Shown: piece after piece, positions 1 through 64,000 of the stretch | How the letters are laid out: each line of letters begins with the position of its first letter | How positions within the stretch are numbered: the stretch's first letter is position 1 | From: an uncultured virus (IMG/VR IMGVR_UViG_3300030329_003631) | Taxonomy: Duplodnaviria > Heunggongvirae > Uroviricota > Caudoviricetes | Virus record (IMG/VR): IMGVR_UViG_3300030329_003631 | Coordinates: 1-64,000 of that record | Strand: one strand, 5' to 3' | Length of the DNA: 64,000 bases | Notes under the pieces: generated by a model | What the model was told of the DNA's origin: nothing | The model's database searches: none | What the model saw: only the letters and a program-made list of their open reading frames with translations | Position numbers and translations under genes: made by a program

Positions 1-75
1 TTGTGCAACGCAACGCATACCATTATTTCAATGAACTATGTTCAAATATAGGTATTTATAGCCGATTATACGCAT

Positions 76-83
76 TATCTTTG
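76..83 (+). promoter_or_regulatory. Bacteroidota -7 promoter box (TATCTTTG)
   Basis: Matches TAnnTTTG followed by C; no ORF directly downstream. Confidence 0.35.
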
Positions 84-202
84 CTTAATATACCCCTACT
101 TATTAACACTTTTTTGTTGATTGCATATTGTCGCCCAGAGTAAAAAAGTCGTTTTCCCAATACCGAGTGCGAGGGGGTGGGTTGGTGAGGCACATACCCA
201 CG

Positions 203-331
203 CTAAGCAAATTTTGATCACTAAGCCCCTGGGGGCTTATATACTTAGTACTTAGTATATGCTATATACTTAGTACTTAGTACCTGTTACTTAGTACTAA
301 GTACTGGGCTCTTGGTTTTCTTAGTACTTAG
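203..331. repeat. CTTAG/CTAAG iteron-like repeat cluster
   Basis: Exact 20-bp direct repeat TATATACTTAGTACTTAGTA at 238-257 and 263-282; perfect 16-bp palindrome TACTTAGTACTAAGTA at 288-303; CTTAGTACTTAG at 320-331; hairpin TAAGCCCC-TG-GGGGCTTA at 222-239; non-coding region. Confidence 0.85.
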
Positions 332-385
332 GACTATCCTCATTTTTTATCATTTATATAAGTTTTTAGGTTAATGTAAGATCTT

Positions 386-421
386 AGAAAAGAAAAACTC
401 CCCGCTTAAGATACGGGGAGT
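386..421 (-). terminator. Intrinsic terminator, minus strand
   Basis: Stem ACTCCCCG/CGGGGAGT (397-421) with an A-rich run on its left, giving a U-tail on the minus strand. Confidence 0.65.
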
Positions 422-469
422 CAGCTAGTTTGATACTAGCTAGGGAGAGATAAAGGTAGGAAACAGCTG

Positions 470-477
470 CAAAAGTA
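470..477 (-). promoter_or_regulatory. Bacteroidota -7 promoter box (TACTTTTG), minus strand
   Basis: CAAAAGTA on + reads TACTTTTG(C) on -; divergent from the 520-527 box. Confidence 0.45.
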
Positions 478-519
478 ATGTTTTTTTATGAAAAACCTAC
501 ATTTTATTTAAATTATTTG

Positions 520-527
520 TATTTTTG
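520..527 (+). promoter_or_regulatory. Bacteroidota -7 promoter box (TATTTTTG)
   Basis: TAnnTTTG(C) 18 nt upstream of the ORF at 546. Confidence 0.55.
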
Positions 528-545
528 CCTAAAAATATATGAAAT

Positions 546-764
546 ATGGGGTGTAATTGTAATGAAAAACAAAAGAATATGGAAAAACCTAAAGATAAAA
601 CTCTTTTAGCCCCTAAGGTTATAGCAGAATCAAGGTTAACTATATGTAAACTGAATAGATGTGGAAAATATAGAAAATCTTTAGCTATGTGTAAGGAATG
701 TGGGTGCTTTTTAAAATTGAAGACTTATATCACTTCACAAAAATGTCCCTTAGGACATTGGTAG
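546..764 (+). CDS. Small Cys-rich, probably Zn-binding phage protein (DUF6171-like)
   Basis: R-x3-C-x4-C ... CKECGC-x5-K ... CPLGHW pattern. Confidence 0.65.
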   Translation: MGCNCNEKQKNMEKPKDKTLLAPKVIAESRLTICKLNRCGKYRKSLAMCKECGCFLKLKTYITSQKCPLGHW

Positions 765-779
765 TTTAATTATTTTTAC

Positions 780-787
780 TATATTTG
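780..787 (+). promoter_or_regulatory. Bacteroidota -7 promoter box (TATATTTG)
   Basis: TAnnTTTG(C) in the intergenic space upstream of the YAHN gene cluster. Confidence 0.65.
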
Positions 788-812
788 CAACAAGCTGATA
801 AATATAATTATA

Positions 813-1286
813 ATGTATAGAGCACATAAAGAGAAATTTACTTGGAATAAAAGAACAACAAAGAGATCTTTGTATGCTCATAACCCACAAACTGATGTGA
901 TATTACCTAATGACCCTCCTGGACCTGGAAAAGGAAAAACTGGACATGACATAGTAACTAAATATGGTCTTCAACCAGAAGGTGATAAGGGAGGGGCTAA
1001 GGGCGCATCTTTTATAATGAAAGCTTTAAAGTATTCAAGAATGATACCTGGTTTTTTAAAGAAAGGGTTAAGCCTACCATCAATGATGCTTGGATCACAT
1101 AAAGCATATGGGGCTACAATATATGATGAAGAAGGGTTCAGTAAGATTACAGGATTAAACTATGCTGGACAGAGTCGTGAAGATATAGCATCACAAAGTA
1201 TGAGTCAAGAAGAGGCGGCAAAAATAACAGAAGGTTTAACATCACATATGTATCAGTCAAAATTAGCAGAAATACAAAATAGATAA
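813..1286 (+). CDS. YAHN-leader family protein 1 (157 aa)
   Basis: KEKFTW...SLYAHNP leader; tightly packed with its neighbours. Confidence 0.75.
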   Translation: MYRAHKEKFTWNKRTTKRSLYAHNPQTDVILPNDPPGPGKGKTGHDIVTKYGLQPEGDKGGAKGASFIMKALKYSRMIPGFLKKGLSLPSMMLGSHKAYGATIYDEEGFSKITGLNYAGQSREDIASQSMSQEEAAKITEGLTSHMYQSKLAEIQNR

Positions 1287-1287
1287 T

Positions 1288-1473
1288 ATGAAAAAAATAT
1301 ATAGAAGAAAAACATATGCTCATAATCCAGAAACATATAAACTAACTGGGTTTGAAGCGCCAAAGAAGAGTTCTAAAAAATTTAGTGGCTTTTCAGGAGA
1401 AACAAGTGTTCCTTTAGGATCTCAGTCAAAAGTAGATCCTTCTGTAGATCCTTCTAAATTTTTAAATAAATAA
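1288..1473 (+). CDS. YAHN-leader family protein 2 (61 aa)
   Basis: MKKIYRRKTYAHNP; C-terminal VDPS repeat. Confidence 0.7.
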   Translation: MKKIYRRKTYAHNPETYKLTGFEAPKKSSKKFSGFSGETSVPLGSQSKVDPSVDPSKFLNK

Positions 1474-1479
1474 ATAAAA

Positions 1480-1677
1480 ATGGAAAAATTTAACTGGAGT
1501 AAATCATCAAAAGAATCGCCTAATACGTCTAAGACAGGTAGAATTACTTACGCTCACAATCCAGCTGTAGCGGCTGCTATATTGCCATGGCTAGGTAAAG
1601 TGGCAGGAAAAGCATTAATTGGTGCAGGGATAAGTAAAGCAATGTCAGCTATATCGGGTGATGAGAAGTCAAAATAA
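1480..1677 (+). CDS. YAHN-leader family protein 3 (65 aa), amphipathic Gly/Ala core
   Basis: MEKFNW...ITYAHNP followed by AVAAAILPWLGKVAGKALIGAGISKAMS. Confidence 0.75.
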   Translation: MEKFNWSKSSKESPNTSKTGRITYAHNPAVAAAILPWLGKVAGKALIGAGISKAMSAISGDEKSK

Positions 1678-1935
1678 ATGAAAGAAAAATTTACATGGGG
1701 TAAAAAATTAGCTAAATCAAGAATGGTTTATGCGCATAATCCTGCTACAACAGCAGCAGCATCAACTGGACAATTTACAGCAGCTATGAAAGCAGCTATG
1801 TTTAACCCTTGGGTAATAGGAGGTAGTGTATTGTTACATTCAAAAATGAGAGGATGGAAAAACGAAATGCAAGACGATATAGGAACAGTTACATATAGAT
1901 CTCAAAGTGGTTTACCAGGAACAAGTAGAGGATAA
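1678..1935 (+). CDS. YAHN-leader family protein 4 (85 aa)
   Basis: MKEKFTWGKK...MVYAHNP followed by an Ala-rich/hydrophobic segment. Confidence 0.75.
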   Translation: MKEKFTWGKKLAKSRMVYAHNPATTAAASTGQFTAAMKAAMFNPWVIGGSVLLHSKMRGWKNEMQDDIGTVTYRSQSGLPGTSRG

Positions 1936-1985
1936 AAAATAAAGTATAAAGAAAAATAAATTATAAATAATAAAAATAAAAAATT

Positions 1986-2321
1986 ATGCCCTTAACAAAA
2001 TCATATAAAATGCCAAGCGTCAGAGGTGTATCTCCTATGAGTAGAGGAGACGAATTCGTTTGGTTAAATAATGGAGCAGGACCTATAATCAAAGGTTCCG
2101 AACCGTCATTAACTCCTAATTTTCATGATGGAGATAATCCCCCAAGTAATAGTCACCAGAATATAGCAAGCTCTAATAGAGTAAGCGGAGGACAAGATCC
2201 TAGCCAATCATTTAGAAAAGGAAAAGGAGTGTATGCTCATAATAGTCTTTTAACTCTTGGACTTGCTGGTGCTGCATTAGGAGCAGGACTGGGTGCTGGT
2301 AAAAGATTAACAGGAGGTTAG
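1986..2321 (+). CDS. YAHN family protein 5 (111 aa), motif near the C-terminus
   Basis: FRKGKGVYAHNS followed by the glycine-zipper-like LLTLGLAGAALGAGLGAG. Confidence 0.7.
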   Translation: MPLTKSYKMPSVRGVSPMSRGDEFVWLNNGAGPIIKGSEPSLTPNFHDGDNPPSNSHQNIASSNRVSGGQDPSQSFRKGKGVYAHNSLLTLGLAGAALGAGLGAGKRLTGG

Positions 2322-2322
2322 G

Positions 2323-3315
2323 ATGGCTTATAGATACAGACCATATACATCTGGGTATATCAGCGGAGGAGGCTTCGGTGGTAGAAGAGGAGGTATCGGA
2401 AGATATCGAAGAAGTGGACTATCTAGAACTCTTTCTACTGTTGGAGGTATAGCTGCAGCAGGATTAACAGCTTATGCGCTTTTTAAAGGAGCTAAAGCTA
2501 TATCTAAATGGATAAAAACTAAAAAAGCAGATAGATCTAGAGCTGAGGATTATTTATCTAAATTCCCTGGAATAGAGAATAATAGATTAAATAGAAAAAT
2601 AGCAATAGCTAGATTAGATAATGATCAGGAAGCTAATTTAGAATTAAGCGCTAAAGCAGCAAGTAGAAGTCAAAGAAATAAAGAGCGTAAAGCAAAATGG
2701 GACGCTTTTAAAGATGATTTTAAAAACCTTGCTCAAGAAATAGTAAATACACCAGGCAATATACTTAATATACCAGCAGATCTAAGAAAGAAAAAAGCGG
2801 CAAAAGAAGAGGCTAATTATCAAAAATGGATGGATGAAAAAAATGAGCAAGCTAGGATAAATGCTGAATTAGAGAGCGGAGATATAATAGAAGAACCAGA
2901 AGTTGATGATCCAGAACCAGAAGTTGATGCTTGGAGAAAGAAAAAAGGAATTGGACCAGAAGGAGCTTTTTCAAGTACGAAAGAATGGGTTGACGCTTGG
3001 AATGTGGCAAAAGAAGCAAAATGGCAGAAAAAACAATCTGAATTAGAACAGCATTCTGATCCTTCAATTAGATTGAAAAAAATAACTGGAGATCCTTCTA
3101 TGAATATAAGTTTAGATAAATCACAGATTAAGTTAAATAAGAAAATTCAAAGCAGACAAAACTTAAAAGATGTAGAAAAATTTAATTTAGGTATATCGAC
3201 TAAGTTAAGTAGGGGCGAGATAACTAAAACTCAAGCTGATAGTCTATACAAGCCTTACCCATCTTCAGGTATTGATTGGGGCGTAAGTACTGAAGAATTT
3301 TTGAATCCAAAATAA
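2323..3315 (+). CDS. Hypothetical protein with RGG-rich N-terminus, hydrophobic helix and charged coiled coil
   Basis: 330-aa ORF; GGFGGRRGGIGRYRR, then TVGGIAAAGLTAYALF. Confidence 0.7.
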   Translation: MAYRYRPYTSGYISGGGFGGRRGGIGRYRRSGLSRTLSTVGGIAAAGLTAYALFKGAKAISKWIKTKKADRSRAEDYLSKFPGIENNRLNRKIAIARLDNDQEANLELSAKAASRSQRNKERKAKWDAFKDDFKNLAQEIVNTPGNILNIPADLRKKKAAKEEANYQKWMDEKNEQARINAELESGDIIEEPEVDDPEPEVDAWRKKKGIGPEGAFSSTKEWVDAWNVAKEAKWQKKQSELEQHSDPSIRLKKITGDPSMNISLDKSQIKLNKKIQSRQNLKDVEKFNLGISTKLSRGEITKTQADSLYKPYPSSGIDWGVSTEEFLNPK

Positions 3316-3316
3316 A

Positions 3317-3580
3317 ATGGCTAAGAGAGATTATAAAGCGGAGTATAGAGATCATCAATCTTCTCCAGCTCAAATAAAAGCTAGATCTAACAGAAACAAA
3401 GCTGCAAGAAAAAAGAAATGCGGACCTGGATATGAGGTACATCATAAAGATGGTAACCCTAATAATAATGCTTGGTCTAATTTAACTTGTTCTAAAAAAA
3501 GCAAGAATAGAGGAAGGAAAGAGGCTTCTAGAAGAAAAGGGTCTAAAAGAAAAGCCTACTCTTCTTGGTCTAAAATGTAA
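3317..3580 (+). CDS. HNH endonuclease-family protein
   Basis: RDYKAEY...EVHHKDGNPNNNAWSNL...NRGR; abuts terL. Confidence 0.8.
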   Translation: MAKRDYKAEYRDHQSSPAQIKARSNRNKAARKKKCGPGYEVHHKDGNPNNNAWSNLTCSKKSKNRGRKEASRRKGSKRKAYSSWSKM

Positions 3581-5818
3581 ATGGCTGTATATAAAAATCA
3601 AATATTAGATAAAAGACTGGAGTTCTTATATAAGCTCCATTCTGATGGTATAGAGCTAGATAAAGATTATCTAGTATTATTAAAAAAACACGATTATATA
3701 AAAGACGATTCTATTCCTGTTCATTCCAAGCAGGATTTTTCAGTTAATAAGTATGAGAGAAATTATGAGGTAAAAATAGATGTAGAGCAAGAAGCAGATA
3801 AGTATGTAGAAGTTGTTGACGAAAAAGAAGATGTTGTATATTATGGAAAGGAAGAAATAAAGGTATCTGATTGGAAACCCTCCACTAAAAAACTATTAGA
3901 TCCTCCAGCTGATTTTGTAAAATGGATTGACTCTATAAATGTTTCTTTTGCTCAAAAAGTAAACTACACTCCTTATAATAAATATGTACAGCAAGCAGAG
4001 AATTGGTTAGCTCAGAATGAGAGTTTATCAGACTATAAGACTTATGATGAACAATTAGAGTTTGCAAGAAGAGAAAAGAAAAGATGTACAGATAACTCTT
4101 TATATTTCTTAAATAAGTATTTAATGCTTAAAGAAGGAGATACAGAATCTGGATATAAAAATTATAAAGCTTGGGAATGTCAAACTATAGTTTGTTTTGT
4201 ATTTGATTGCGGATATAATATTATGATTGGGAAACCTAGACAGGTTGGATTCACATCAACCATTGGAGGTTTAGCCGTAAAAAGAACTGTATTCCATAAA
4301 TCTTATTTCACTAAATTTATAACAGAAACATTAAAAAAAGGAGAAGAGATATTTGAAGATAAGATTAAATTCGCATTTTATACATTACCTGACTGGTTAA
4401 GACCTACAGTAAATAACGATAGAGAAAATCTACTTAGACTATTCTATAAACCTGCTAAAGGAGATATAGGAGGTGTTGATTCTAAATTAATGGTTGACAC
4501 TCCTAGAGTTACAGCAATTAATGGGGGTGCTCCTAACTTAGTTATGATTGATGAGATTGGATTAATATCTATTCTTACGGAGATGATGAATGAAGGTAGA
4601 CCAGCTCTTTTCTGGGTTAATCCAGATACAAATGAAATGGAGATGAAACGTCAACTTATATGTTGGGGAACAGGAGGAGAAATGGAAGGAGGAGGTCTTG
4701 CTTTTGAAAGAGAGTTTAAAACTGCTAGCGCTGAATGGAAACAGCGTAATTTTAAATATGGTATTATTCCTTTATTTTTTGATGCATATGCAAAACCTGG
4801 AGTAACTAAAGATTTTTACGAAACAGAAAAAAAGTATTATTATAAACAACAAGGTATGGATTCTGAAAGATCTAGAATACAATTTCATCAAGCATATCCT
4901 TTAACTATGGATGATATGTTTTTAATATCTTCAGATACCATTATACCTGTAGAAAGAATAAACGAAAGATTAGACGCTATATATGCTATGCCTATAGAGC
5001 AGAAACCTCAACGAGGATATTTTGAACCTATATTTGATGAGTCTAGACCTTTTCACGAAGGAAGCGATGTTGCTTATCATATTAAAGGAGCTAAGTTTAT
5101 ACCTGTAGACGACGTAGATCCTGCAGCCACTGTAACTATATTTGAACATCCAGAAGAAGGTTGGAGGTATAGATACTTTCAGGGAACTGATCCTATATTT
5201 TCAGAGTCAGGACATTCAAAAATGGCTTCTGCTGTATGGGACTCACATCATCAAACTATAAGCGCTCATGTTAATTTTAGAGTGGAAGATTATAGATATT
5301 GCTATTTACAAACCCTATTACTTGGATTATATTATGATAAGAGTTATATATATAATTTATTAGAATATAATGTTGGTAGTGGATATATTGATTATGTAGA
5401 AAATAAAAACTATTTTAAAACATTAGTACCAGGAAGAATGATTGCTCCTCACTTAAGAACACAAGGTGGAAGTAAAATGGGTATAAGTAAAAAGGCTAAT
5501 ACAGCTAAATATATAAATTATAAGTTAAGTGAGTTATTAGAATCTTATGCTGAAAATGTATTTTGTGAAGACTTTTGGATACAATTAAAAACTTATGTAA
5601 GAAAACGTACTAAGTCTGGAATAGAGAGTTTTAAAGTTGAAAATGCTAAATATTATTATGATGATGTTATTGATGCAGTAATATATGCTTATATATGTGC
5701 ACAGTCATATGCACACTTTGAGCCATATAAAATGAATGAAAGTAGAGATAAAAAGGTTAAATATAGATATATTAGAGATAAAAACTATAATTTAAAATTA
5801 AAAAGAATAGTAGAATAG
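3581..5818 (+). CDS. terL: Terminase large subunit
   Basis: Walker A GKPRQVGFTS, Walker B LVMIDEIG, coupling motif GTG, RNase H-like nuclease residues GTDPI, LEYN and YDDVIDA. Confidence 0.92.
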   Translation: MAVYKNQILDKRLEFLYKLHSDGIELDKDYLVLLKKHDYIKDDSIPVHSKQDFSVNKYERNYEVKIDVEQEADKYVEVVDEKEDVVYYGKEEIKVSDWKPSTKKLLDPPADFVKWIDSINVSFAQKVNYTPYNKYVQQAENWLAQNESLSDYKTYDEQLEFARREKKRCTDNSLYFLNKYLMLKEGDTESGYKNYKAWECQTIVCFVFDCGYNIMIGKPRQVGFTSTIGGLAVKRTVFHKSYFTKFITETLKKGEEIFEDKIKFAFYTLPDWLRPTVNNDRENLLRLFYKPAKGDIGGVDSKLMVDTPRVTAINGGAPNLVMIDEIGLISILTEMMNEGRPALFWVNPDTNEMEMKRQLICWGTGGEMEGGGLAFEREFKTASAEWKQRNFKYGIIPLFFDAYAKPGVTKDFYETEKKYYYKQQGMDSERSRIQFHQAYPLTMDDMFLISSDTIIPVERINERLDAIYAMPIEQKPQRGYFEPIFDESRPFHEGSDVAYHIKGAKFIPVDDVDPAATVTIFEHPEEGWRYRYFQGTDPIFSESGHSKMASAVWDSHHQTISAHVNFRVEDYRYCYLQTLLLGLYYDKSYIYNLLEYNVGSGYIDYVENKNYFKTLVPGRMIAPHLRTQGGSKMGISKKANTAKYINYKLSELLESYAENVFCEDFWIQLKTYVRKRTKSGIESFKVENAKYYYDDVIDAVIYAYICAQSYAHFEPYKMNESRDKKVKYRYIRDKNYNLKLKRIVE

Positions 5819-5829
5819 CAAAAAAATTG

Positions 5830-5837
5830 TATATTTG
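5830..5837 (+). promoter_or_regulatory. Bacteroidota -7 promoter box (TATATTTG)
   Basis: TAnnTTTG(C) in the intergenic region before 5891. Confidence 0.65.
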
Positions 5838-5890
5838 CAAATATTGCGCGCAATATATAAAAACAAATAATAAATTAAAATTTACAAAAA

Positions 5891-7024
5891 ATGGCAAAGA
5901 AAAATCCAATTCAAGTCGTTGTTTTTGAATCAATCAGTGCTACTCCTAGTACTGATGTTTCTTATTCTAATGGCTATGTGTCTATTGTTGGTGCGAACAA
6001 GACACTAAAAATTCGTCCAGATTCAATTCTGAACAAACCAACTCTTACAGCTGATGTTGGTTTTACCGCACAACAAAAAACTATTGAGTACACAGGAGCA
6101 CTTGCTGCTGGAGAGTGGACTAAGTTAAAAACAAAAAGGTTAGACGATAACACTGTTAGAACCTATACTTATGTTGCTCCATCTGCTAAAACTGCTACTG
6201 AGGTTGCAACTGCAGTTCAAGCTTTACTTGAAGCTGACAATACTGCTGGAACTGGCTCTCACTTCGCTGATTCTTCAGGTGATGGTGTATCTAGATCTAC
6301 AGCTACTCTTACTTTAGTTGAATCTGCTGATAAATCTGCTTCAGCTGACGGTTTAGGTAAAGGTGGCTTCACTGTTGAAGTTACTGGATACTCTGCTGCT
6401 ACTATTGCTAACACTGCTGTTCACGTAGAACCAAAAGGTACATTAGCAGAAGTTCAAGGATATTATCCTAGTGCTGCTCAAACTAATTACGATCGTTGGG
6501 ACTTTGATTATCGTGATGATGCAGGTACTATACAGCATGCTAGAGTATATGCTTATAACAATGGTACAAGCAACAACTTTGATATCTTATCACCACAAAT
6601 GAGTGATTTAGCATCAGCAGGAATGGGTGGTGGAGCTATGTTAATAGATGCCGCTACAACATTAGATGCTGGCGACTCTGGAGGTGTATATGCAATTAGA
6701 GAATCATCTGCTGCTCATTATACTATTCAACTTCCAACTGTACAAGCTGGTCTTCGTTACACTTTCTGGTGGGATGCAGTTGATGGAACAGGTGACTATG
6801 ATGTAACTATTGCTCAAAGCACTAGTGACACTAACGATATTGTTAATGTTAACATAGTTGCTGCAGGAGCAACAGAAACTAGAATAGCTGCTGATGGTGT
6901 TAAATTTGATTCAAGTGCTGCGCCAGTTAGAGGCGATAAACTTGAATTATGGTCAGACGGTACTTATTGGTACGGTTGGGCACACACAAATGCTGCTGCT
7001 GTATGTGTTGCATATAGTGCATAA
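5891..7024 (+). CDS. Virion structural protein (capsid decoration/auxiliary or head fibre)
   Basis: Ala/Thr/Gly-rich beta protein; C-terminal TIQLP..AGLRYTF..GDKLELWSDGTYWY domain resembles phage fibre modules; strongly biased codons as in the MCP gene. Confidence 0.55.
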   Translation: MAKKNPIQVVVFESISATPSTDVSYSNGYVSIVGANKTLKIRPDSILNKPTLTADVGFTAQQKTIEYTGALAAGEWTKLKTKRLDDNTVRTYTYVAPSAKTATEVATAVQALLEADNTAGTGSHFADSSGDGVSRSTATLTLVESADKSASADGLGKGGFTVEVTGYSAATIANTAVHVEPKGTLAEVQGYYPSAAQTNYDRWDFDYRDDAGTIQHARVYAYNNGTSNNFDILSPQMSDLASAGMGGGAMLIDAATTLDAGDSGGVYAIRESSAAHYTIQLPTVQAGLRYTFWWDAVDGTGDYDVTIAQSTSDTNDIVNVNIVAAGATETRIAADGVKFDSSAAPVRGDKLELWSDGTYWYGWAHTNAAAVCVAYSA

Positions 7025-7043
7025 TAATTTTTTAAGTGAGTAG

Positions 7044-7613
7044 ATGAATGATATAAAGCTGTTTGAACCCACTAACAAAGATTTGAGGATAGAGTACCCT
7101 GAGCTCATGGATATTGATGAGTTCAGGGATCTCACCCCTCGTGAGTTAAACTTCGTATGGTATTTTTCTAATAGGACTAGCCCATATTCGAAGGAAAAAA
7201 ATAATAAAAAGAAAGTAGAATTATCTATAAAAAGAGGATTTGGAGAAAATGCTACACATCAATTAAGACTTGATTATGTAGCTGGTAAGTTTCCAGAAAA
7301 GATCCGAAAAGCTGTAGATAGAATGGAAAGGTTTAACCCTTCTGCTAGAATGAAGGCTAAACAAAGTGTTGAAAAGATTTTTGATAGGTTAAGACAATTA
7401 GTGGACGTTAGTCCAGAGCAATTAAATGAAATGGATTTAGGTGAAAAATCAAATTACACAAATCTTGCTATAAAGATTTCTGAAAATTTACCAAAGATTG
7501 TTGGGCAGTTAGAGCAATCATTTGGAATTCAAATTAAAAAAGAAAGTTTCACTGGAAAGTTTGGAAACAACGGACCTAGTTTAATGGATATCCTTCATAT
7601 GGAGGATGAATAA
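7044..7613 (+). CDS. crAss-like conserved terminase-region protein (possible TerS)
   Basis: ELNFVWYFSNRTSPY...KAVDRMERFNPS...LPKIVGQLEQ recalls the conserved helical protein encoded beside terL in crAss-like phages (from memory, not searched). Confidence 0.45.
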   Translation: MNDIKLFEPTNKDLRIEYPELMDIDEFRDLTPRELNFVWYFSNRTSPYSKEKNNKKKVELSIKRGFGENATHQLRLDYVAGKFPEKIRKAVDRMERFNPSARMKAKQSVEKIFDRLRQLVDVSPEQLNEMDLGEKSNYTNLAIKISENLPKIVGQLEQSFGIQIKKESFTGKFGNNGPSLMDILHMEDE

Positions 7614-7629
7614 ATATAATATATAACGA

Positions 7630-9813
7630 GTGGATAGTTTAGTAGTTACCAGCGTCACAAGACCAAATAGGTTATTAGACGAAAAAAATAGAGAGTATCA
7701 TGCGCAATTTGCGAGATGGGCACTAAACGCTTGTCATGATTCTTATCATCAGCAGTTTATAAGAAAGACTGCAATAAACTGGAATTTCTATAAAGGTAAT
7801 CAATGGATATATGATGAAGATCTAGAGTCTTTCTTAATGGATGAATCTGGAGATGTCAGAAATAGAATAAAGGTTACACAAAATCTAGTACGCCCTATTG
7901 TAGAGCAATATGTTGGTAATGCTATTAGAATGAATTTTAACGCTAAAGCTGTTGGGGTTTCTGAATTCGTTACAAATAGGAGAGAAGAATCTTTAGATAA
8001 ATTAAGAATGGTTCATATGGTTATGGATGAATCTCCTAATACAGCAGAATATTTTCAAAGTAAATATCCAGTGGGAGATGATTTCGAAGAAACAAAGACT
8101 TTATTTGCAAATTCTTTTGTAGATGATTATGAGAAAACTCTAAATAACTTAATGAGGTATATATCAGAGAAGAACAACTTTGAAGAAAAAAAGGTTCAAT
8201 GTGCAAAACATTTAGCTGTATCTGGAATGGGTATATTAAAAAGTTACGAGAGAGATATGGAGCAATACTGGGAAGTAGTTGATCCTACTTTCTTCTTTTT
8301 TGATAAAGGAGCTAAAAGACCAGACTTAAAAGATTCTGAATTTATGGGTGAATATTCTTTTATGTTGCCTACAGATATATTTGAGATGTTTCAAGAGCTA
8401 ACACCAGAAGAAGTTGAAGCTATAGAAACTTATTCAAATAGTCAACCATCTACTGCTGGTGTTCCTCATCTTTCAAATATATTAGGTATCGGATCTAATA
8501 GAGTTCCTGTATATGAAGTTTATTGGAAAGATGTAGAGATACAAACTTATGGCTATATAGAAGATGAATTTGGTTATGAATATTTCACAGTAATAGGTGA
8601 TGATGTGTCAGAAGAAGATCTGATTATACCTAAATCAGAGATGGGTGTAAAAATTATGCAAGGAGAAAAAACAAGACAATTATTTGTAGACGTCCTTAGA
8701 TATGCTAAATTTATACCAGGAGAAGTTATTGGAACTTCTAATACAGAGATTGTACTAGAATATGGAACAGTTCCTTATCAGGAGGCAGACGCAGTTAGTC
8801 CTTCTAATGTAGAATTCCCTTATAAGGTATATTGCTGGAATTATAATAATGGTCAAATTATAAGCCCAATAGATGACGTTATAGATCCTCAAAGATTCAC
8901 TAATAGAGTTTTATCAGTTGCTGAGTCTCATATAAACAATTCAAGAGGTTCAGGAACTATTATAGACAGAGACACTGTAGACCCTCAAGGAGGAGAAGAA
9001 GATGTATTAAGAAACATGAATCTTAATAAACCTGTGTTTATTAATGCTAAAGGTAATGTTAATAACTCTGTAGGTCAATATAACTCAACTATGGGAGGAG
9101 ATGTAAATCAACTTTTTGGAGTTACAGAAGCTATGAGAGGAGTGATACAAAACATAACGGGAGTTAATGAGGCTATGACTGGAACAGGTGGAGGATATAG
9201 AGAATTAGTAGGAGTTAGAGAAATGCAGATAAACCAAGGATCTCTTATGCAAGAGCCTTTTTACTTTTGTTTATCTAGAATTTTATTACAAGCATATCAA
9301 AGTATGGTAACTCAAGGTAAGCGTATATATGCAGATAACCCTAGAGCTTTATCTATAGCAACTGGAGATGATGGAGTTAAAAGAATTGAGATAACTTCTG
9401 ATATGAAGAACGAAGACTTTAGAGTATTTATCAAACGTGCATCTAGCGAACAAGAACAAAAACAAGCAGCTAATGACTTAATGCTTACATTGCTTCAAGC
9501 TCAGTTAATAGATCAATCAGTATTTGCAGAACTGTTCGGCAAAGCAGATACAGAAGATGTAGCTAGAGCTCTTCGTCAGCATCAAGCAGAAGTAGCTAAA
9601 GCTCAAAAAGAAGCTGAGAAAGCTCGTCAAGAACAAATGGCTCAAGCACAAGAGCAGCAAGCTATGATGGAACAAAACGCAGCTCAAGAAATGGATAGGC
9701 AACAAGATAGACAAGATTGGATGAGAGTATTTGAAGGAGATAAACAAAGAAAACATGAAATGGACTTAATGTCCAAGAAGGAGATATTGAAGAATAGATT
9801 AGGAAATAAGTGA
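7630..9813 (+). CDS. Portal protein
   Basis: 727 aa, GTG start; NWNFYKGNQW, NLVRPIVEQYVG, ITGVNEAMTG and a Gln-rich C-terminal coiled coil; lies between terL and the MCP gene. Confidence 0.88.
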   Translation: MDSLVVTSVTRPNRLLDEKNREYHAQFARWALNACHDSYHQQFIRKTAINWNFYKGNQWIYDEDLESFLMDESGDVRNRIKVTQNLVRPIVEQYVGNAIRMNFNAKAVGVSEFVTNRREESLDKLRMVHMVMDESPNTAEYFQSKYPVGDDFEETKTLFANSFVDDYEKTLNNLMRYISEKNNFEEKKVQCAKHLAVSGMGILKSYERDMEQYWEVVDPTFFFFDKGAKRPDLKDSEFMGEYSFMLPTDIFEMFQELTPEEVEAIETYSNSQPSTAGVPHLSNILGIGSNRVPVYEVYWKDVEIQTYGYIEDEFGYEYFTVIGDDVSEEDLIIPKSEMGVKIMQGEKTRQLFVDVLRYAKFIPGEVIGTSNTEIVLEYGTVPYQEADAVSPSNVEFPYKVYCWNYNNGQIISPIDDVIDPQRFTNRVLSVAESHINNSRGSGTIIDRDTVDPQGGEEDVLRNMNLNKPVFINAKGNVNNSVGQYNSTMGGDVNQLFGVTEAMRGVIQNITGVNEAMTGTGGGYRELVGVREMQINQGSLMQEPFYFCLSRILLQAYQSMVTQGKRIYADNPRALSIATGDDGVKRIEITSDMKNEDFRVFIKRASSEQEQKQAANDLMLTLLQAQLIDQSVFAELFGKADTEDVARALRQHQAEVAKAQKEAEKARQEQMAQAQEQQAMMEQNAAQEMDRQQDRQDWMRVFEGDKQRKHEMDLMSKKEILKNRLGNK

Positions 9814-9855
9814 TAATTTTAATAATTTTGTAAACTAATTAAATAAATTTTTGTT

Positions 9856-11052
9856 ATGTCAAAAGAAAACACCGTACCGCAAGAGGTCACCGAGAATCAA
9901 CGTCCTACAGCAGCGCCTGTAGAACCTGAATTAACTCCTGAAGCTCAACAAATTTCAACAGTGTTGAATGCAGTTAAGGAAAACCCAGCTTTAGCATCTG
10001 ATCCAGAAATCGCTAAAATAATGGAACTTGTAAATGAAAACCCAGGATCAAATGGACAGGCAGCTTCTGTTTCAAATCAGCAAGCACCACCAACTACAAC
10101 TGAAAGTAAATCTCCGTTTGTAGACAGAAATCAAACTCCTACACAACAAGCTGAAAATCAGCAAGTTGAAGAGTCAGTATTTTTTGGTAAGCAGCAACAA
10201 GCTGCTCAAGAACCTGCTCCTTCTGATTTATCAGAAGTGTATGATAGAATTAATAAAAAATATAGTATTAATACAGAAAATGGTATTGATAAGTTTTTTA
10301 ACTCTGTAGATACATGGAGAAAACAAGCTCAACAATCTTCTAAGATTGAAAGAGAGCTTAACGAAGTAAGACAGTCTTTTGAGTCTATGCCTCAACCATT
10401 ATTCAATGCATTTGAATCTTGGACAAGAGGAGAAGATTGGACTTCTCAAATTGTAAAAGAAGATACATATTTGGATTATACCAAACCTTTTGCTAATCAC
10501 GATAGAGAAAAAATGATCTCAAAGTATTTTGGAGATGATTACTCTGCAGAAGATATAGAAGATATGGATGGTAAGATGAAAACTAGACTATCTAAATTAG
10601 CAGAAAAACAATATACGATTGAACAGCAATCCTTTCAAACTGATAGAGCTAAATTACAGAACGCAAGAAAAGCTCAAGAAGAGCAAATAACTAGTTCTGT
10701 AGATTCTAGCTTAAACATTTTGAGAGAAGAGTTCCCTGAGTTTAATAATGATGCCCTATCAGAAATACGGCAAGCATTACTCAGCAACCAAGTAGATGCA
10801 TTGTTCAAAAATCAAGATGGCAACTATAGCGAAAATGCCGCTAAAATGTTAGCTTTCGCTCTCTATGGAGATGCTGAAAACAAACGTTTAATGAAAGTTG
10901 CGAAAAGACGTGGAGAATCAGAAGCGACAGAAAAACTTGTAACCAGAGGTTCAGATACGCCATCTGTAAAAGGTTCGCAAATAAATCAACCTCAAGATGT
11001 TAACCAAGTTGTAAAAATGTTTGATGGTCTGTTTCCGAAAAGCACTTATTAA
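9856..11052 (+). CDS. Probable capsid scaffolding protein
   Basis: Acidic/Gln-rich disordered N-terminus plus coiled coil, between portal and MCP; TAATTTTG box at 9823-9830. Confidence 0.65.
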   Translation: MSKENTVPQEVTENQRPTAAPVEPELTPEAQQISTVLNAVKENPALASDPEIAKIMELVNENPGSNGQAASVSNQQAPPTTTESKSPFVDRNQTPTQQAENQQVEESVFFGKQQQAAQEPAPSDLSEVYDRINKKYSINTENGIDKFFNSVDTWRKQAQQSSKIERELNEVRQSFESMPQPLFNAFESWTRGEDWTSQIVKEDTYLDYTKPFANHDREKMISKYFGDDYSAEDIEDMDGKMKTRLSKLAEKQYTIEQQSFQTDRAKLQNARKAQEEQITSSVDSSLNILREEFPEFNNDALSEIRQALLSNQVDALFKNQDGNYSENAAKMLAFALYGDAENKRLMKVAKRRGESEATEKLVTRGSDTPSVKGSQINQPQDVNQVVKMFDGLFPKSTY

Positions 11053-11080
11053 TAAATTTTTAACTTAAAAACTTTGAAAG

Positions 11081-12322
11081 ATGTCTACATTGTACACACC
11101 ATCTGTACCTCCTGCAACTTCTTATAGAAATGCAGACCTCAACTCGTTAGCGTCTACATATGCGTCTACGCATGGTCATAATACTACGGCTTTAATTCAA
11201 AGAATCGTAAAAGAGCTTATCTATGATGCTGCTCCTCAGCAATTCTTTGACTTAAAATTATTAGGTATGAAACCTATGGAACAGATCGCATCAGACGAGT
11301 GGTACTACCACGAAATGGGTTTTGGACGTGAGGCGATTGTTGCTACTGCTACAGCTGGAGCTGGAGCTTCGCAAACAATCACAGTGTCTTCTACAGATAA
11401 TATATCTGTTGACACTATTTTAGTATACCCAGACAACACTAAGGGTATCGTTACAGCCATTGATTCGGCTGCTAGTACTATTTCTGTTTCTAATTATTCA
11501 GGAGCGGGTAACTTAACTGCTGTCGCTATTAGCGATAGTTTTGCAGTTCTATCCCCTGTTGAAGCTGACGGAATGGATAGTATTTCTCAATACTTCCGTA
11601 TTGACACTGTTGAAAAACACAATTATGTTCAAATGCTTGTAAAAGCAATTCGTTTTGGTAAAATGGAACTTTACAAATACCAAAATGCTGGAACAACTTC
11701 TAACTACCTTTCTATGCAAAAGCAAAGAATGTTACAACAATTCAGAATTGATATGTCTAACGTTCTATGGAATGGTACTCAAGGAGAGGTTACTCTAGCT
11801 AATGGTATGAGAGCTAAAACTACTGGTGGAATTTTCCCTATCATGGTTGCAGCAGGTTCTCCAAGTGCTTCTACTACTATTGCTTCTTTACCACAAGCTG
11901 TTGAGCAATTAGCTCTTGATACTGAGTTTAAAGCTCTTGGTCATGTAAGATTCTTATATGCTACTCCAAGAATGCTTCATAACTTATCTCAAGAGTACAA
12001 GAGAGACTTAACTAGATATGCGCCAGACGATGAGATGGCAAAACTAGATCTTAAGGCTATCGATATGGGATCTTCTAAAATTGTATTCGTTCCTATGAAA
12101 CGATTTGAAGAGCCATCTTGTTTCCCTTCAGTATGGGCTAATCGTCTAGTCTTACTAGACCAAGAGTCTGTATCTTGTGTTAGAGTATTCCCAGACGAAA
12201 TGGGTGAAACTCTTAATAGAGAGGACGGATCATTAAACAACTACACTGATTATTGGATTTCTACAACAATGGGTGTTCAGTTTAATAATCCATTAGGTTC
12301 AGGTTATATTGATGTAACCTAG
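11081..12322 (+). CDS. Major capsid protein (HK97 fold, SU10/DUF5309-like)
   Basis: 413 aa; NYVQML, QFRIDMSNVLWNG, TTGGIFP motifs; position after the scaffold gene; biased codon use. Confidence 0.85.
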   Translation: MSTLYTPSVPPATSYRNADLNSLASTYASTHGHNTTALIQRIVKELIYDAAPQQFFDLKLLGMKPMEQIASDEWYYHEMGFGREAIVATATAGAGASQTITVSSTDNISVDTILVYPDNTKGIVTAIDSAASTISVSNYSGAGNLTAVAISDSFAVLSPVEADGMDSISQYFRIDTVEKHNYVQMLVKAIRFGKMELYKYQNAGTTSNYLSMQKQRMLQQFRIDMSNVLWNGTQGEVTLANGMRAKTTGGIFPIMVAAGSPSASTTIASLPQAVEQLALDTEFKALGHVRFLYATPRMLHNLSQEYKRDLTRYAPDDEMAKLDLKAIDMGSSKIVFVPMKRFEEPSCFPSVWANRLVLLDQESVSCVRVFPDEMGETLNREDGSLNNYTDYWISTTMGVQFNNPLGSGYIDVT

Positions 12323-12330
12323 GATTTTAT

Positions 12331-12383
12331 ATAGGAAAGTCAGGGGCTCTGAACGAGGTGTTTAGCCCCTGGCTATATCCTAT
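12331..12383 (+). terminator. Stem-loop after the MCP gene (terminator or mRNA stabiliser)
   Basis: ATAGGA..GTCAGGGGCT / AGCCCCTGGC..TCCTAT inverted repeat. Confidence 0.6.
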
Positions 12384-12420
12384 TAACTAAAGTATTTTTT
12401 TAATTAATAAATTATGTAAT

Positions 12421-13200
12421 ATGACAGCTAAAAAACAAACTACAGACGTTCCTAGCAATGATTTAGATATCAAAGCTGACGATAAAATTAGTTTAACAAA
12501 GGATGAGCTAAAAGGCTTAGTAGACAAATTGTTAGACGACAAGCTAAAAGCAATTCCTAAAAGTGAAGGATTGAATAATGCGCATTTAGAAGGAATTCTA
12601 GATGTATTAAGAGATTCTGTTCCTCAAAAAAATCCAGGAACTAGAATGGTTGCTGAATCAGAAATAGATGTGGATGATTATTTAGACATCCCTGCTACAT
12701 TTTTCTGCTACAGTTTCTCGTATACTTTATTCGGAGATATGAAGTATGGAAGACAAGTTAAATCTCCATATGGTACCCCTATTAAATTTAAACCTTTATA
12801 CAGGTATAAAAGACAAGGGGCTACTAAATTTTCAAGTGCAACAGTAAGTGTTAGTGTTGCAACTGTAAGAAGTAAAAAAGAATTAGAGTGGCTTAGAAAT
12901 CATTCTCTCTTTAATATCAAATTCTTTGAAAAAATTGGTGATGCTCAAAATGCTGATGTAACATTTTCTGAGAAAGTTGTAGAGACTAGTAATAGACTAA
13001 ACAGCATGTCTCAGTTTGAGGTTATTGAAAGAGCAAAATCAGAAGGTATCCCAATTAGTGACGACGTAGATGATATTAAAAGAAGATTGTGTTTTTATTT
13101 AGCAGAGAAGAATATTAAAAAGCCTGCTCCTGGACCAAGACCTGTTGATATGAATTGGAATCCGTCAAGAACAGATGAGGTCGTTAATCAAACATATTAA
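12421..13200 (+). CDS. Hypothetical head-associated protein
   Basis: 259-aa ORF after the MCP gene; TAATG overlap with the next gene. Confidence 0.65.
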   Translation: MTAKKQTTDVPSNDLDIKADDKISLTKDELKGLVDKLLDDKLKAIPKSEGLNNAHLEGILDVLRDSVPQKNPGTRMVAESEIDVDDYLDIPATFFCYSFSYTLFGDMKYGRQVKSPYGTPIKFKPLYRYKRQGATKFSSATVSVSVATVRSKKELEWLRNHSLFNIKFFEKIGDAQNADVTFSEKVVETSNRLNSMSQFEVIERAKSEGIPISDDVDDIKRRLCFYLAEKNIKKPAPGPRPVDMNWNPSRTDEVVNQTY

Positions 13201-14108
13201 TGCCTATAAATTCAAACGTCATAATAAACAGAATGCGTCAAGTAGGACTAGATGCAGAGAATGCTACCTACTACGATGATAATATTGACCTGATACCAGC
13301 TATCAATGCTTCAATTGAATGGTTGGTATCGGTCATTAATTCTGTGTATGGATCTAATAAGTTCTCAGAAGAGTTTTTTAGAGAGCTAACAAATAGTGCT
13401 GTATTTCAGACAAATACATACTCTAGAATAGAGTTTGGGAATCAACCAAACTTTACTGATGAAGTATGGTCTATATTGGCTGTATATCCTAAACCAGATG
13501 TTCATGTAAGTAGTATTCCTACAACAATAGATAACGCTTCAACAGGATATACTAGTGCTTATAATACAGGAATAAGTAATAATACAACTGGACTTATAAC
13601 ATCAGGAACATCACTAGAAGCAGCTAATGATCACGCTGGTAATGCTCTTTCTGATTGGGATTCTGTTTATAGAGGAGAATTAACTCATATAGATTCAGAT
13701 TATGATTGTAAAAGATTAACAATAGAAGAATGGGTAAGTACTAAAAGAAATCCTTTTTCAGCAGGAAATGAAGCAGAGACAAATCATGTTGAATATGCTT
13801 ATATAGCTCATATTGATCATTCTCCTTTTAAAAGCTTATCATTACCTTCTTTAACTACTGGAGTATATGATACAATTAGAGAAATAGAAATTAGACCTGT
13901 TCTAGCTAAAGAGTTAGCTACAATTTTCTATGTAAAAAGACCTAATTTAATTACTGGAGCTGGAGATAATATAGAATTTCCAGAATCTGTAACTAATTTA
14001 ATTTATGAAAAGGCATTACAATTCGTTTCATTTAAGCAGGGTGATAATACAAATATATATTCAGTTACTGGACAAGACATACAAATTTTAACTAGCGCTA
14101 TAACATAA
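13200..14108 (+). CDS. Head-tail adaptor/tail ring protein
   Basis: FYVKRP...IEFPE..NLIYEKAL C-terminal pattern of P22 gp4-like/crAss ring proteins; position in the module. Confidence 0.55.
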   Translation: MPINSNVIINRMRQVGLDAENATYYDDNIDLIPAINASIEWLVSVINSVYGSNKFSEEFFRELTNSAVFQTNTYSRIEFGNQPNFTDEVWSILAVYPKPDVHVSSIPTTIDNASTGYTSAYNTGISNNTTGLITSGTSLEAANDHAGNALSDWDSVYRGELTHIDSDYDCKRLTIEEWVSTKRNPFSAGNEAETNHVEYAYIAHIDHSPFKSLSLPSLTTGVYDTIREIEIRPVLAKELATIFYVKRPNLITGAGDNIEFPESVTNLIYEKALQFVSFKQGDNTNIYSVTGQDIQILTSAIT

Positions 14109-14902
14109 TGACATACAGATATTTAGCATATGATATTTTAGAGTCTTTTAAACAGACTTTTGACGATAAAGAAATTGGTCTTAATCATGTATTGTTTTGG
14201 ATAGAGACTATTGCTAATAGAATGGCTTCTAAAACTTTAATAAAAACTCAAGGAAGATGGAATGTAACAGGTAACTATTTAAATGTATTTTCAGCAGTAG
14301 CTGTAAATTTAGATGATACTACAGGAAGAAAGTTTTCTACATTACCTGAATTTATATTTGATTTAGATAATGAAAACGCAATTCAATATATAACTTATGA
14401 ACCACCTATACAGGCAGATTGTGATAAACATAATTATACTAAAGTTAGTTTTCTTCCTACAACTCCTGCAAAATCAAGAAGGTTATATTATAACTGCTAT
14501 GAAAAACCTTCAGCTAAAAATCCTTATTTTTATAGAAGAGGAAATAGATTATATTATTTAGGAATAGATAATGTAGATATAAGTACAGTAGAAATGGGAT
14601 TATATACAGCATTAGACCCTACTAATGTAACTAGTTTAGATGCAGACATTCCTTTACCTCCAGAAAAAATTCAAATACTAAGATACGAAGTATTAAATCT
14701 CGGAAAATTAGTTTTAATGGTTCCTCAAGATAGAGTGAACGAAGGTAATGATGCTACATCTACAGGTCAAAAACCTAAAGCATTACCAGACTCTCAACCT
14801 TATGGAGGAGCTCAAGCAGATGATGATATGGCCTCTGTTGCTACTACGACAGACTTACAGAAAGCTATGAGAAGCGCAGCTGTATCAGGTAAAACAAAAT
14901 AA
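14108..14902 (+). CDS. Tail ring protein
   Basis: PYFYRRGNRLY, DIPLPPE, PQDRVNEGND resemble crAss ring proteins. Confidence 0.55.
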   Translation: MTYRYLAYDILESFKQTFDDKEIGLNHVLFWIETIANRMASKTLIKTQGRWNVTGNYLNVFSAVAVNLDDTTGRKFSTLPEFIFDLDNENAIQYITYEPPIQADCDKHNYTKVSFLPTTPAKSRRLYYNCYEKPSAKNPYFYRRGNRLYYLGIDNVDISTVEMGLYTALDPTNVTSLDADIPLPPEKIQILRYEVLNLGKLVLMVPQDRVNEGNDATSTGQKPKALPDSQPYGGAQADDDMASVATTTDLQKAMRSAAVSGKTK

Positions 14903-14911
14903 ATAAAATAA

Positions 14912-15649
14912 ATGAATAGTAACGACTTTATATCGACAAATCAATTATTGGCAGATATTCTTATCAATGTAAATGATGAGGATTATAAGCAGCATGGGTT
15001 TACAAAAGGATTTTATGTATCTGCAATTCAACAAGCTTTAGAAGAAATGTCTTTTGATACATTCTTTGATGAGCAAACTATGGATGTAGATATACCTTCT
15101 AACTTTAGAATAAGAATGCCTAAGAATATATTTAATATTAGAGAGATGTATGTTCATAAAGGAACTTGTTGCTCTCCAAGATCGAGCGCTATTGTTCATT
15201 GGAAAAGACTTTATAATAATAAAGGAGGAGATGGATCTCAGTATACTGCTAAAAGAAAGAACGAAGGTTCAGATCCTATATATAGACCTAAGCTTACTAT
15301 ATCAGGAATAGACGGAGCTGCTATATATGCTAATATACAAAATGGAACAATTATGTTATCTTCTAATGTTAGTGGTTATTCTAAGTTAAGAATAATAGCT
15401 AATGGTATGGGAGTAGAAATAGGAGACGAACCAGTAGTCCCTAGATTCTTAAGACAGGTTACTATAGACTGGGTTACAGAAAGAACGTTTAGAGCTTTAG
15501 CGGCTAAAGATATGAGATTAAGAAATCTTTGGAGTGATTCATCTATGAAATTACAACAAAGTCAATTAAAAGCAGAAAGACGAATAAAAGGTATGGATAC
15601 GTGGGAAAGAGACAGTATGAGAGAGTATCTTGGAAGATTAAATTACTAA
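14912..15649 (+). CDS. Tail tubular/ring protein
   Basis: FISTNQLL, IRMPKN, IQNGTI, EPVVP pattern; directly precedes the muzzle gene. Confidence 0.55.
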   Translation: MNSNDFISTNQLLADILINVNDEDYKQHGFTKGFYVSAIQQALEEMSFDTFFDEQTMDVDIPSNFRIRMPKNIFNIREMYVHKGTCCSPRSSAIVHWKRLYNNKGGDGSQYTAKRKNEGSDPIYRPKLTISGIDGAAIYANIQNGTIMLSSNVSGYSKLRIIANGMGVEIGDEPVVPRFLRQVTIDWVTERTFRALAAKDMRLRNLWSDSSMKLQQSQLKAERRIKGMDTWERDSMREYLGRLNY

Positions 15650-15652
15650 GCC

Positions 15653-18600
15653 ATGCCTAAACATCAGCATCATAAAACTGACGGCAAGACGTATAACGCA
15701 GGAGCTAATAGAGACTTTGATAGAGAGTTTTTAGGGGGAATGAATGAAGGAGAGTATTTAGACGCTAAAAATATGCGCCCTGTAGACAGTAATGGAAATA
15801 CTCTTGCTTTAACAAAAATAGATGGAGACGCTGCATTATATCCTTTAACTCAAAATGCTTGCGATCCAGTAGCTCAAATTGCTTTTCCAAGTTTGCCTAC
15901 TCAGGATTATGAATGTCAAGGAATAATAGAAGTTAATGAGGATATAATAGATATATGGGTTTCGGATAACGTAGAAGAAACAGCACCTCCTGTTATAAGA
16001 ATTAATGGGACTGTAGTTGCTATGCATGAGGATTTACCTTTTAGAAAAGGAACTCCAATACAATATCATAAAAACGAAAGTTGTGTAGGAGGAGAGATAT
16101 ACTTAACAGATAATAGAACCCCGCCTTTATTATTTAATGTTTTAGACCTTAAACAAAATGGAGGCCTAACTGATCCTGTTGTATGTACAAATAAATACTT
16201 TGGAGCTTTTGATATAAACGCTTACACTACAAATGTAAATGCTCCTTCTAATAAACCTTATTTTGTAGGATTGTTTGTGGGAGGGGGCTTAGGAATGAAA
16301 ACTGGAGAATATCAATATGCCACTAGATATGTAACAGCTGATGGAGATAGAACAGAATGGAGTCCTTATACTCCTCCTATTCCAGTTCCAGCATCATCTG
16401 TATTAATAGATGAATTTAGTAATGTTCCTCTTACACCTGCACCAAATGGAGCTGGAGGTGGAGATGTATATCCTTACTCTAAAACTTTTGGACATGATCC
16501 TAATTTTGATACAGGAAAATGTGTAAAGCTTAGAATTAGAGTAGATAATAAACTAAGTTTTGAATATTTACAAATAAAAAGACAAGACTATACTTTAGGT
16601 CAATCATTTATGCCTCCTAGTAATTCAGTTATAGTTGCTGAGATACCTATAGCTCCTAATCAATGCGATGTTATAGAATGGTCGGACCCTGTAGATGCTT
16701 TAGGTTATAGTATAGAGATTGATGAAGAAGATGACGTTGGATTAAGTACAGTTATAGCTAAAGCAAAAACATGTCGGTATTTTAATAATAGATTATTCTT
16801 AATGAATATAGAAGAGGTTAGTAAAGATCAGAGTGGTAATGTTACATATACAGATAGTACTTTAGGAGCAGAATTAACTCCTGTTGTAAAGAAGTTAGGA
16901 AAGATAGGTCAAGCAGATCCTTATAATCATACTTACTATAAACCATTTATGTCTGGAGATAGATATGGCTTTGCAGTGGTATTCTATGATTCTACAAATT
17001 CTCCTTCTTTTGCAACACCTATAACAGGAAGCAATACTATAGACACATGGGCTTATGATGAAGCAAATCCAGGAACTTATTTAAATGAATATAATAATTA
17101 TTTAATGCCTAACAGAAGAGATATAATGACTTCTGCTGTTCAAAGTATATGCTATAATGGATTTTGCAAAGCAGCTAATAGACATGGAAGTATAGGCGGT
17201 ACATATGAGGTATTTGATCATACAGATGGTGTAGCTAAAACAGAAGCTAGACAGTTTATTAATATAAGCAATCAAAGATGGGTATTACTTTTTGAATCTC
17301 CTTATTATCTTTTTGGAGCTCAAATAACTCCTTGGTATGGATGTTCAGGAATTAGTAGATATAGAGCAAATGGAACAGGATGGTGGGGGCTTACTGCAGC
17401 TGGGAATAATTATGGGACTCATAATTATGATCATATTCCTAATGGTGAAGAGTGGGATAGCCCAGGAGTGACAACATTATGCCTTGCTACTTTATTTAAT
17501 TATGTTCACCCTAGAAGAGTGGGGTACAGACCTCTTCATCCAGTGGATATAAGTGATTATCAAACAGAATCAAGTCGTAGTGGACCAGGAGGTCATATGG
17601 GTCGTGCAGCTAACGATTATGTAATTAACACTAGAGTTAATATAGCTTCCAGTGGTGTTCAAGCAGGACTTAGTTCAGCTAATTGGTATACTTATAAACC
17701 AGAAGGATTTGGTTTTAACTATTATATGTTAGGTGTTGCTTTAGATGGAATTAATACATCTTCACTTCCCTCTTATATAACTGGATTTAGTATAGTTAGA
17801 ACAAAACCAGCAGGAAGAGTTCTTTGTCAAGGATTAGGATACTACTCTTTAATATCTTCTAGTGGTAGCGCTACTAATTTTGGAACACAAAAAAGACATG
17901 ACCAAATATGGTTCTATGGACCAGATTGCGACACTGGATATGGTTTAGGAGTAATGCTAGATCCAAATACTGGAGATCCTTCTGGAGGTATTATGTTAAA
18001 TGTTATAGATAGCGTAAACACTTTAGGAGTCAACTCTCCATATAAAGTTCAAATAATTAGTCCTGTAGGATTTTTTACAGAAGTTTATTCTTTTCTAAGA
18101 GAAGGGTTATCTCATGATTATAAATTAGATATGATAACATATTGCTCTATACTACAAGATAGCGGTCAAATTAATGTTCAAGAAAATAGTTATATGGGGA
18201 TTAGTTCAGGTGGAGATGATAACTATGTTGCTTTTGGAAAATGGAGACAGCAGGCTTCAATGTTATCAGATTTTAAACAGTCATCAACAAAAGGAAATAC
18301 TTATAATTCAACCACTTTTTCTGATTTAACTATATATACTATAGAAGAGATATGGGAAGTTAATACAGGAAGACAAAATTATTATAAAATAAGATTTGAT
18401 AGAGATATATATAAAACAAGATATATGGGAGGAAATGCTATTGATAATGAAAGAGGTTTTAATGATGCTAATTGTGAAAACTGGCATGAACCTATGTATG
18501 TTTGTAATATAATTATTGATGGCGCTTATGTTCCTCAAAATACTGTTCAAGAATATTATCATACATCTGCTCATATAAATTTAAGAAGTGTAGTAGCTAG

Positions 18601-20659
18601 AATAACCGCAGATAGCACTACAACAGAAAAAGAGAATGTAGAAACATCAGATGAAAGAGTTGAAGATTTTTCTCCTTATCCAGGACAATCTGGAGCTGCA
18701 AGTGTAGATAGGTTTGTTTGGGTTAATAATAACGCATGGATAAATGTTACTTATAAAACTAATACTGATATAAGTACAATTATAAGTAATCTTACAGCAC
18801 AAGGTTACCATATGTCTGGTTCTACTGCTGTATATGGATTATTTTATCATTCTTCAGAAAATGGAACTGATGAAGGAAGAAATTATACATTACACTTTAA
18901 GCAACAACCCTCATATTCCTCATTACCTGATGACTTTTGTAAATTAAAAGAAGGAGATGTTGTTGAGATAAAATACGATAATAGCGCTCCTATTAGAGCG
19001 TTTGGAGGAGATTCTAATACTGGAGAATCTATATGGGCTCCTATGGATATGCAGGGAGTTAGTAGAGACGATAGAGACATGGTTAATGGTCGTTGTCATT
19101 GGTGGGATGATGGTAACGATACTAACGGAACTGCTCAATGTGCTGAAAATGAGTTTTCTATGGATTGCGGTTTCCCTTATAAGTTTTGGGATTTAAATCC
19201 TAGAATTATGCAATTTCAGCATTTACCATATGGCCTTAATTACTTTCAAGATGACCAAGATTTTAGTTTTCATAAATCAACTCGTATTAGACAACTGTGT
19301 GCTAAATTTACTGTAGAATCTAGAATCAACACTAATTTTATGTATTCAGAACCATGCGATGTAAATAACACTGATCAAATGTTTCCTCAAGTAAATTATA
19401 TTTATAGACCATTAGCATGGAGAGGAAGTACATGGGGTAGTGGTAATAGATTATGGCAAGGATATAAAGACGATTATCCAGATGAAGAAGCAATCTGGGG
19501 AATGGGAGGATTTAGATTTAGACCTAAAATAAATATGGATTATTCAGCTTACGCTTTAGCAAATGTAGATTTTGGAAAACCTGCAGTAGGCTTTAATGAA
19601 GAGGTTTTGTTCTGTTCTAGGGTTTTATGGTCTGAAAAAAGAGATGTAAATCAACAAGATGCTCCAGGAGTTAGAACATTCCCTGCTGCGAATTATTTTG
19701 ATGTATCTGATGATACTGGTGAAATAAAAGTTGCTTGGGACGCCTTATCTGATAAAGGAAGTAATCTATATGCTTTTACAGATAGCGGAGTATGTTTACT
19801 TGTAACAGATAAAAGAACATTATCTTCTGTTGAAGGTGCTGATTTTACAAGCATGTCAATAGAAGAAGGTAATGTTGTTACAGATCAATTTTGGATTTCT
19901 AAGACTATAGGTATGAATGACCAATGGTGGAGAAGTTATGCAGAATATAATAATGTTATTTATTTTGCAAATAAAAAATCTGTATATCATTTTTCTAATA
20001 ATAAATTAACAGATATAGGCAAAATAAAGTATTATTCAAAAATAGTTCCTTTTGTTGAACAAGCAGGATCTGGATATTCAACAAGAATATCTGCTGTATA
20101 TGATGATGAGAAACAAGAATATATATTAGGTGTTGCTACAGATTCAGATGGGCTTTCTATGTATTCTCTTGTATGGAGTGAGCAAACTGAACATTGGATT
20201 GGAGAATTTTCATATAACTACCATAAATACCTTTCTTATAATAATAACCTTTACGGAGCAGGAAGATGGGATGGAACTAATAATCCTTCATTATGGAAAC
20301 TAAATGATACTACCTCTGTAACTTTAAGAGGGGTAACTCAATTATGTTTTGTTCAACAAGTAAGTGCTCCAGATCAAAATTTCGGAAAAGAATTCTTTAG
20401 ATTTAGAGTTAATTCAAATAGTATCCCTTCTTCTTTTGATGTATTAGATCCTGATCAATATCCAACAGTTGTCCCTATAGCTCAAGTACTTAGTACAGAT
20501 ATGAAAACATATGATGGTTTTGAACAATATATACCAAGAAACACATTTAACACAAATAGGATACAAGGACGTTTGCTTATTTACCAAATAAATTGTACAT
20601 TTGCAGAAGTAAAATTTTCAATAATCAGCTCAACAATAGAGTATAAAACATTAAAATAA
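15653..20659 (+). CDS. Tail stabilisation/muzzle protein (crAss-like, P22 gp10-related)
   Basis: 1668 aa; YLDAKNMR, GEYQYATRYVTADGDRTEWSP, NNRLFLMN, GDRYGFAVVFYD, RVLWSEK..RTFPAANYFDV..TGEI motifs typical of this family. Confidence 0.75.
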   Translation: MPKHQHHKTDGKTYNAGANRDFDREFLGGMNEGEYLDAKNMRPVDSNGNTLALTKIDGDAALYPLTQNACDPVAQIAFPSLPTQDYECQGIIEVNEDIIDIWVSDNVEETAPPVIRINGTVVAMHEDLPFRKGTPIQYHKNESCVGGEIYLTDNRTPPLLFNVLDLKQNGGLTDPVVCTNKYFGAFDINAYTTNVNAPSNKPYFVGLFVGGGLGMKTGEYQYATRYVTADGDRTEWSPYTPPIPVPASSVLIDEFSNVPLTPAPNGAGGGDVYPYSKTFGHDPNFDTGKCVKLRIRVDNKLSFEYLQIKRQDYTLGQSFMPPSNSVIVAEIPIAPNQCDVIEWSDPVDALGYSIEIDEEDDVGLSTVIAKAKTCRYFNNRLFLMNIEEVSKDQSGNVTYTDSTLGAELTPVVKKLGKIGQADPYNHTYYKPFMSGDRYGFAVVFYDSTNSPSFATPITGSNTIDTWAYDEANPGTYLNEYNNYLMPNRRDIMTSAVQSICYNGFCKAANRHGSIGGTYEVFDHTDGVAKTEARQFINISNQRWVLLFESPYYLFGAQITPWYGCSGISRYRANGTGWWGLTAAGNNYGTHNYDHIPNGEEWDSPGVTTLCLATLFNYVHPRRVGYRPLHPVDISDYQTESSRSGPGGHMGRAANDYVINTRVNIASSGVQAGLSSANWYTYKPEGFGFNYYMLGVALDGINTSSLPSYITGFSIVRTKPAGRVLCQGLGYYSLISSSGSATNFGTQKRHDQIWFYGPDCDTGYGLGVMLDPNTGDPSGGIMLNVIDSVNTLGVNSPYKVQIISPVGFFTEVYSFLREGLSHDYKLDMITYCSILQDSGQINVQENSYMGISSGGDDNYVAFGKWRQQASMLSDFKQSSTKGNTYNSTTFSDLTIYTIEEIWEVNTGRQNYYKIRFDRDIYKTRYMGGNAIDNERGFNDANCENWHEPMYVCNIIIDGAYVPQNTVQEYYHTSAHINLRSVVARITADSTTTEKENVETSDERVEDFSPYPGQSGAASVDRFVWVNNNAWINVTYKTNTDISTIISNLTAQGYHMSGSTAVYGLFYHSSENGTDEGRNYTLHFKQQPSYSSLPDDFCKLKEGDVVEIKYDNSAPIRAFGGDSNTGESIWAPMDMQGVSRDDRDMVNGRCHWWDDGNDTNGTAQCAENEFSMDCGFPYKFWDLNPRIMQFQHLPYGLNYFQDDQDFSFHKSTRIRQLCAKFTVESRINTNFMYSEPCDVNNTDQMFPQVNYIYRPLAWRGSTWGSGNRLWQGYKDDYPDEEAIWGMGGFRFRPKINMDYSAYALANVDFGKPAVGFNEEVLFCSRVLWSEKRDVNQQDAPGVRTFPAANYFDVSDDTGEIKVAWDALSDKGSNLYAFTDSGVCLLVTDKRTLSSVEGADFTSMSIEEGNVVTDQFWISKTIGMNDQWWRSYAEYNNVIYFANKKSVYHFSNNKLTDIGKIKYYSKIVPFVEQAGSGYSTRISAVYDDEKQEYILGVATDSDGLSMYSLVWSEQTEHWIGEFSYNYHKYLSYNNNLYGAGRWDGTNNPSLWKLNDTTSVTLRGVTQLCFVQQVSAPDQNFGKEFFRFRVNSNSIPSSFDVLDPDQYPTVVPIAQVLSTDMKTYDGFEQYIPRNTFNTNRIQGRLLIYQINCTFAEVKFSIISSTIEYKTLK
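20572..20603 (+). promoter_or_regulatory. Bacteroidota -33/-7 promoter inside the end of the muzzle gene
   Basis: TTTG (20572-75), 20-nt spacer, TACATTTG (20596-603); upstream of the cargo genes. Confidence 0.6.
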
Positions 20660-21534
20660 TGGCCATAGAAGATGTCGCATCATCAGGTACTGGAGGTAAT
20701 TGGTTTAGCAAACTAGGATCTGGACTTAAACAAAGCTTTGGAAAGGCGGGTCAAAGTTTAAAAGGTTTGGGTAAAAAGATTGGTCCTGGGTTAGAAAAAG
20801 CTGGAGCATGGATGGAGAAAAATCCTAAGTTAACCCAAATAGGTTTATCTGCTGCTGGTTCCTTATTCGGAAGAAGAGGAGGAGGCGGTGGAGGCGCTAT
20901 GGGAGGAGGAATGATGGGAGGAGGAGGAATGGGTCCTGGTGTTGAAGCAGCGAACGATCCTAATTATTTTAATTATTTAAACGATATAAAAAGAAGAAGA
21001 ATGGCTTATCAGAGTGGATCTGCTTATGCTCCAGAAAGAGAAGCTCTTATGAGAACTTTTGCAACAGGAGCTAAAACAGTTAGACAGATGGGAGGTGGTT
21101 CAGGAGCTCACATAACAGCATTAAGAAGAATGATGTCTGGAGTTAGTGCTGGTTTAGCAGATATTAAATCTAAAACAGCAGCTCCTATGGAAGCTAAATT
21201 ATTTGAAATGGAAGGAAGTGCAGTTGATACTATTTCAGGAAGAGCTTTAGAATTAGGATTATTAGGTCAGGCTAAAGGAGAGGCTCAAGAAGCAGCAGCT
21301 CAAACCAGAGGAGCTATACGTGGTCAGGATATGTTAAATTTAGTGACTCCTCAAAATATAAAAGGATTATCTAAATTTATAAGTGGTATAGGAAAGAAAT
21401 GGAGAGAAAGAAAAGACGGAGATCCAGACAAAGAAGAGATAGTTACAGATGAGAAAGGAGACGTATTAGGAGATGATGTTGGAGATTATGTTATTCCAGA
21501 TGATGATTTAGCGGAAGGTGAAGCTATAGGATAG
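20659..21534 (+). CDS. Probable ejection/pilot (cargo) protein
   Basis: Gly/Ala-rich amphipathic N-terminus (WFSKLGSGLK..IGLSAAGSLFG), helical body; follows the muzzle gene. Confidence 0.55.
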   Translation: MAIEDVASSGTGGNWFSKLGSGLKQSFGKAGQSLKGLGKKIGPGLEKAGAWMEKNPKLTQIGLSAAGSLFGRRGGGGGGAMGGGMMGGGGMGPGVEAANDPNYFNYLNDIKRRRMAYQSGSAYAPEREALMRTFATGAKTVRQMGGGSGAHITALRRMMSGVSAGLADIKSKTAAPMEAKLFEMEGSAVDTISGRALELGLLGQAKGEAQEAAAQTRGAIRGQDMLNLVTPQNIKGLSKFISGIGKKWRERKDGDPDKEEIVTDEKGDVLGDDVGDYVIPDDDLAEGEAIG

Positions 21535-21562
21535 CGTAAAATAAAATAATTAAAAATATAAT

Positions 21563-24073
21563 ATGCCAAAACCAGATATTGATGTAAACAGAGCCATGGA
21601 GGCTGCAGACAATCTGAAAAATCTGCAGAACCAAGCTAATATAACAAGACAGGCCGCTTATCAGCAAATGATGGGTGATCAACCTTATGTGAAGCCTCAA
21701 AAAGAAACAGATCCTGCTTTCGAACTTCAAAAAGCTCGTATGGCTGGAGGAGCTGGTCGTTTATTAGCAGGAACCTTTGGAGGGAAATATATAGGTAATG
21801 TACCTATTTTTGCATCTATAGACACAGTAACACCTTTTGCTTCAATAAATCAAAGAAACGAAGATACAGCGCCTCCTATGAAATGGAAGGAAGTAAAAGT
21901 TAATGAGTTAGGATCTACAAACAAAAGATATGGAGACTATCTAAATCAATGGCATGCTTCATCTATGGATAATTATATTTCAGGGCTTAACACTACATTT
22001 GGACATGGATTAGCTAGCGGAATATATAACAATGATGCTTATCCAGAAGGAAGGCAAGGGAATCGAATAACATCTACATTTAAATCTATTAATCATAAAC
22101 TTGGATTAATAGAAGGAGTTCTTGATACTAAGGGGGATGCGGAATTAAGCCAATCTTCTTTTTTACCTGATACATGGTTTAAGTATAGAGAACATTATAG
22201 AGATATGGCTAGAGATGGAGAGAGCATGAAACAATTTTTAACAGAATTAGAAACAAATCCTGCACTATTAAACGATTTTTTAAATTCTGGAGATGTAGCT
22301 AGTAATGTAGAATCTCTTACTAAGAATCATATGAAAGATTATTTTAGAAATAATCAAACAGCATTAGGATGGAGTAATGAAGATATGGCAAAAATAAATG
22401 CTGGAGACTTCTCTTTACTTTACACAAAATCTGAGGGGATAGATCCTGACGATCTTATTGCTGGACTAGAACATAAATTAAGAGGAACTAATGCAGATGT
22501 ATACACCTTAAGTAAAGAAATAGATCCTACAACTGGAAGATTTAGAAGAACGGTGGGAGGTAAGATTAATCTTGTTTCTGTTATTAGTGGAATGTTCCCT
22601 GGTGAATTTGAACATAAATATGTTCAGAAAGCAAAAGAGGCAAAAACAAATGTAACTATTATTGATAAAGGCGAAGATGTAGTTAACTATACAGCTACAG
22701 GTGCTCAAGACAACTTTACGTCTTATATAGAAGGTGTTTGGAAACAACAAGGGGAAGGGGATAATGCTTCTTTTGGATATTTTGGAGTTAAAGATAGAAA
22801 TATTAACCTTTCTTTCACTCCAACTAATAAATCAGGAGCTTATGGTGTTTCTGGAGGTATTATGACTAGTATAAATCAGAATGGCTCAATAAGCTTTGTT
22901 TCTCCATATAATTATAACGCAATGACTGGTTTATTAAGAGATGTTTATTCAGTTGATTATCCGAATCAAACACCTTCTCAATTAACAAATAATATGTCTA
23001 AAGATGGAGCTGGATATTTATTTGGACAATCTATTGGAGGTCAAGATCCTAATACTGTTAAGGGCAGTGAAAGAGCATTAACTAATTTTAAACATATATT
23101 TGAAAATGTAGCTTACGAAGATGATAAATTAGTAAGAAGAGAGTATACATTCCAAGATAAAGCTGATAACTTCTTTAATTTAACAAGCGTTCCTTTAAGA
23201 AGACACACTGATAACTCTCCAGGATTAATTCTTACAGGAGCTAATTTTGATGAAGACGGAGGTCTTAATTCAATTTCTCTTAATACTCCAGAAGGAGATA
23301 GAACTTCTTATGGTATTATATTAAAGAATCAATATTTAAATACTCCAACTCAAGATATGTTACAAAATGTAATTTCTAATGTATCTACAATAGGAGTTGG
23401 AGGTAAGGATTATACAGTTCTTAAAGGAGCTAAACTTATTAAAGAAAAGGATAAATATCTTGTAGTAACTGTTAATGACGACGGAACAGAAACAGGAAGA
23501 ATACCTTTAGAGGTTAATGGACAAAAAATCTCTCTTAATCCTAATGAGATGCAAACTATTATTAATGGTCATATGGCAGAAGCTCATAGTCAGTTATTTA
23601 ATGCTAATAATTGGGATTCAAAAACTAATAGTTTAAGATATAGACCTATGGAACTTCAACAAACTATAGTTCAAGAACCAAAACTTTTCTTTACATCATC
23701 TAAATGGTCAACAGCAGTTCCTCCGAGTGGTTTAGAATTATCTTATATGAAAGGAAGATCGACTTCAGAGAATTTCAATTTACTTAATGCCCCTATGCAA
23801 GCTCAGACTACTAGAACATTAACATTGTCAGAAATGGGAGGAAGTCAAGGAGATAGAGAATTCATGTCTCTTATAAATGCTTTCGGAAAATATACAGACC
23901 CTACTGATCCTAGCTATAATAAAACAATAAATACTGGAACTGATTTTATCACTTGGTATAAAGGGTTAGATGATAATATAAAACAAAAAATAATAGATGG
24001 AGGATTGGTTGGAACAAATGTACCATTATACGATATATTTAATAAAGCAGGATTTTATAAAAAATATGAATAG
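21563..24073 (+). CDS. Probable internal virion/cargo protein
   Basis: 836 aa with no Cys; lies between the pilot-like gene and the giant gene. Confidence 0.5.
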   Translation: MPKPDIDVNRAMEAADNLKNLQNQANITRQAAYQQMMGDQPYVKPQKETDPAFELQKARMAGGAGRLLAGTFGGKYIGNVPIFASIDTVTPFASINQRNEDTAPPMKWKEVKVNELGSTNKRYGDYLNQWHASSMDNYISGLNTTFGHGLASGIYNNDAYPEGRQGNRITSTFKSINHKLGLIEGVLDTKGDAELSQSSFLPDTWFKYREHYRDMARDGESMKQFLTELETNPALLNDFLNSGDVASNVESLTKNHMKDYFRNNQTALGWSNEDMAKINAGDFSLLYTKSEGIDPDDLIAGLEHKLRGTNADVYTLSKEIDPTTGRFRRTVGGKINLVSVISGMFPGEFEHKYVQKAKEAKTNVTIIDKGEDVVNYTATGAQDNFTSYIEGVWKQQGEGDNASFGYFGVKDRNINLSFTPTNKSGAYGVSGGIMTSINQNGSISFVSPYNYNAMTGLLRDVYSVDYPNQTPSQLTNNMSKDGAGYLFGQSIGGQDPNTVKGSERALTNFKHIFENVAYEDDKLVRREYTFQDKADNFFNLTSVPLRRHTDNSPGLILTGANFDEDGGLNSISLNTPEGDRTSYGIILKNQYLNTPTQDMLQNVISNVSTIGVGGKDYTVLKGAKLIKEKDKYLVVTVNDDGTETGRIPLEVNGQKISLNPNEMQTIINGHMAEAHSQLFNANNWDSKTNSLRYRPMELQQTIVQEPKLFFTSSKWSTAVPPSGLELSYMKGRSTSENFNLLNAPMQAQTTRTLTLSEMGGSQGDREFMSLINAFGKYTDPTDPSYNKTINTGTDFITWYKGLDDNIKQKIIDGGLVGTNVPLYDIFNKAGFYKKYE

Positions 24074-24081
24074 CAACACTT

Positions 24082-27000
24082 ATGGCTAAAACTCAAGAAG
24101 AATTAGAAGAAGAGAAAAGAAAGAAGGAAGAGGAGTTAGGTATTTCTCTTCCTGATTTAGATTTTGGGGGCGACTCTAAAGATACTGTAGGTCTTCCTGA
24201 TTTAGATTTTGGAGGGGAGGTTGATGAGCCTATCGATTTATCTTTACCAGATTTAGATTTCGGAGGTCAGGCAGATGATATAGTGGTTGATCAAGATCAA
24301 GGTCCTGAAGTAGACGAATATGTTTCTTCTGAAATAACTGACGAAGAAGTTCTTGAAGAAATTTCAAAATACCAAACAATACAAGATTTTGAATCAGCTA
24401 TACAAAGAGGAGAAGTATCCGATAATGCTTATAAATGGTATGCAGGACAATCAGACGATCCAATTCCTTTTGGAGCAGGAACAGGGAATTTAGATATTGA
24501 AACACAGAATTTAGATTTATCACAAAACAGAAAAAGATTCTATTCTATATATGGCTTTGGGGCTGATTATAATGAGGTATTTTTTGATAATTTTGGGATG
24601 TCTCCAGAAGACGCTGAAATAAACGAGGCAGACGCTGTAAACTTATTAATAGATATGGCTATGAATACAGCGCCAGAACCTAAAGGAATGTATCCTGCTA
24701 GCGAATATGAGATGGGTTTAAATGAGATGAAACTAGCCTGGGAAACTCCTTATGAAACACCCTTAGAAGATAAAGCCTTATTCAAACCTTATATAGATAA
24801 TAAATCTTATGGAGTAAATGACCTTAGTAGATTTAGCGAAGGAAAAGATCAAGATTTTTTAAATATTACAACTTTAAATCCAAAATTTCAAGAGTTTAAA
24901 GATGATGGAAATAATCTTAGTTTTAATCCATTATATACAGGTAGATGGTCTATAGATGGAAGTGATCCTAATAAACTTCCTACTGAAAAGAATTGGCAAG
25001 ATATGTATAAGATATTTAAAGAGGATGATTATGTAGATCAAATGACAACAGCTACACTTAAGCGTTTTCCTAAATTAGATGAAGATGAAGTAAAGGCTTA
25101 TTTTCAAAATGAATCAAAAGTAGCTAGACAACAAGCTACAAATAATCTTATTAATCATAAGATAAGACAAATATTCGATGAAGAGAGAAGTTTAGCTAAA
25201 AAACGTGGAACAGGTCTTCCTACAAATATAGAGGATATTGTTTATAAAAAATTAAAACATAGAACAATGTCAAATCTTTTAGGTCCAGAAGGTATTGTAA
25301 AGGATAAGATAAAAGGCATTTATAACATGCAAGAAGGTATGGGTGGAAAGTTTTATAATAAAATTATAAATCTTATAAATATGGAACTTGATGGAGCTTC
25401 CCCTGCACAGCTTCAGGCAGAAGCAGATCTAATTAAAGAAGCTCATCCAAACTGGAAAACACTTTTTAAATATAGTGATGGAATGTTAGTAAATCCTGGT
25501 AAAGCCCAAGGAGGACCTCCTCCTGAGTTTCAAGGAGAGATTCAAGAATTTCTAGACCGTTATAAAAATTCTTCTAAAGAATTAATATTTGCAGAATTAG
25601 CTTCGTTAACTGCTTATGCAGAAAATCTTAATAATTTATTACAATCAGATGCTTCTTGGGTTAATAAAAGATCTGGGAAAGTAATGGATCGTAAATTCGC
25701 TCAATTAATCGATACTTATATCGAACATCCTGATTCTGAATTTATGGGCAGAGTTAATAGATTAGGTATGTCTGCAAAGAGAGAATATGATTTAACATTA
25801 GCAAAAATAACAGCATTAACTCGTATGTCTTTATTTAATGAAGATATATTAACCTCTCAAAAGAAAGACGGTATGCATTATGTAAGCACAATAGGAGGAT
25901 CGCTTGTTGAAGGATTGGCTTGGGGACCTGGTAAAAGAATGATTAAGGAACAAATGGAATTAGACGCACCTAGATATATGTTAGGTAGACATATAGATAT
26001 ATATAACGATTTAGGAATAACTTTAAATAAAGAACAAAAAAAGAATATAGAAGAAGTATATAGAACAAGTTTTGGAGAAAAACTTGGAATAGGAGGAGCT
26101 CATCTTCTCGGTATGTTACCTAAATTTATGTTTGGTGGAGCAATAATAGAAGGAGTTGCAGGAAGTGTTGGTCTTGCGCAATATATAAACAGTTTATATA
26201 TAAGCGGAAGTAGAGCAAAACAAGCTGGAGCATTTCTTATAGAAGCTGGAATACAGGAAGCAACTTTTGTTGCAATTATGGGTCCTGAAGCAGTTGGTGT
26301 TGGTACTACTTTTGCTGTTGGAAAAATACCGTCAAATATTATGCTTAATAATTGGATGAAAATATTTGCAAAGAATCCTAAGTTAGGAGCTGCATTACAT
26401 CCTTATGCTAAAGCTGTTGGAACTGGAGGTACTTTTGTAACGGCTACCGAACTACATACAGCAATAGTTGCTTATAAAAATTCAGATAGCTGGACAGAGA
26501 TGAAAGAAAAAATGGGATGGAATGATTTAGGAGGAAAATTTGAAGATATGGCTGTTAACTTTATATTAGGTACTACTCTTGGTTTTGCTCATACAAAATC
26601 ACATGAATATTCTATGGATGCCAAAAAATTGCAAGCTCTTTCTGCTGAGTTCATAAGAATAGGTGATGTTAAAATGGCAGAGCAACTTTGGATGAGATCT
26701 CAATGGGTTCAAGGGAAACCAGCTCGTAATCTTGGTGAATTGCTATCTAATTTTGAAATGAGTGCATTTGGAGATATGAGTATAAAACAATTTATGAAAA
26801 TTAATAAACTAACTCTTCACGCAAAAGGAGCTGACGGAAAGGTAAGACAAATAACTCCAGAAGAATTATATTCAACACTTGGCCTTGAGCAGGTATATTT
26901 TAAAACTCTAACAGGACAAAGTAGGTTTCAAGGGGAACTTGTTCGAGATCCATCTGGAAGAGGTTTTACACATGTAGATAACAAAGGGATGACTAATACT

Positions 27001-30000
27001 TTTTCATATGCTCATGAATTAAGAGCATGGCTGCAGGCTAATAAAGGTGTAAAGCTTTATGGAAGAAAAAGAAAAGATGGAGCGATAGAAGAAATAACTC
27101 CAGAAGAAGTATTCTCAAAAAAACCTATTCAAGATATACAAATTCGACTTGATGATAAAGGAGTTCTGATTCAGAAGGGGTCAGCTCACTTTAGGCTTAA
27201 CGGAAAAGAAGTGGATATTTCAAAATTACAAAAATTTCCAGATTTTGGTAAAATGCTTAATAAAAAGGAACGAATCGAAATGGAGCAAAAACTAAGGGAA
27301 ACAATTTTAGGAGAATCATTACGTAAACCTAAAACCAAACCAGGATCTGAAGGAGTTACTCCAGGGCAAAAAGCATTAACAACTTCTGTTTCAGCTGAAC
27401 CCCCTTCAAAAACAATAAAACCCAAATATATAGTTTTACCTCCAACTCCCTCTGTAACACCTGTTAAAACTGGCCCTGTAAGAGCTGGACTACCTGCACC
27501 TAAATCAACAGAACCTATACCAATCTCTCAAACCGCAGAACAAGTCCAGTCTAATGTAAATCAATATACTAGCTTACATCAACCTGTTAGTTCTAAAAAC
27601 ATTAAATCAACACCTACAGATTCTCAAACTATTAAAAATAAACTTTCTTCTATTAGAAAATCATCTGAAAATATTACAAAATGGGAGAAGGAAAGAAGTC
27701 AATTAACAGTTGGCTCTCCAAAAGCTCTTAAGCTTACAGCAAGAATAGATAAGGAAACAAAGTCTATAGAAAAACAACAAAAAGAAATTAGAAAACAAAG
27801 AATTAGAGACGCTAAAAAAACTGAAGTCGGTAAAAAGCTTTCTGAAATACAAGAAACAACTTCTAGTGTAAGAAATTATTTAGATAACAACAGATTGTCT
27901 CCTGTTGATAAAAGAAGATTAAAAAGTATGGGAATTGACTTTACCCAAGTAATGAAGGAAGATTTGAATATTAGAAAGATAACAGATGACTTGAATTATG
28001 ATGTAAGTAGAATTCTTAAAACAGGACAATTAGATATAGGTTCTTATCAAGTTATACTTGAAAATTTTGGAGAACTTATGTCAGGTATGACGTCTAAAGT
28101 AGATATATTTAAAGCAAAACAATTAGATATAAAACCTCCAACTGTAGAGAAAGGAATTTCAGATTATTTAAAGAAAGGTAAGATTCCTTCTTTTAAATTA
28201 GAAGACGCTAGAGTTTCTATACAAGCCTCTAAGTTATCTGATGTAAAAAAAGCTGAAATAATTCAAGAAATAGATAGAGCTATAGATCTAAGAGATAAGA
28301 GCTTAAAAGTTTTTGAAGGAAAGGAACCTAAGAAAACTATATTACTTTCAAAACCAGGAAAGTTAAAAGGAGAAAAGAAAGTAGTTATGGAAGCTACTTA
28401 TAATAAAGATACTGGTTTTTATAGGATACCTAGTCAATATAATACTAAGGACTTAGTTAATAGGTTAAAAGATATGATTACTTTAACTAAGAGTAATAAT
28501 CAACTTAAGAATATAGCAACCTTTGTATCTAGGACTATAGACTTAGATACTAAGTCTTCTGATGCTCTTAAAAAACATATAGCTAGAAAAGCTATTAATA
28601 TGATGAAGGAGAATAAGATGACTAATAGCGTTTCTATAAATCACTTTAGAGATATAACAACAAATATCCTTCCTTTAGTTTTAACTCCAAAACAAAGAGC
28701 TACTATGCCTTCAGAAATAAAAAAATGGATGGCAAATGCAATGACTTTGTATAGCAATAACCCTAGATCAAAAATACATTGGAAAAAAAGATATGATATG
28801 ATAAGTGGAAATTTAGCAAATATTGCAGCTAAGTCTCCTAGTACATTATCTCCTGCACAACTTCCAGCAATTGCTACTTGGTTTGCAAATCATGTTACTA
28901 AAACTGTTCTTAAGGATTTAAACGATAGATATAAAGAGATAACACAACCTGAGTATTTAGAAAAAACTATAAAAAATGAACTGTTAAAAAGTATAGCTAA
29001 TAATCTTCCTAAAAATCAATTTTTAGTTCCTAAATCTAAAATTAGAGAAATAAGCAAGAAATTTTCTGTTGTAAAAGATTTAATAGATAACTTAGATCAT
29101 TTAGTTGATAGAGGAGGTCTTTATTTAGAAGAAGCTACATATATAAAAGAACGTATAGCTTATTATCCAGATTTGAATATATTACAGTCTTCTTTAGATG
29201 GATTTTTTATAGGAGATACTTGGACTGAAGTAGCAAGAGATTATGCTGCTATAGACAATCCTACAACGCCTTGGGAAGCTCTTTCTTCTGCTGGTAAAAA
29301 GAGGTATTTGGATATTATCCGTCCTAAAGATGCAAAAGGAACCTTAGCATATTATAGCCCTGCAAATAAAATAATATCTGTATTGACTTCTGATGTAAAA
29401 ATAGGAACTGGAAAATTAGTTGAAAGTATATTAGAGGAACTTGACCATGCTTATATGCATGGATATATGACTTCTTATAGTAATTTAGGAGAAGGAGTAG
29501 ATGCTTATTTAAAAGATCAGCTTTCTGTAAGTTATACTTCAGGACTTAGGTCAACAGATATACATGTAAAACATGGATTAGTATCTGACGCAATAAAAGA
29601 TATATTTAAGATAGACATTAAAAAACCTCATACATGGGAAAGCGTTAAGCAAGATCCAAAGGCTGAAGAAACGAGAATCATAAACGAATTTAGTATAGAA
29701 GATGTTGAAATAATAGATAACACTCTTGCTGAACTACATTCTAAAGACTATAAAAAAGATATAAGTGTATTTCAGTTAATAGCACCAAAGACTAGCAAGT
29801 CATGGTTTAAACCTATTATTAGAACTATAGATGGCGAAAAGTACTTATCAACATTTAAAGACTTTGATGTTAAAATGTTTAATGCAATTTTAGCTTTATA
29901 TAATAACACTAAATATAAATACTTAGTAGAAACTCCTAGAGTAGAAGGAATGGAAGTTTTATATAAATTATCAGAGGTAAACAGAAGTGTAGCTAATCCT

Positions 30001-33000
30001 TATTCTTCAGCTTTACAGAATTCAGGATTAGGAGTATTTGATATTCATTCGCATATAATAGAATTGTATAACAAAAATTTATGGAACTCTTTCTTGTCTA
30101 ATAGTAAATCTAAAGACCCTGCAAAGGCGGTAAGAGGCTATAAAAGCCTTCCTAAGCCCTTTGAAATGTCAGGATATACTCTAGACATAAGAGGAGTAAA
30201 AAATCCTTATCTAGACGCATCTAATGAAGGTATATATGAGGAACATATTAACAGAATAAATAGATTTGTTAATAAAGTTGTAAACAAAACAGGCAAAACA
30301 AAAGAAAGTGTATTAATTGAAATTAATAATCATATAACGAAAGTAAAGAAAGAACTAGGTTCTTTGAATAATCCTTTTGGAAAATCAAATGTAAAAATAA
30401 GTCATGAGAGATATATTGCTAGCGGAAGAGCATCAAGCCCTTTAAAAGAGGCTTATGAGTCAGAGTCTGTAAGGAAGAAAAGATATTCTTCATGGACAAA
30501 AAATAAAGAAAACGCTATAAGAAATATGTCTTTAGCTACGAGAGCTATTAACTCAAAATTAGGAGCAAGTAATAATTTATCCACAAGAATTCAAACAGAT
30601 GCAGATGGAAGTATTAGTTGGAAAATACAATCTGGATTAAAATCTGGAAAAATAACTGTTGTTGATGGTTATGGAGGAAGAGAATTTGTTGGAGGTAAAT
30701 ATGAATTTAGAGTTGTTACAGAAGATGTAAACGGATTAGGCAAGCTACACACTGTTTCTTTAACAAGGTCTGAATTAAGAGATGCAAAGTTTGGAGGAGG
30801 AAGAGGAGAAAAAAGAGGTTTAATGCAAATAGTTTTTGAAAAAGTTATAAGACAGAATTCTGGAAAAAAACTAATAAAAAAGATACCTGATAGCCCTGAA
30901 ATTATTCAAAGTATAATAAGCAATCTATCTAAAACTTCAAATCAAAACTCATTAGTTTTATTGAAAAAATGGAGAGATGAATTTTCCGTATCTAATAAGT
31001 TATTTGGAAAAAATATAAGCGAATTAACTGAAGCAGAGATGAGCGTGCTAAGACGTAAATTCGAACATCCAGAAACAGCGGAAGAGAAAAGACTAAGTAA
31101 TTTATTAACTGAACTTATCTCAGATCTTACAGAGGCTAAAAGTTTTTCTAACTTAAGAGTTAAGGGATTTACAACTAAAGGAGTAGATTTAAAAAAATCA
31201 GATATATTTTTAAACCCAAATAGAAAAATAGGATTAAAGGGATACACTGATTTTAAAGTAATAGACTTAGTAGATAGGTTAAATGAGTATGAGTTAATAA
31301 AACAATCTAATGAAAGTGCGTTTAAAAGACTCTATAGATTTATGTCTTCATTTTATGAAAACGCATATGCCTTAAGAGAGGAATCTCGTAGAGTTATTAC
31401 AAACTCAACTAGAATACTGGGAGATAAAAAAGTGGAGATAAATGGGAAAGAAACGACTTTTGCAGAAGCCTTTCAAGATCTTAATGGGCAATTAACATCA
31501 GAATATTATGAGCAACTACAAAAATCAATGGTTGACTTTTTAAATCAAGCAAATATATCGGAGAGTTCTCTTAATGCTTTTGGAAAAGAATTCCCTGAGT
31601 TTTATGGAAGTAGAGGTTTTATGAATCTAAAAGAAGCTGTTAATTTAGCAAAAGTATTCGACACTATGTATGGCAAAGAAGGTACTTTTAAAGAGTATCC
31701 GCCTCCAGAAAAAGAAATGGCTATAAAAGCTATAGCTAAAAAGATAAGCGATTTTAATATAAATTCTACTTTTAGAGACATAGAAATAGCGTCTAAAGAA
31801 GAGTTTAAAAACTCTATGGAGCATTTAAATTTTACTGCAAAAGAATATCTAGAGTCTTTAAAAGACTTGCAAGAAATATTAAAAAATAATTTGCCTAAAA
31901 TTAATTTAAAAGATATTGAACAGAAGCTAACGTCTGATCAGTTAAAAGATTTAGTATTAAAAAATATACAATCACTGATTGACCACGCTCAGAAAAATAT
32001 ACCAAACAACATTGTATCTAAAAAAGGAGAATTTGAAAGCTCATGGAAGTTAGAATTAGAAAAGATAAATTCCTTATTTGGAGGAATGGAATTTGAAAAA
32101 GGTACTGAGATTCAAACCACTAAAAAAGAACCTATTATACAAGAAGGAAAAGGATTAGATTTAGGAGACTCTCAAATGAGTATATTAAAACGTTGGGCTA
32201 ATGATGGGAGTTTAGGTGAGGCTTCTCAATGGAAGGAGGTATTTTCTGTAAAAAAAGGAGTTAATAGCTTTGGAGATGTTAACAGAGGTAGTGATTTTAT
32301 CTCTGGTTTAAAACTACAACCTATAAAACCTAGAGAGAATACAGTTATGTTTGTAATGGAGTCTGGCGGTGAAGTAGCAGGTATATTAAGAGTTATTAGA
32401 GGAGAAGATCCTTCTATGCCAGGAAAAGAAAGTATGGTAACTCATTCTAGAGTACATCCTTTACTAAAGAAAAAAGGATTAGGTTCTAGAATGTATACTG
32501 CAGTTAATCAAGTTTTAATTAATCAAGGTTGGGATCCTATTGTTTCTGATCCTAGATTAACTAATGAAGCTGGCTCTTTATGGAGATCATTGGTAAAAAG
32601 AGGATTAGCAGAAGAGATAACTGATACGTATGGATACACTAGATATAAAATGTTAGAGGTTCCAAAATCTACTGTACCAAAAGAAAGAAAACCTGGGAAA
32701 GTAACTGTTGATGAGTTATTGCCAGAAGTAAAAAGCATGAAAACTCCTTTAGCTCTTGATAAGATAGCTGAATCTAAATACTACCTACCTTATACAAGAT
32801 ACGCTTCAGAGTTTCAAGAATCTTCGGTTAGGTTTTCTATTGGAGCAGATCAGGTTACTAGAGTAATATTTGTAAACCAAATTGAGGTAAGTACAGAAAA
32901 TGCTAAATGGGCTATAGAAAAGTTAGCAGAAATGGGGCATGATATATCAAAGCATGATGCTAATAATGTATTTGATATGATTTATTCAATTGCATCTGCT

Positions 33001-36000
33001 TCAAGTAGATTTAGCAAACCAGATCTTAGAATTCCTTTATATAAGATAGTAGAAGACCCAACTGTAACTGGAGGGGCTAGAATTGAATCTATGGAAGCTT
33101 TTACAGATATAGGAAAAGAAAGAAAAGTAGTTACTGGAGTTAACAAGCCTATAGAAAGCGCTGTAGATGCTGTTAAAGATGCTTTTTCTCAAATGCAAAA
33201 TGCTGGAGATATAGAGGCTAGAAAAAGATTAATAGAATCTGTAAAGATTAGTAAAGAAGCATCTGATATTATAGAGAGACTAGAAAAAGGTATCATATCT
33301 GCGACAGGAGATTATAGTAAAGATTCAGGATATGAAACAGATGGTTTTGATACGTTTTTATCAAACATAGATTCTAAAAACTTTAATTATCTAGACAGAG
33401 TAGCTATAACAAATAAGATAATAGAATTATTCTCTAGTACTAGATATGATGGATCTTTCTCTGCATTTGAAGTTATGACAGGAAGACAAGAAGGTATAGT
33501 TCCTGTTCAAGATAGATTGTATATAAATAATATAGAAAATATAGAGCAAGGAAATATTATAAAAGATGTATTTGGAAATGAATATATGTATGTGAATCAT
33601 ATGGCTTTTCCTGTATCTTCTATAAAATATGCTTCTGATAAAGTATTAGATATATTAAACAGAACTGGAAACACTCCAATTCTTAACGTTCATCATCAAG
33701 TTCCAAAAAATTCTATTGACTACACTAAAGATAGAGTTTTTAGAACTACTATGGGATTTATAGTTCTTAATGAAAAAGCTGACTTCAAAAGAATTAGTGA
33801 GCATAAACCTTCTGCTAGTAATGTTCGTGTTAAAGACGTTTTAGAATTCTTTTACGGTAAAGAATTTAAACATAGTACTGCAGGTACTAATCTAACTATA
33901 GAGGCTCAAAGATTTTTCTCTAGTGTTTTAGATCCTCTTATTCCTGTTCACCCAAGAGCTAAAGAGGCTGAAGGATATATTGTTGATATAGAAAAAAGAG
34001 AAATAATGAATTCTTCTCAGGGTTTATCTTCATTGATAAATTCTTTAGAAGAGCATATGATAAAGAATACATCTAGAGATGGTTCTGACGCAAATGTAGA
34101 CAGGAATATAATACAATCTTTAACAGGTCCAGATGGAAAGATAACGAATAATCCTAATCAGGCTATCTGGGATGCGTATAATTTTAATCCACAAAAAAGA
34201 ATATGGGCTAATACTCCTCAAGAAGTTTCAGATTATATAAGAAACTTTATAGAGCAAAAAAGAATGTTTGAATTTTCAAATTTAGAAAAAGCATCTCAAT
34301 ATTTAAAAAACTTTGTTGACATATGGGTTAAGCATGCTGTTTTAGAAGGTAGGCAATTTAAAGGAGTAACAACAAGAAAATTAGATCAAAAGTTATTAAA
34401 AAATATATTTATACCAAAATTAGATAGGTCAGGTTTAGAGAGTTACATCACTCATGTAGAAAAAGTCGCAGAGTTATTGAAAAAAGAAGAGGCTTATAAT
34501 CTTATAGAAAATATAGCAAAATGGAGATCAAAAGTTAAAAAATACGCAGGAAAGAAAGGAGATGTTATCTATGAAGATGCTATGGGTAAACTAGCTAGAA
34601 TTAGTTTAAAAAACATGACTGAAATACAAGAATTTGAAGAGTACTTATCTCTTTTGAAAACAAGAAGATTGGAGAATCTTGACCTTGTTAATGACTACAT
34701 AAATAAAAAGAAGGCAGAAAAAGTTGTAGAAGAAATAGATTCTTGGGATAAAGATAATGGAGACAAAACAGACAGCGCAGACTCCGATGCTCCTTTTGAA
34801 CTAAGTGTAGAAAAAGAAGCTATGAAAGAAACGGTTAAAGTTGTAAAGAATTCTTTAGATTTAAATGACCCTATATACGATAGAAAAATTCCTTTTATAT
34901 CTAAATATTTAAATATTAGCGATTTAATCTTTGATTCAAAGTATGAAGATGTTATCCCTCACTCTTTACAAAAGAAATATATAGAGAGTATGAATCCTCT
35001 TATTGGAGGAAGAACTACTAATGAAATGTATAATATCTATGTAGATGTTATGTCTAAGGTTATTAATAAAGAATTTAATGAAGGGTTATCTAAAGATAAT
35101 ATGGAAATCTTTAGCAAGAAATTAGAAAAAGGTACTGCTTGGATTTTATTTGATCAGTTTAAATTAAATGGTCCTGCTCCAGGAATGATGAGTATTAACC
35201 ATATAGGAGCTTATTTTGGAGATAAAGGAATGACTACAAAAAATACATTCCATAAATGGATATTAAACGAATTAAATGATGCTGACGGAAGAGTTATAAA
35301 AGCAACCTCGCAAATACAAAATAGATTAATCAGCAAAGCTGCTGAATTAAAATTAAAAGGAGGGGATAGACATGTTGCAAATATAGTTGGAATGCTTACA
35401 GAAAAACCTCATCATTCTTTAACTACAGATAATATAAAGAAAATATTAGAATTAGAAGCTGCTGGATATAAGCCAGAATTATTTACTGAATTAAAAAAGC
35501 AAGGAGATTTAAAAACTGTTATTCAAGATGCTATACTAAAAACTGGAGGAGAAGGATTAAACTTAAGCCCTTACGAAACTAATAAATCTCGAGCAGCTCT
35601 ATATAATATAATCAATTCTTTATTATTAGATATAAAGAAAGACACAATACTTGTTTCCTTAGGAAAAGAAACTGGAGATATAAGTAGGGCTGAAATAAAA
35701 GAAAAAATGAGAGATGCTTATTTTTCAGGAGCAAGTAATGCTATAAGAAAATACGAAAAATTAGTTGATAGATGGGTCTCTAAAAGAGGTTACAAAAGTG
35801 TAAATGAATTTTTAGATGATGTTATAAACAGAAAAGAATCTGTTCTTGATAACGACCCTAATGTTATGGAGTTTTTAAATGAGTGTAGAACTACTTGTAG
35901 AGATGTCGCTACAGGAGTTTATACAGAAGGAATGGGTATACGAGAACTTGCAGCTCTTACAGGAGTAGAGTCTCCATTTTACGAAGATTATATGCCTTTA

Positions 36001-37890
36001 AATGTTTTTAAAGTTCAGTTTGAAAATCAAGCAGAAAGAACAATGATGCTAGAAGGGCCTAATCCTGGAGAATGGATATTACCTAAAGAGGTATACGACA
36101 ATGTGTTTAGAGGTATACATAAAAATAAAAGTATAGGTATAGCGAGCGAATGGCTTAAGAATAGATCCAATATAGTTAATGTTGCAGAATTAGATCCTGT
36201 AAAATCTATATCTAATAGAATGCGTTCAGAGGTATTTTATGGACAGACAGAAATACAAAGAGCTATTATACAAAAGATGATAAATACAGCAGATATATTC
36301 AATTCAGATAAAGCTCCATTGAGTAGAGATGCAAAAAGAATGATAACAGAATTATTTGTAAATTATTTTAATAACGGAATGACTAAGGGTAGAGCTGAGA
36401 TTAGAAAAACAATTCAAGCTCAGAAAAAGATGCCTATATTTAAACATATAGGATCTCCTGTTAAGTTATTAATGAATATGATGATGTTTGTTAGAGGTAG
36501 TGAATTAGGAAGAATAGTAAGAGCTCCAGCTCAGATAACAGCAGCGATAGGTAATTTAGGATTTACAGAAGGAGATATGGCTGGCAACCTATTAGATAGC
36601 ATGAAGAGTATAGCAAATATGATGCAAGTTTACAAGGGAGGAGAGGTTGCAGAGTTTTTAGAAACATATGCTCCAGTTATATTTGCAAGAGCTTATAGTG
36701 GGTATGACTTACCTCAAGATAATGTGAATTCTGAGATAAATAGATTTAAAAAGATGGTTAAAGACGGTGACCATAAAGATTACTTAAATCATTTAATGGA
36801 AGACTGGCATTTGAGTGATATCACTGATATACAAAAAATGACTAGATTACAGTTATGGCCATTAATACAAGTGGATAGAATGACTGCATTTATATCTTTC
36901 TTTACTCATATACATGATTTACATAGACAAAAAGGAACTAAATTTGATTTAAAAAATCCAGATTTAGAAATAATAAGAGAGGCAGAACTTAAAACAGCTG
37001 CGTCTCAAGGTAGTGATTCTACTAATTGGAAATCTTCTTCCATACAAAATGTTCATAAAGTAGGGTTTGGGCAAAGTACTTTAGGGGAAATGACAAACAT
37101 GAGTGTATTTATGTTTTTACATTTTGTTCAAACAGCTTTAGCTTCTACGCAAGTAAATATGCATCGTGGTTGGAAATCATTTAAAGATAAGGAGCAAGAT
37201 CGTAAAAAAAGAAAAAAATATATGAATCAAGGTTGGAAATCTCTAATATGGATGTTTGCTGCATTTGCTATATTCAGACCTTTAGTTGATGAGTGGACAA
37301 GAAGAAAGAGAGAAAAGCTTATGAGGGAATATAACTTTTCTGAAAGACATATAGAAGAACAAATGAATAAAAAATATGGACCAGCTTCTATTGGTATAAA
37401 GTCTTTATTCGATTTTATTATGCCTGTACAGCCTGTAGGTTGGTTATTAGCAGAAACAGTTGAATCTTTAATGCATATGCATCCTTCTGTTAGTAAAGAC
37501 TTTGAAATCCCTGGAAAACCTTTTACTCCAGAGATATTCTTCATAGCAGAAGCCGAAGAGATATTAGAGTCTGTAGGATATTTAGTAAAAGATTTACCTA
37601 AGGAAGAAGGATACGATGTTGCTTTTGATGATTTAAAAAGAGAAATTCTTAACGATCATGGAGAAAGTGGATGGGATTTTGTCGATCCTAGACATGAAGC
37701 ATGGATAAGAAGTCAGTTAGCTATGCAAACTCTTTTAGCGTCAAAAGGACTTTATATTCCTTATTATGATTCTGAATACAGAAAGAAGCTAGTATTAAGA
37801 TTAATGGTAATAAAAGAATTTAAAGCAAGACAAGAGGCAGAGAAAATAGGAAAGCCTGGAACAAAGACACTTCCTAAGAAGTGGAATTAA
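24082..37890 (+). CDS. Giant virion polyvalent/cargo protein (4602 aa) with zincin-like and GNAT modules
   Basis: Uninterrupted ORF; Gly-rich hydrophobic segment (about aa 600-830); GTLAYYSP..IISV..EELDHAYMH; RVHPLLKKKGLGSRMY..AGSLWRSL; helical C-terminus like large polyvalent protein tails. Confidence 0.75.
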   Translation: MAKTQEELEEEKRKKEEELGISLPDLDFGGDSKDTVGLPDLDFGGEVDEPIDLSLPDLDFGGQADDIVVDQDQGPEVDEYVSSEITDEEVLEEISKYQTIQDFESAIQRGEVSDNAYKWYAGQSDDPIPFGAGTGNLDIETQNLDLSQNRKRFYSIYGFGADYNEVFFDNFGMSPEDAEINEADAVNLLIDMAMNTAPEPKGMYPASEYEMGLNEMKLAWETPYETPLEDKALFKPYIDNKSYGVNDLSRFSEGKDQDFLNITTLNPKFQEFKDDGNNLSFNPLYTGRWSIDGSDPNKLPTEKNWQDMYKIFKEDDYVDQMTTATLKRFPKLDEDEVKAYFQNESKVARQQATNNLINHKIRQIFDEERSLAKKRGTGLPTNIEDIVYKKLKHRTMSNLLGPEGIVKDKIKGIYNMQEGMGGKFYNKIINLINMELDGASPAQLQAEADLIKEAHPNWKTLFKYSDGMLVNPGKAQGGPPPEFQGEIQEFLDRYKNSSKELIFAELASLTAYAENLNNLLQSDASWVNKRSGKVMDRKFAQLIDTYIEHPDSEFMGRVNRLGMSAKREYDLTLAKITALTRMSLFNEDILTSQKKDGMHYVSTIGGSLVEGLAWGPGKRMIKEQMELDAPRYMLGRHIDIYNDLGITLNKEQKKNIEEVYRTSFGEKLGIGGAHLLGMLPKFMFGGAIIEGVAGSVGLAQYINSLYISGSRAKQAGAFLIEAGIQEATFVAIMGPEAVGVGTTFAVGKIPSNIMLNNWMKIFAKNPKLGAALHPYAKAVGTGGTFVTATELHTAIVAYKNSDSWTEMKEKMGWNDLGGKFEDMAVNFILGTTLGFAHTKSHEYSMDAKKLQALSAEFIRIGDVKMAEQLWMRSQWVQGKPARNLGELLSNFEMSAFGDMSIKQFMKINKLTLHAKGADGKVRQITPEELYSTLGLEQVYFKTLTGQSRFQGELVRDPSGRGFTHVDNKGMTNTFSYAHELRAWLQANKGVKLYGRKRKDGAIEEITPEEVFSKKPIQDIQIRLDDKGVLIQKGSAHFRLNGKEVDISKLQKFPDFGKMLNKKERIEMEQKLRETILGESLRKPKTKPGSEGVTPGQKALTTSVSAEPPSKTIKPKYIVLPPTPSVTPVKTGPVRAGLPAPKSTEPIPISQTAEQVQSNVNQYTSLHQPVSSKNIKSTPTDSQTIKNKLSSIRKSSENITKWEKERSQLTVGSPKALKLTARIDKETKSIEKQQKEIRKQRIRDAKKTEVGKKLSEIQETTSSVRNYLDNNRLSPVDKRRLKSMGIDFTQVMKEDLNIRKITDDLNYDVSRILKTGQLDIGSYQVILENFGELMSGMTSKVDIFKAKQLDIKPPTVEKGISDYLKKGKIPSFKLEDARVSIQASKLSDVKKAEIIQEIDRAIDLRDKSLKVFEGKEPKKTILLSKPGKLKGEKKVVMEATYNKDTGFYRIPSQYNTKDLVNRLKDMITLTKSNNQLKNIATFVSRTIDLDTKSSDALKKHIARKAINMMKENKMTNSVSINHFRDITTNILPLVLTPKQRATMPSEIKKWMANAMTLYSNNPRSKIHWKKRYDMISGNLANIAAKSPSTLSPAQLPAIATWFANHVTKTVLKDLNDRYKEITQPEYLEKTIKNELLKSIANNLPKNQFLVPKSKIREISKKFSVVKDLIDNLDHLVDRGGLYLEEATYIKERIAYYPDLNILQSSLDGFFIGDTWTEVARDYAAIDNPTTPWEALSSAGKKRYLDIIRPKDAKGTLAYYSPANKIISVLTSDVKIGTGKLVESILEELDHAYMHGYMTSYSNLGEGVDAYLKDQLSVSYTSGLRSTDIHVKHGLVSDAIKDIFKIDIKKPHTWESVKQDPKAEETRIINEFSIEDVEIIDNTLAELHSKDYKKDISVFQLIAPKTSKSWFKPIIRTIDGEKYLSTFKDFDVKMFNAILALYNNTKYKYLVETPRVEGMEVLYKLSEVNRSVANPYSSALQNSGLGVFDIHSHIIELYNKNLWNSFLSNSKSKDPAKAVRGYKSLPKPFEMSGYTLDIRGVKNPYLDASNEGIYEEHINRINRFVNKVVNKTGKTKESVLIEINNHITKVKKELGSLNNPFGKSNVKISHERYIASGRASSPLKEAYESESVRKKRYSSWTKNKENAIRNMSLATRAINSKLGASNNLSTRIQTDADGSISWKIQSGLKSGKITVVDGYGGREFVGGKYEFRVVTEDVNGLGKLHTVSLTRSELRDAKFGGGRGEKRGLMQIVFEKVIRQNSGKKLIKKIPDSPEIIQSIISNLSKTSNQNSLVLLKKWRDEFSVSNKLFGKNISELTEAEMSVLRRKFEHPETAEEKRLSNLLTELISDLTEAKSFSNLRVKGFTTKGVDLKKSDIFLNPNRKIGLKGYTDFKVIDLVDRLNEYELIKQSNESAFKRLYRFMSSFYENAYALREESRRVITNSTRILGDKKVEINGKETTFAEAFQDLNGQLTSEYYEQLQKSMVDFLNQANISESSLNAFGKEFPEFYGSRGFMNLKEAVNLAKVFDTMYGKEGTFKEYPPPEKEMAIKAIAKKISDFNINSTFRDIEIASKEEFKNSMEHLNFTAKEYLESLKDLQEILKNNLPKINLKDIEQKLTSDQLKDLVLKNIQSLIDHAQKNIPNNIVSKKGEFESSWKLELEKINSLFGGMEFEKGTEIQTTKKEPIIQEGKGLDLGDSQMSILKRWANDGSLGEASQWKEVFSVKKGVNSFGDVNRGSDFISGLKLQPIKPRENTVMFVMESGGEVAGILRVIRGEDPSMPGKESMVTHSRVHPLLKKKGLGSRMYTAVNQVLINQGWDPIVSDPRLTNEAGSLWRSLVKRGLAEEITDTYGYTRYKMLEVPKSTVPKERKPGKVTVDELLPEVKSMKTPLALDKIAESKYYLPYTRYASEFQESSVRFSIGADQVTRVIFVNQIEVSTENAKWAIEKLAEMGHDISKHDANNVFDMIYSIASASSRFSKPDLRIPLYKIVEDPTVTGGARIESMEAFTDIGKERKVVTGVNKPIESAVDAVKDAFSQMQNAGDIEARKRLIESVKISKEASDIIERLEKGIISATGDYSKDSGYETDGFDTFLSNIDSKNFNYLDRVAITNKIIELFSSTRYDGSFSAFEVMTGRQEGIVPVQDRLYINNIENIEQGNIIKDVFGNEYMYVNHMAFPVSSIKYASDKVLDILNRTGNTPILNVHHQVPKNSIDYTKDRVFRTTMGFIVLNEKADFKRISEHKPSASNVRVKDVLEFFYGKEFKHSTAGTNLTIEAQRFFSSVLDPLIPVHPRAKEAEGYIVDIEKREIMNSSQGLSSLINSLEEHMIKNTSRDGSDANVDRNIIQSLTGPDGKITNNPNQAIWDAYNFNPQKRIWANTPQEVSDYIRNFIEQKRMFEFSNLEKASQYLKNFVDIWVKHAVLEGRQFKGVTTRKLDQKLLKNIFIPKLDRSGLESYITHVEKVAELLKKEEAYNLIENIAKWRSKVKKYAGKKGDVIYEDAMGKLARISLKNMTEIQEFEEYLSLLKTRRLENLDLVNDYINKKKAEKVVEEIDSWDKDNGDKTDSADSDAPFELSVEKEAMKETVKVVKNSLDLNDPIYDRKIPFISKYLNISDLIFDSKYEDVIPHSLQKKYIESMNPLIGGRTTNEMYNIYVDVMSKVINKEFNEGLSKDNMEIFSKKLEKGTAWILFDQFKLNGPAPGMMSINHIGAYFGDKGMTTKNTFHKWILNELNDADGRVIKATSQIQNRLISKAAELKLKGGDRHVANIVGMLTEKPHHSLTTDNIKKILELEAAGYKPELFTELKKQGDLKTVIQDAILKTGGEGLNLSPYETNKSRAALYNIINSLLLDIKKDTILVSLGKETGDISRAEIKEKMRDAYFSGASNAIRKYEKLVDRWVSKRGYKSVNEFLDDVINRKESVLDNDPNVMEFLNECRTTCRDVATGVYTEGMGIRELAALTGVESPFYEDYMPLNVFKVQFENQAERTMMLEGPNPGEWILPKEVYDNVFRGIHKNKSIGIASEWLKNRSNIVNVAELDPVKSISNRMRSEVFYGQTEIQRAIIQKMINTADIFNSDKAPLSRDAKRMITELFVNYFNNGMTKGRAEIRKTIQAQKKMPIFKHIGSPVKLLMNMMMFVRGSELGRIVRAPAQITAAIGNLGFTEGDMAGNLLDSMKSIANMMQVYKGGEVAEFLETYAPVIFARAYSGYDLPQDNVNSEINRFKKMVKDGDHKDYLNHLMEDWHLSDITDIQKMTRLQLWPLIQVDRMTAFISFFTHIHDLHRQKGTKFDLKNPDLEIIREAELKTAASQGSDSTNWKSSSIQNVHKVGFGQSTLGEMTNMSVFMFLHFVQTALASTQVNMHRGWKSFKDKEQDRKKRKKYMNQGWKSLIWMFAAFAIFRPLVDEWTRRKREKLMREYNFSERHIEEQMNKKYGPASIGIKSLFDFIMPVQPVGWLLAETVESLMHMHPSVSKDFEIPGKPFTPEIFFIAEAEEILESVGYLVKDLPKEEGYDVAFDDLKREILNDHGESGWDFVDPRHEAWIRSQLAMQTLLASKGLYIPYYDSEYRKKLVLRLMVIKEFKARQEAEKIGKPGTKTLPKKWN
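24148..24267 (+). repeat. Three LPDLDFGG peptide repeats at the N-terminus of the giant protein
   Basis: CCWGATTTAGATTTYGG three times, in frame. Confidence 0.85.
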
Positions 37891-37924
37891 TGAAATAAAA
37901 CTTTTCTATTTCGTCTTAAATCCT

Positions 37925-37932
37925 TATATTTG
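37925..37932 (+). promoter_or_regulatory. Bacteroidota -7 promoter box (TATATTTG)
   Basis: TAnnTTTG(C), intergenic, 14 nt before the start at 37947. Confidence 0.65.
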
Positions 37933-37946
37933 CTAAAAATATAATT

Positions 37947-38801
37947 ATGTCAAGAGAAATAACTAGTTTCATAGATCCTGGCACAGGATCTGTTAATAAA
38001 AAATACTTTACATCTATGTTCGATCCAACGGCAGAGATAGTTAGTATTGATATAGACAGTCGTTGTGCTAATCTAGTTATAACAGATAAGTCCAATTTTG
38101 ATAAAGAATATGGGCATTATCAGCCTGCCTTTTCAAATTATAGGACTGTAGAGGTAGTAAAGCCAGACGGAACTACAGATACTTATTCCTCGATATTAGA
38201 GGCTTCTAGTAGCTATTATATACAGCCTGCTAGCTCATCTCTTACTATAAATATACCTCTTGGAGGAGTAGATGGAGCGTATGAGATTAGATTAACAAAC
38301 ATACCTACATGGAATGAGAACGAGCAATATCAAGCTTATGATTCTAATCCTGTTTTATTTGCTCAAGAAGATATAGTTGTAAATGTAGTTGGTACAGATA
38401 TTAAATTTTATAGATGTATAGAAAATCACAGTTCAGGATCTACATTTGAACCTGGAGTTGGTGGTAGCTGGCAAGATAATTGGGTAGAGATTACGGATGG
38501 AAATTATTTATTAACAGACGGCTATAGTAAATATACAGATACAGAAGTTGTATTAGTTCATTGTTCTTTAGATACTTGTATTCAGAATTTAACTAACAAA
38601 TTATTTTGCTCTAGCAATAAAATAGATTTTTGTGACAAGGAATTAATGTGTCACAATAACGAATATTTAAAATTTTTAAAACTATATTCATTAAGAGCCG
38701 CTATGGACACAATATATAGAAACAATGCAGACTCAGGTACTGTGAATGATATTATTGCAATATCTGATAGAATCTGTGAATGCGAAACATTTGATTGCTA
38801 A
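37947..38801 (+). CDS. Tail-associated protein with CBM5/12-like module and Cys-rich C-terminus
   Basis: WNENEQY..DIV..FYRCIENHSSG..FEPG..W..W; ends in ICECETFDC. Confidence 0.55.
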   Translation: MSREITSFIDPGTGSVNKKYFTSMFDPTAEIVSIDIDSRCANLVITDKSNFDKEYGHYQPAFSNYRTVEVVKPDGTTDTYSSILEASSSYYIQPASSSLTINIPLGGVDGAYEIRLTNIPTWNENEQYQAYDSNPVLFAQEDIVVNVVGTDIKFYRCIENHSSGSTFEPGVGGSWQDNWVEITDGNYLLTDGYSKYTDTEVVLVHCSLDTCIQNLTNKLFCSSNKIDFCDKELMCHNNEYLKFLKLYSLRAAMDTIYRNNADSGTVNDIIAISDRICECETFDC

Positions 38802-40312
38802 TGACACTAGGAGCATATAAAACAAAACTAACTGATGTAAACGGGACTTCTCTCGTAACTTCTACTTATGATAACGCAGAGGGGACTTGTAGTTTTATTA
38901 TAAAAGATAACTCATTTGTGGGTACGGGAGAGCATGGTCATCAGCAGGGTAGTATACTTAGTTATACTGGAGAATCTCCTCCTATGACTGGTCAGCATGA
39001 GTTTTCTTACACTAATCATAATCAGTTTCAAGGGGCTATAAATACGCCAACAGGACAAATTGTCTCTAGTAATAATGGAGGTATTGAAGCGTATACTGGA
39101 ACTTCTTTAAATAAAGTAGAACGTGGATATTGGGCATCATGGCATTTTAGATATCTTAGGATTGCAAGGCCAGATGGAGGTGTTAATGGTAAATGCTCAT
39201 TATTTGAGCAATGGATAGGGAATGGTAGTGTTTCTAACCATCATGGTTTAGGTAATAATGTAGCTTATCCTATAGACGGAATGCTTCATGGGGCTATTGG
39301 ACCTAATTTTCTGAATCCGAATGGATATTTGGATATGGGTTATATTGCTCCTCCAAATGTAACAGGAACTTTTCATTTTGAACTTATACAAATTCCTCTT
39401 CCTAAATATCTAGTTGAATATCAAGCTGGAGAAGATTTAGTATTTTTACTTACTCCTCAGGCAGAAATTGTATTTCCTAGTACGACCCCTACAATAGTTC
39501 CTAGACCTAGAATATTTAAATGTATACAAGATACTGGAGCTATGCAAATGAATCAGTATCCTTGGTATGGGTCTGATTGGGAAAGTTATTGGGATCTCCT
39601 TGAGGATGACCATGGTATGGGAATTGGTGTTGACTGGTTTACATCTGTAAAGGCTTATAATAGTGGTAAGTATTGGGATATAGCTACAAAATCTTGTACA
39701 TCAACACGCCCACCTAGAACAGATTATTATGATTGTATAGCCCTATCTGGAGGTAATTGTCAACAAGTTGGATATACAACAGGTTATACAAGTTTAAGTG
39801 CTTGTCAGGCAGCTTTTCCTAATGGATGTCAAACTCCACCTGTAGAGTACTATGATTGTGACGAAGCTCAAGGATGTATTCAGGTTAACTATGCTACTTC
39901 ATATACGACCTTAGCTGCTTGTCAGCAAGCTTATCCTAGTGGGTGTGGCGATCCTCCTACAACATACTATGACTGCCATCAAGGAAGTTGTCAGCAAGTT
40001 AGTTATGAAACATTATACACTAGTTTAGGAGATTGTGAAGACGCGTTCCCTGAAGGTTGTGATGATCCTCCGCCTCCAGTAGAACCTCCTCATATACCAT
40101 GTCTTGATGAGTATGCGTATAAGTCTTTTTGCGCTATAAAAGACCATGAATGTAATAATGAAATACTATGTAAAAATAAAGATTTTCTAACATTCTTAAA
40201 ACTTATGTCTGTTTCAACGGCTGGTTTACGAGCAGCTGAAATATCGGATGCGAATGCTATAGAAAATATTACAAACTTAATCAACACTCTGTGTGAGTGT
40301 AAAAACTGTTAA
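38801..40312 (+). CDS. Paralogue of the previous gene with three inserted 4-Cys repeats
   Basis: Shares PDG, YQA(x)EDxV, CI and FLKL..CEC motifs with the 37947 ORF; TAATG overlap suggests the start is at 38801. Confidence 0.6.
   Translation: MTLGAYKTKLTDVNGTSLVTSTYDNAEGTCSFIIKDNSFVGTGEHGHQQGSILSYTGESPPMTGQHEFSYTNHNQFQGAINTPTGQIVSSNNGGIEAYTGTSLNKVERGYWASWHFRYLRIARPDGGVNGKCSLFEQWIGNGSVSNHHGLGNNVAYPIDGMLHGAIGPNFLNPNGYLDMGYIAPPNVTGTFHFELIQIPLPKYLVEYQAGEDLVFLLTPQAEIVFPSTTPTIVPRPRIFKCIQDTGAMQMNQYPWYGSDWESYWDLLEDDHGMGIGVDWFTSVKAYNSGKYWDIATKSCTSTRPPRTDYYDCIALSGGNCQQVGYTTGYTSLSACQAAFPNGCQTPPVEYYDCDEAQGCIQVNYATSYTTLAACQQAYPSGCGDPPTTYYDCHQGSCQQVSYETLYTSLGDCEDAFPEGCDDPPPPVEPPHIPCLDEYAYKSFCAIKDHECNNEILCKNKDFLTFLKLMSVSTAGLRAAEISDANAIENITNLINTLCECKNC
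39725..40060 (+). repeat. Three ~37-aa repeats YYDC..GxCxQVxYxTxYTxLxxCxxAF/YPxGC
   Basis: Visible directly in the translation. Confidence 0.85.
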
Positions 40313-40317
40313 AATAA

Positions 40318-40578
40318 ATGCCTAATAATTCTACAACAACTAGCTTAATAAACGCGACAATAACTAATACTAATAACAATATTCTTGAGAATGTTGAGCA
40401 TTTAGCATTAGAAGAAGTGTTTGGATTAGATTCTTGTTGTTCTACTTGGTGTGAAACATTTAAAGTAAATGCAATATTAGAAGAACTACTATTCTTTAAT
40501 GATTCATATACGGAAAGTGAAAGAAGATGTATGATTAATGATTTAAGTAGATATAACATGTTAGGAGGTTGTAAATAA
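40318..40578 (+). CDS. Small Cys-containing tail-region protein
   Basis: 86 aa; DSCCSTWC..RRCMI..GGCK. Confidence 0.55.
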   Translation: MPNNSTTTSLINATITNTNNNILENVEHLALEEVFGLDSCCSTWCETFKVNAILEELLFFNDSYTESERRCMINDLSRYNMLGGCK

Positions 40579-40592
40579 ATAAAAAAAATAAA

Positions 40593-42350
40593 ATGTCTAG
40601 ATTACACAAAAGAACAAATACGGGACCAAGAAGAGCCGCATATACTGTAGAGTCAGATACTATTAGGTATAGCGGCGTTACCTTGGAGGGGATATCTACA
40701 AAAACAGGAGACACAATGACAAAAGTCATTCAAAATATAGATTTTTATGTTGGTTCAACTGTAGATGCAAAATTAAATAATATAAGCACTTCTGGCGTAA
40801 CAAAATATAATGGAACAACTAGCTTTACATCGAATGCGTATACTTTTACGATACCATCTGGAACACTTAATAGTGTTTTAAAATCACTGGGAGACCAAAT
40901 AGCCGTAGAAGGAGAAAAGATCTCTGATATCACGCCTTCTTCAATAAACGAGACTAGGACTCCCGTTAATTATAATCCTAGCGGATCTGATACTACTAAA
41001 TTAGATGCTCATATAGCTGGTATAGATACTAAGCTAGGAACTCTTACTACAGATGTTCTCACTAATACTACTTATGGAGTAACAACTACAGCTGATGCTC
41101 AGAAATCAGAAGAGCATAGTGCTTCAAGTGCTGTGTATGGAAATGGGTGGGTTAAAACTATTGGTGCAGATTCTTATTCTGGAAGCTCACTTGACCTTAC
41201 AGTTCCTGTGGTAACTGCTGCTTATGTAAAAGGATATAGAGTTTCTACTTCAGCTACTTCTACAGTTACATTAACAGCAAATAGAGATAATTATGTATAC
41301 TTAAATAAAGATGGTGGTTGGGGAAATATTGCTATGGCTACAGATGCTTCAGAGTCAACTTTAAAAGCAACTTCTTCCTATATGGATGTTTTAGATACAG
41401 CTATTTACATATATAAAGCTGTTACAAACGGAAGTGGAGTAACATCAGTTACAGATTTACATGCAACTGCACCTATAGGAGCTGGAAGTATATCTAATAA
41501 CAGTGTTACAACAGCATCTATAGCAGATGACGCGGTAACTGCAGCTAAATTAGCTAATACCTCTGTAACAGCAGGAACATATAATATTCCTAATATAACT
41601 GTTGATGCTCAAGGAAGGCTGACAGGAGCTGCTAGTAATTTTAATATAACTAGTGTTGCTAATAACGATCAGTTAATATATAATACATCAACTTCTAAAT
41701 GGATTAACCAGCCAGGTATACCGACAAACACTTCAAGCTTAAAGAATGGAGACGTACTAAAATATAACTCTGGAACATCTAAATTTGAAAATGTAACTAT
41801 TGACGGAGGAATACTTCCTGCAGGTACATCTAATCATGTTTTACATCATAACGGAGCGGCTTGGACTAGTAATTTTATAACTACTAGTAGTATAACTGAT
41901 TTTACAATTTCTAGTGCAGCATACGGAGATGTTATGGAGTATGACGCAACTGCAACTGTTTGGAAAAATGTAAATGGACTTTTAAAATTAAGTTACACTC
42001 ATGCAGATTTAACTACTGCTGGAACTAGTCAGGCTTTTACGCAAGAAATGCCAGCTGGTAGTATAGTTGAGTATGTAAAAGTAAAACATAGCACTCCTTT
42101 TACAGGAGGTTCTTTATCTACATTTACTATAACAGTAAATGATGGTTCTGCTATTGTAAATGGAATTAATATATTTCAATCTGCAGGTGCTGCAGTAGGA
42201 GCTATAGCGACAGGAACAAGATCTGCCACTACTATTCCAGATCATGGGTCTACTTGGAATATAACTATAACTTTCACTGGAAGTCATAATGTAAATACAG
42301 CTACTGCAGGAGCTGTGGATGTATGGATAAAATATAGACAACTAATATAA
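40593..42350 (+). CDS. Tail fibre protein
   Basis: Thr/Ser-rich; IADDAVTAAKL and VTAGTYNIPNITVDAQGRLTGA fibre motifs; repeated GDVLxYN..KW/FxN units. Confidence 0.8.
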   Translation: MSRLHKRTNTGPRRAAYTVESDTIRYSGVTLEGISTKTGDTMTKVIQNIDFYVGSTVDAKLNNISTSGVTKYNGTTSFTSNAYTFTIPSGTLNSVLKSLGDQIAVEGEKISDITPSSINETRTPVNYNPSGSDTTKLDAHIAGIDTKLGTLTTDVLTNTTYGVTTTADAQKSEEHSASSAVYGNGWVKTIGADSYSGSSLDLTVPVVTAAYVKGYRVSTSATSTVTLTANRDNYVYLNKDGGWGNIAMATDASESTLKATSSYMDVLDTAIYIYKAVTNGSGVTSVTDLHATAPIGAGSISNNSVTTASIADDAVTAAKLANTSVTAGTYNIPNITVDAQGRLTGAASNFNITSVANNDQLIYNTSTSKWINQPGIPTNTSSLKNGDVLKYNSGTSKFENVTIDGGILPAGTSNHVLHHNGAAWTSNFITTSSITDFTISSAAYGDVMEYDATATVWKNVNGLLKLSYTHADLTTAGTSQAFTQEMPAGSIVEYVKVKHSTPFTGGSLSTFTITVNDGSAIVNGINIFQSAGAAVGAIATGTRSATTIPDHGSTWNITITFTGSHNVNTATAGAVDVWIKYRQLI

Positions 42351-42375
42351 TTATTAACTAAAAAAAAATTAAAAA

Positions 42376-42696
42376 ATGAAATCATTCGAAGCAAGATCTT
42401 TAGGGCAAGATGGTAGCATATTTGTGACAGGTACTACTGCGGTAACATGTGGAGTGGCTGGCAAAGTATTTATTGCAATCACTTTTCTTGAAGACACAGT
42501 ATTCGCATCAGGATCTGGGGGATTAGTTGCTGAAACAGAGCAACTTTATCCAGACGACAATGGAGCATCAACTCTTATTGACGCAGACGGAGGCGATAAT
42601 ACAGATTCAGAAACGTTTCCTAAGGGTGTTACAATTTATGGTCGATGGACTGGATTCACATTAGCATCTGGTTTAGTCATAGCATATATAGGATAA
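42376..42696 (+). CDS. Small beta-rich virion protein
   Basis: FIAITFLEDTVF..FPKGVTIYGRWTGFTLASGLVIAYIG, a type often found in front of LamG genes in aquatic phages. Confidence 0.6.
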   Translation: MKSFEARSLGQDGSIFVTGTTAVTCGVAGKVFIAITFLEDTVFASGSGGLVAETEQLYPDDNGASTLIDADGGDNTDSETFPKGVTIYGRWTGFTLASGLVIAYIG

Positions 42697-43523
42697 TGGG
42701 AATATTAGGATTAGGTAATACATTAATGCATGGCTCAGTTCCTTCGTCGTTTTTACCATCAAATATAAGCAATATGTTGGTTTGGCTTAGATACAATGTG
42801 GGAATAACATCTGATATGGATGATGGTGGTAGTAGTAAAACTGAAGTATCTTCAGATGCTGGTACTATGGTTGATGACGATAGAATAAACCAATGGAACG
42901 ATGCTAGTGGAAACGGAAGACACGCACAAGGGCCTAGAACATCAGGAAGTGGTAATAGCGATGGATCAGATGATCCGAGATGGACAAGTTCAGATAACAG
43001 TTTAGATTTCGCAAGTAATTCAAAGTGGATGGATTTTGTTCAAGTTGCTAGCGCTAATATAGTTATTCCAACAGAAACAGATTTTTCAGTGGTTATGTTT
43101 GTTAAGTTTACTGATTTAGCAACTAATAGATGTTTATTTGGACATAATGCTAATAATCTACTGCAGATAAAAACTAATAAAAAGATTCAAGTAAGAATAG
43201 GGGATAACACTAATAGTATGTTTGAAGAAGCTTCGGACACTCTTTCTACAGGAACTTATTACTGTATAACACTTGTTCGTAGTAACGGTGCTACAGGAAA
43301 TATAAATCTTTATGTTAACGGAGGAGGGTATTCGGATAAAGATTGGGATGCTGCTGAAAATCATACAGATACTGATGTAGCAACTATTAGTAATATTGGA
43401 GCTCATGCTGATGATACAAATAAGCTTAATGGATTTGTTAAGTCTTTTATAGTATATCAAAAAGCATTAGATGCTACCGATAGAGCTAATTTATATAATT
43501 ATTACTCTGATTTATTTGATTAA
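42696..43523 (+). CDS. LamG/concanavalin A-like tail protein
   Basis: MGILGLGNTL start (TAATG overlap); INQWNDASGNGRHA, LYVNG, LNGFVKSFIVYQKAL. Confidence 0.75.
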   Translation: MGILGLGNTLMHGSVPSSFLPSNISNMLVWLRYNVGITSDMDDGGSSKTEVSSDAGTMVDDDRINQWNDASGNGRHAQGPRTSGSGNSDGSDDPRWTSSDNSLDFASNSKWMDFVQVASANIVIPTETDFSVVMFVKFTDLATNRCLFGHNANNLLQIKTNKKIQVRIGDNTNSMFEEASDTLSTGTYYCITLVRSNGATGNINLYVNGGGYSDKDWDAAENHTDTDVATISNIGAHADDTNKLNGFVKSFIVYQKALDATDRANLYNYYSDLFD

Positions 43524-43526
43524 TCG

Positions 43527-44585
43527 ATGAGATATATATTAATTACATTATTATTATTGGTATATTCTATATCTAATGCACAAGTAGCTGCTGTAAAAGA
43601 GGAGGTTAAAAAACTATTTAAGTTTTCTACATTCTATGCTGCAGTAAATGGAGGTACATCTGTATCTGATAGAGGGGTATATTCTATATCTACAGGATCT
43701 CTAGAAGAGTCTTTAGAATCAACTCCTGATGATTACACAATTTCTTTTGGTTTAAGAAAAATAGCTAGATTTGGATATGAGAACAAAGCCAACACTTTTT
43801 ATGACGGAACAGAGAATAGTTGGAGTGATGCAGCTACTATTGGTAAGGTAAAAGGGTTAGAATTTTTGTTCGAATTAGATTACAAAAGACAACTTGGTAA
43901 TGATTATTTAGACCAAACACATTTTCTTAGATACGTTGCGAATAGCTATATTATCAAGGCAGAATACGTAGAAGACGGATTTGCAGACATACAGTACTTT
44001 GAAACATCTCAAAGGTATAGATACAACATAAACAATAAGCTCTCGCTTAATATGGGCGCTTCTCAGCGACTTTCAGAACCTTATGGGTATAACCCCTTAG
44101 ACGAGTGGTTGCTTTCAAATGGAAGCCTGCATTACACTTATCTTGCAATTCAAGAAGGTTATAATGTAGATGTATATAACTCAATATATACAGATCCAGA
44201 CGGAAATATAGTAGCTACAAGTAGTGAGGTATGGGAGGAAGTTGCTATACCTGAAGTGCTTGAAAAATATGTTGAGAAAAAAAGAGACGAAATGGATAAA
44301 AAGATGCAACAATCATTAGTTTTGGGGTTCGATTTTTATCACTATAAAAAAGATTTTTGGTTACACGCTTGGGGTAACCTAATGCCTTGGCATTACAATG
44401 ACGGAGGAACATACTCTTACCACAACTATAATGATAGTGAACAGTGGTACGATTATTCAGGAGGTTTGATATTCGGATACAAATTCAACAAGCATTTAGG
44501 TAGTTTTATAGAAGGGAAATATAACAAATATTGGAATAGAAAGTGGTATGACTTTAAGTTCGGATTGAACTATGTCATATTTTAA
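43527..44585 (+). CDS. Outer-membrane beta-barrel protein with Sec signal peptide
   Basis: MRYILITLLLLVYSISNA|Q signal; alternating aromatic beta-strands; C-terminal FKFGLNYVIF BAM-type signature. Confidence 0.7.
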   Translation: MRYILITLLLLVYSISNAQVAAVKEEVKKLFKFSTFYAAVNGGTSVSDRGVYSISTGSLEESLESTPDDYTISFGLRKIARFGYENKANTFYDGTENSWSDAATIGKVKGLEFLFELDYKRQLGNDYLDQTHFLRYVANSYIIKAEYVEDGFADIQYFETSQRYRYNINNKLSLNMGASQRLSEPYGYNPLDEWLLSNGSLHYTYLAIQEGYNVDVYNSIYTDPDGNIVATSSEVWEEVAIPEVLEKYVEKKRDEMDKKMQQSLVLGFDFYHYKKDFWLHAWGNLMPWHYNDGGTYSYHNYNDSEQWYDYSGGLIFGYKFNKHLGSFIEGKYNKYWNRKWYDFKFGLNYVIF

Positions 44586-44612
44586 TTTAGTATTAATTTA
44601 ACCAAAAAAAAC

Positions 44613-44837
44613 ATGGACAATATATTTAATTTAGTAAACGGATTTTTTAACAAAATGACAACCTTATTTATGACAATGCTTTCATTCGGAGTGATGGCAG
44701 AAATCTTATTTGGAGGCTCAGTTATGGGCATGTCAGTTATAGATAATGTAATGAGTATTATAAATATGCTTGGAAATAATGGAGTTGTTGGACTCATAGC
44801 ATTAGTAATTTTATATCATTTATTAGATAAGAAGTAG
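44613..44837 (+). CDS. Small two-TM membrane protein
   Basis: Two hydrophobic segments and a basic C-terminus. Confidence 0.65.
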   Translation: MDNIFNLVNGFFNKMTTLFMTMLSFGVMAEILFGGSVMGMSVIDNVMSIINMLGNNGVVGLIALVILYHLLDKK

Positions 44838-44841
44838 AGTT

Positions 44842-45210
44842 ATGTATACCTATAATATCAAATTATTAAGAGTTGTAGACGGAGATACTGTTGATGCTAA
44901 TATTGACTTAGGATTTGATGTTTGGGTTAAAAAGAGGATTAGATTTATGGGTATTAATACTCCTGAATCTAGAACTAGAGATTTGGAAGAAAAAGCTAGA
45001 GGGCTAGCTGCTAAAGACAGAGTTAAAAATCTGTTAGAAGGATGTAATAAGATTCAGCTCAATTCTCATGGTGTCGGAAAATACGGCAGATGTTTAGGAG
45101 AGCTACTTATAGACATGGTTGATGGGCACGAAAAGTTAACAATGGAAAGTGTTAACGAATTATTAATCAAAGAAGGTCATGCTGTTGCATACTTCGGAGG
45201 AAAAAGATAA
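44842..45210 (+). CDS. Thermonuclease (SNase-like) family protein
   Basis: RVVDGDTVD, RIRFMGINTPESR, GKYGRCLG, NELLIKEGHA. Confidence 0.9.
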   Translation: MYTYNIKLLRVVDGDTVDANIDLGFDVWVKKRIRFMGINTPESRTRDLEEKARGLAAKDRVKNLLEGCNKIQLNSHGVGKYGRCLGELLIDMVDGHEKLTMESVNELLIKEGHAVAYFGGKR

Positions 45211-45213
45211 AAT

Positions 45214-45378
45214 ATGAATTTTATAAATAGTTGGAAACAAGGTAATAAGAAAGAAAAATACAAAATCGAATTAAGATTTGGTACTTTTACCTTGTTAGAA
45301 ATCAAGTTTTGCGCATGTTCTATAAAAAACTGTGCGAGATTTAGATTTATGATGTTTAATTTAGGATTTGAAATATAA
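45214..45378 (+). CDS. Small hypothetical protein (54 aa, missed by the ORF track)
   Basis: MNFINSWKQGNKKEKYKIELRFGTFTLLEIKFCACSIKNCARFRFMMFNLGFEI; fills the gap between two genes. Confidence 0.6.
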   Translation: MNFINSWKQGNKKEKYKIELRFGTFTLLEIKFCACSIKNCARFRFMMFNLGFEI

Positions 45379-45388
45379 ACTTTTAGAA

Positions 45389-45598
45389 ATGAAAATAACT
45401 AATGAACAGTTACATAGAGAAATGCTTGTTATGAAGCAAGATTTAAGAGATATTAAAAGAAAACTCTTAGATCCAGATGATGGCGCTGTAGCTAGAGTAA
45501 ATAGAAACACTACTTTTAGAAAGGGCGCTCAAAAAACTTTATGGTCTATATGGATCGCAATTATAGGAATATTAGGTAAATTATTATTTTTTAATTAA
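45389..45598 (+). CDS. Small coiled-coil protein with C-terminal TM helix
   Basis: ATG at 45389 (MKITNEQ..); ends in TLWSIWIAIIGILGKLLFF. Confidence 0.6.
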   Translation: MKITNEQLHREMLVMKQDLRDIKRKLLDPDDGAVARVNRNTTFRKGAQKTLWSIWIAIIGILGKLLFFN

Positions 45599-45599
45599 A

Positions 45600-45884
45600 A
45601 TGGCAAAAGAATTAAACGAAGATACAGGATTTAAAATAAGTATTAAAACACTGATAGCTATTGGTTTTGGTATGGCTACAATTATTAGTATGTGGTTTAT
45701 GCTACAGGCTGATATAGAAGAGGCTAAAGAATTACCGAAACCTCCTGCTCCAGACGTGACTAGAATGGAATTCGACATGAAAGATCAGAATATACGGCAG
45801 TCGATTGAACATACTGAAGAAGCTGTTGATGAAATAAAAGAAGACTTAAAACGAATGGAAGACAAGATAGATAAACTAAGATAG
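45600..45884 (+). CDS. Single-TM coiled-coil membrane protein
   Basis: N-terminal TM helix, Pro-rich hinge, C-terminal heptads. Confidence 0.65.
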   Translation: MAKELNEDTGFKISIKTLIAIGFGMATIISMWFMLQADIEEAKELPKPPAPDVTRMEFDMKDQNIRQSIEHTEEAVDEIKEDLKRMEDKIDKLR

Positions 45885-45885
45885 T

Positions 45886-46245
45886 ATGGATAAAGTAAAC
45901 ATTACATGGAAAATATTTAGCGTTTATATGTTAATTATAATCCTTATGCTATTCGCAGGTTCTGCTTTTAGTCAAGTGAAGGTAATTCAATTTAATGCTG
46001 CATGGAATGATAAAAACACTGTTGAGTGGATCAAAGACTTAAGTGATTGCGATGTGAAATATATAGATATTGCACAAAACACTGATGCTCAGAAAAAGCA
46101 TGAAATAGTAGTTGTTCCAACAATTATTGTTTTTAAAGACGGCGAAGAAGTTAAACGTTTTCAAGCAGACATATCTTTTACTATGAAGGCAACGAGAGAA
46201 GAAGTGCAAGAAATTATTGACGAACAATTAATGAGCGATTTTTAA
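45886..46245 (+). CDS. Exported thioredoxin-fold protein lacking CxxC
   Basis: Signal peptide ..AFS|Q; VIQFNAAWN in place of WCxxC; VVPTIIVFKDGEEVKRF cis-Pro motif. Confidence 0.7.
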   Translation: MDKVNITWKIFSVYMLIIILMLFAGSAFSQVKVIQFNAAWNDKNTVEWIKDLSDCDVKYIDIAQNTDAQKKHEIVVVPTIIVFKDGEEVKRFQADISFTMKATREEVQEIIDEQLMSDF

Positions 46246-46246
46246 T

Positions 46247-48943
46247 ATGAAGAAAATATTATTTTTATTATTATTTCCTATGTTAGTTTTTTCACAAACT
46301 AAGGAAACTATTATACATATAAACACTGACAACTATCCACAAGAAACTAGATGGGTATTACATGCTGATAGTTTGTATGGCACTATATTAGGGCAAGTTA
46401 ATTATGGTCATTACACTCAGCCAAACACTTCTTATACAGATACATTGTATATACCAGATAGTTTAGCAAGTATAACTTTTGTTATTTACGATAGCTATGG
46501 AGACGGAATATCTGCTCCTGGAAGTTATTTTGTTTCTATCTGCGGAGATACAGTTGTAAACTACCCAAATCCCTCTTTTACTACAGGCTTATACTCTAAT
46601 AGAATGGTACCACAATGTATGCCTAATCCTCCTCCCCCTGTTTCAAGTTGTGTCCCAGCAGTAGTAAATATAAATTTAGATCAATTCCAAAGTGAGACAA
46701 CTTGGGAGATACATGATTCTACAGGCACTTTATTATATGCAGGTGGACCATATTCAATGGCACCTGATTATCAACCTCAATTTGAAAATGTCTGTCTTCC
46801 TGTAGGTGAGATATCATTTACAATATATGATTCTTATGGAGATGGGCTTAATGGTAGCTTGTGGGGAGGTAACGATGGCTCATATTATCTCATACAATGT
46901 GGTGACACCTTAGTTTTTGGAGATGTTCCAAACTTTGGTACAGATACCACACATATATTTCAATCTGACACATGTACACCTCCACCACCAGTACCAGGAT
47001 GCATGGATGAAAATTATGTAGAATATAACCCTTTAGCAACTATAAGCGATAGTAGTTGTTCAACACTTAAAATATACGGATGTACTGACTCAACAATGTT
47101 TAATTATGATTCAACTGCTAACACAATGGATTATATTGATAGTTGTGATTATACGCTTGTCTTACATGATCTAGTAGGTAACGGATGGATAGGAAGTAGG
47201 TTAGAAATATATCAAGGAGGAGATACAGATGTATTTTATATGTCAGCTCCTGGAAGTAATCAAATTTTTACAATACAATTAAACGCTCCTGAAGAAGTGG
47301 ATGTAAAGTTTTTTGTAAGCGCTCAGGCTTCTAACACTGCTTTAGAGTGTGGATTTACATTAATTAATCCAATGGGAGATACAGTTTTAAGTGTAGTTCC
47401 TCCATTTCTTGTACCTTTTTATATGTATACAGGTATAACATATTGTGGTAATGAATGTATAGAGATAGTAGAAGGATGTATGGATTCTATAGCTTTTAAT
47501 TACGATTCAATAGCTAATACTTCAGAAACCTGTTATTATTATCCTGGATGTAGTAGTCCAGCATATTTAGAATATCACACTGATACTACGAATGGATATT
47601 ATACAGATATCAATATACAAGATAGCTGTCAAACTCTAGCTGTATTTGGTTGTACAGACTCAACAGCTTTTAATTATGATCCTAGTTCTAACGTAGATAA
47701 TGGTGGATGCCTCCCTGTAATAATAGGATGCATGCAACCTTTAGCTTTTAATTATAATCCTAATGCTAATACTCCTGATACTTGTATACCAGTTATATAT
47801 GGGTGTACATCTCCTATAGCTTTTAATTACGATAGTCTTGCAAATACAGATGACGGAAGTTGTATAGGAGTAAATTATGGGTGTACTGATAGTACTATGT
47901 GGAATTATTCTCCTAGTGCTAATGTTGACGATAGTAGTTGTGTTCCTTACATATACGGATGTATGGATCCAACAATGTTTAATTATAACTCTAATGCAAA
48001 TACAGATAATGGCTCATGTATTCCATTTATTTATGGTTGTATAGACTCTACGATGTATAATTACGATCCACTTGCCAATACAGACAACGGAACATGTGTT
48101 CCATATATATATGGCTGTACAAATCCAATAGCTCTAAACTATAATCCACAAGCAAACACTGATGATTTTTCTTGTATACTACCAATCTATGGCTGTATGG
48201 ATAGCACAGCATTTAATTATGATCCAAATGCTAATATAGATAATGGAAGTTGTATACCAGTGATTTACGGGTGTATTAATCCAATAGCTCTTAATTACTG
48301 CGACAGCTGTAATACTGACGACTTTAGCTGTATACTTCCTATTTATGGATGTACAGACAGCACAATGTTTAATTATAATCCTTTAGCAAATGTTGACAAC
48401 AATTCTTGTATCCCTTTTATTTACGGTTGTACTGACCCTAGTATGCTTAACTATAATCCTAACGCGAACACAGAAGATTTTAGCTGTATTCCTTACATAT
48501 ATGGTTGTATGGACTCCACTGCGCTTAACTATGATTCAACTGCAAACACAGATAACGGAAGCTGTATCGAAATTATTCAAGGCTGTATGGATCAATCGGC
48601 TTACAATTATGATTTATCTGCTAACGTACATGATAGCACAATTTGTCTTTATGATGCTGGTTGTGTTACTGGTGCGGGTAATCCCTATTGGCTTAATGAT
48701 GAGTGTTATGCTTGGGTCATATCAGTTGACAGCTACTGTTGTGAAAATGAATGGGATAATATATGTCAGTTGACTTACAATTATTGTGATGGTAGTTGGT
48801 CAGGCCCATTGCCTAAAAGAACAGAAAAGAAATTAATAGGAGTAACTGATTTATTAGGCAGGTCAGTTAACAAAATAGATAATCAGCTATTGTTTTTCAT
48901 TTATGATGACGGAACAGTAGACAAAAAAATTATGAAAAAATGA
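46247..48943 (+). CDS. Secreted Cys-repeat protein with T9SS-type C-terminal sorting domain
   Basis: Signal peptide MKKILFLLLFPMLVFS|Q; two DSYGDG domains; about 17 GCxD..xNY..ANxDxxSC repeats; C-terminus KKLIGVTDLLGR..LFFIYDDGTVDKKI. Confidence 0.75.
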   Translation: MKKILFLLLFPMLVFSQTKETIIHINTDNYPQETRWVLHADSLYGTILGQVNYGHYTQPNTSYTDTLYIPDSLASITFVIYDSYGDGISAPGSYFVSICGDTVVNYPNPSFTTGLYSNRMVPQCMPNPPPPVSSCVPAVVNINLDQFQSETTWEIHDSTGTLLYAGGPYSMAPDYQPQFENVCLPVGEISFTIYDSYGDGLNGSLWGGNDGSYYLIQCGDTLVFGDVPNFGTDTTHIFQSDTCTPPPPVPGCMDENYVEYNPLATISDSSCSTLKIYGCTDSTMFNYDSTANTMDYIDSCDYTLVLHDLVGNGWIGSRLEIYQGGDTDVFYMSAPGSNQIFTIQLNAPEEVDVKFFVSAQASNTALECGFTLINPMGDTVLSVVPPFLVPFYMYTGITYCGNECIEIVEGCMDSIAFNYDSIANTSETCYYYPGCSSPAYLEYHTDTTNGYYTDINIQDSCQTLAVFGCTDSTAFNYDPSSNVDNGGCLPVIIGCMQPLAFNYNPNANTPDTCIPVIYGCTSPIAFNYDSLANTDDGSCIGVNYGCTDSTMWNYSPSANVDDSSCVPYIYGCMDPTMFNYNSNANTDNGSCIPFIYGCIDSTMYNYDPLANTDNGTCVPYIYGCTNPIALNYNPQANTDDFSCILPIYGCMDSTAFNYDPNANIDNGSCIPVIYGCINPIALNYCDSCNTDDFSCILPIYGCTDSTMFNYNPLANVDNNSCIPFIYGCTDPSMLNYNPNANTEDFSCIPYIYGCMDSTALNYDSTANTDNGSCIEIIQGCMDQSAYNYDLSANVHDSTICLYDAGCVTGAGNPYWLNDECYAWVISVDSYCCENEWDNICQLTYNYCDGSWSGPLPKRTEKKLIGVTDLLGRSVNKIDNQLLFFIYDDGTVDKKIMKK
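47648..48660 (+). repeat. Tandem ~78-bp (26-aa) GCxDxxAxNYxxxANxDxxSC repeat array
   Basis: About 13 consecutive units in the translation. Confidence 0.85.
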
Positions 48944-49332
48944 GTATACTAACAAAAATACTTTCCTCAGGAGCAGGAGAGTTAGTTAAAAATGTAGGTG
49001 GAGTTATAGATAACTTACACACTTCTAAAGAAGAGAAACTTGAAGCAGAAAGAAAAATAAAAGATATGATAATGGGTTATGAGGCAGAAATGCAAAAACA
49101 AGTTACAGAAAGATGGAAACTTGATATGCAGTCTGACTCATGGCTTAGTAAAAACATAAGACCTTTAGTTTTAATCTTTTTAGTGACTTCTACAGTATTG
49201 TTAATTTTTATAGATGCTGGTGTTATCCAATTTGAAGTTAAAGCTTCATGGGTAGACTTACTACAACTAGTTTTAATTACTGTAATTGGAGCATACTTTG
49301 GAGGAAGATCACTCGAAAAAGTTAAAAAGTAA
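48940..49332 (+). CDS. Holin (3TM/GTA-holin-like)
   Basis: TSKEEKL..RWKLDMQSDSWLSKNIRP..GAYFGGRSLEK. Confidence 0.8.
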   Translation: MSILTKILSSGAGELVKNVGGVIDNLHTSKEEKLEAERKIKDMIMGYEAEMQKQVTERWKLDMQSDSWLSKNIRPLVLIFLVTSTVLLIFIDAGVIQFEVKASWVDLLQLVLITVIGAYFGGRSLEKVKK

Positions 49333-50033
49333 TGAAATGGTTAGGTGAGCATATTTGGGATCTAGTATCTAGATTTCGTAATGATGTTTATCTAGAAGAT
49401 TTATCTACATCTACCTCTGACGATAAAATACTTGTAGTTAATGATTCTACAGGTAAGGTTAGTAAAGGTGCTGGGTTTATTCTTGAAGATGGAGATGGTA
49501 CTGAAGTAACTATAGGTAATGGTAAGGAGGTTAAATTCATAAAGGGAGATAATGGAATTAATATAAACTGGACTGATACAAGTCCTGGATCTGATGCTGA
49601 TCCTTATGATTTAACATTTAATAATACTCTTTGGGCATCATGGCATGGTCACGATACTATAAAGATATTACCGCGTGATTTCATGAGAGATGAGAATGGT
49701 TCTAATTCCACTGATTTACATTTTCAAGACGACACAAGGATAGGTGTAACCTCTGGAGATACTGATAGTCTTTTATATGCTTTTGTACCTATGCCTTTGG
49801 GTGCTACTGCTACTCATGTATATATTTACGGTAGTGATACTTCTGCTATAGCTGTTTTCGAAATGAACGTAGATGATAATTCTATGACTAGTAAAGGAAC
49901 TGGAAACGTAGGTACTAATCTAGATATAACTGATGTCACAGCAGATGAAACAAATTATCTAGGTATTAGAATTACAATGACTGATGCTAATACTAGGATT
50001 TACGGAGGAATAGTAACTTTAGGAACCTCTTAG
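49332..50033 (+). CDS. Fibre-like virion protein
   Basis: LEDGDGTEVTI..EVKF..ININWTD..DPYDLTF module plus a beta-sandwich C-terminus. Confidence 0.5.
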   Translation: MKWLGEHIWDLVSRFRNDVYLEDLSTSTSDDKILVVNDSTGKVSKGAGFILEDGDGTEVTIGNGKEVKFIKGDNGININWTDTSPGSDADPYDLTFNNTLWASWHGHDTIKILPRDFMRDENGSNSTDLHFQDDTRIGVTSGDTDSLLYAFVPMPLGATATHVYIYGSDTSAIAVFEMNVDDNSMTSKGTGNVGTNLDITDVTADETNYLGIRITMTDANTRIYGGIVTLGTS

Positions 50034-50035
50034 AT

Positions 50036-50455
50036 ATGTTTTTTCGTAAAAAAAGAAAAGTAAAATTATCCGAATTAATATATAGCACTTCAGCTGATAT
50101 TGAAAGAGAAATGGGATTAAAAGAGTATATAATTGACACTCTCATACTTTTTAAGAATCTTAACAAGAAAAAAACCACTCTTAAAAGTTGGGACAAATTA
50201 AAATCTAGTTTAGAAAAAGGATATAAACCAAAAAAATATGGTTATATCAAGGTATCTCCTGATAATACACTAGTTAATGGAAATCACAGAGTTGTTTTGC
50301 TTAATGAAATATATCATAAAGACCATATTATAGAAGTAGAACAAGTAAATCCTCCTTCTAAATTTTTTATTTTTTTCTTTAAACTTTATATAAAATTTGT
50401 TAACTTTGTAGACCCCTTGCCTACCTTTAAAAGAGGAGGCTGTAATTGTAACTAA
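50036..50455 (+). CDS. ParB/Srx-like N-terminal domain protein
   Basis: LKSSLEKGY..YIKV..TLVNGNHRVVLL. Confidence 0.55.
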   Translation: MFFRKKRKVKLSELIYSTSADIEREMGLKEYIIDTLILFKNLNKKKTTLKSWDKLKSSLEKGYKPKKYGYIKVSPDNTLVNGNHRVVLLNEIYHKDHIIEVEQVNPPSKFFIFFFKLYIKFVNFVDPLPTFKRGGCNCN

Positions 50456-50465
50456 AAAAACACAA

Positions 50466-50945
50466 ATGAAATTAAAGGTATTAAGATTTAGTAGTCAAAA
50501 AGATTCAACTTCAGGCTTGTTATTTGAAGAAAATAAGTTAGGTTTGCAATTCCTATGTTATACTTTGGAAGATGAACATAGAGATGATAAAGTAAGAGGA
50601 GAAACTAGAATACCCGAAGGGACTTACAAAATAAAATTAAGAAACGAAGGAGGTTTTAATGAAAAATATAAAAAAAGATATTCTGAAATACATAAAGGAA
50701 TGTTACATGTTACTGGGGTTCCTAATTTTGAGTGGATTCTTATTCATTGTGGTAATACTGACGAACATACTGCTGGGTGTCTGCTTGTGGGTGATTCGCA
50801 AGAAAATAATGTTCTCGTCAAAAATGGCTTCATTGGGAAATCCTCTAATGCGTACAAGAGAATATATCCAGATATCGCTGAAGCGATTGAAAATGGGGAA
50901 GAAGTTCTAATACAATACATAGATTACGATGCCAACAATATATGA
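50466..50945 (+). CDS. DUF5675 family protein (candidate cell-wall enzyme/endolysin)
   Basis: CYTLED..KVRGETRIPEGTY..VPNFEWILIHCGNTDEHTAGCLLVG; near the holin. Confidence 0.8.
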   Translation: MKLKVLRFSSQKDSTSGLLFEENKLGLQFLCYTLEDEHRDDKVRGETRIPEGTYKIKLRNEGGFNEKYKKRYSEIHKGMLHVTGVPNFEWILIHCGNTDEHTAGCLLVGDSQENNVLVKNGFIGKSSNAYKRIYPDIAEAIENGEEVLIQYIDYDANNI

Positions 50946-51399
50946 TATACAAAGAACAATTACCACTGCTGATGGTACTGTACTACTTGGAGACTTTGAA
51001 AAAGGAATAATACTTAAAGAAGTTCAGGTAAAAGCTATTTCTGACTCAGTTTTTTATTTATATATAGAAAAAACAGATGCTGATGGAACTTTAAGAACTC
51101 ACAGAATCATGGATGCTATGAAAGTACCAAATGACGTTGCTTTTTCTATGATGCAAGGCGGTCAATTACTTTTAGGTGGAGGTCAACCTCTTCGTCTATA
51201 CGCTAAGGTTGATTCTGGAGAAACAGATCTCATTATTAATTACTGTGATTTACTTGATTACCCAGAAGGGTACGGAAAAAATATGGATGAAGACACTCCA
51301 GTTGTTGAAAAACGATGTATTTTCAATAGAGGAGGTAAACTAGTTGCAACTAAAGAGGTTCTAGGAACTCAAGCATCTGAAGGATCAGGATCTTACTAA
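50929..51399 (+). CDS. Hypothetical protein
   Basis: 156-aa ORF overlapping the end of the previous gene. Confidence 0.6.
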   Translation: MPTIYDIQRTITTADGTVLLGDFEKGIILKEVQVKAISDSVFYLYIEKTDADGTLRTHRIMDAMKVPNDVAFSMMQGGQLLLGGGQPLRLYAKVDSGETDLIINYCDLLDYPEGYGKNMDEDTPVVEKRCIFNRGGKLVATKEVLGTQASEGSGSY

Positions 51400-51411
51400 G
51401 CTCTTACTTAA

Positions 51412-51454
51412 TACTTATATACTAAGTATATATATATATACTAAGAACTTAGTA
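51412..51454. repeat. Second copy of the TATATACTTAGTA element
   Basis: TATATACTAAGAACTTAGTA (51435-51454) matches the 238-257 repeat at 18/20; inverted TACTAAGTATATA at 51420-51432. Confidence 0.75.
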
Positions 51455-51471
51455 AAAATAAATAGATATTC

Positions 51472-51503
51472 TTTGTGTATTTGATAAAAATAATTTATCT
51501 TTG
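51472..51503 (+). promoter_or_regulatory. Bacteroidota -33/-7 promoter
   Basis: TTTG, 20-nt spacer, TATCTTTG(C). Confidence 0.75.
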
Positions 51504-51544
51504 CATCCAAAGAATTAATTTTTAACTTAAAAACATTGTAAAAA

Positions 51545-51904
51545 ATGGCTATGCGAATTCAAAACGGACCAGTAGTAAATGGAGCTTGGACTAACTCTAT
51601 AGCTATATCTCCTAATGGTTCTGATTGGGAACATATAAATAAAGACTCTATAGCTAAAGTTCATAAGGTATTTATGTTAACTAATAACGAGAGTAAAAAA
51701 TGGAATAAAAATAGAGACCAAAGAGCTCAGGTTCATATAATGGGCAATGATGGTAGGTTAATATTCTCATTTGATACTCAGGATATTGATAATCAGTTGA
51801 CCTGGTTTCCTAGTAGTGTAGTAACTGCTACAGGGACAGGTACTGCAGCTAATTTTCAAGCAGGACTTGCTACAGCTGTTGAAGACATAATGAGCTGGTT
51901 GTAA
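51545..51904 (+). CDS. Hypothetical protein
   Basis: 119 aa; A-rich leader downstream of a promoter. Confidence 0.65.
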   Translation: MAMRIQNGPVVNGAWTNSIAISPNGSDWEHINKDSIAKVHKVFMLTNNESKKWNKNRDQRAQVHIMGNDGRLIFSFDTQDIDNQLTWFPSSVVTATGTGTAANFQAGLATAVEDIMSWL

Positions 51905-52098
51905 TGCCTGAGGTTAACGGACAAAATTTTCCTTATACTAAAGAAGGTATTGAGCAGGCTGAAAGAACTGCAAAAGGAACAGGAACTAAGGTCAAATACA
52001 GATTTAGGAGAGTAATGAGTAGTGCAGTTAAAAGTACACAAGATAAATCGAAATCTCACTATTGTGGTTGTGAAGCGATGGGGGGATGGAGCTTTTAA
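51904..52098 (+). CDS. Small hypothetical protein
   Basis: MPEVNGQNFPYTKEG start; TAATG overlap. Confidence 0.6.
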   Translation: MPEVNGQNFPYTKEGIEQAERTAKGTGTKVKYRFRRVMSSAVKSTQDKSKSHYCGCEAMGGWSF

Positions 52099-52126
52099 AT
52101 AAATAATAAATAAAAAGAATAAAAAA

Positions 52127-52495
52127 ATGGCTACATTAACACCAACTTTAACATTAGTAAGCGACGCTTTGTCAGATGCATTGAGTTTATCAGTAACTGA
52201 TACTTTAACTGTATCAGGTCAAGTTACTCAAAAAACTGTAGTTACTTCGACTACTGCAGCACAATTTTTAGCAGCAGCTACCTATACAGACGCTTATGTA
52301 TTTTTGTATAATAAAAGTACTACAGCAGCTGAAATAATACATATAAGATCTGGAGGAACTGGAGACGCTGACGTAATGTCTATAGGCGCAGGAGAATGGG
52401 CTTTCTTCCCATGGAGTTCAGATGAAGATTTAAACTACGATGCAGCTAGTGGAACACCTGTATTGGAGGTATATGTATTCCAGGCAGCAGCTTAA
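52127..52495 (+). CDS. Beta-rich structural-type protein (paralogue A)
   Basis: LTPTLTL..TDTLT..YVFLxN..AGEWAFF. Confidence 0.65.
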   Translation: MATLTPTLTLVSDALSDALSLSVTDTLTVSGQVTQKTVVTSTTAAQFLAAATYTDAYVFLYNKSTTAAEIIHIRSGGTGDADVMSIGAGEWAFFPWSSDEDLNYDAASGTPVLEVYVFQAAA

Positions 52496-52519
52496 TAATA
52501 ATAAAATAAAAATAAGAAC

Positions 52520-52894
52520 ATGAGCAAATCATTAACACCAACATTGACATTAACTAGCTCTACAGCTTCAACAGATCCTGTAAGTATAAGTCTTACAGAT
52601 ACTTTAACGATTACAGATCCTATAGAAACAGGTAAAGTAAATATTACTACTGGGGCAGGAACTGTAGGTAGAAATACGTTAATTCCATCCTCTGATTCAA
52701 ATACGTATTATGTATTCCTACAAAATACAGACAGTACTAACTTTGTATTAGTACGAAGAGATAATGGAAGTAATATGATGAAATTACATGCAGGAGAATT
52801 TGCATACTTTACTTTAGCAGACGGGATAGGGCTTGAAATGCAGGCAGACACTGACACTGTAAAGGTGCAGTACGGATTCTGGAAAAAAGGATAG
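52520..52894 (+). CDS. Beta-rich structural-type protein (paralogue B)
   Basis: LTPTLTL..TDTLT..YVFLQN..AGEFAYF. Confidence 0.65.
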   Translation: MSKSLTPTLTLTSSTASTDPVSISLTDTLTITDPIETGKVNITTGAGTVGRNTLIPSSDSNTYYVFLQNTDSTNFVLVRRDNGSNMMKLHAGEFAYFTLADGIGLEMQADTDTVKVQYGFWKKG

Positions 52895-52969
52895 CAGAAT
52901 GATTACAATTAAATGGATGTTACCCGTTGTAAGACATTGTAGTACAGGCTGTTGACGTAAAACTTATAT

Positions 52970-53224
52970 ATGACAGAATATGATATGCCAATCTATTTAT
53001 CAGATTGGATCTTACAAGTTAGAAGAAGCGTTACAATGCAATCTAGACAGGTTGTTGTAAAAGATATAATAGTAAAAGGTTACTCAAAAGAAGATATAAT
53101 GAGTGACCTTTCTCTATTTAATAAGGCTTTATCTAGAAGCGGTATACCGAAGAGAGATCAAAAGAAAAGCAAAGTTATGAACGTAGTACTAAAACAACAA
53201 TTAGGATATGGAATCAGAGAATAA
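52970..53224 (+). CDS. Hypothetical protein
   Basis: 84-aa ORF overlapping the start of the next gene. Confidence 0.5.
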   Translation: MTEYDMPIYLSDWILQVRRSVTMQSRQVVVKDIIVKGYSKEDIMSDLSLFNKALSRSGIPKRDQKKSKVMNVVLKQQLGYGIRE

Positions 53225-54515
53225 ACCAAATGTAGAAGGTTTAAAGTCTTACTTATTAGAGAATGGTAGAGATAAGACTTATTCAGAATTAGCCTTGATG
53301 TTTAACATAAGAGGCAAAGATGGCTTACACTCTCCAGAAAAAGCGAGAGGTTACTGGAGAAGATTAAAAACAAAAAGAATTGAAAACCCAATGGACACAG
53401 AGAGTCCTTTGAAAGTTACAAATGATAATGGTAAAAAGACATTAGACTACTCAGGAGAGAATATATCTTCATTAGAAGACTTAATACAAGCTTCGGGAAT
53501 TAACTTAGACTTATGGGATGTATCAACCTATAAAGTTAGTTCTTGGCAAGACTTTAAAGATGACACTAAATACGCTGTCAAAGCAACATTTAATCAGACT
53601 AAAGAGATCAGAGAGGCTGCTCGTCAGGAGTTTATAAAAGCTTGTCAACAACACAGCCCTGTATATACTGCTAAAAAATACCTAAAAGCTCCAAAAGGAA
53701 AAGAAAGTGTAATGTACACTGTAGAAGCTCCAGATTTGCATATGGGTAAGCTTGGTTGGGGCAAGGAAGTCGGTCAAAACTATAATATAGAAATTGCTAG
53801 AGAAATATTCAAAAAGACTGTAAAGCAGCTTTTAAGCTATTCTAAGCTATTTCATGTCGAAAAGATACTATTCCCTATAGGAAACGACTTATTAAACTCA
53901 GAAGGCCTTAAAATGGCTACAACGAGAGGTACCCCTCAACATGATGACGTTAGGTGGCAAAAGTCTTATATGGCTTGTAGAGAAGTTTTAGTGGAAATGA
54001 TAGACACTCTAAGAGAGCTAGCTCCTGTCGAAGTTGTTGTAGTTCCAGGTAATCATGACTACGAAAGAATGTTTTATATAGGAGACGCTATATACGCTTG
54101 GTACAATAATTGCAAAGAAGTGATAGTGAATAATGATCCATCTCCTAGGAAGTATGTTACTTATGGTAAAACAATGATAGGATTTACTCATGGTAGTGCA
54201 GAAAAGGTAGATAACTTACCTCTTATTATGGCTACAGAAAAGAGTAAGGAATGGTCTAACGTGATACACACAGAGTGGCACATAGGACATGTTCATAAAT
54301 CTAAGCATGTAAAGTGGTTAGATGTGGATGAGAGATTTGGAACTGTGATCAGAGTATTACCTTCCTTATCAGGAACTGATGCTTGGCATCATGAACATGG
54401 GTATGTAGGTAACACAAGGTCTGCTCAAAGCTATATATATAGTAAAGAAAGTGGGTACAGAGGACACTTTCAAGTGTCTGTATCTGAATTAGATATAAAT
54501 TACTCTGTTAAGTAG
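53208..54515 (+). CDS. Calcineurin-like metallophosphoesterase with N-terminal HTH-like segment
   Basis: PDLHMGK, GNDLLN, PGNHD, FTHG, GHVH motifs. Confidence 0.85.
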   Translation: MESENKPNVEGLKSYLLENGRDKTYSELALMFNIRGKDGLHSPEKARGYWRRLKTKRIENPMDTESPLKVTNDNGKKTLDYSGENISSLEDLIQASGINLDLWDVSTYKVSSWQDFKDDTKYAVKATFNQTKEIREAARQEFIKACQQHSPVYTAKKYLKAPKGKESVMYTVEAPDLHMGKLGWGKEVGQNYNIEIAREIFKKTVKQLLSYSKLFHVEKILFPIGNDLLNSEGLKMATTRGTPQHDDVRWQKSYMACREVLVEMIDTLRELAPVEVVVVPGNHDYERMFYIGDAIYAWYNNCKEVIVNNDPSPRKYVTYGKTMIGFTHGSAEKVDNLPLIMATEKSKEWSNVIHTEWHIGHVHKSKHVKWLDVDERFGTVIRVLPSLSGTDAWHHEHGYVGNTRSAQSYIYSKESGYRGHFQVSVSELDINYSVK

Positions 54516-54705
54516 ATTTTCTTTTCTCTCTCTCATCTTGTAGAATATCGATGAGCTGGGTTTGATTCAGTAGTCTATCTTTCTCGTATTCATTTGGAAA
54601 GTGAACTAACTTAACCTCTATTATATTATCTGTATTATCTCTGTTAACTACCCATCTGCAAGAAGGACAGTGTTTTGTTCTTTTTAAGTGTGTTAAATAA
54701 CTCAT
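54508..54705 (-). CDS. Hypothetical protein
   Basis: Last gene of the minus-strand block; convergent overlap with the phosphoesterase gene. Confidence 0.55.
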   Translation of the reverse strand: MSYLTHLKRTKHCPSCRWVVNRDNTDNIIEVKLVHFPNEYEKDRLLNQTQLIDILQDEREKRKST

Positions 54706-54706
54706 T

Positions 54707-54862
54707 TTAAAATCTATGTTTGTCTTGGCAGTTATTAAGTCTTTTTCTTAGTTTCTTATTTTGTTCTTCAAGGTATCTATGATCCTTTGACGAAGCATAT
54801 AAACCTGTAGCTAGCCCTATCGCATACGCAGAAAGGCAAACTATTGCGTAAATTATTTCCAT
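54707..54862 (-). CDS. Small membrane protein (51 aa, not in the ORF track)
   Basis: MEIIYAIVCLSAYAIGLATGLYASSK..; abuts its neighbours. Confidence 0.5.
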   Translation of the reverse strand: MEIIYAIVCLSAYAIGLATGLYASSKDHRYLEEQNKKLRKRLNNCQDKHRF

Positions 54863-55002
54863 ATCTTTTTTCTTTTATATTTATTTCCAGTTATCAAGCA
54901 TATATAAGTGTTATCTTCTGTGAAGAATCTCCTTCTACAAAATTTATTATGAATACCTATATAATGAGGTAACCTTTTAAACCATGATTTTATTTTATTC
55001 AT
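54853..55002 (-). CDS. Small basic protein (49 aa, not in the ORF track)
   Basis: MNKIKSWFKRLPHYIGIHNKFCRRRFF..YICLITG.. Confidence 0.45.
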   Translation of the reverse strand: MNKIKSWFKRLPHYIGIHNKFCRRRFFTEDNTYICLITGNKYKRKKIWK

Positions 55003-55066
55003 CTTGTTTTTTTATTGTGAGCCATCATAAATACAGCGAAAGCGTATAAGCCCGTTATAATTAAAA

Positions 55067-55198
55067 TTAATACCATACAGCCCATATTTTAGCCCCAACA
55101 GGGGTATCGCATATTAATACTCTTTTCTTTACTACAGGCTCTTTATCTTTATCCTTATTGTACTTAGGATTTTTACTGTTTAGTTTTCTTTTCTTCAT
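55067..55198 (-). CDS. Small basic protein (43 aa, not in the ORF track)
   Basis: MKKRKLNSKNPKY..KIWAVWY. Confidence 0.5.
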   Translation of the reverse strand: MKKRKLNSKNPKYNKDKDKEPVVKKRVLICDTPVGAKIWAVWY

Positions 55199-55288
55199 TA
55201 GTAAAATCGTCTTTAAAATTTGGTGATGTTACAGCCTCTACAACACAAGCTATTATTACCATTAAATATATTATTCCGAGTAATTCCA

Positions 55289-55624
55289 TTATTTTATTTT
55301 TTCTAATTCAAACTCTAAATGTGCTATTGCTTTCTTGATACACTCAACAGGAGTGTTATGCTTTCTATTTGCTCTTAACAAATATGTTACTGCAGTACCT
55401 ATGTTATAAGTTAATTCAAAATCTTCAATAACTTTTCTTGCCTCATATTTATGATACTTTCCAATATAATACTCTGGTATCCTACTGTCTTGTAATACCT
55501 CATCCACAACATCTTTTATATTGTTTGCTATTTCATTCATTTTATCTGAGGTTGTTGTTGCAACCCATCCGTTTCTGCCTACCTTATAGTAGTGCTCGCT
55601 GTGTTTTTCTTTTTTCTTTGTCAT
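55289..55624 (-). CDS. DUF3310 (SaV-like) protein
   Basis: PEYY..EARKVIEDFELTYNIGTAVTYLLRA..KKAIAHLEFE. Confidence 0.75.
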   Translation of the reverse strand: MTKKKEKHSEHYYKVGRNGWVATTTSDKMNEIANNIKDVVDEVLQDSRIPEYYIGKYHKYEARKVIEDFELTYNIGTAVTYLLRANRKHNTPVECIKKAIAHLEFELEKIK

Positions 55625-55818
55625 CAGTTTATATCTTCTTTTTTAATTATTGTTTTATTTTCCTCATCAGCATCAATAACAAATGTTATCTCAGGAGCTA
55701 GGTTTCCATGCACCCAATCAAAACATAAGTTATACAGTTTTTCCGCAAGCAAATCTTTTGCTTTATGTCTATTAAATTTTGTTACATTTATTTTAACTTC
55801 TAGTTTAGCTTTCATGGC
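55624..55818 (-). CDS. Hypothetical protein
   Basis: Probable start MKAKLEVK at 55818. Confidence 0.5.
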   Translation of the reverse strand, partial: AMKAKLEVKINVTKFNRHKAKDLLAEKLYNLCFDWVHGNLAPEITFVIDADEENKTIIKKEDIN

Positions 55819-56312
55819 ATTAATGTTGGTAATCCTTCTATATTTCCTGAGAAATGAGGAAGGTATTCTAGCTGAGCTGGATCCCATTCTTCTCTAACAC
55901 AATAAACTCTTATGTCTTTTCTTTTTCTATTCTTAGTTTCGAAATGCAAAATTAATAATTTTTCTGATCTCTCTTCTTCGTAAGAAACATTATTTCCAAT
56001 TTTTTTCCCTTTAAGCATTCTACCTACTATAACTGAAGTTAAACAAACACATATAGATTCTTGGTTTACCACATGATCCCTGATTGAAGGTATGACTAAT
56101 TCTATTAAAGGGAAGTCATAACTTATCTCATTTTGTAAGTCTTTTTCTTCAGGGACAAAAAATCCTTCTTCGTTCTCACTCAGAGTGTGCAGAGTAGGGA
56201 ATAAAAGCCCTTCTTTTAAAAACCTTTTTAAGGTAGTTTTAACTACATAAGGCTTCCACCTACTTACTGCACCTCTTTCTGAGTCGTTCAAATTAGAACG
56301 GGAGGTTGTCAC
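55812..56312 (-). CDS. Hypothetical protein
   Basis: 166-aa ORF within the operon. Confidence 0.55.
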   Translation of the reverse strand: MTTSRSNLNDSERGAVSRWKPYVVKTTLKRFLKEGLLFPTLHTLSENEEGFFVPEEKDLQNEISYDFPLIELVIPSIRDHVVNQESICVCLTSVIVGRMLKGKKIGNNVSYEEERSEKLLILHFETKNRKRKDIRVYCVREEWDPAQLEYLPHFSGNIEGLPTLMP

Positions 56313-56649
56313 CCTCAGAGTCTTTAGAAGAAACTTCAGGAGCCGCGCCTACAAAAACATCAAAGTCTTTATACATGCCTTGACCACTCTTATTTTTCTT
56401 CTTTCCTTTGTAAATTATCTTAACTCCAGATCCTATAGATACTTGAGAAAGATATTTTTTAAGAACAGTTGGACACCATACGTTTAACTCTATGCCATCT
56501 GAGTCTTTTACACAGCATAAAGTCTGATTGTAAGATCCAACATTGTCTTTTCTTTCAATTAGAGTTCCCTCTAATTCTGGTGAAGCTTCGGGGTCCCATT
56601 TTTCTCTCTCTTCGAACCCGCCGTCTTCGATTTTTTTCCATTCTGTCAT
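56293..56649 (-). CDS. ssb: Single-stranded DNA-binding protein (OB fold)
   Basis: Beta-rich OB-like core; acidic tail ending DNLPF. Confidence 0.65.
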   Translation of the reverse strand: MTEWKKIEDGGFEEREKWDPEASPELEGTLIERKDNVGSYNQTLCCVKDSDGIELNVWCPTVLKKYLSQVSIGSGVKIIYKGKKKNKSGQGMYKDFDVFVGAAPEVSSKDSEGDNLPF

Positions 56650-56677
56650 AATATGAAAATTTAGTTAATAAATAAAG

Positions 56678-56890
56678 TTAATTGTCTATACTTTTTCTTA
56701 TGTCATCTATAGATTTCTTAAAAGGTTTATGATGCTCTCTTTCAATACTAAGCAAGACTCTTTTAACTCTAGAGACAGAAGATCTGTTGTTCTTCACCTC
56801 TAGTGTAGCTAAGTCTTTCTCCATACTAATAAGAGCTTTTATATAATCCCTCAAAGGTTCTAATAGAATCCTATTTTTGTTACTACTCAT
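56678..56890 (-). CDS. Small helical protein, possibly related to the Bacteroidota histone H1-like (Hc1) family
   Basis: KNNRSSVSRVKRVL..DIRKSI recalls the GNKxAxxRxRK pattern. Confidence 0.35.
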   Translation of the reverse strand: MSSNKNRILLEPLRDYIKALISMEKDLATLEVKNNRSSVSRVKRVLLSIEREHHKPFKKSIDDIRKSIDN

Positions 56891-57188
56891 TTTTAAATTT
56901 GTTTTTCAGTTCTTCTGTCAATTCATTCATTCTTATAGATATTCTGACATCTATGCCCACTGACTTACAGAGTCTAAGAACCTGCATCTGTTTAACCCTA
57001 ACGTTAGCATTCATAGGATCTTCAGCGTTCATAAAGTTAGAAAATTTCTTGTAGTCAAACTCTCCCAGTCTACACACATGGTAAAGAGTTGTATTAAGTT
57101 CTTTTATTCTTTTTCTAAGTAACTTCTTTAACTCTTTACTGCATATAACTACATCTATCTTATCTCTCTTCTTCTTCAGCACGTTCAC
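56883..57188 (-). CDS. HTH (Cro/CI-like) DNA-binding protein
   Basis: LRKRIKELNTTLYHVCRLGEFDYKKFSNFMN..VLRLCKSVGI. Confidence 0.5.
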   Translation of the reverse strand: MNVLKKKRDKIDVVICSKELKKLLRKRIKELNTTLYHVCRLGEFDYKKFSNFMNAEDPMNANVRVKQMQVLRLCKSVGIDVRISIRMNELTEELKNKFKNE

Positions 57189-57390
57189 CCAAGTACATAA
57201 ATTGAACTAACTCCTCTATTGGTAAATCCACTATAACATCTTTGCCTCCAATTAAATACACAACAGATTTGTCTTTTCCATCAGGGTTTCTCCAACTCCT
57301 CATGTATAAAACACTACTCTCTCTTATGTATATATCTCCTATGGATTCTCCTTTTTTACTAAGTGACGGTACTCTAATCATTTTCTTCAT
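57160..57390 (-). CDS. Small beta-rich hypothetical protein
   Basis: 76 aa; preceded by a -7 box. Confidence 0.55.
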   Translation of the reverse strand: MKKMIRVPSLSKKGESIGDIYIRESSVLYMRSWRNPDGKDKSVVYLIGGKDVIVDLPIEELVQFMYLGERAEEEER

Positions 57391-57411
57391 TTTTTTTATT
57401 CATACAATCTG

Positions 57412-57419
57412 CAAATATA
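57412..57419 (-). promoter_or_regulatory. Bacteroidota -7 promoter box (TATATTTG), minus strand
   Basis: CAAATATA on +, intergenic, upstream of the start at 57390. Confidence 0.6.
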
Positions 57420-57423
57420 ATAA

Positions 57424-57792
57424 TTATTTTCCAATCCAAATGTAAACACCACAATTATTTTTGTCGTATTTATATCTATTAAATATAGGTATCATTTCGT
57501 CGCAATTATCATCTTCTATCCACCCATACTTTACCATTAAATCTTGTACTGTTTGACAAGGATTTATATAATCAAATCTATGTCTAGTACCTCTAATAAA
57601 TTGAAAATATACTTTATACGGTTTCTTCTTACCTTTAAGCATTTTTCTAAACTTCATCTTATTTTTCATATACTCTCCTTTAGTCTCAGCTATATATCTT
57701 CTAGTAGCTTTTGAATTAATAAGCATTTTTCCTGTCCACTGCTTAGAATTCTTAGATGAAGGAACATTTCCTGGTATAAATATCTTAACCAT
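57424..57792 (-). CDS. rusA: RusA-like Holliday junction resolvase
   Basis: VPSSKNS..RHRFDYINPCQTVQDLMV..IEDDN. Confidence 0.75.
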   Translation of the reverse strand: MVKIFIPGNVPSSKNSKQWTGKMLINSKATRRYIAETKGEYMKNKMKFRKMLKGKKKPYKVYFQFIRGTRHRFDYINPCQTVQDLMVKYGWIEDDNCDEMIPIFNRYKYDKNNCGVYIWIGK

Positions 57793-59612
57793 TTATCTCA
57801 TAACTTTTAGGATCCTCATCTAATGGTGTGAAAGCTAAGTTATCTTCTAGCTCTAGGACTTTGTTAACAATATTACCTGTCATTCTTTTGTTTTTAAGTC
57901 TAAGATACACCTTATTAGCATGATATATAATATCATTCTCTAAGGAATCAAAATTACTACTGTTTTTATCTATCGTTAAAGATACAGAGAAGTACGCATC
58001 TGAATTATCTAATATCTTTTCTCCCCCTCTAACATAGAGAGATGTGTCTCTCAGGTGTAAAGGACAGCCTTTGGTGACATGATTCACAGCCATAATTGCT
58101 ACATTAGCTTCTTTAGCCAACTCCTTCAGTCTCTTGCTATTTTCAAAAGCAGTGAACACTTCATTATTTCCAAGTGTCTTCATCATATTCATACTATCTA
58201 CCACCGCAAGCCTAACCTTTTTACCTGAGCTCTCTTCTAAATCTCTAACAACTGTTATAAAATCTTTTATTTCTAAGTCATAGTTATCTACGATATATAA
58301 ATTGTTATTTAATTTGTCCTGTATTTTCATATTGATATTCTCCACGTCTTTCTCATCTAATGCTCCGAACTTTATCATATCTATAAAATCTCTATTGAAC
58401 AATCTTTTATATAATCTTCTATACATTTCTAGTGTTGACATCTCCATATTGAAATAGATACAAAGATTATCTTTTTCCATAGCGTTATAAACACAAAACT
58501 CTTGAGCCACTAAACTTTTCTTAGTACCTCCCTTTCCTATTATAGGATATACATTACCCTGAACCAATCCACCACCCATATCTCCATCAAATTCAACTAT
58601 ACCTGTAGGAACATGATTTGCTTTCTTGACTAAATCAAAAACTCTCATAGTTAAATCAGACATAGTATTAACATTCATCTTTTTAGATGAGTCACCTCTA
58701 ACTCTACTATGAGCAGAGTTAATTAAAGTCCTAAACTCAAACTCTTTTATATCTGATCCAGTGTCTTGTATAGTTTTGTCTTTTATTATCCTCATTATAT
58801 CAACGACCTCCTTATTCTTCATACCATCTAACGAAAATAATCTACAAGCTTGCTTAAACAGAGTGTTGTTTCTGTCGCCAATATTTGGAACAGAGAAAAC
58901 GGAAGAGCTAGTGTTAGTGCTATTAACATTGACACTGCTCCCACTGTTGATAGAGCTAGCCTCCATGAAATAATCGTGTAGCGTATTAGATTGCTCATAC
59001 TTTTTCTCTTTTCTGTTATACACTTTCAATTCTTTGCTTTCTATTGCAATCTCAGTCATACTTTTTGAACAGATTTCTTCCCAAGGGATAAAAATCTTGT
59101 AAAGCTTTGTTTTCTGGTGTAAAGAATAAGGTAGTCGTATTATTCTAGTTTTGTTATATATTTTTAAATCTATGCATTCAAAATTACTTATCTCCTCACA
59201 ATGTGAGTTCATATCTTTAACTAAGTTGGTTACGAATGCTTTTATCATATCAGGTAGATCTTTATCTATAAGGTCGTTAATTCCTATTACTTTCGTGTCT
59301 AACCCAACATGAAAACCCTTACCTCCTGAAAAATATATCTTCCATGAATCAGGTTCTATACCAAAAAACCTATCCATATAATTCACAAATCCTATAACTT
59401 CCTTTTTTGCTTTTTCTAAATCTTCTGAGTCAAAATCTATCCACAGCATTCTCATAGACACAATTCCGTTATATCCAGAGATACCTTTATTATCTTTAAC
59501 ATAAGAGTTAATATCATCTCCGAATTCATATAGACTTATGTAAGACTCTGAAGTCCTTACTTTTCTTTCTATAGATTCTAATTCAATTATATTACCTCTA
59601 TTAGATATAGAT
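57785..59612 (-). CDS. AEP primase-polymerase + PriCT + DnaB-like (SF4) helicase; start hidden by the assembly gap
   Basis: WIDFDSED, FSGGKGFHV, DLKIYNKTRIIRLPYS, GDRNNTLF; GKGGTKKS, YFNMEM, VVDSMN, RLKELAKEANV, KNKR. Confidence 0.85.
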
Positions 59613-59622
59613 NNNNNNNNNN
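59613..59622. other. Assembly gap (10 N)
   Basis: Run of N characters. Confidence 1.
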
Positions 59623-60058
59623 TTTTAATGTGTTGTAATTCGTTTTTATATTTATCTATCTCTTTTATAACATCTTCCATTCTTTTTACAAGGATAGATA
59701 ATGTGTGAGGTGTCTTTCGTGATAGTGAATCTCTTAACTTGTTATACTTATCTGTGTATTCTTTGTGAAAGTTAACCTCTTCGTCATGTTTTTTCATATA
59801 GTGGATTATAGCGCAATGAGAAACCCCCATATACCCACCTATCTCAGTAAGTGTGAATCTCTCTTTATCTAAACCTTCTATATTATACTCTCTAACAAGA
59901 GCAATTGATAATAGTTTTTTTGCATCTATAACATCTCTAATCTCTCTTCCTTGCTTTTTAGATAATATCCTATCCATAGGAACAGATGTTATCCCAGATA
60001 CTATCTTAGCTACTAACTTAACTCTGTCAGATTTATTTAAAAATATTTTTCTACTCAT
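59623..60058 (-). CDS. DnaA C-terminal (domain IV)-like HTH protein; end hidden by the gap
   Basis: ILSKKQGREIRDVIDAKK..FTLTEIGGYMGVSHCAIIHYMKK matches the Bac_DnaA_C pattern. Confidence 0.65.
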
Positions 60059-60059
60059 A

Positions 60060-60491
60060 TTAAAATTCATTTGGATCAGGTATGTATATACCCATCTCAG
60101 CCCAGTACTTTTGTATTTTCTCTTTAAAATTATTAAACTCCTTAGTATTCATCTTAGAAGTTCTTTTTTGTCTATATATTATTATTGTCTCTCCAAACAT
60201 TTCTTTCACTTCTGTTTTTAATTTCACTGCTTTATTTAAATTCCAGTCATGTATATCTTCTTTGCTATATATTTCTCCTGACTGATTTTGTATATCTACC
60301 TGTATTGTTGGTATAGCAACCCCCCAATACCAGTCATTCTGCTTGTCACTTCTCTTCTTCTTCTCTTCCTTAAGAGATATAATAATATCCTTATCTTCAA
60401 ACTGACTTATTAGTTCTGAAAAGAAACTTTCATTCTTTATCATAACTCTTCCTTTGTTAACAGTACCTTTTAAATTAACTCTGTTGCTCAT
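60060..60491 (-). CDS. ninB: NinB/Orf-like recombination protein
   Basis: KRSDKQNDWYWG..RTSKMNTKEFNNFKEKIQKYWAEMGIYIPDP. Confidence 0.7.
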   Translation of the reverse strand: MSNRVNLKGTVNKGRVMIKNESFFSELISQFEDKDIIISLKEEKKKRSDKQNDWYWGVAIPTIQVDIQNQSGEIYSKEDIHDWNLNKAVKLKTEVKEMFGETIIIYRQKRTSKMNTKEFNNFKEKIQKYWAEMGIYIPDPNEF

Positions 60492-60732
60492 AATAATCTT
60501 TTAGTTCTTTATAGAATAGTTTTCTTGCAATCTCCCATTTCTTGTCGTGTGTAAACTCAGGGAAACATTTACACATAAAATCATACAAATCTTTTTTTCT
60601 AACCACTTTAAAACTAGCAAACATATCAGAGCCTGCCTTTCTTATACCTACTTTTAAACCCATAGATACCTCTTCTTTATTCCATTCCTTATTAAACACT
60701 ATATACCCATCTTTTAAGTCAATTTTTTTCAA
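60475..60732 (-). CDS. Hypothetical protein
   Basis: 85-aa ORF within the operon. Confidence 0.55.
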   Translation of the reverse strand: MKKIDLKDGYIVFNKEWNKEEVSMGLKVGIRKAGSDMFASFKVVRKKDLYDFMCKCFPEFTHDKKWEIARKLFYKELKDYYEQQS

Positions 60733-61133
60733 CTACCCTTATGATCTAATCCTTCTTCAATTCTTGTGCAATTATCGTAATACTCCTGGTAGTTACCAGA
60801 GTCATGAGTACCCTTCATTATATTTCTAAAGTCAATAATCTCTTGTCTCACCTCTCCTTCTAATTTATGTCTTTTATTGTATATTTTCCCACGTAGTTCA
60901 GGAAGTTCTTCCTGTAACTTACGTCTAACTCTTCTTATAGCTGAAGAAGAAGTTAAGTTTCCATCTGCAAATATATGTAAAAAATGTAAAGCTGTTATTG
61001 ATTTAGCTTTAAATCCAGCATGAATTATATCTTCTTTCCATATTGTTGCTACTAACTTGTTATCATTATCTCTCAAGTGAGGATAATTCTCTAACAGATC
61101 TTTTACTCTGTCTCCTACTTTCTTACTTATCAT
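60729..61133 (-). CDS. Hypothetical phage protein
   Basis: LLENYPHLRDNDNKLVATIW..IRRVRRKLQEELPELRG. Confidence 0.65.
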   Translation of the reverse strand: MISKKVGDRVKDLLENYPHLRDNDNKLVATIWKEDIIHAGFKAKSITALHFLHIFADGNLTSSSAIRRVRRKLQEELPELRGKIYNKRHKLEGEVRQEIIDFRNIMKGTHDSGNYQEYYDNCTRIEEGLDHKGS

Positions 61134-61147
61134 AGTTTTTTAATTTT

Positions 61148-61198
61148 AAAAAAGGAAGGGGAGGATTAGACTGCCTAGGCGAATTCTCTCCCCTACCT
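61148..61198 (-). terminator. Hairpin terminator, minus strand
   Basis: AGGAAGGGGAG / CTCCCCTACCT stem with an inner GCCTAGGC palindrome and an A-run on the left. Confidence 0.55.
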
Positions 61199-61206
61199 AT
61201 TTTATA

Positions 61207-61491
61207 TTACTTATCTTTTTTCTCTTCTAACTCTTTTGCTTTAGCCATTCTCTCTTCGTCATCAGCTAAAAGTTTAGTAGCCATGTCTTTGAGTTTTAAT
61301 TCAGACCAATGAAGCTCTTTCTTTGCTTCTTCTGACTCAGCAAGATAAGTATTTTTCCACTCTATGATAGTCGAAGCTAAAATATCTCTAACTTGCGTAG
61401 TTATACCTAACAAGTCTCTAACTTGAACAGGAATGTCATAAGGAGTTTGGTCAATTTTTATCTCAACCATTTCATTTTCTTTTTTTTCCAT
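61207..61491 (-). CDS. Hypothetical coiled-coil protein
   Basis: 94-aa ORF. Confidence 0.55.
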   Translation of the reverse strand: MEKKENEMVEIKIDQTPYDIPVQVRDLLGITTQVRDILASTIIEWKNTYLAESEEAKKELHWSELKLKDMATKLLADDEERMAKAKELEEKKDK

Positions 61492-61498
61492 AATGTTT

Positions 61499-61711
61499 TT
61501 ATTTATTGTTATTAATTAATTGAGTTAATATTTTATCAAAATGCTTGTCTAACATTTTGTTTGCTCTAGGACTGATGTCTGTCAATCCATCTCTTCTTCT
61601 CTCTAGTAAATGAGTACCCACTCTTCTGCAGTCACTCTCCACTAATTCCCAAGAAAGTAAAAGTGCTCTTTCATATAATTTTATATATTTATTCCACTCT
61701 CTCTTTTTCAT
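61499..61711 (-). CDS. Hypothetical protein
   Basis: 70-aa ORF. Confidence 0.5.
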   Translation of the reverse strand: MKKREWNKYIKLYERALLLSWELVESDCRRVGTHLLERRRDGLTDISPRANKMLDKHFDKILTQLINNNK

Positions 61712-62588
61712 ATTTTTCTTTGTAATAAGAACAGAACTCTCTAACAGGGCAATATCTAGTACATCTTATATCTTCTCCTTCTCTAACCTCTATACTTAAA
61801 ACTTCCCCTTCTGCTCCTTTTTCTTTAATCCATCTCTCTGCATCTTCCATTGTGTCTAACACTCTCAGTGCAGTTTTTCTCTTTGGTTTTTTGATCGCAT
61901 ACTTAGTTGGCTTAGCCCATCTCTCTTCCTCTGTGCATATCTCCATTTCTTCTCCTATACTGTACAAATGCTCTGCAGACTTATGTTCAATAATTCTAGT
62001 TCTTATAAATTCCTCAACCTTCTCTAAATCTCCCATTCTTATAGGTATTTCTTGAACGGCAGTACTAGGATACTCTGCATCTCTCCTTGACTGACTTTCT
62101 GTCCAGTCTTTTAAAAGAGTTAAAATACTTAGAGAATTGACTTCTACTTCGGGGTGATTCTTATGCATTAAATATCTATATATATTAAGCTGTGCAGTCC
62201 AGTGAGGTATTCTATCTCCAAACACAATACTCCAAACGCTAGTAACTTTAAAATCATGTAACCCTTTTGACTCTTTATCGTATAAGTCTAGAGTCCCTCC
62301 TAGCTTAACCCCGTCTATCTCATATTCTAAGCTAACTTCACTCCAGTATCTGTCGTTGTTTTCGCAAGCCCTCTCTAATACACTGTGTGTTGCAGTACCA
62401 AAGATACTCCATATAAGTTCTGAAGCATCTTCTTTATAATCATTATTCATTTTTAACACTCTTATTCTAGGAGAGTCTATTAGACTTGTAACTCCTATCT
62501 CTCCAACTGGAGTGTAAGTGTCATTTTTTGCTACATCTACCATTATCTGAGGTAGGTTTTTCTTGTTTGTAATTTCTACTACAGGCAT
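61689..62588 (-). CDS. Cas4-like PD-(D/E)XK exonuclease
   Basis: GTATHSVLE, GGTLDLY, DFKVTS, QLNIY, C..CTRYCPVREFC; likely start MPVVEITN at 62588. Confidence 0.85.
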   Translation of the reverse strand: MPVVEITNKKNLPQIMVDVAKNDTYTPVGEIGVTSLIDSPRIRVLKMNNDYKEDASELIWSIFGTATHSVLERACENNDRYWSEVSLEYEIDGVKLGGTLDLYDKESKGLHDFKVTSVWSIVFGDRIPHWTAQLNIYRYLMHKNHPEVEVNSLSILTLLKDWTESQSRRDAEYPSTAVQEIPIRMGDLEKVEEFIRTRIIEHKSAEHLYSIGEEMEICTEEERWAKPTKYAIKKPKRKTALRVLDTMEDAERWIKEKGAEGEVLSIEVREGEDIRCTRYCPVREFCSYYKEKYEKERVE

Positions 62589-62604
62589 ATCATTTTTTTT
62601 TATA

Positions 62605-62859
62605 TTATCTTCCAGTTTTTTCTTCCCATTTAGCTTCCTCAGCGTTCTCTCTCGTACGATCTTCCCACTCATAGTCTACATCAGGCTCTGGGAACCATTC
62701 ATTACACTCATCGCACACATACTCTACACTTATGTCAGCGTGCTCCTTACATCTCGAACAAATATCTGTTTCTTCAATAAAGACTGCACTACAGCAATTC
62801 GTGTAGGTATCCTCTTCATAATTTGCTCCACAGCAAGGACTAACTAAATAACTACTCAT
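62605..62859 (-). CDS. Small Cys-rich zinc-ribbon protein
   Basis: SPCCGA..TNCCSA..CSRCKEH..CDECNE. Confidence 0.65.
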   Translation of the reverse strand: MSSYLVSPCCGANYEEDTYTNCCSAVFIEETDICSRCKEHADISVEYVCDECNEWFPEPDVDYEWEDRTRENAEEAKWEEKTGR

Positions 62860-63226
62860 CTTCAGTTGTCTCTACATCATACTTAGCTAAACTCTTAGCT
62901 CCAACTACAACACCTTTATCTCTTATTAATTCATCTACTATGAATATATCATCTCTTTTACCTCTCAAAGAGTAGGCAGTTATACTAGAGACTATTATGA
63001 TAGTGTTCTTCTCTTCTTTTGGAAGTCCTACAACATTACCAAATGTAGTTGAGTTGACAGGTATATGAACACCTCCGAATGTAATTTCTTTTAAGTATTT
63101 TCTCATAACACCTGCCCTTACTGTCCCATGTCTTGGGATCTCTACCACTCCGTTACTTGTTATCATTCTTATAGAATGAGGAGTATAGTTTAATACTTTT
63201 GTTTCTTGTTTTTCTTTTTCTTTCAT
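62852..63226 (-). CDS. Hypothetical phage protein
   Basis: NYTPHSI..GLPKEEKNTIIIVS..RDKGVVVGAKSL. Confidence 0.65.
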   Translation of the reverse strand: MKEKEKQETKVLNYTPHSIRMITSNGVVEIPRHGTVRAGVMRKYLKEITFGGVHIPVNSTTFGNVVGLPKEEKNTIIIVSSITAYSLRGKRDDIFIVDELIRDKGVVVGAKSLAKYDVETTEDE

Positions 63227-63229
63227 AAT

Positions 63230-63856
63230 TTAAAATATTTGAAATCCTCCACAATCTCTAAGAAAGAGACAGAAGTCTCTTACATTATCTTTATCAAAAG
63301 GATAGTTGTTTTGCCAATTTTCTCTTTCTCCATGACCTTTACAAGTCCAACATTCTACCATCTCATCAGCCTCTTTAGTGTTATCAACTAATCTGTCTGA
63401 CTCATCTCCTGTGATATGATGAAGCCCTGTAGAGTTATTCTTTTTTTCCCCTGTTCCTCCACAGGTAGTACATTCTTCGTTAGGAAGATTTTTTAAATTT
63501 TCATTATATTCTTTCTCTGCTTTATCAACTTCTCCTGCGTCTAAGAGTGTTTCTAATATTCTATACATCTTTCTTGATGTCTCCATATTTATCTTACCTC
63601 CAGAGTTGCTACATCCATGTTCCATTTGTTTTTGTGTCATAACTTCGTGACAAACAGAGCAAACATAATTCCATAACGGTCTCCAATACCATACATTATT
63701 TCTAAAATACACTCCTGGATTTCTATCTGAATGTTCTCTGTAAGCATTCCAATATTCATTTACCTCATCTCCATTTAGTGTTGTCACACATCTAGATAAG
63801 ATGTCAGGCTCTTCTGTTCTTTGCGTGGGCTTAAGCCCTGTTAAATCAAATCCCAT
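63230..63856 (-). CDS. Phage protein with a DnaJ-type zinc-finger insert
   Basis: YFRNNVWYWRPLW; CTTCGGTG and CWTCKGHG; FLRDCGGFQIF. Confidence 0.7.
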   Translation of the reverse strand: MGFDLTGLKPTQRTEEPDILSRCVTTLNGDEVNEYWNAYREHSDRNPGVYFRNNVWYWRPLWNYVCSVCHEVMTQKQMEHGCSNSGGKINMETSRKMYRILETLLDAGEVDKAEKEYNENLKNLPNEECTTCGGTGEKKNNSTGLHHITGDESDRLVDNTKEADEMVECWTCKGHGERENWQNNYPFDKDNVRDFCLFLRDCGGFQIF

Positions 63857-63874
63857 ATTTTTATTTTTTATTAT

Positions 63875-64000
63875 TTATAATCCTGACCCACTGTCTGGAG
63901 GCAGAGCTCCTGATTGTGTGTCATCTTTTAAGTTCTCCTCTCCATCTGCGTAATCTTTCTCTTCCTCTTCTGTGTCGGAAGGATAGTAATGACCCTCACC
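63875..64000 (-). CDS. Acidic C-terminal end of a gene extending beyond the window
   Basis: Open frame ..DTEEEEKDYADGEENLKDD..SGL*. Confidence 0.45.
   Translation of the reverse strand, partial: GEGHYYPSDTEEEEKDYADGEENLKDDTQSGALPPDSGSGL

What the first reader, a model, noticed from the sequence alone, without database searches (positions are those of the whole stretch)
813..2321. Five tandem small genes share a YAHN|P/S junction: a possible phage peptide-processing or targeting system
Seen: five consecutive ORFs under one TAnnTTTG promoter each contain YAHN (at nt 873, 1315, 1549, 1729, 2232), followed by P in four and S in one. The motif is preceded by a basic leader, and three leaders also share EKF(T/N)W. 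The codons differ synonymously (TATGCTCATAAC, TATGCTCATAAT, TACGCTCACAAT, TATGCGCATAAT), so the constraint is on the peptide. Sequences after the motif are unrelated. I found YAHN in no other ORF here. Known: hydrophobic-x-His-Asn is the block G terminus of inteins and Hint/BIL/pre-toxin-Hint domains, where Asn cyclisation cuts the chain; Asn-Pro is the autocleavage bond of FlhB/YscU; T4 internal proteins use a shared cleavable capsid-targeting leader. Inference: a constant-leader/variable-cargo array. Candidate mechanisms are (a) minimal Hint C-strands complemented in trans by an unseen partner, (b) a maturation-protease site, or (c) a capsid-loading tag. Pro at +1 cannot support splicing, so cleavage or binding is more likely.
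Basis: partly seen in the sequence, partly recalled or inferred. Interest (0 to 1): 0.88.

Follow-up and report, generated by a model that had tools for sequence, protein, structure and literature searches.

The report
Shared two-part tag on phage proteins
Five neighbouring small, basic proteins of an uncultured marine phage carry the same short two-part address-like tag, probably used to bind one common partner (perhaps to load them into the virus particle), but nothing yet shows that the tag is cut or what binds it.

Summary
YAHN occurs five times in all six frames of the 71-kb genome (0.26 expected), once in each of five consecutive genes. I extend it to a two-part tag: an N-terminal [ED]-x-[FW]-x-W, a 6-55-residue linker, then Y-[A/I/G]-H-N-[P/S]. 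The tag recurs in the only two close relatives found. One of them carries the first part alone on a SET-domain enzyme. Strain variants change the tag region less than the rest (2 of 199 against 15 of 200 positions).

The genes belong to a clade-specific block of eight basic proteins (pI 9.5-10.7) inserted before the terminase gene of a phage distantly like crAss-type phages. AlphaFold models them as disordered.

No Hint/intein fragment and no prohead protease is detectable, and no other protein of the phage carries the site. The split-intein idea is therefore unsupported, and cleavage remains untested.

Best reading (about 0.4): a portable linear-motif tag on fast-changing cargo proteins, working like phage T4's capsid-targeting sequence. 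It is a new variant of a known kind and of moderate interest.

The parts
520..527 (+). TAnnTTTG word 19 nt before the DUF6171 gene. Promoter-like only.
   Evidence: The word occurs 56 times on the + strand against 45.6 expected, so it is weak evidence.
546..764 (+). First gene of the clade-specific block: a Cys-rich 72-aa DUF6171 protein, pI 9.5.
   Evidence: Pfam DUF6171 E 4.8e-6 and phrog_13558 E 6.7e-13. Also heads the block in L002. Absent from 5 of 5 more distant relatives.
780..787 (+). TAnnTTTG word (TATATTTG) 33 nt before ORF1. Promoter-like only.
813..1286 (+). ORF1, 157 aa. Motif 1 EKFTW at nt 831-845, motif 2 YAHN|P at nt 873-887. Leader of 24 aa with charge +6.
   Evidence: No Pfam, PHROG, NCBIfam or PADLOC family. 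The ESM Atlas model has pLDDT 0.47.
1288..1473 (+). ORF2, 61 aa. Motif 2 YAHN|P at nt 1315-1329. No motif 1. Leader of 13 aa with charge +5.
   Evidence: A strain variant has 2 changes, both after the motif.
1480..1677 (+). ORF3, 65 aa. Motif 1 EKFNW at nt 1483-1497, motif 2 YAHN|P at nt 1549-1563, followed by an Ala/Gly-rich hydrophobic segment.
   Evidence: KD19 maximum 1.50. Aligns with the ORF5 orthologues.
1678..1935 (+). ORF4, 85 aa. Motif 1 EKFTW at nt 1684-1698, motif 2 YAHN|P at nt 1729-1743. Leader of 21 aa with charge +5.
   Evidence: AF2 pLDDT 54 with residues 1-29 as coil. A strain variant has 7 changes, all after residue 28.
2037..2321 (+). ORF5. The longest frame starts at nt 1986 (111 aa); the likely start is Met18 at nt 2037 (94 aa). 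Motif 1 DEFVW at nt 2049-2063, a long linker, motif 2 YAHN|S at nt 2232-2246, then a 19-residue uncharged Gly/Ala/Leu segment followed by KR.
   Evidence: The orthologues in L002 (YIHNP) and L108 (YGHNP) begin at the motif-1 Met. Both strain changes before Met18 fit a later start.
2323..3315 (+). ORF6, 330 aa, pI 9.6. Conserved N-terminal YTSGY...GGI.RYRR, a hydrophobic segment at residues 36-54, then a charged region. No YAHN. It always follows the ORF5-like gene.
   Evidence: Only 6 proteins of this family at E <= 0.01 among 5.8 billion clusters.
3317..3580 (+). HNH endonuclease, 87 aa, pI 10.7. Last gene of the clade-specific block.
   Evidence: Pfam HNH_3 E 7.8e-9. Present in L002 and L108.
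3581..5818 (+). Large terminase subunit. It is the anchor used to find relatives and the first gene of the conserved structural operon.
   Evidence: 275 homologues at E <= 1e-5. tblastn hits lie under features annotated as large terminase. In relatives with 49-58% identity it directly follows the divergent intergenic region.

Best explanation
The five ORFs are part of a clade-specific, fast-changing cassette array of small, basic, largely disordered proteins at the head of the late (structural) operon. The phage is an uncultured marine phage of about 71 kb that is distantly crAss-like.

The proteins share a two-part short linear motif rather than a domain. Motif 1 is an N-terminal [ED]-x-[FW]-x-W directly after the start Met. 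A linker of 6 to 55 residues follows, then motif 2, Y-[A/I/G]-H-N-[P/S].

I propose that this is a portable address tag read by one common folded partner. The most likely purpose is to bring these proteins into the procapsid or virion as cargo together with the DNA. This is the same logic as the capsid-targeting sequence of phage T4 internal proteins. Asn|Pro would be a possible, unproven, release point.

Shown here:
- the motif and its non-random occurrence;
- stronger constraint on the tag than on the rest of the protein;
- motif 1 carried on an unrelated enzyme;
- the disorder, the basic charge and the position of the genes.

Inferred, not shown:
- the existence and identity of the partner;
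- loading into the virion;
- any cleavage.
For: 1. The motif is real and acts at the peptide level. Five of five consecutive ORFs carry it, it occurs nowhere else in six frames, and its codons vary synonymously.
2. The tag is conserved where the cargo is not.
- ORF1 and ORF4 align with the 168-aa protein of L002 only over the first 24-26 residues, at 50% identity, although TerL is 82% identical.
- In the ORF5 set (G000, L002, L108, plus ORF3) M, F, W, Y, H and N are invariant.
- In five comparisons of near-identical strain variants, the leader has 2 changes in 199 positions and the remainder 15 in 200 (Fisher P 0.002). None falls in a motif residue.
3. The tag is portable. L002 carries motif 1 (MEQWNW) on a 114-aa SET-domain protein (Pfam SET E 9.2e-7, above the cut-off). 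The gene content of the array differs between G000, L002 and L108.
4. It behaves as a linear motif, not a fold. AF2 gives pLDDT 54 and 53.5, with the leader as coil. The Atlas model of ORF1 has pLDDT 0.47.
5. All eight genes from 546 to 3580 have pI 9.5-10.7. The proteome median is 6.5, and the scaffold-like protein, portal and capsid protein are acidic.
6. The genes are tightly packed on the same strand just before HNH and TerL, followed by portal, a scaffold-like gene and the capsid gene. The holin lies 46 kb away.
7. Named relatives of the portal are crAss-like and Bacteroides phages. crAss001 virions store several MDa of cargo proteins (PMC10172136, passages read).
8. [quoted passage not shown]
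Against: - No virion protein data and no RNA data exist for this phage.
- No partner is identified.
- No prohead protease family is detectable.
- The site Y.HN[PS] occurs in no other protein of the phage. This differs from T4, where by my recollection the head proteins themselves share the cut site.
- Motif 1 is missing from ORF2. Motif 2 is missing from the SET protein of L002 and from the possible ORF2 counterpart there. So neither half is obligatory.
- The linker varies from 6 to 55 residues, which is unusual for a single binding epitope.
- The whole block is absent from relatives with TerL identity of 58% or less, so it is not needed to build this kind of virion.
- Four of the eight motif-2 proteins have a moderately hydrophobic segment right after motif 2, which fits a membrane role equally well.
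- The family is known from only three lineages.
Confidence: 0.4

Rival explanations
1. These are small membrane proteins (lysis timing, superinfection exclusion or envelope remodelling). The basic N-terminus stays in the cytoplasm. Motif 2 (aromatic, His, Asn-Pro) is a juxtamembrane helix-start or interface element, or a contact site for a membrane partner such as ORF6. It is not a loading tag.
For: In ORF3, ORF5, L002_80 and L108_80, motif 2 directly abuts an Ala/Gly-rich segment with KD19 of 1.5-1.8 that ends in K/R. ORF6, which always follows the ORF5-like gene, also has such a segment at residues 36-54. The leaders are positively charged, which fits the positive-inside rule.
Against: ORF1, ORF2 and L002_168 have no hydrophobic segment after motif 2, and in ORF4 it lies 13 residues away. 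Several of the segments contain Lys. Motif 1 also sits on a soluble SET-domain enzyme. The recognisable holin lies at 48940-49332, far from this block. No holin, spanin or exclusion family matched.
Confidence: 0.2
2. This is a young paralogous family whose shared N-terminus binds a host factor in the infected cell, such as a chaperone, a protease adaptor or a nucleic-acid machine. Alternatively the shared N-terminus is only what remains of recent duplication. In either case there is no link to the virion.
For: The leaders are also alike at DNA level (84% over 25 nt between ORF1 and ORF4), as expected after duplication. The family is confined to one narrow clade: the profile search of 1.84 billion representatives found only its own members plus two repeat proteins, and it was absent from 1.6 Mb of relatives. 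Accessory blocks in front of structural operons often hold host-directed genes (established knowledge).
Against: Mere remnant status does not explain three things. Y, H and N are invariant across orthologues whose other residues have diverged to 37-38% identity. The tag region changes less than the rest among strains. Motif 1 is carried on a SET domain. A host partner cannot be tested here because the host is unknown.
Confidence: 0.2
3. The chain cuts itself at His-Asn|Pro by Asn side-chain attack. This could happen alone, after docking on a partner, or as a split Hint C-fragment. The cut would release a membrane-active or DNA-binding peptide with N-terminal Pro.
For: Asn|Pro is a proven autocleavage bond in bacterial RsgI (Asn97-Pro98) and in the reovirus mu1 / aquareovirus VP5 capsid proteins (Asn42-Pro43) (PMC10328401 and PMC9148132, passages read). 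His-Asn ends inteins (recalled). Asn and His are invariant here.
Against: All known cases need a folded domain around the bond, and the leader is modelled as coil at pLDDT about 54. Three Hint families gave nothing in six frames of the genome while the controls rang. There is no Pfam hit to any autoprocessing domain. Four of five +1 residues are Pro, so splicing is excluded. The orthologues of the Ser-bearing ORF5 have Pro.
Confidence: 0.07
4. An array of RiPP-like precursor peptides: a conserved leader recognised by a modifying enzyme and variable cores released at the YAHN|P junction.
For: A conserved leader on variable C-terminal parts in tandem genes is the layout of precursor arrays (established knowledge). 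The cores of ORF2, ORF3 and ORF5 are short, 25-48 aa.
Against: No modifying enzyme, recognition element, leader peptidase or exporter family lies in the block or elsewhere in the genome. The 'cores' of ORF1 (133 aa) and L002_168 (148 aa) are far too long. The five YAHN proteins contain no Cys (read from the translations).
Confidence: 0.03
5. The repeated word is a DNA or RNA signal, such as a partly palindromic TATGCNCATA binding site, and the peptide conservation is a by-product.
For: TATG..CATA has dyad symmetry, and in ORF4 TTATGCGCATAA is a perfect 12-nt palindrome.
Against: All five copies are in the coding frame of their ORFs, which use two different absolute frames. ORF3 uses TACGCTCACAAT, which breaks the symmetry but keeps the peptide. 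The orthologues read YIHNP and YGHNP. The word never occurs on the - strand or outside these genes.
Confidence: 0.01

Closest known systems
Capsid-targeting sequence (CTS) of phage T4 internal proteins IPI, IPII, IPIII and Alt
   Same: A short conserved N-terminal peptide heads otherwise unrelated, fast-evolving, mostly basic accessory proteins encoded in a variable gene array. The tag is portable onto other proteins (PMC3012670, passages read; here).
   Different: The T4 tag is one contiguous peptide of about 10 residues that ends at the prohead-protease site, a site also used in the head proteins (recalled). Here the tag has two parts with a linker of 6-55 residues. No prohead protease family is detectable, and no other protein has the site. 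The phage is a distant relative of crAss-like phages, not of T4. Neither loading nor cutting is shown.
Cargo proteins of crAss001 and related crassviruses
   Same: Distant portal similarity (20-23% identity), a weak hit to tail ring protein 2, and giant ORFs after the tail genes. Crassvirus particles store about 5.5 MDa of cargo proteins, some with predicted membrane helices, and these leave the particle partly unfolded (PMC10172136, passages read).
   Different: The known crassvirus cargo proteins are large (60-277 kDa). The passages I read describe no shared N-terminal tag. The proteins here are 61-168 aa and have no homology to them.
Asn|Pro autocleavage in reovirus mu1 / aquareovirus VP5 and in bacterial RsgI
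   Same: The same scissile dipeptide, Asn-Pro. In the viral cases it lies about 40 residues from the N-terminus of a particle protein and releases a small peptide used in membrane penetration (PMC9148132 and PMC10328401, passages read).
   Different: Those bonds sit inside folded domains that catalyse the cut. Here the region is modelled as disordered, and there is no sequence or family match. In mu1 and VP5 the N-terminal peptide is the active one, whereas here the N-terminal piece is the constant one.
Intein / Hint block G (hydrophobic-x-His-Asn) and split-intein C fragments
   Same: The four-residue pattern: aromatic or hydrophobic, small, His, Asn, at a junction.
   Different: No Hint N-part exists anywhere in the genome. 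The +1 residue is Pro in 4 of 5 proteins and in both orthologues of the fifth. No block F-like strand is recognisable, and the region is modelled as coil. TerL homologues of this phage group do carry ordinary inteins (P0011, P0048, P0095), but TerL of this genome has no intein family hit.
N-terminal leaders of the capsid and scaffolding proteins of Staphylococcus phage 80alpha, removed by the host protease Prp
   Same: A short shared N-terminal leader on phage proteins that is processed without a phage-encoded protease. This shows that the absence of a phage protease does not exclude cutting (PMC5744158; only the search listing and the start of the abstract were seen, the details are recalled).
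   Different: That leader copies the extension of host ribosomal protein L27 in Firmicutes, and it sits on the essential head proteins themselves. Here the essential head proteins lack the motif. The host is unknown and probably a member of the Bacteroidota.

Membership tests
T4-type capsid-targeting sequence system | The same N-terminal peptide heads otherwise unrelated proteins. | tested here: met
   only the first 24-26 residues align. After motif 2 no alignment is found, except for the Ala/Gly-rich tails of ORF3 and ORF5.
T4-type capsid-targeting sequence system | The tag ends at the cut site of the prohead protease, and that site also occurs in the head and scaffold proteins. | tested here: not met
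   [YFW]AHN occurs nowhere else in six frames, and HNP on the + strand occurs only in four of the five ORFs. The 12 other Y.HN words (2 on the + strand, 10 on the - strand) were not checked against genes, except one at nt 38702, which lies in a + frame other than that of the gene there.
T4-type capsid-targeting sequence system | A prohead maturation protease gene is present. | tested here: not met
   Peptidase_S78 and Peptidase_S77 gave no match at E <= 1 in six frames. The S78 control rang in 6 genomes; the S77 control rang only weakly, in 1 genome. No protease was found among the structural genes by Pfam or PHROGs. The one peptidase (phrog_4191) is in the early region and is also present in a relative that has no YAHN word in the 62% of its genome on record and no gene block before TerL.
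T4-type capsid-targeting sequence system | The tagged proteins are found inside the particle, with the tag removed. | not testable with these tools
   No proteome exists for this uncultured phage.
Intein / Hint (including split forms) | The N-terminal Hint blocks are present in cis or elsewhere in the genome. | tested here: not met
   PF14890, PF07591 and PF13403 gave no match at E <= 1 in six frames of the 71 kb, while the controls rang in 7, 5 and 3 genomes.
Intein / Hint (including split forms) | A nucleophile (Cys, Ser or Thr) follows the terminal Asn. | tested here: not met
   Pro in 4 of 5 proteins. The one Ser (ORF5) is Pro in both orthologues.
Asn-Pro autoprocessing domains (RsgI periplasmic domain, reovirus mu1/VP5, FlhB/YscU NPTH) | The Asn-Pro bond is held in a folded domain that strains it. 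For FlhB/YscU the full word is NPTH. | tested here: inconclusive
   Asn-Pro is present in 4 of 5 proteins, but no TH follows it. The AF2 models have low confidence, with the leader as coil, and there is no family hit. A fold induced by a partner cannot be excluded.
RiPP precursor peptide array | A modifying enzyme, leader-recognition element, leader peptidase or exporter lies nearby. | tested here: not met
   None found by Pfam, PHROGs or NCBIfam in the block or the rest of the genome.
Holin / spanin lysis cassette | Adjacent to the holin or endolysin, with a recognisable holin or spanin family or a lipobox. | tested here: not met
   The holin (phrog_3427, E 6.6e-32) lies at 48940-49332. The five ORFs match no family. 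None of the five contains Cys, so none has a lipobox.

The most novel reading that the evidence does not exclude
The two-part tag is a protease-independent loading-and-release device. Motifs 1 and 2 dock together on a procapsid protein, which folds the His-Asn|Pro junction so that it cuts itself by Asn cyclisation, as in reovirus mu1. This would leave Pro-initiated membrane-active or DNA-binding peptides, and in relatives a SET-domain enzyme, inside the particle for injection. It would be a self-processing capsid-targeting system in a phage lineage without a prohead protease.
Probability: 0.08. Interest if true: 0.85.

Novelty: new variant of a known kind. Interest (0 to 1): 0.5.

Why it matters
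If the tag loads proteins into the particle, it would mark which accessory proteins this little-known group of marine phages injects into its hosts. In a relative these include a minimal SET-domain methyltransferase. The hosts are probably Bacteroidota.

It would also show that leader-directed cargo loading is not tied to T4-type heads with a maturation protease.

A 20-residue portable tag would be a practical tool for packaging foreign proteins into such particles.

If instead the proteins act at the membrane or on a host factor, the tag still defines a compact, testable interaction motif on a family that no database describes.

Tried and rejected
- **DNA pattern scan of viral contigs.** A scan for motif 1 plus motif 2 with this genome's codon choice gave 0 matches.
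- **Single-protein TerL scan of viral contigs.** No relative was found. The alignment A1 was needed.
- **Word-indexed search with ORF4.** Only the protein itself was found, among 2 candidates.
- **Leader profile against 1.84 billion representatives.** There were 7 hits at E <= 0.001. Five are the family's own members or their near-identical cluster representatives. P0131 is a 16-fold repeat carrying CWAHNPEVRGSKP, which I read, from recollection, as a translated tRNA-gene array. P0133 is a repeat protein carrying STYAHSPS. Both were rejected as unrelated.
- **Other motif-like words in relatives, judged chance.**
  - YAHNS in one 71-aa ORF about 3 kb after TerL, seen in L024, L025 and L026, without motif 1.
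  - FTHNS in L018, L019 and L118.
  - YEHNS in L073, YAHNF in L070 and YAHNL in L074.
  - Of the two TAYGCNCAYAAY words in G002, one lies inside a 178-aa protein (YYAHNHG); I did not place the other in an ORF. I also did not examine the single word in G003.
- **ESM Atlas.** ORF1 scored 0.83 and ORF5 0.76. Both are below the level the tool calls a lead.
- **PDB sequence searches.** The peptidase and the DUF6171 protein gave nothing significant.
- **PADLOC.** There was only a weak coiled-coil-type hit of ORF6 to JetC, E 4.4e-4, which I disregarded.
- **ORF6-family scan of viral contigs.** Only L002 was found again.
- **Leader alignment scan of genome contigs.** Not possible, because no stretch was conserved enough.
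- **Sequencing runs.** No RNA holder is listed.
- **Complex prediction.** The job (scaffold-like protein plus capsid protein plus ORF4) never ran because the queue was full at every try. There is no result of any kind.
- **Literature.** A full-text search for 'YAHNP' found 2 unrelated papers, and 'DUF6171' found none. I found nothing in print on this motif in those two searches.
Full report
**Setting**

The window is the first 64,000 bases of a 71,046-base virus record. The record's two ends overlap by about 100 nt, and a near-identical metagenome contig, L085, bridges end to start. The genome is therefore closed.

Genes run rightwards from about 546 to 54.5 kb:
- a block of small genes;
- an HNH gene and the large terminase (TerL);
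- a P22-type portal, a scaffold-like acidic protein and an SU10-type capsid protein;
- tail genes, giant ORFs of 1668, 836 and 4602 aa, and a holin.

The replication genes lie on the other strand. tblastn with TerL found only two distant phage records, and the capsid protein found none. The portal's nearest named relatives are crAss-like and Bacteroides phages at 20-23% identity. A weak, sub-threshold hit to crAss tail ring protein 2 points the same way. G+C is 29-37%. The runs that hold the stretch are marine metagenomes.

**The observation**

Five consecutive + strand ORFs (813-1286, 1288-1473, 1480-1677, 1678-1935, 1986-2321) each contain YAHN at the stated positions. P follows in four and S in one. 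These are the only YAHN in a six-frame translation of the whole genome. The expectation is 0.26 (Poisson P 8.6e-6), and 0.0009 within the 479 residues of these ORFs.

The DNA word occurs only on the + strand and always in the reading frame of its ORF, although the ORFs use two absolute frames. The codons differ synonymously. ORF3's TACGCTCACAAT breaks the accidental dyad symmetry of TATGCNCATA but keeps the peptide. The constraint is therefore on the peptide.

**A second motif**

Scanning N-termini showed [ED]-x-[FW]-x-W directly after the start Met in ORF1, ORF3 and ORF4. It also appears in ORF5 if that gene starts at Met18 (nt 2037). In 911 kb of this genome plus 80 related loci, the pattern otherwise appeared only three times in unrelated contexts, apart from the three genes in L002 described below.

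The tag therefore has two parts: motif 1, a linker of 6 to 55 residues, then motif 2, Y-x-H-N-[PS]. ORF2 has motif 2 only.

**Relatives**

TerL has 275 homologues at E <= 1e-5, many on contigs of about 70 kb. With an alignment of 25 of them I fetched 80 loci from viral contigs and 80 from metagenome contigs. Only three hold the motifs.
- **L085** is the same phage: 3 differences in 7358 nt, none in the five genes.
- **L002** has TerL 82% identical. Behind the same DUF6171 gene it carries:
  - a 93-aa basic protein without the motifs;
  - a 114-aa SET-domain protein that starts MEQWNW but lacks motif 2 (Pfam SET E 9.2e-7);
  - an 80-aa orthologue of ORF5 with ENFTW and YIHNP;
  - a 168-aa protein that starts MKEQWSWNKPIRRREVYAHNP;
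  - an ORF6-like gene, HNH and TerL.
- **L108** has TerL 90% identical over the 304 residues present. It has an 80-aa ORF5 orthologue with ETFTW and YGHNP, then ORF6-like, HNH and TerL.

In the alignment of the ORF5 set, M, F, W, Y, H and N are invariant, while overall identity to ORF5 is 37-38% (22% for ORF3). ORF1 and ORF4 align with the 168-aa protein of L002 only over the leader.

The four relatives examined with TerL identity of 49-58% have TerL as the first gene after the divergent intergenic region, so the whole block is missing. Five larger relatives, four of them complete, have no DUF6171. They have only three occurrences of the DNA word. The one I examined lies mid-protein and looks like chance.

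Profile searches with the leader and with the ORF5 set, over all six frames of 164 sources (1.6 Mb), found only G000, L085, L002 and L108. The leader profile run against 1.84 billion representative proteins found only the family's own members plus two unrelated repeat proteins. ORF6 has just six relatives in 5.8 billion clusters. The family is real but confined to one narrow clade.

**Constraint within the population**

The protein collection holds near-identical variants of ORF2 to ORF5. Counting from the start Met (Met18 for ORF5) to the Asn of motif 2, there are 2 changes in 199 positions. After the motif there are 15 in 200 (Fisher P 0.002). No motif residue changes.

One caveat is that the ORF5 reference is used twice. 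The two changes upstream of Met18 fit the later start.

**What the proteins are like**
- No Pfam, PHROG, NCBIfam or PADLOC family matches any of the five.
- AF2 with the small alignments gives pLDDT 54 (ORF4, residues 1-29 as coil) and 53.5 (ORF5 set, no secondary structure).
- The Atlas model of ORF1 has pLDDT 0.47.
- All eight genes from 546 to 3580 have pI 9.5-10.7. The proteome median is 6.5 and the structural proteins are acidic.
- In ORF3, ORF5 and the two ORF5 orthologues, motif 2 abuts an Ala/Gly-rich segment of moderate hydrophobicity (KD19 1.5-1.8) that ends in K/R. In ORF1, ORF2 and the 168-aa protein of L002 it does not.

*Split Hint.* Three Hint families gave nothing in six frames at E <= 1 while the controls rang. 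The +1 residue is Pro in four, and Pro in both orthologues of the Ser-bearing fifth. The leader does not look folded. This mechanism is not supported.

*Maturation-protease site.*
- No S77 or S78 protease was found, though the S77 control was weak.
- None was found by Pfam or PHROGs among the structural genes.
- The site occurs in no other protein.
- The one phage peptidase (phrog_4191, outside the window) lies in the early region. It also occurs in G001, which has no YAHN word, although that record is only 62% complete.

A T4-style general protease is therefore unlikely. A host protease or a dedicated one cannot be excluded.

*Loading tag.* This is compatible with everything seen but tested by nothing here. 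The one complex prediction I prepared never ran.

**Most likely working**

A portable two-part linear motif on a changing set of small basic proteins, read by one common partner, most likely loads them into the head with the DNA. The logic is that of the T4 capsid-targeting sequence on its diverse internal proteins (PMC3012670, passages). It would also fit a phage group whose named relatives pack large amounts of cargo protein (PMC10172136, passages).

The steps that are shown and those that are inferred are listed under the best explanation. I put this reading at about 0.4. The rivals are:
- a membrane role, 0.2;
- a host-factor motif or a plain paralogue remnant, 0.2;
- Asn-Pro self-cleavage, 0.07. 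The bond is a proven autocleavage site in RsgI and in reovirus mu1/VP5 (PMC10328401, PMC9148132, passages), but always inside a fold;
- RiPP-like precursors, 0.03;
- a nucleic-acid signal, 0.01.

**Comparison and novelty**

It works like a T4 capsid-targeting sequence but fails two of the defining features tested: the site is not shared with the head proteins, and no prohead protease is present. I therefore do not file it as a member.

Earlier notes of this scan list many leader-tagged gene arrays in other phages. One describes a row of very basic proteins next to the packaging gene. Those notes are unchecked leads, but they suggest the general device is common.

What is particular here is the two-part tag with a variable linker, the His-Asn-Pro junction, and its occurrence in a distantly crAss-like phage lineage without a recognisable maturation protease. 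I rate it a new variant of a known kind, with interest 0.5.

Noticed in passing
L002:2302-2646 (+): A 114-aa minimal SET-domain protein (Pfam SET E 9.2e-7) that starts with motif 1 (MEQWNW) but lacks motif 2. It sits in the same gene array of the closest relative. It is a candidate tagged enzyme.
   Followed up: partly
window 238-346: A cluster of direct and inverted copies of TACTTAGTACTTAGTA in the non-coding region upstream of the block. Possibly a regulatory, origin or packaging site.
   Followed up: no
window 1-100 and G000 70947-71046: The two ends of the record overlap by about 100 nt, and contig L085 bridges end to start. The record classed as 'linear' is therefore a closed genome of about 70.9 kb.
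   Followed up: yes
window 396-422 (-): A strong terminator-like hairpin with a T run on the minus strand (10 pairs, 6 G-C), in the non-coding region before the block.
   Followed up: no
window 24082-37890 (+): A 4602-aa ORF with no Pfam or PHROG hit and no HExxH. Together with the 1668-aa and 836-aa ORFs it resembles the giant cargo proteins of crAss-like phages by position only.
   Followed up: partly
proteins P0011, P0048, P0095 (TerL homologues): Some TerL homologues of this phage group are 1073-1158 aa and carry intein and LAGLIDADG families (PF14890, PF14528). TerL of this genome has no intein family hit.
   Followed up: no
G000 65418-66653 (-), outside the window (L165:1619-2854): A 411-aa peptidase-like protein (phrog_4191 E 8.5e-50; no Pfam or PDB sequence hit) among the early genes. 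It is also present in 1 of 5 relatives searched.
   Followed up: partly
window 14108-14902 (+): A weak hit to crAss tail ring protein 2 (PF25702, E 4.2e-4, below the cut-off). It is in line with the portal's distant similarity to crAss-like phages.
   Followed up: no
window 7044-7613 (+): A 189-aa protein between a 377-aa acidic protein and the portal. Its stretch LTPRELNFVWYF reminds me of small terminase subunits (recalled, not tested). No family hit.
   Followed up: no
L024:10114, L025:10338, L026:10338 (+): A 71-aa ORF about 3 kb after TerL in three similar records contains YAHNS without motif 1. I judged it chance but did not examine it further.
   Followed up: no
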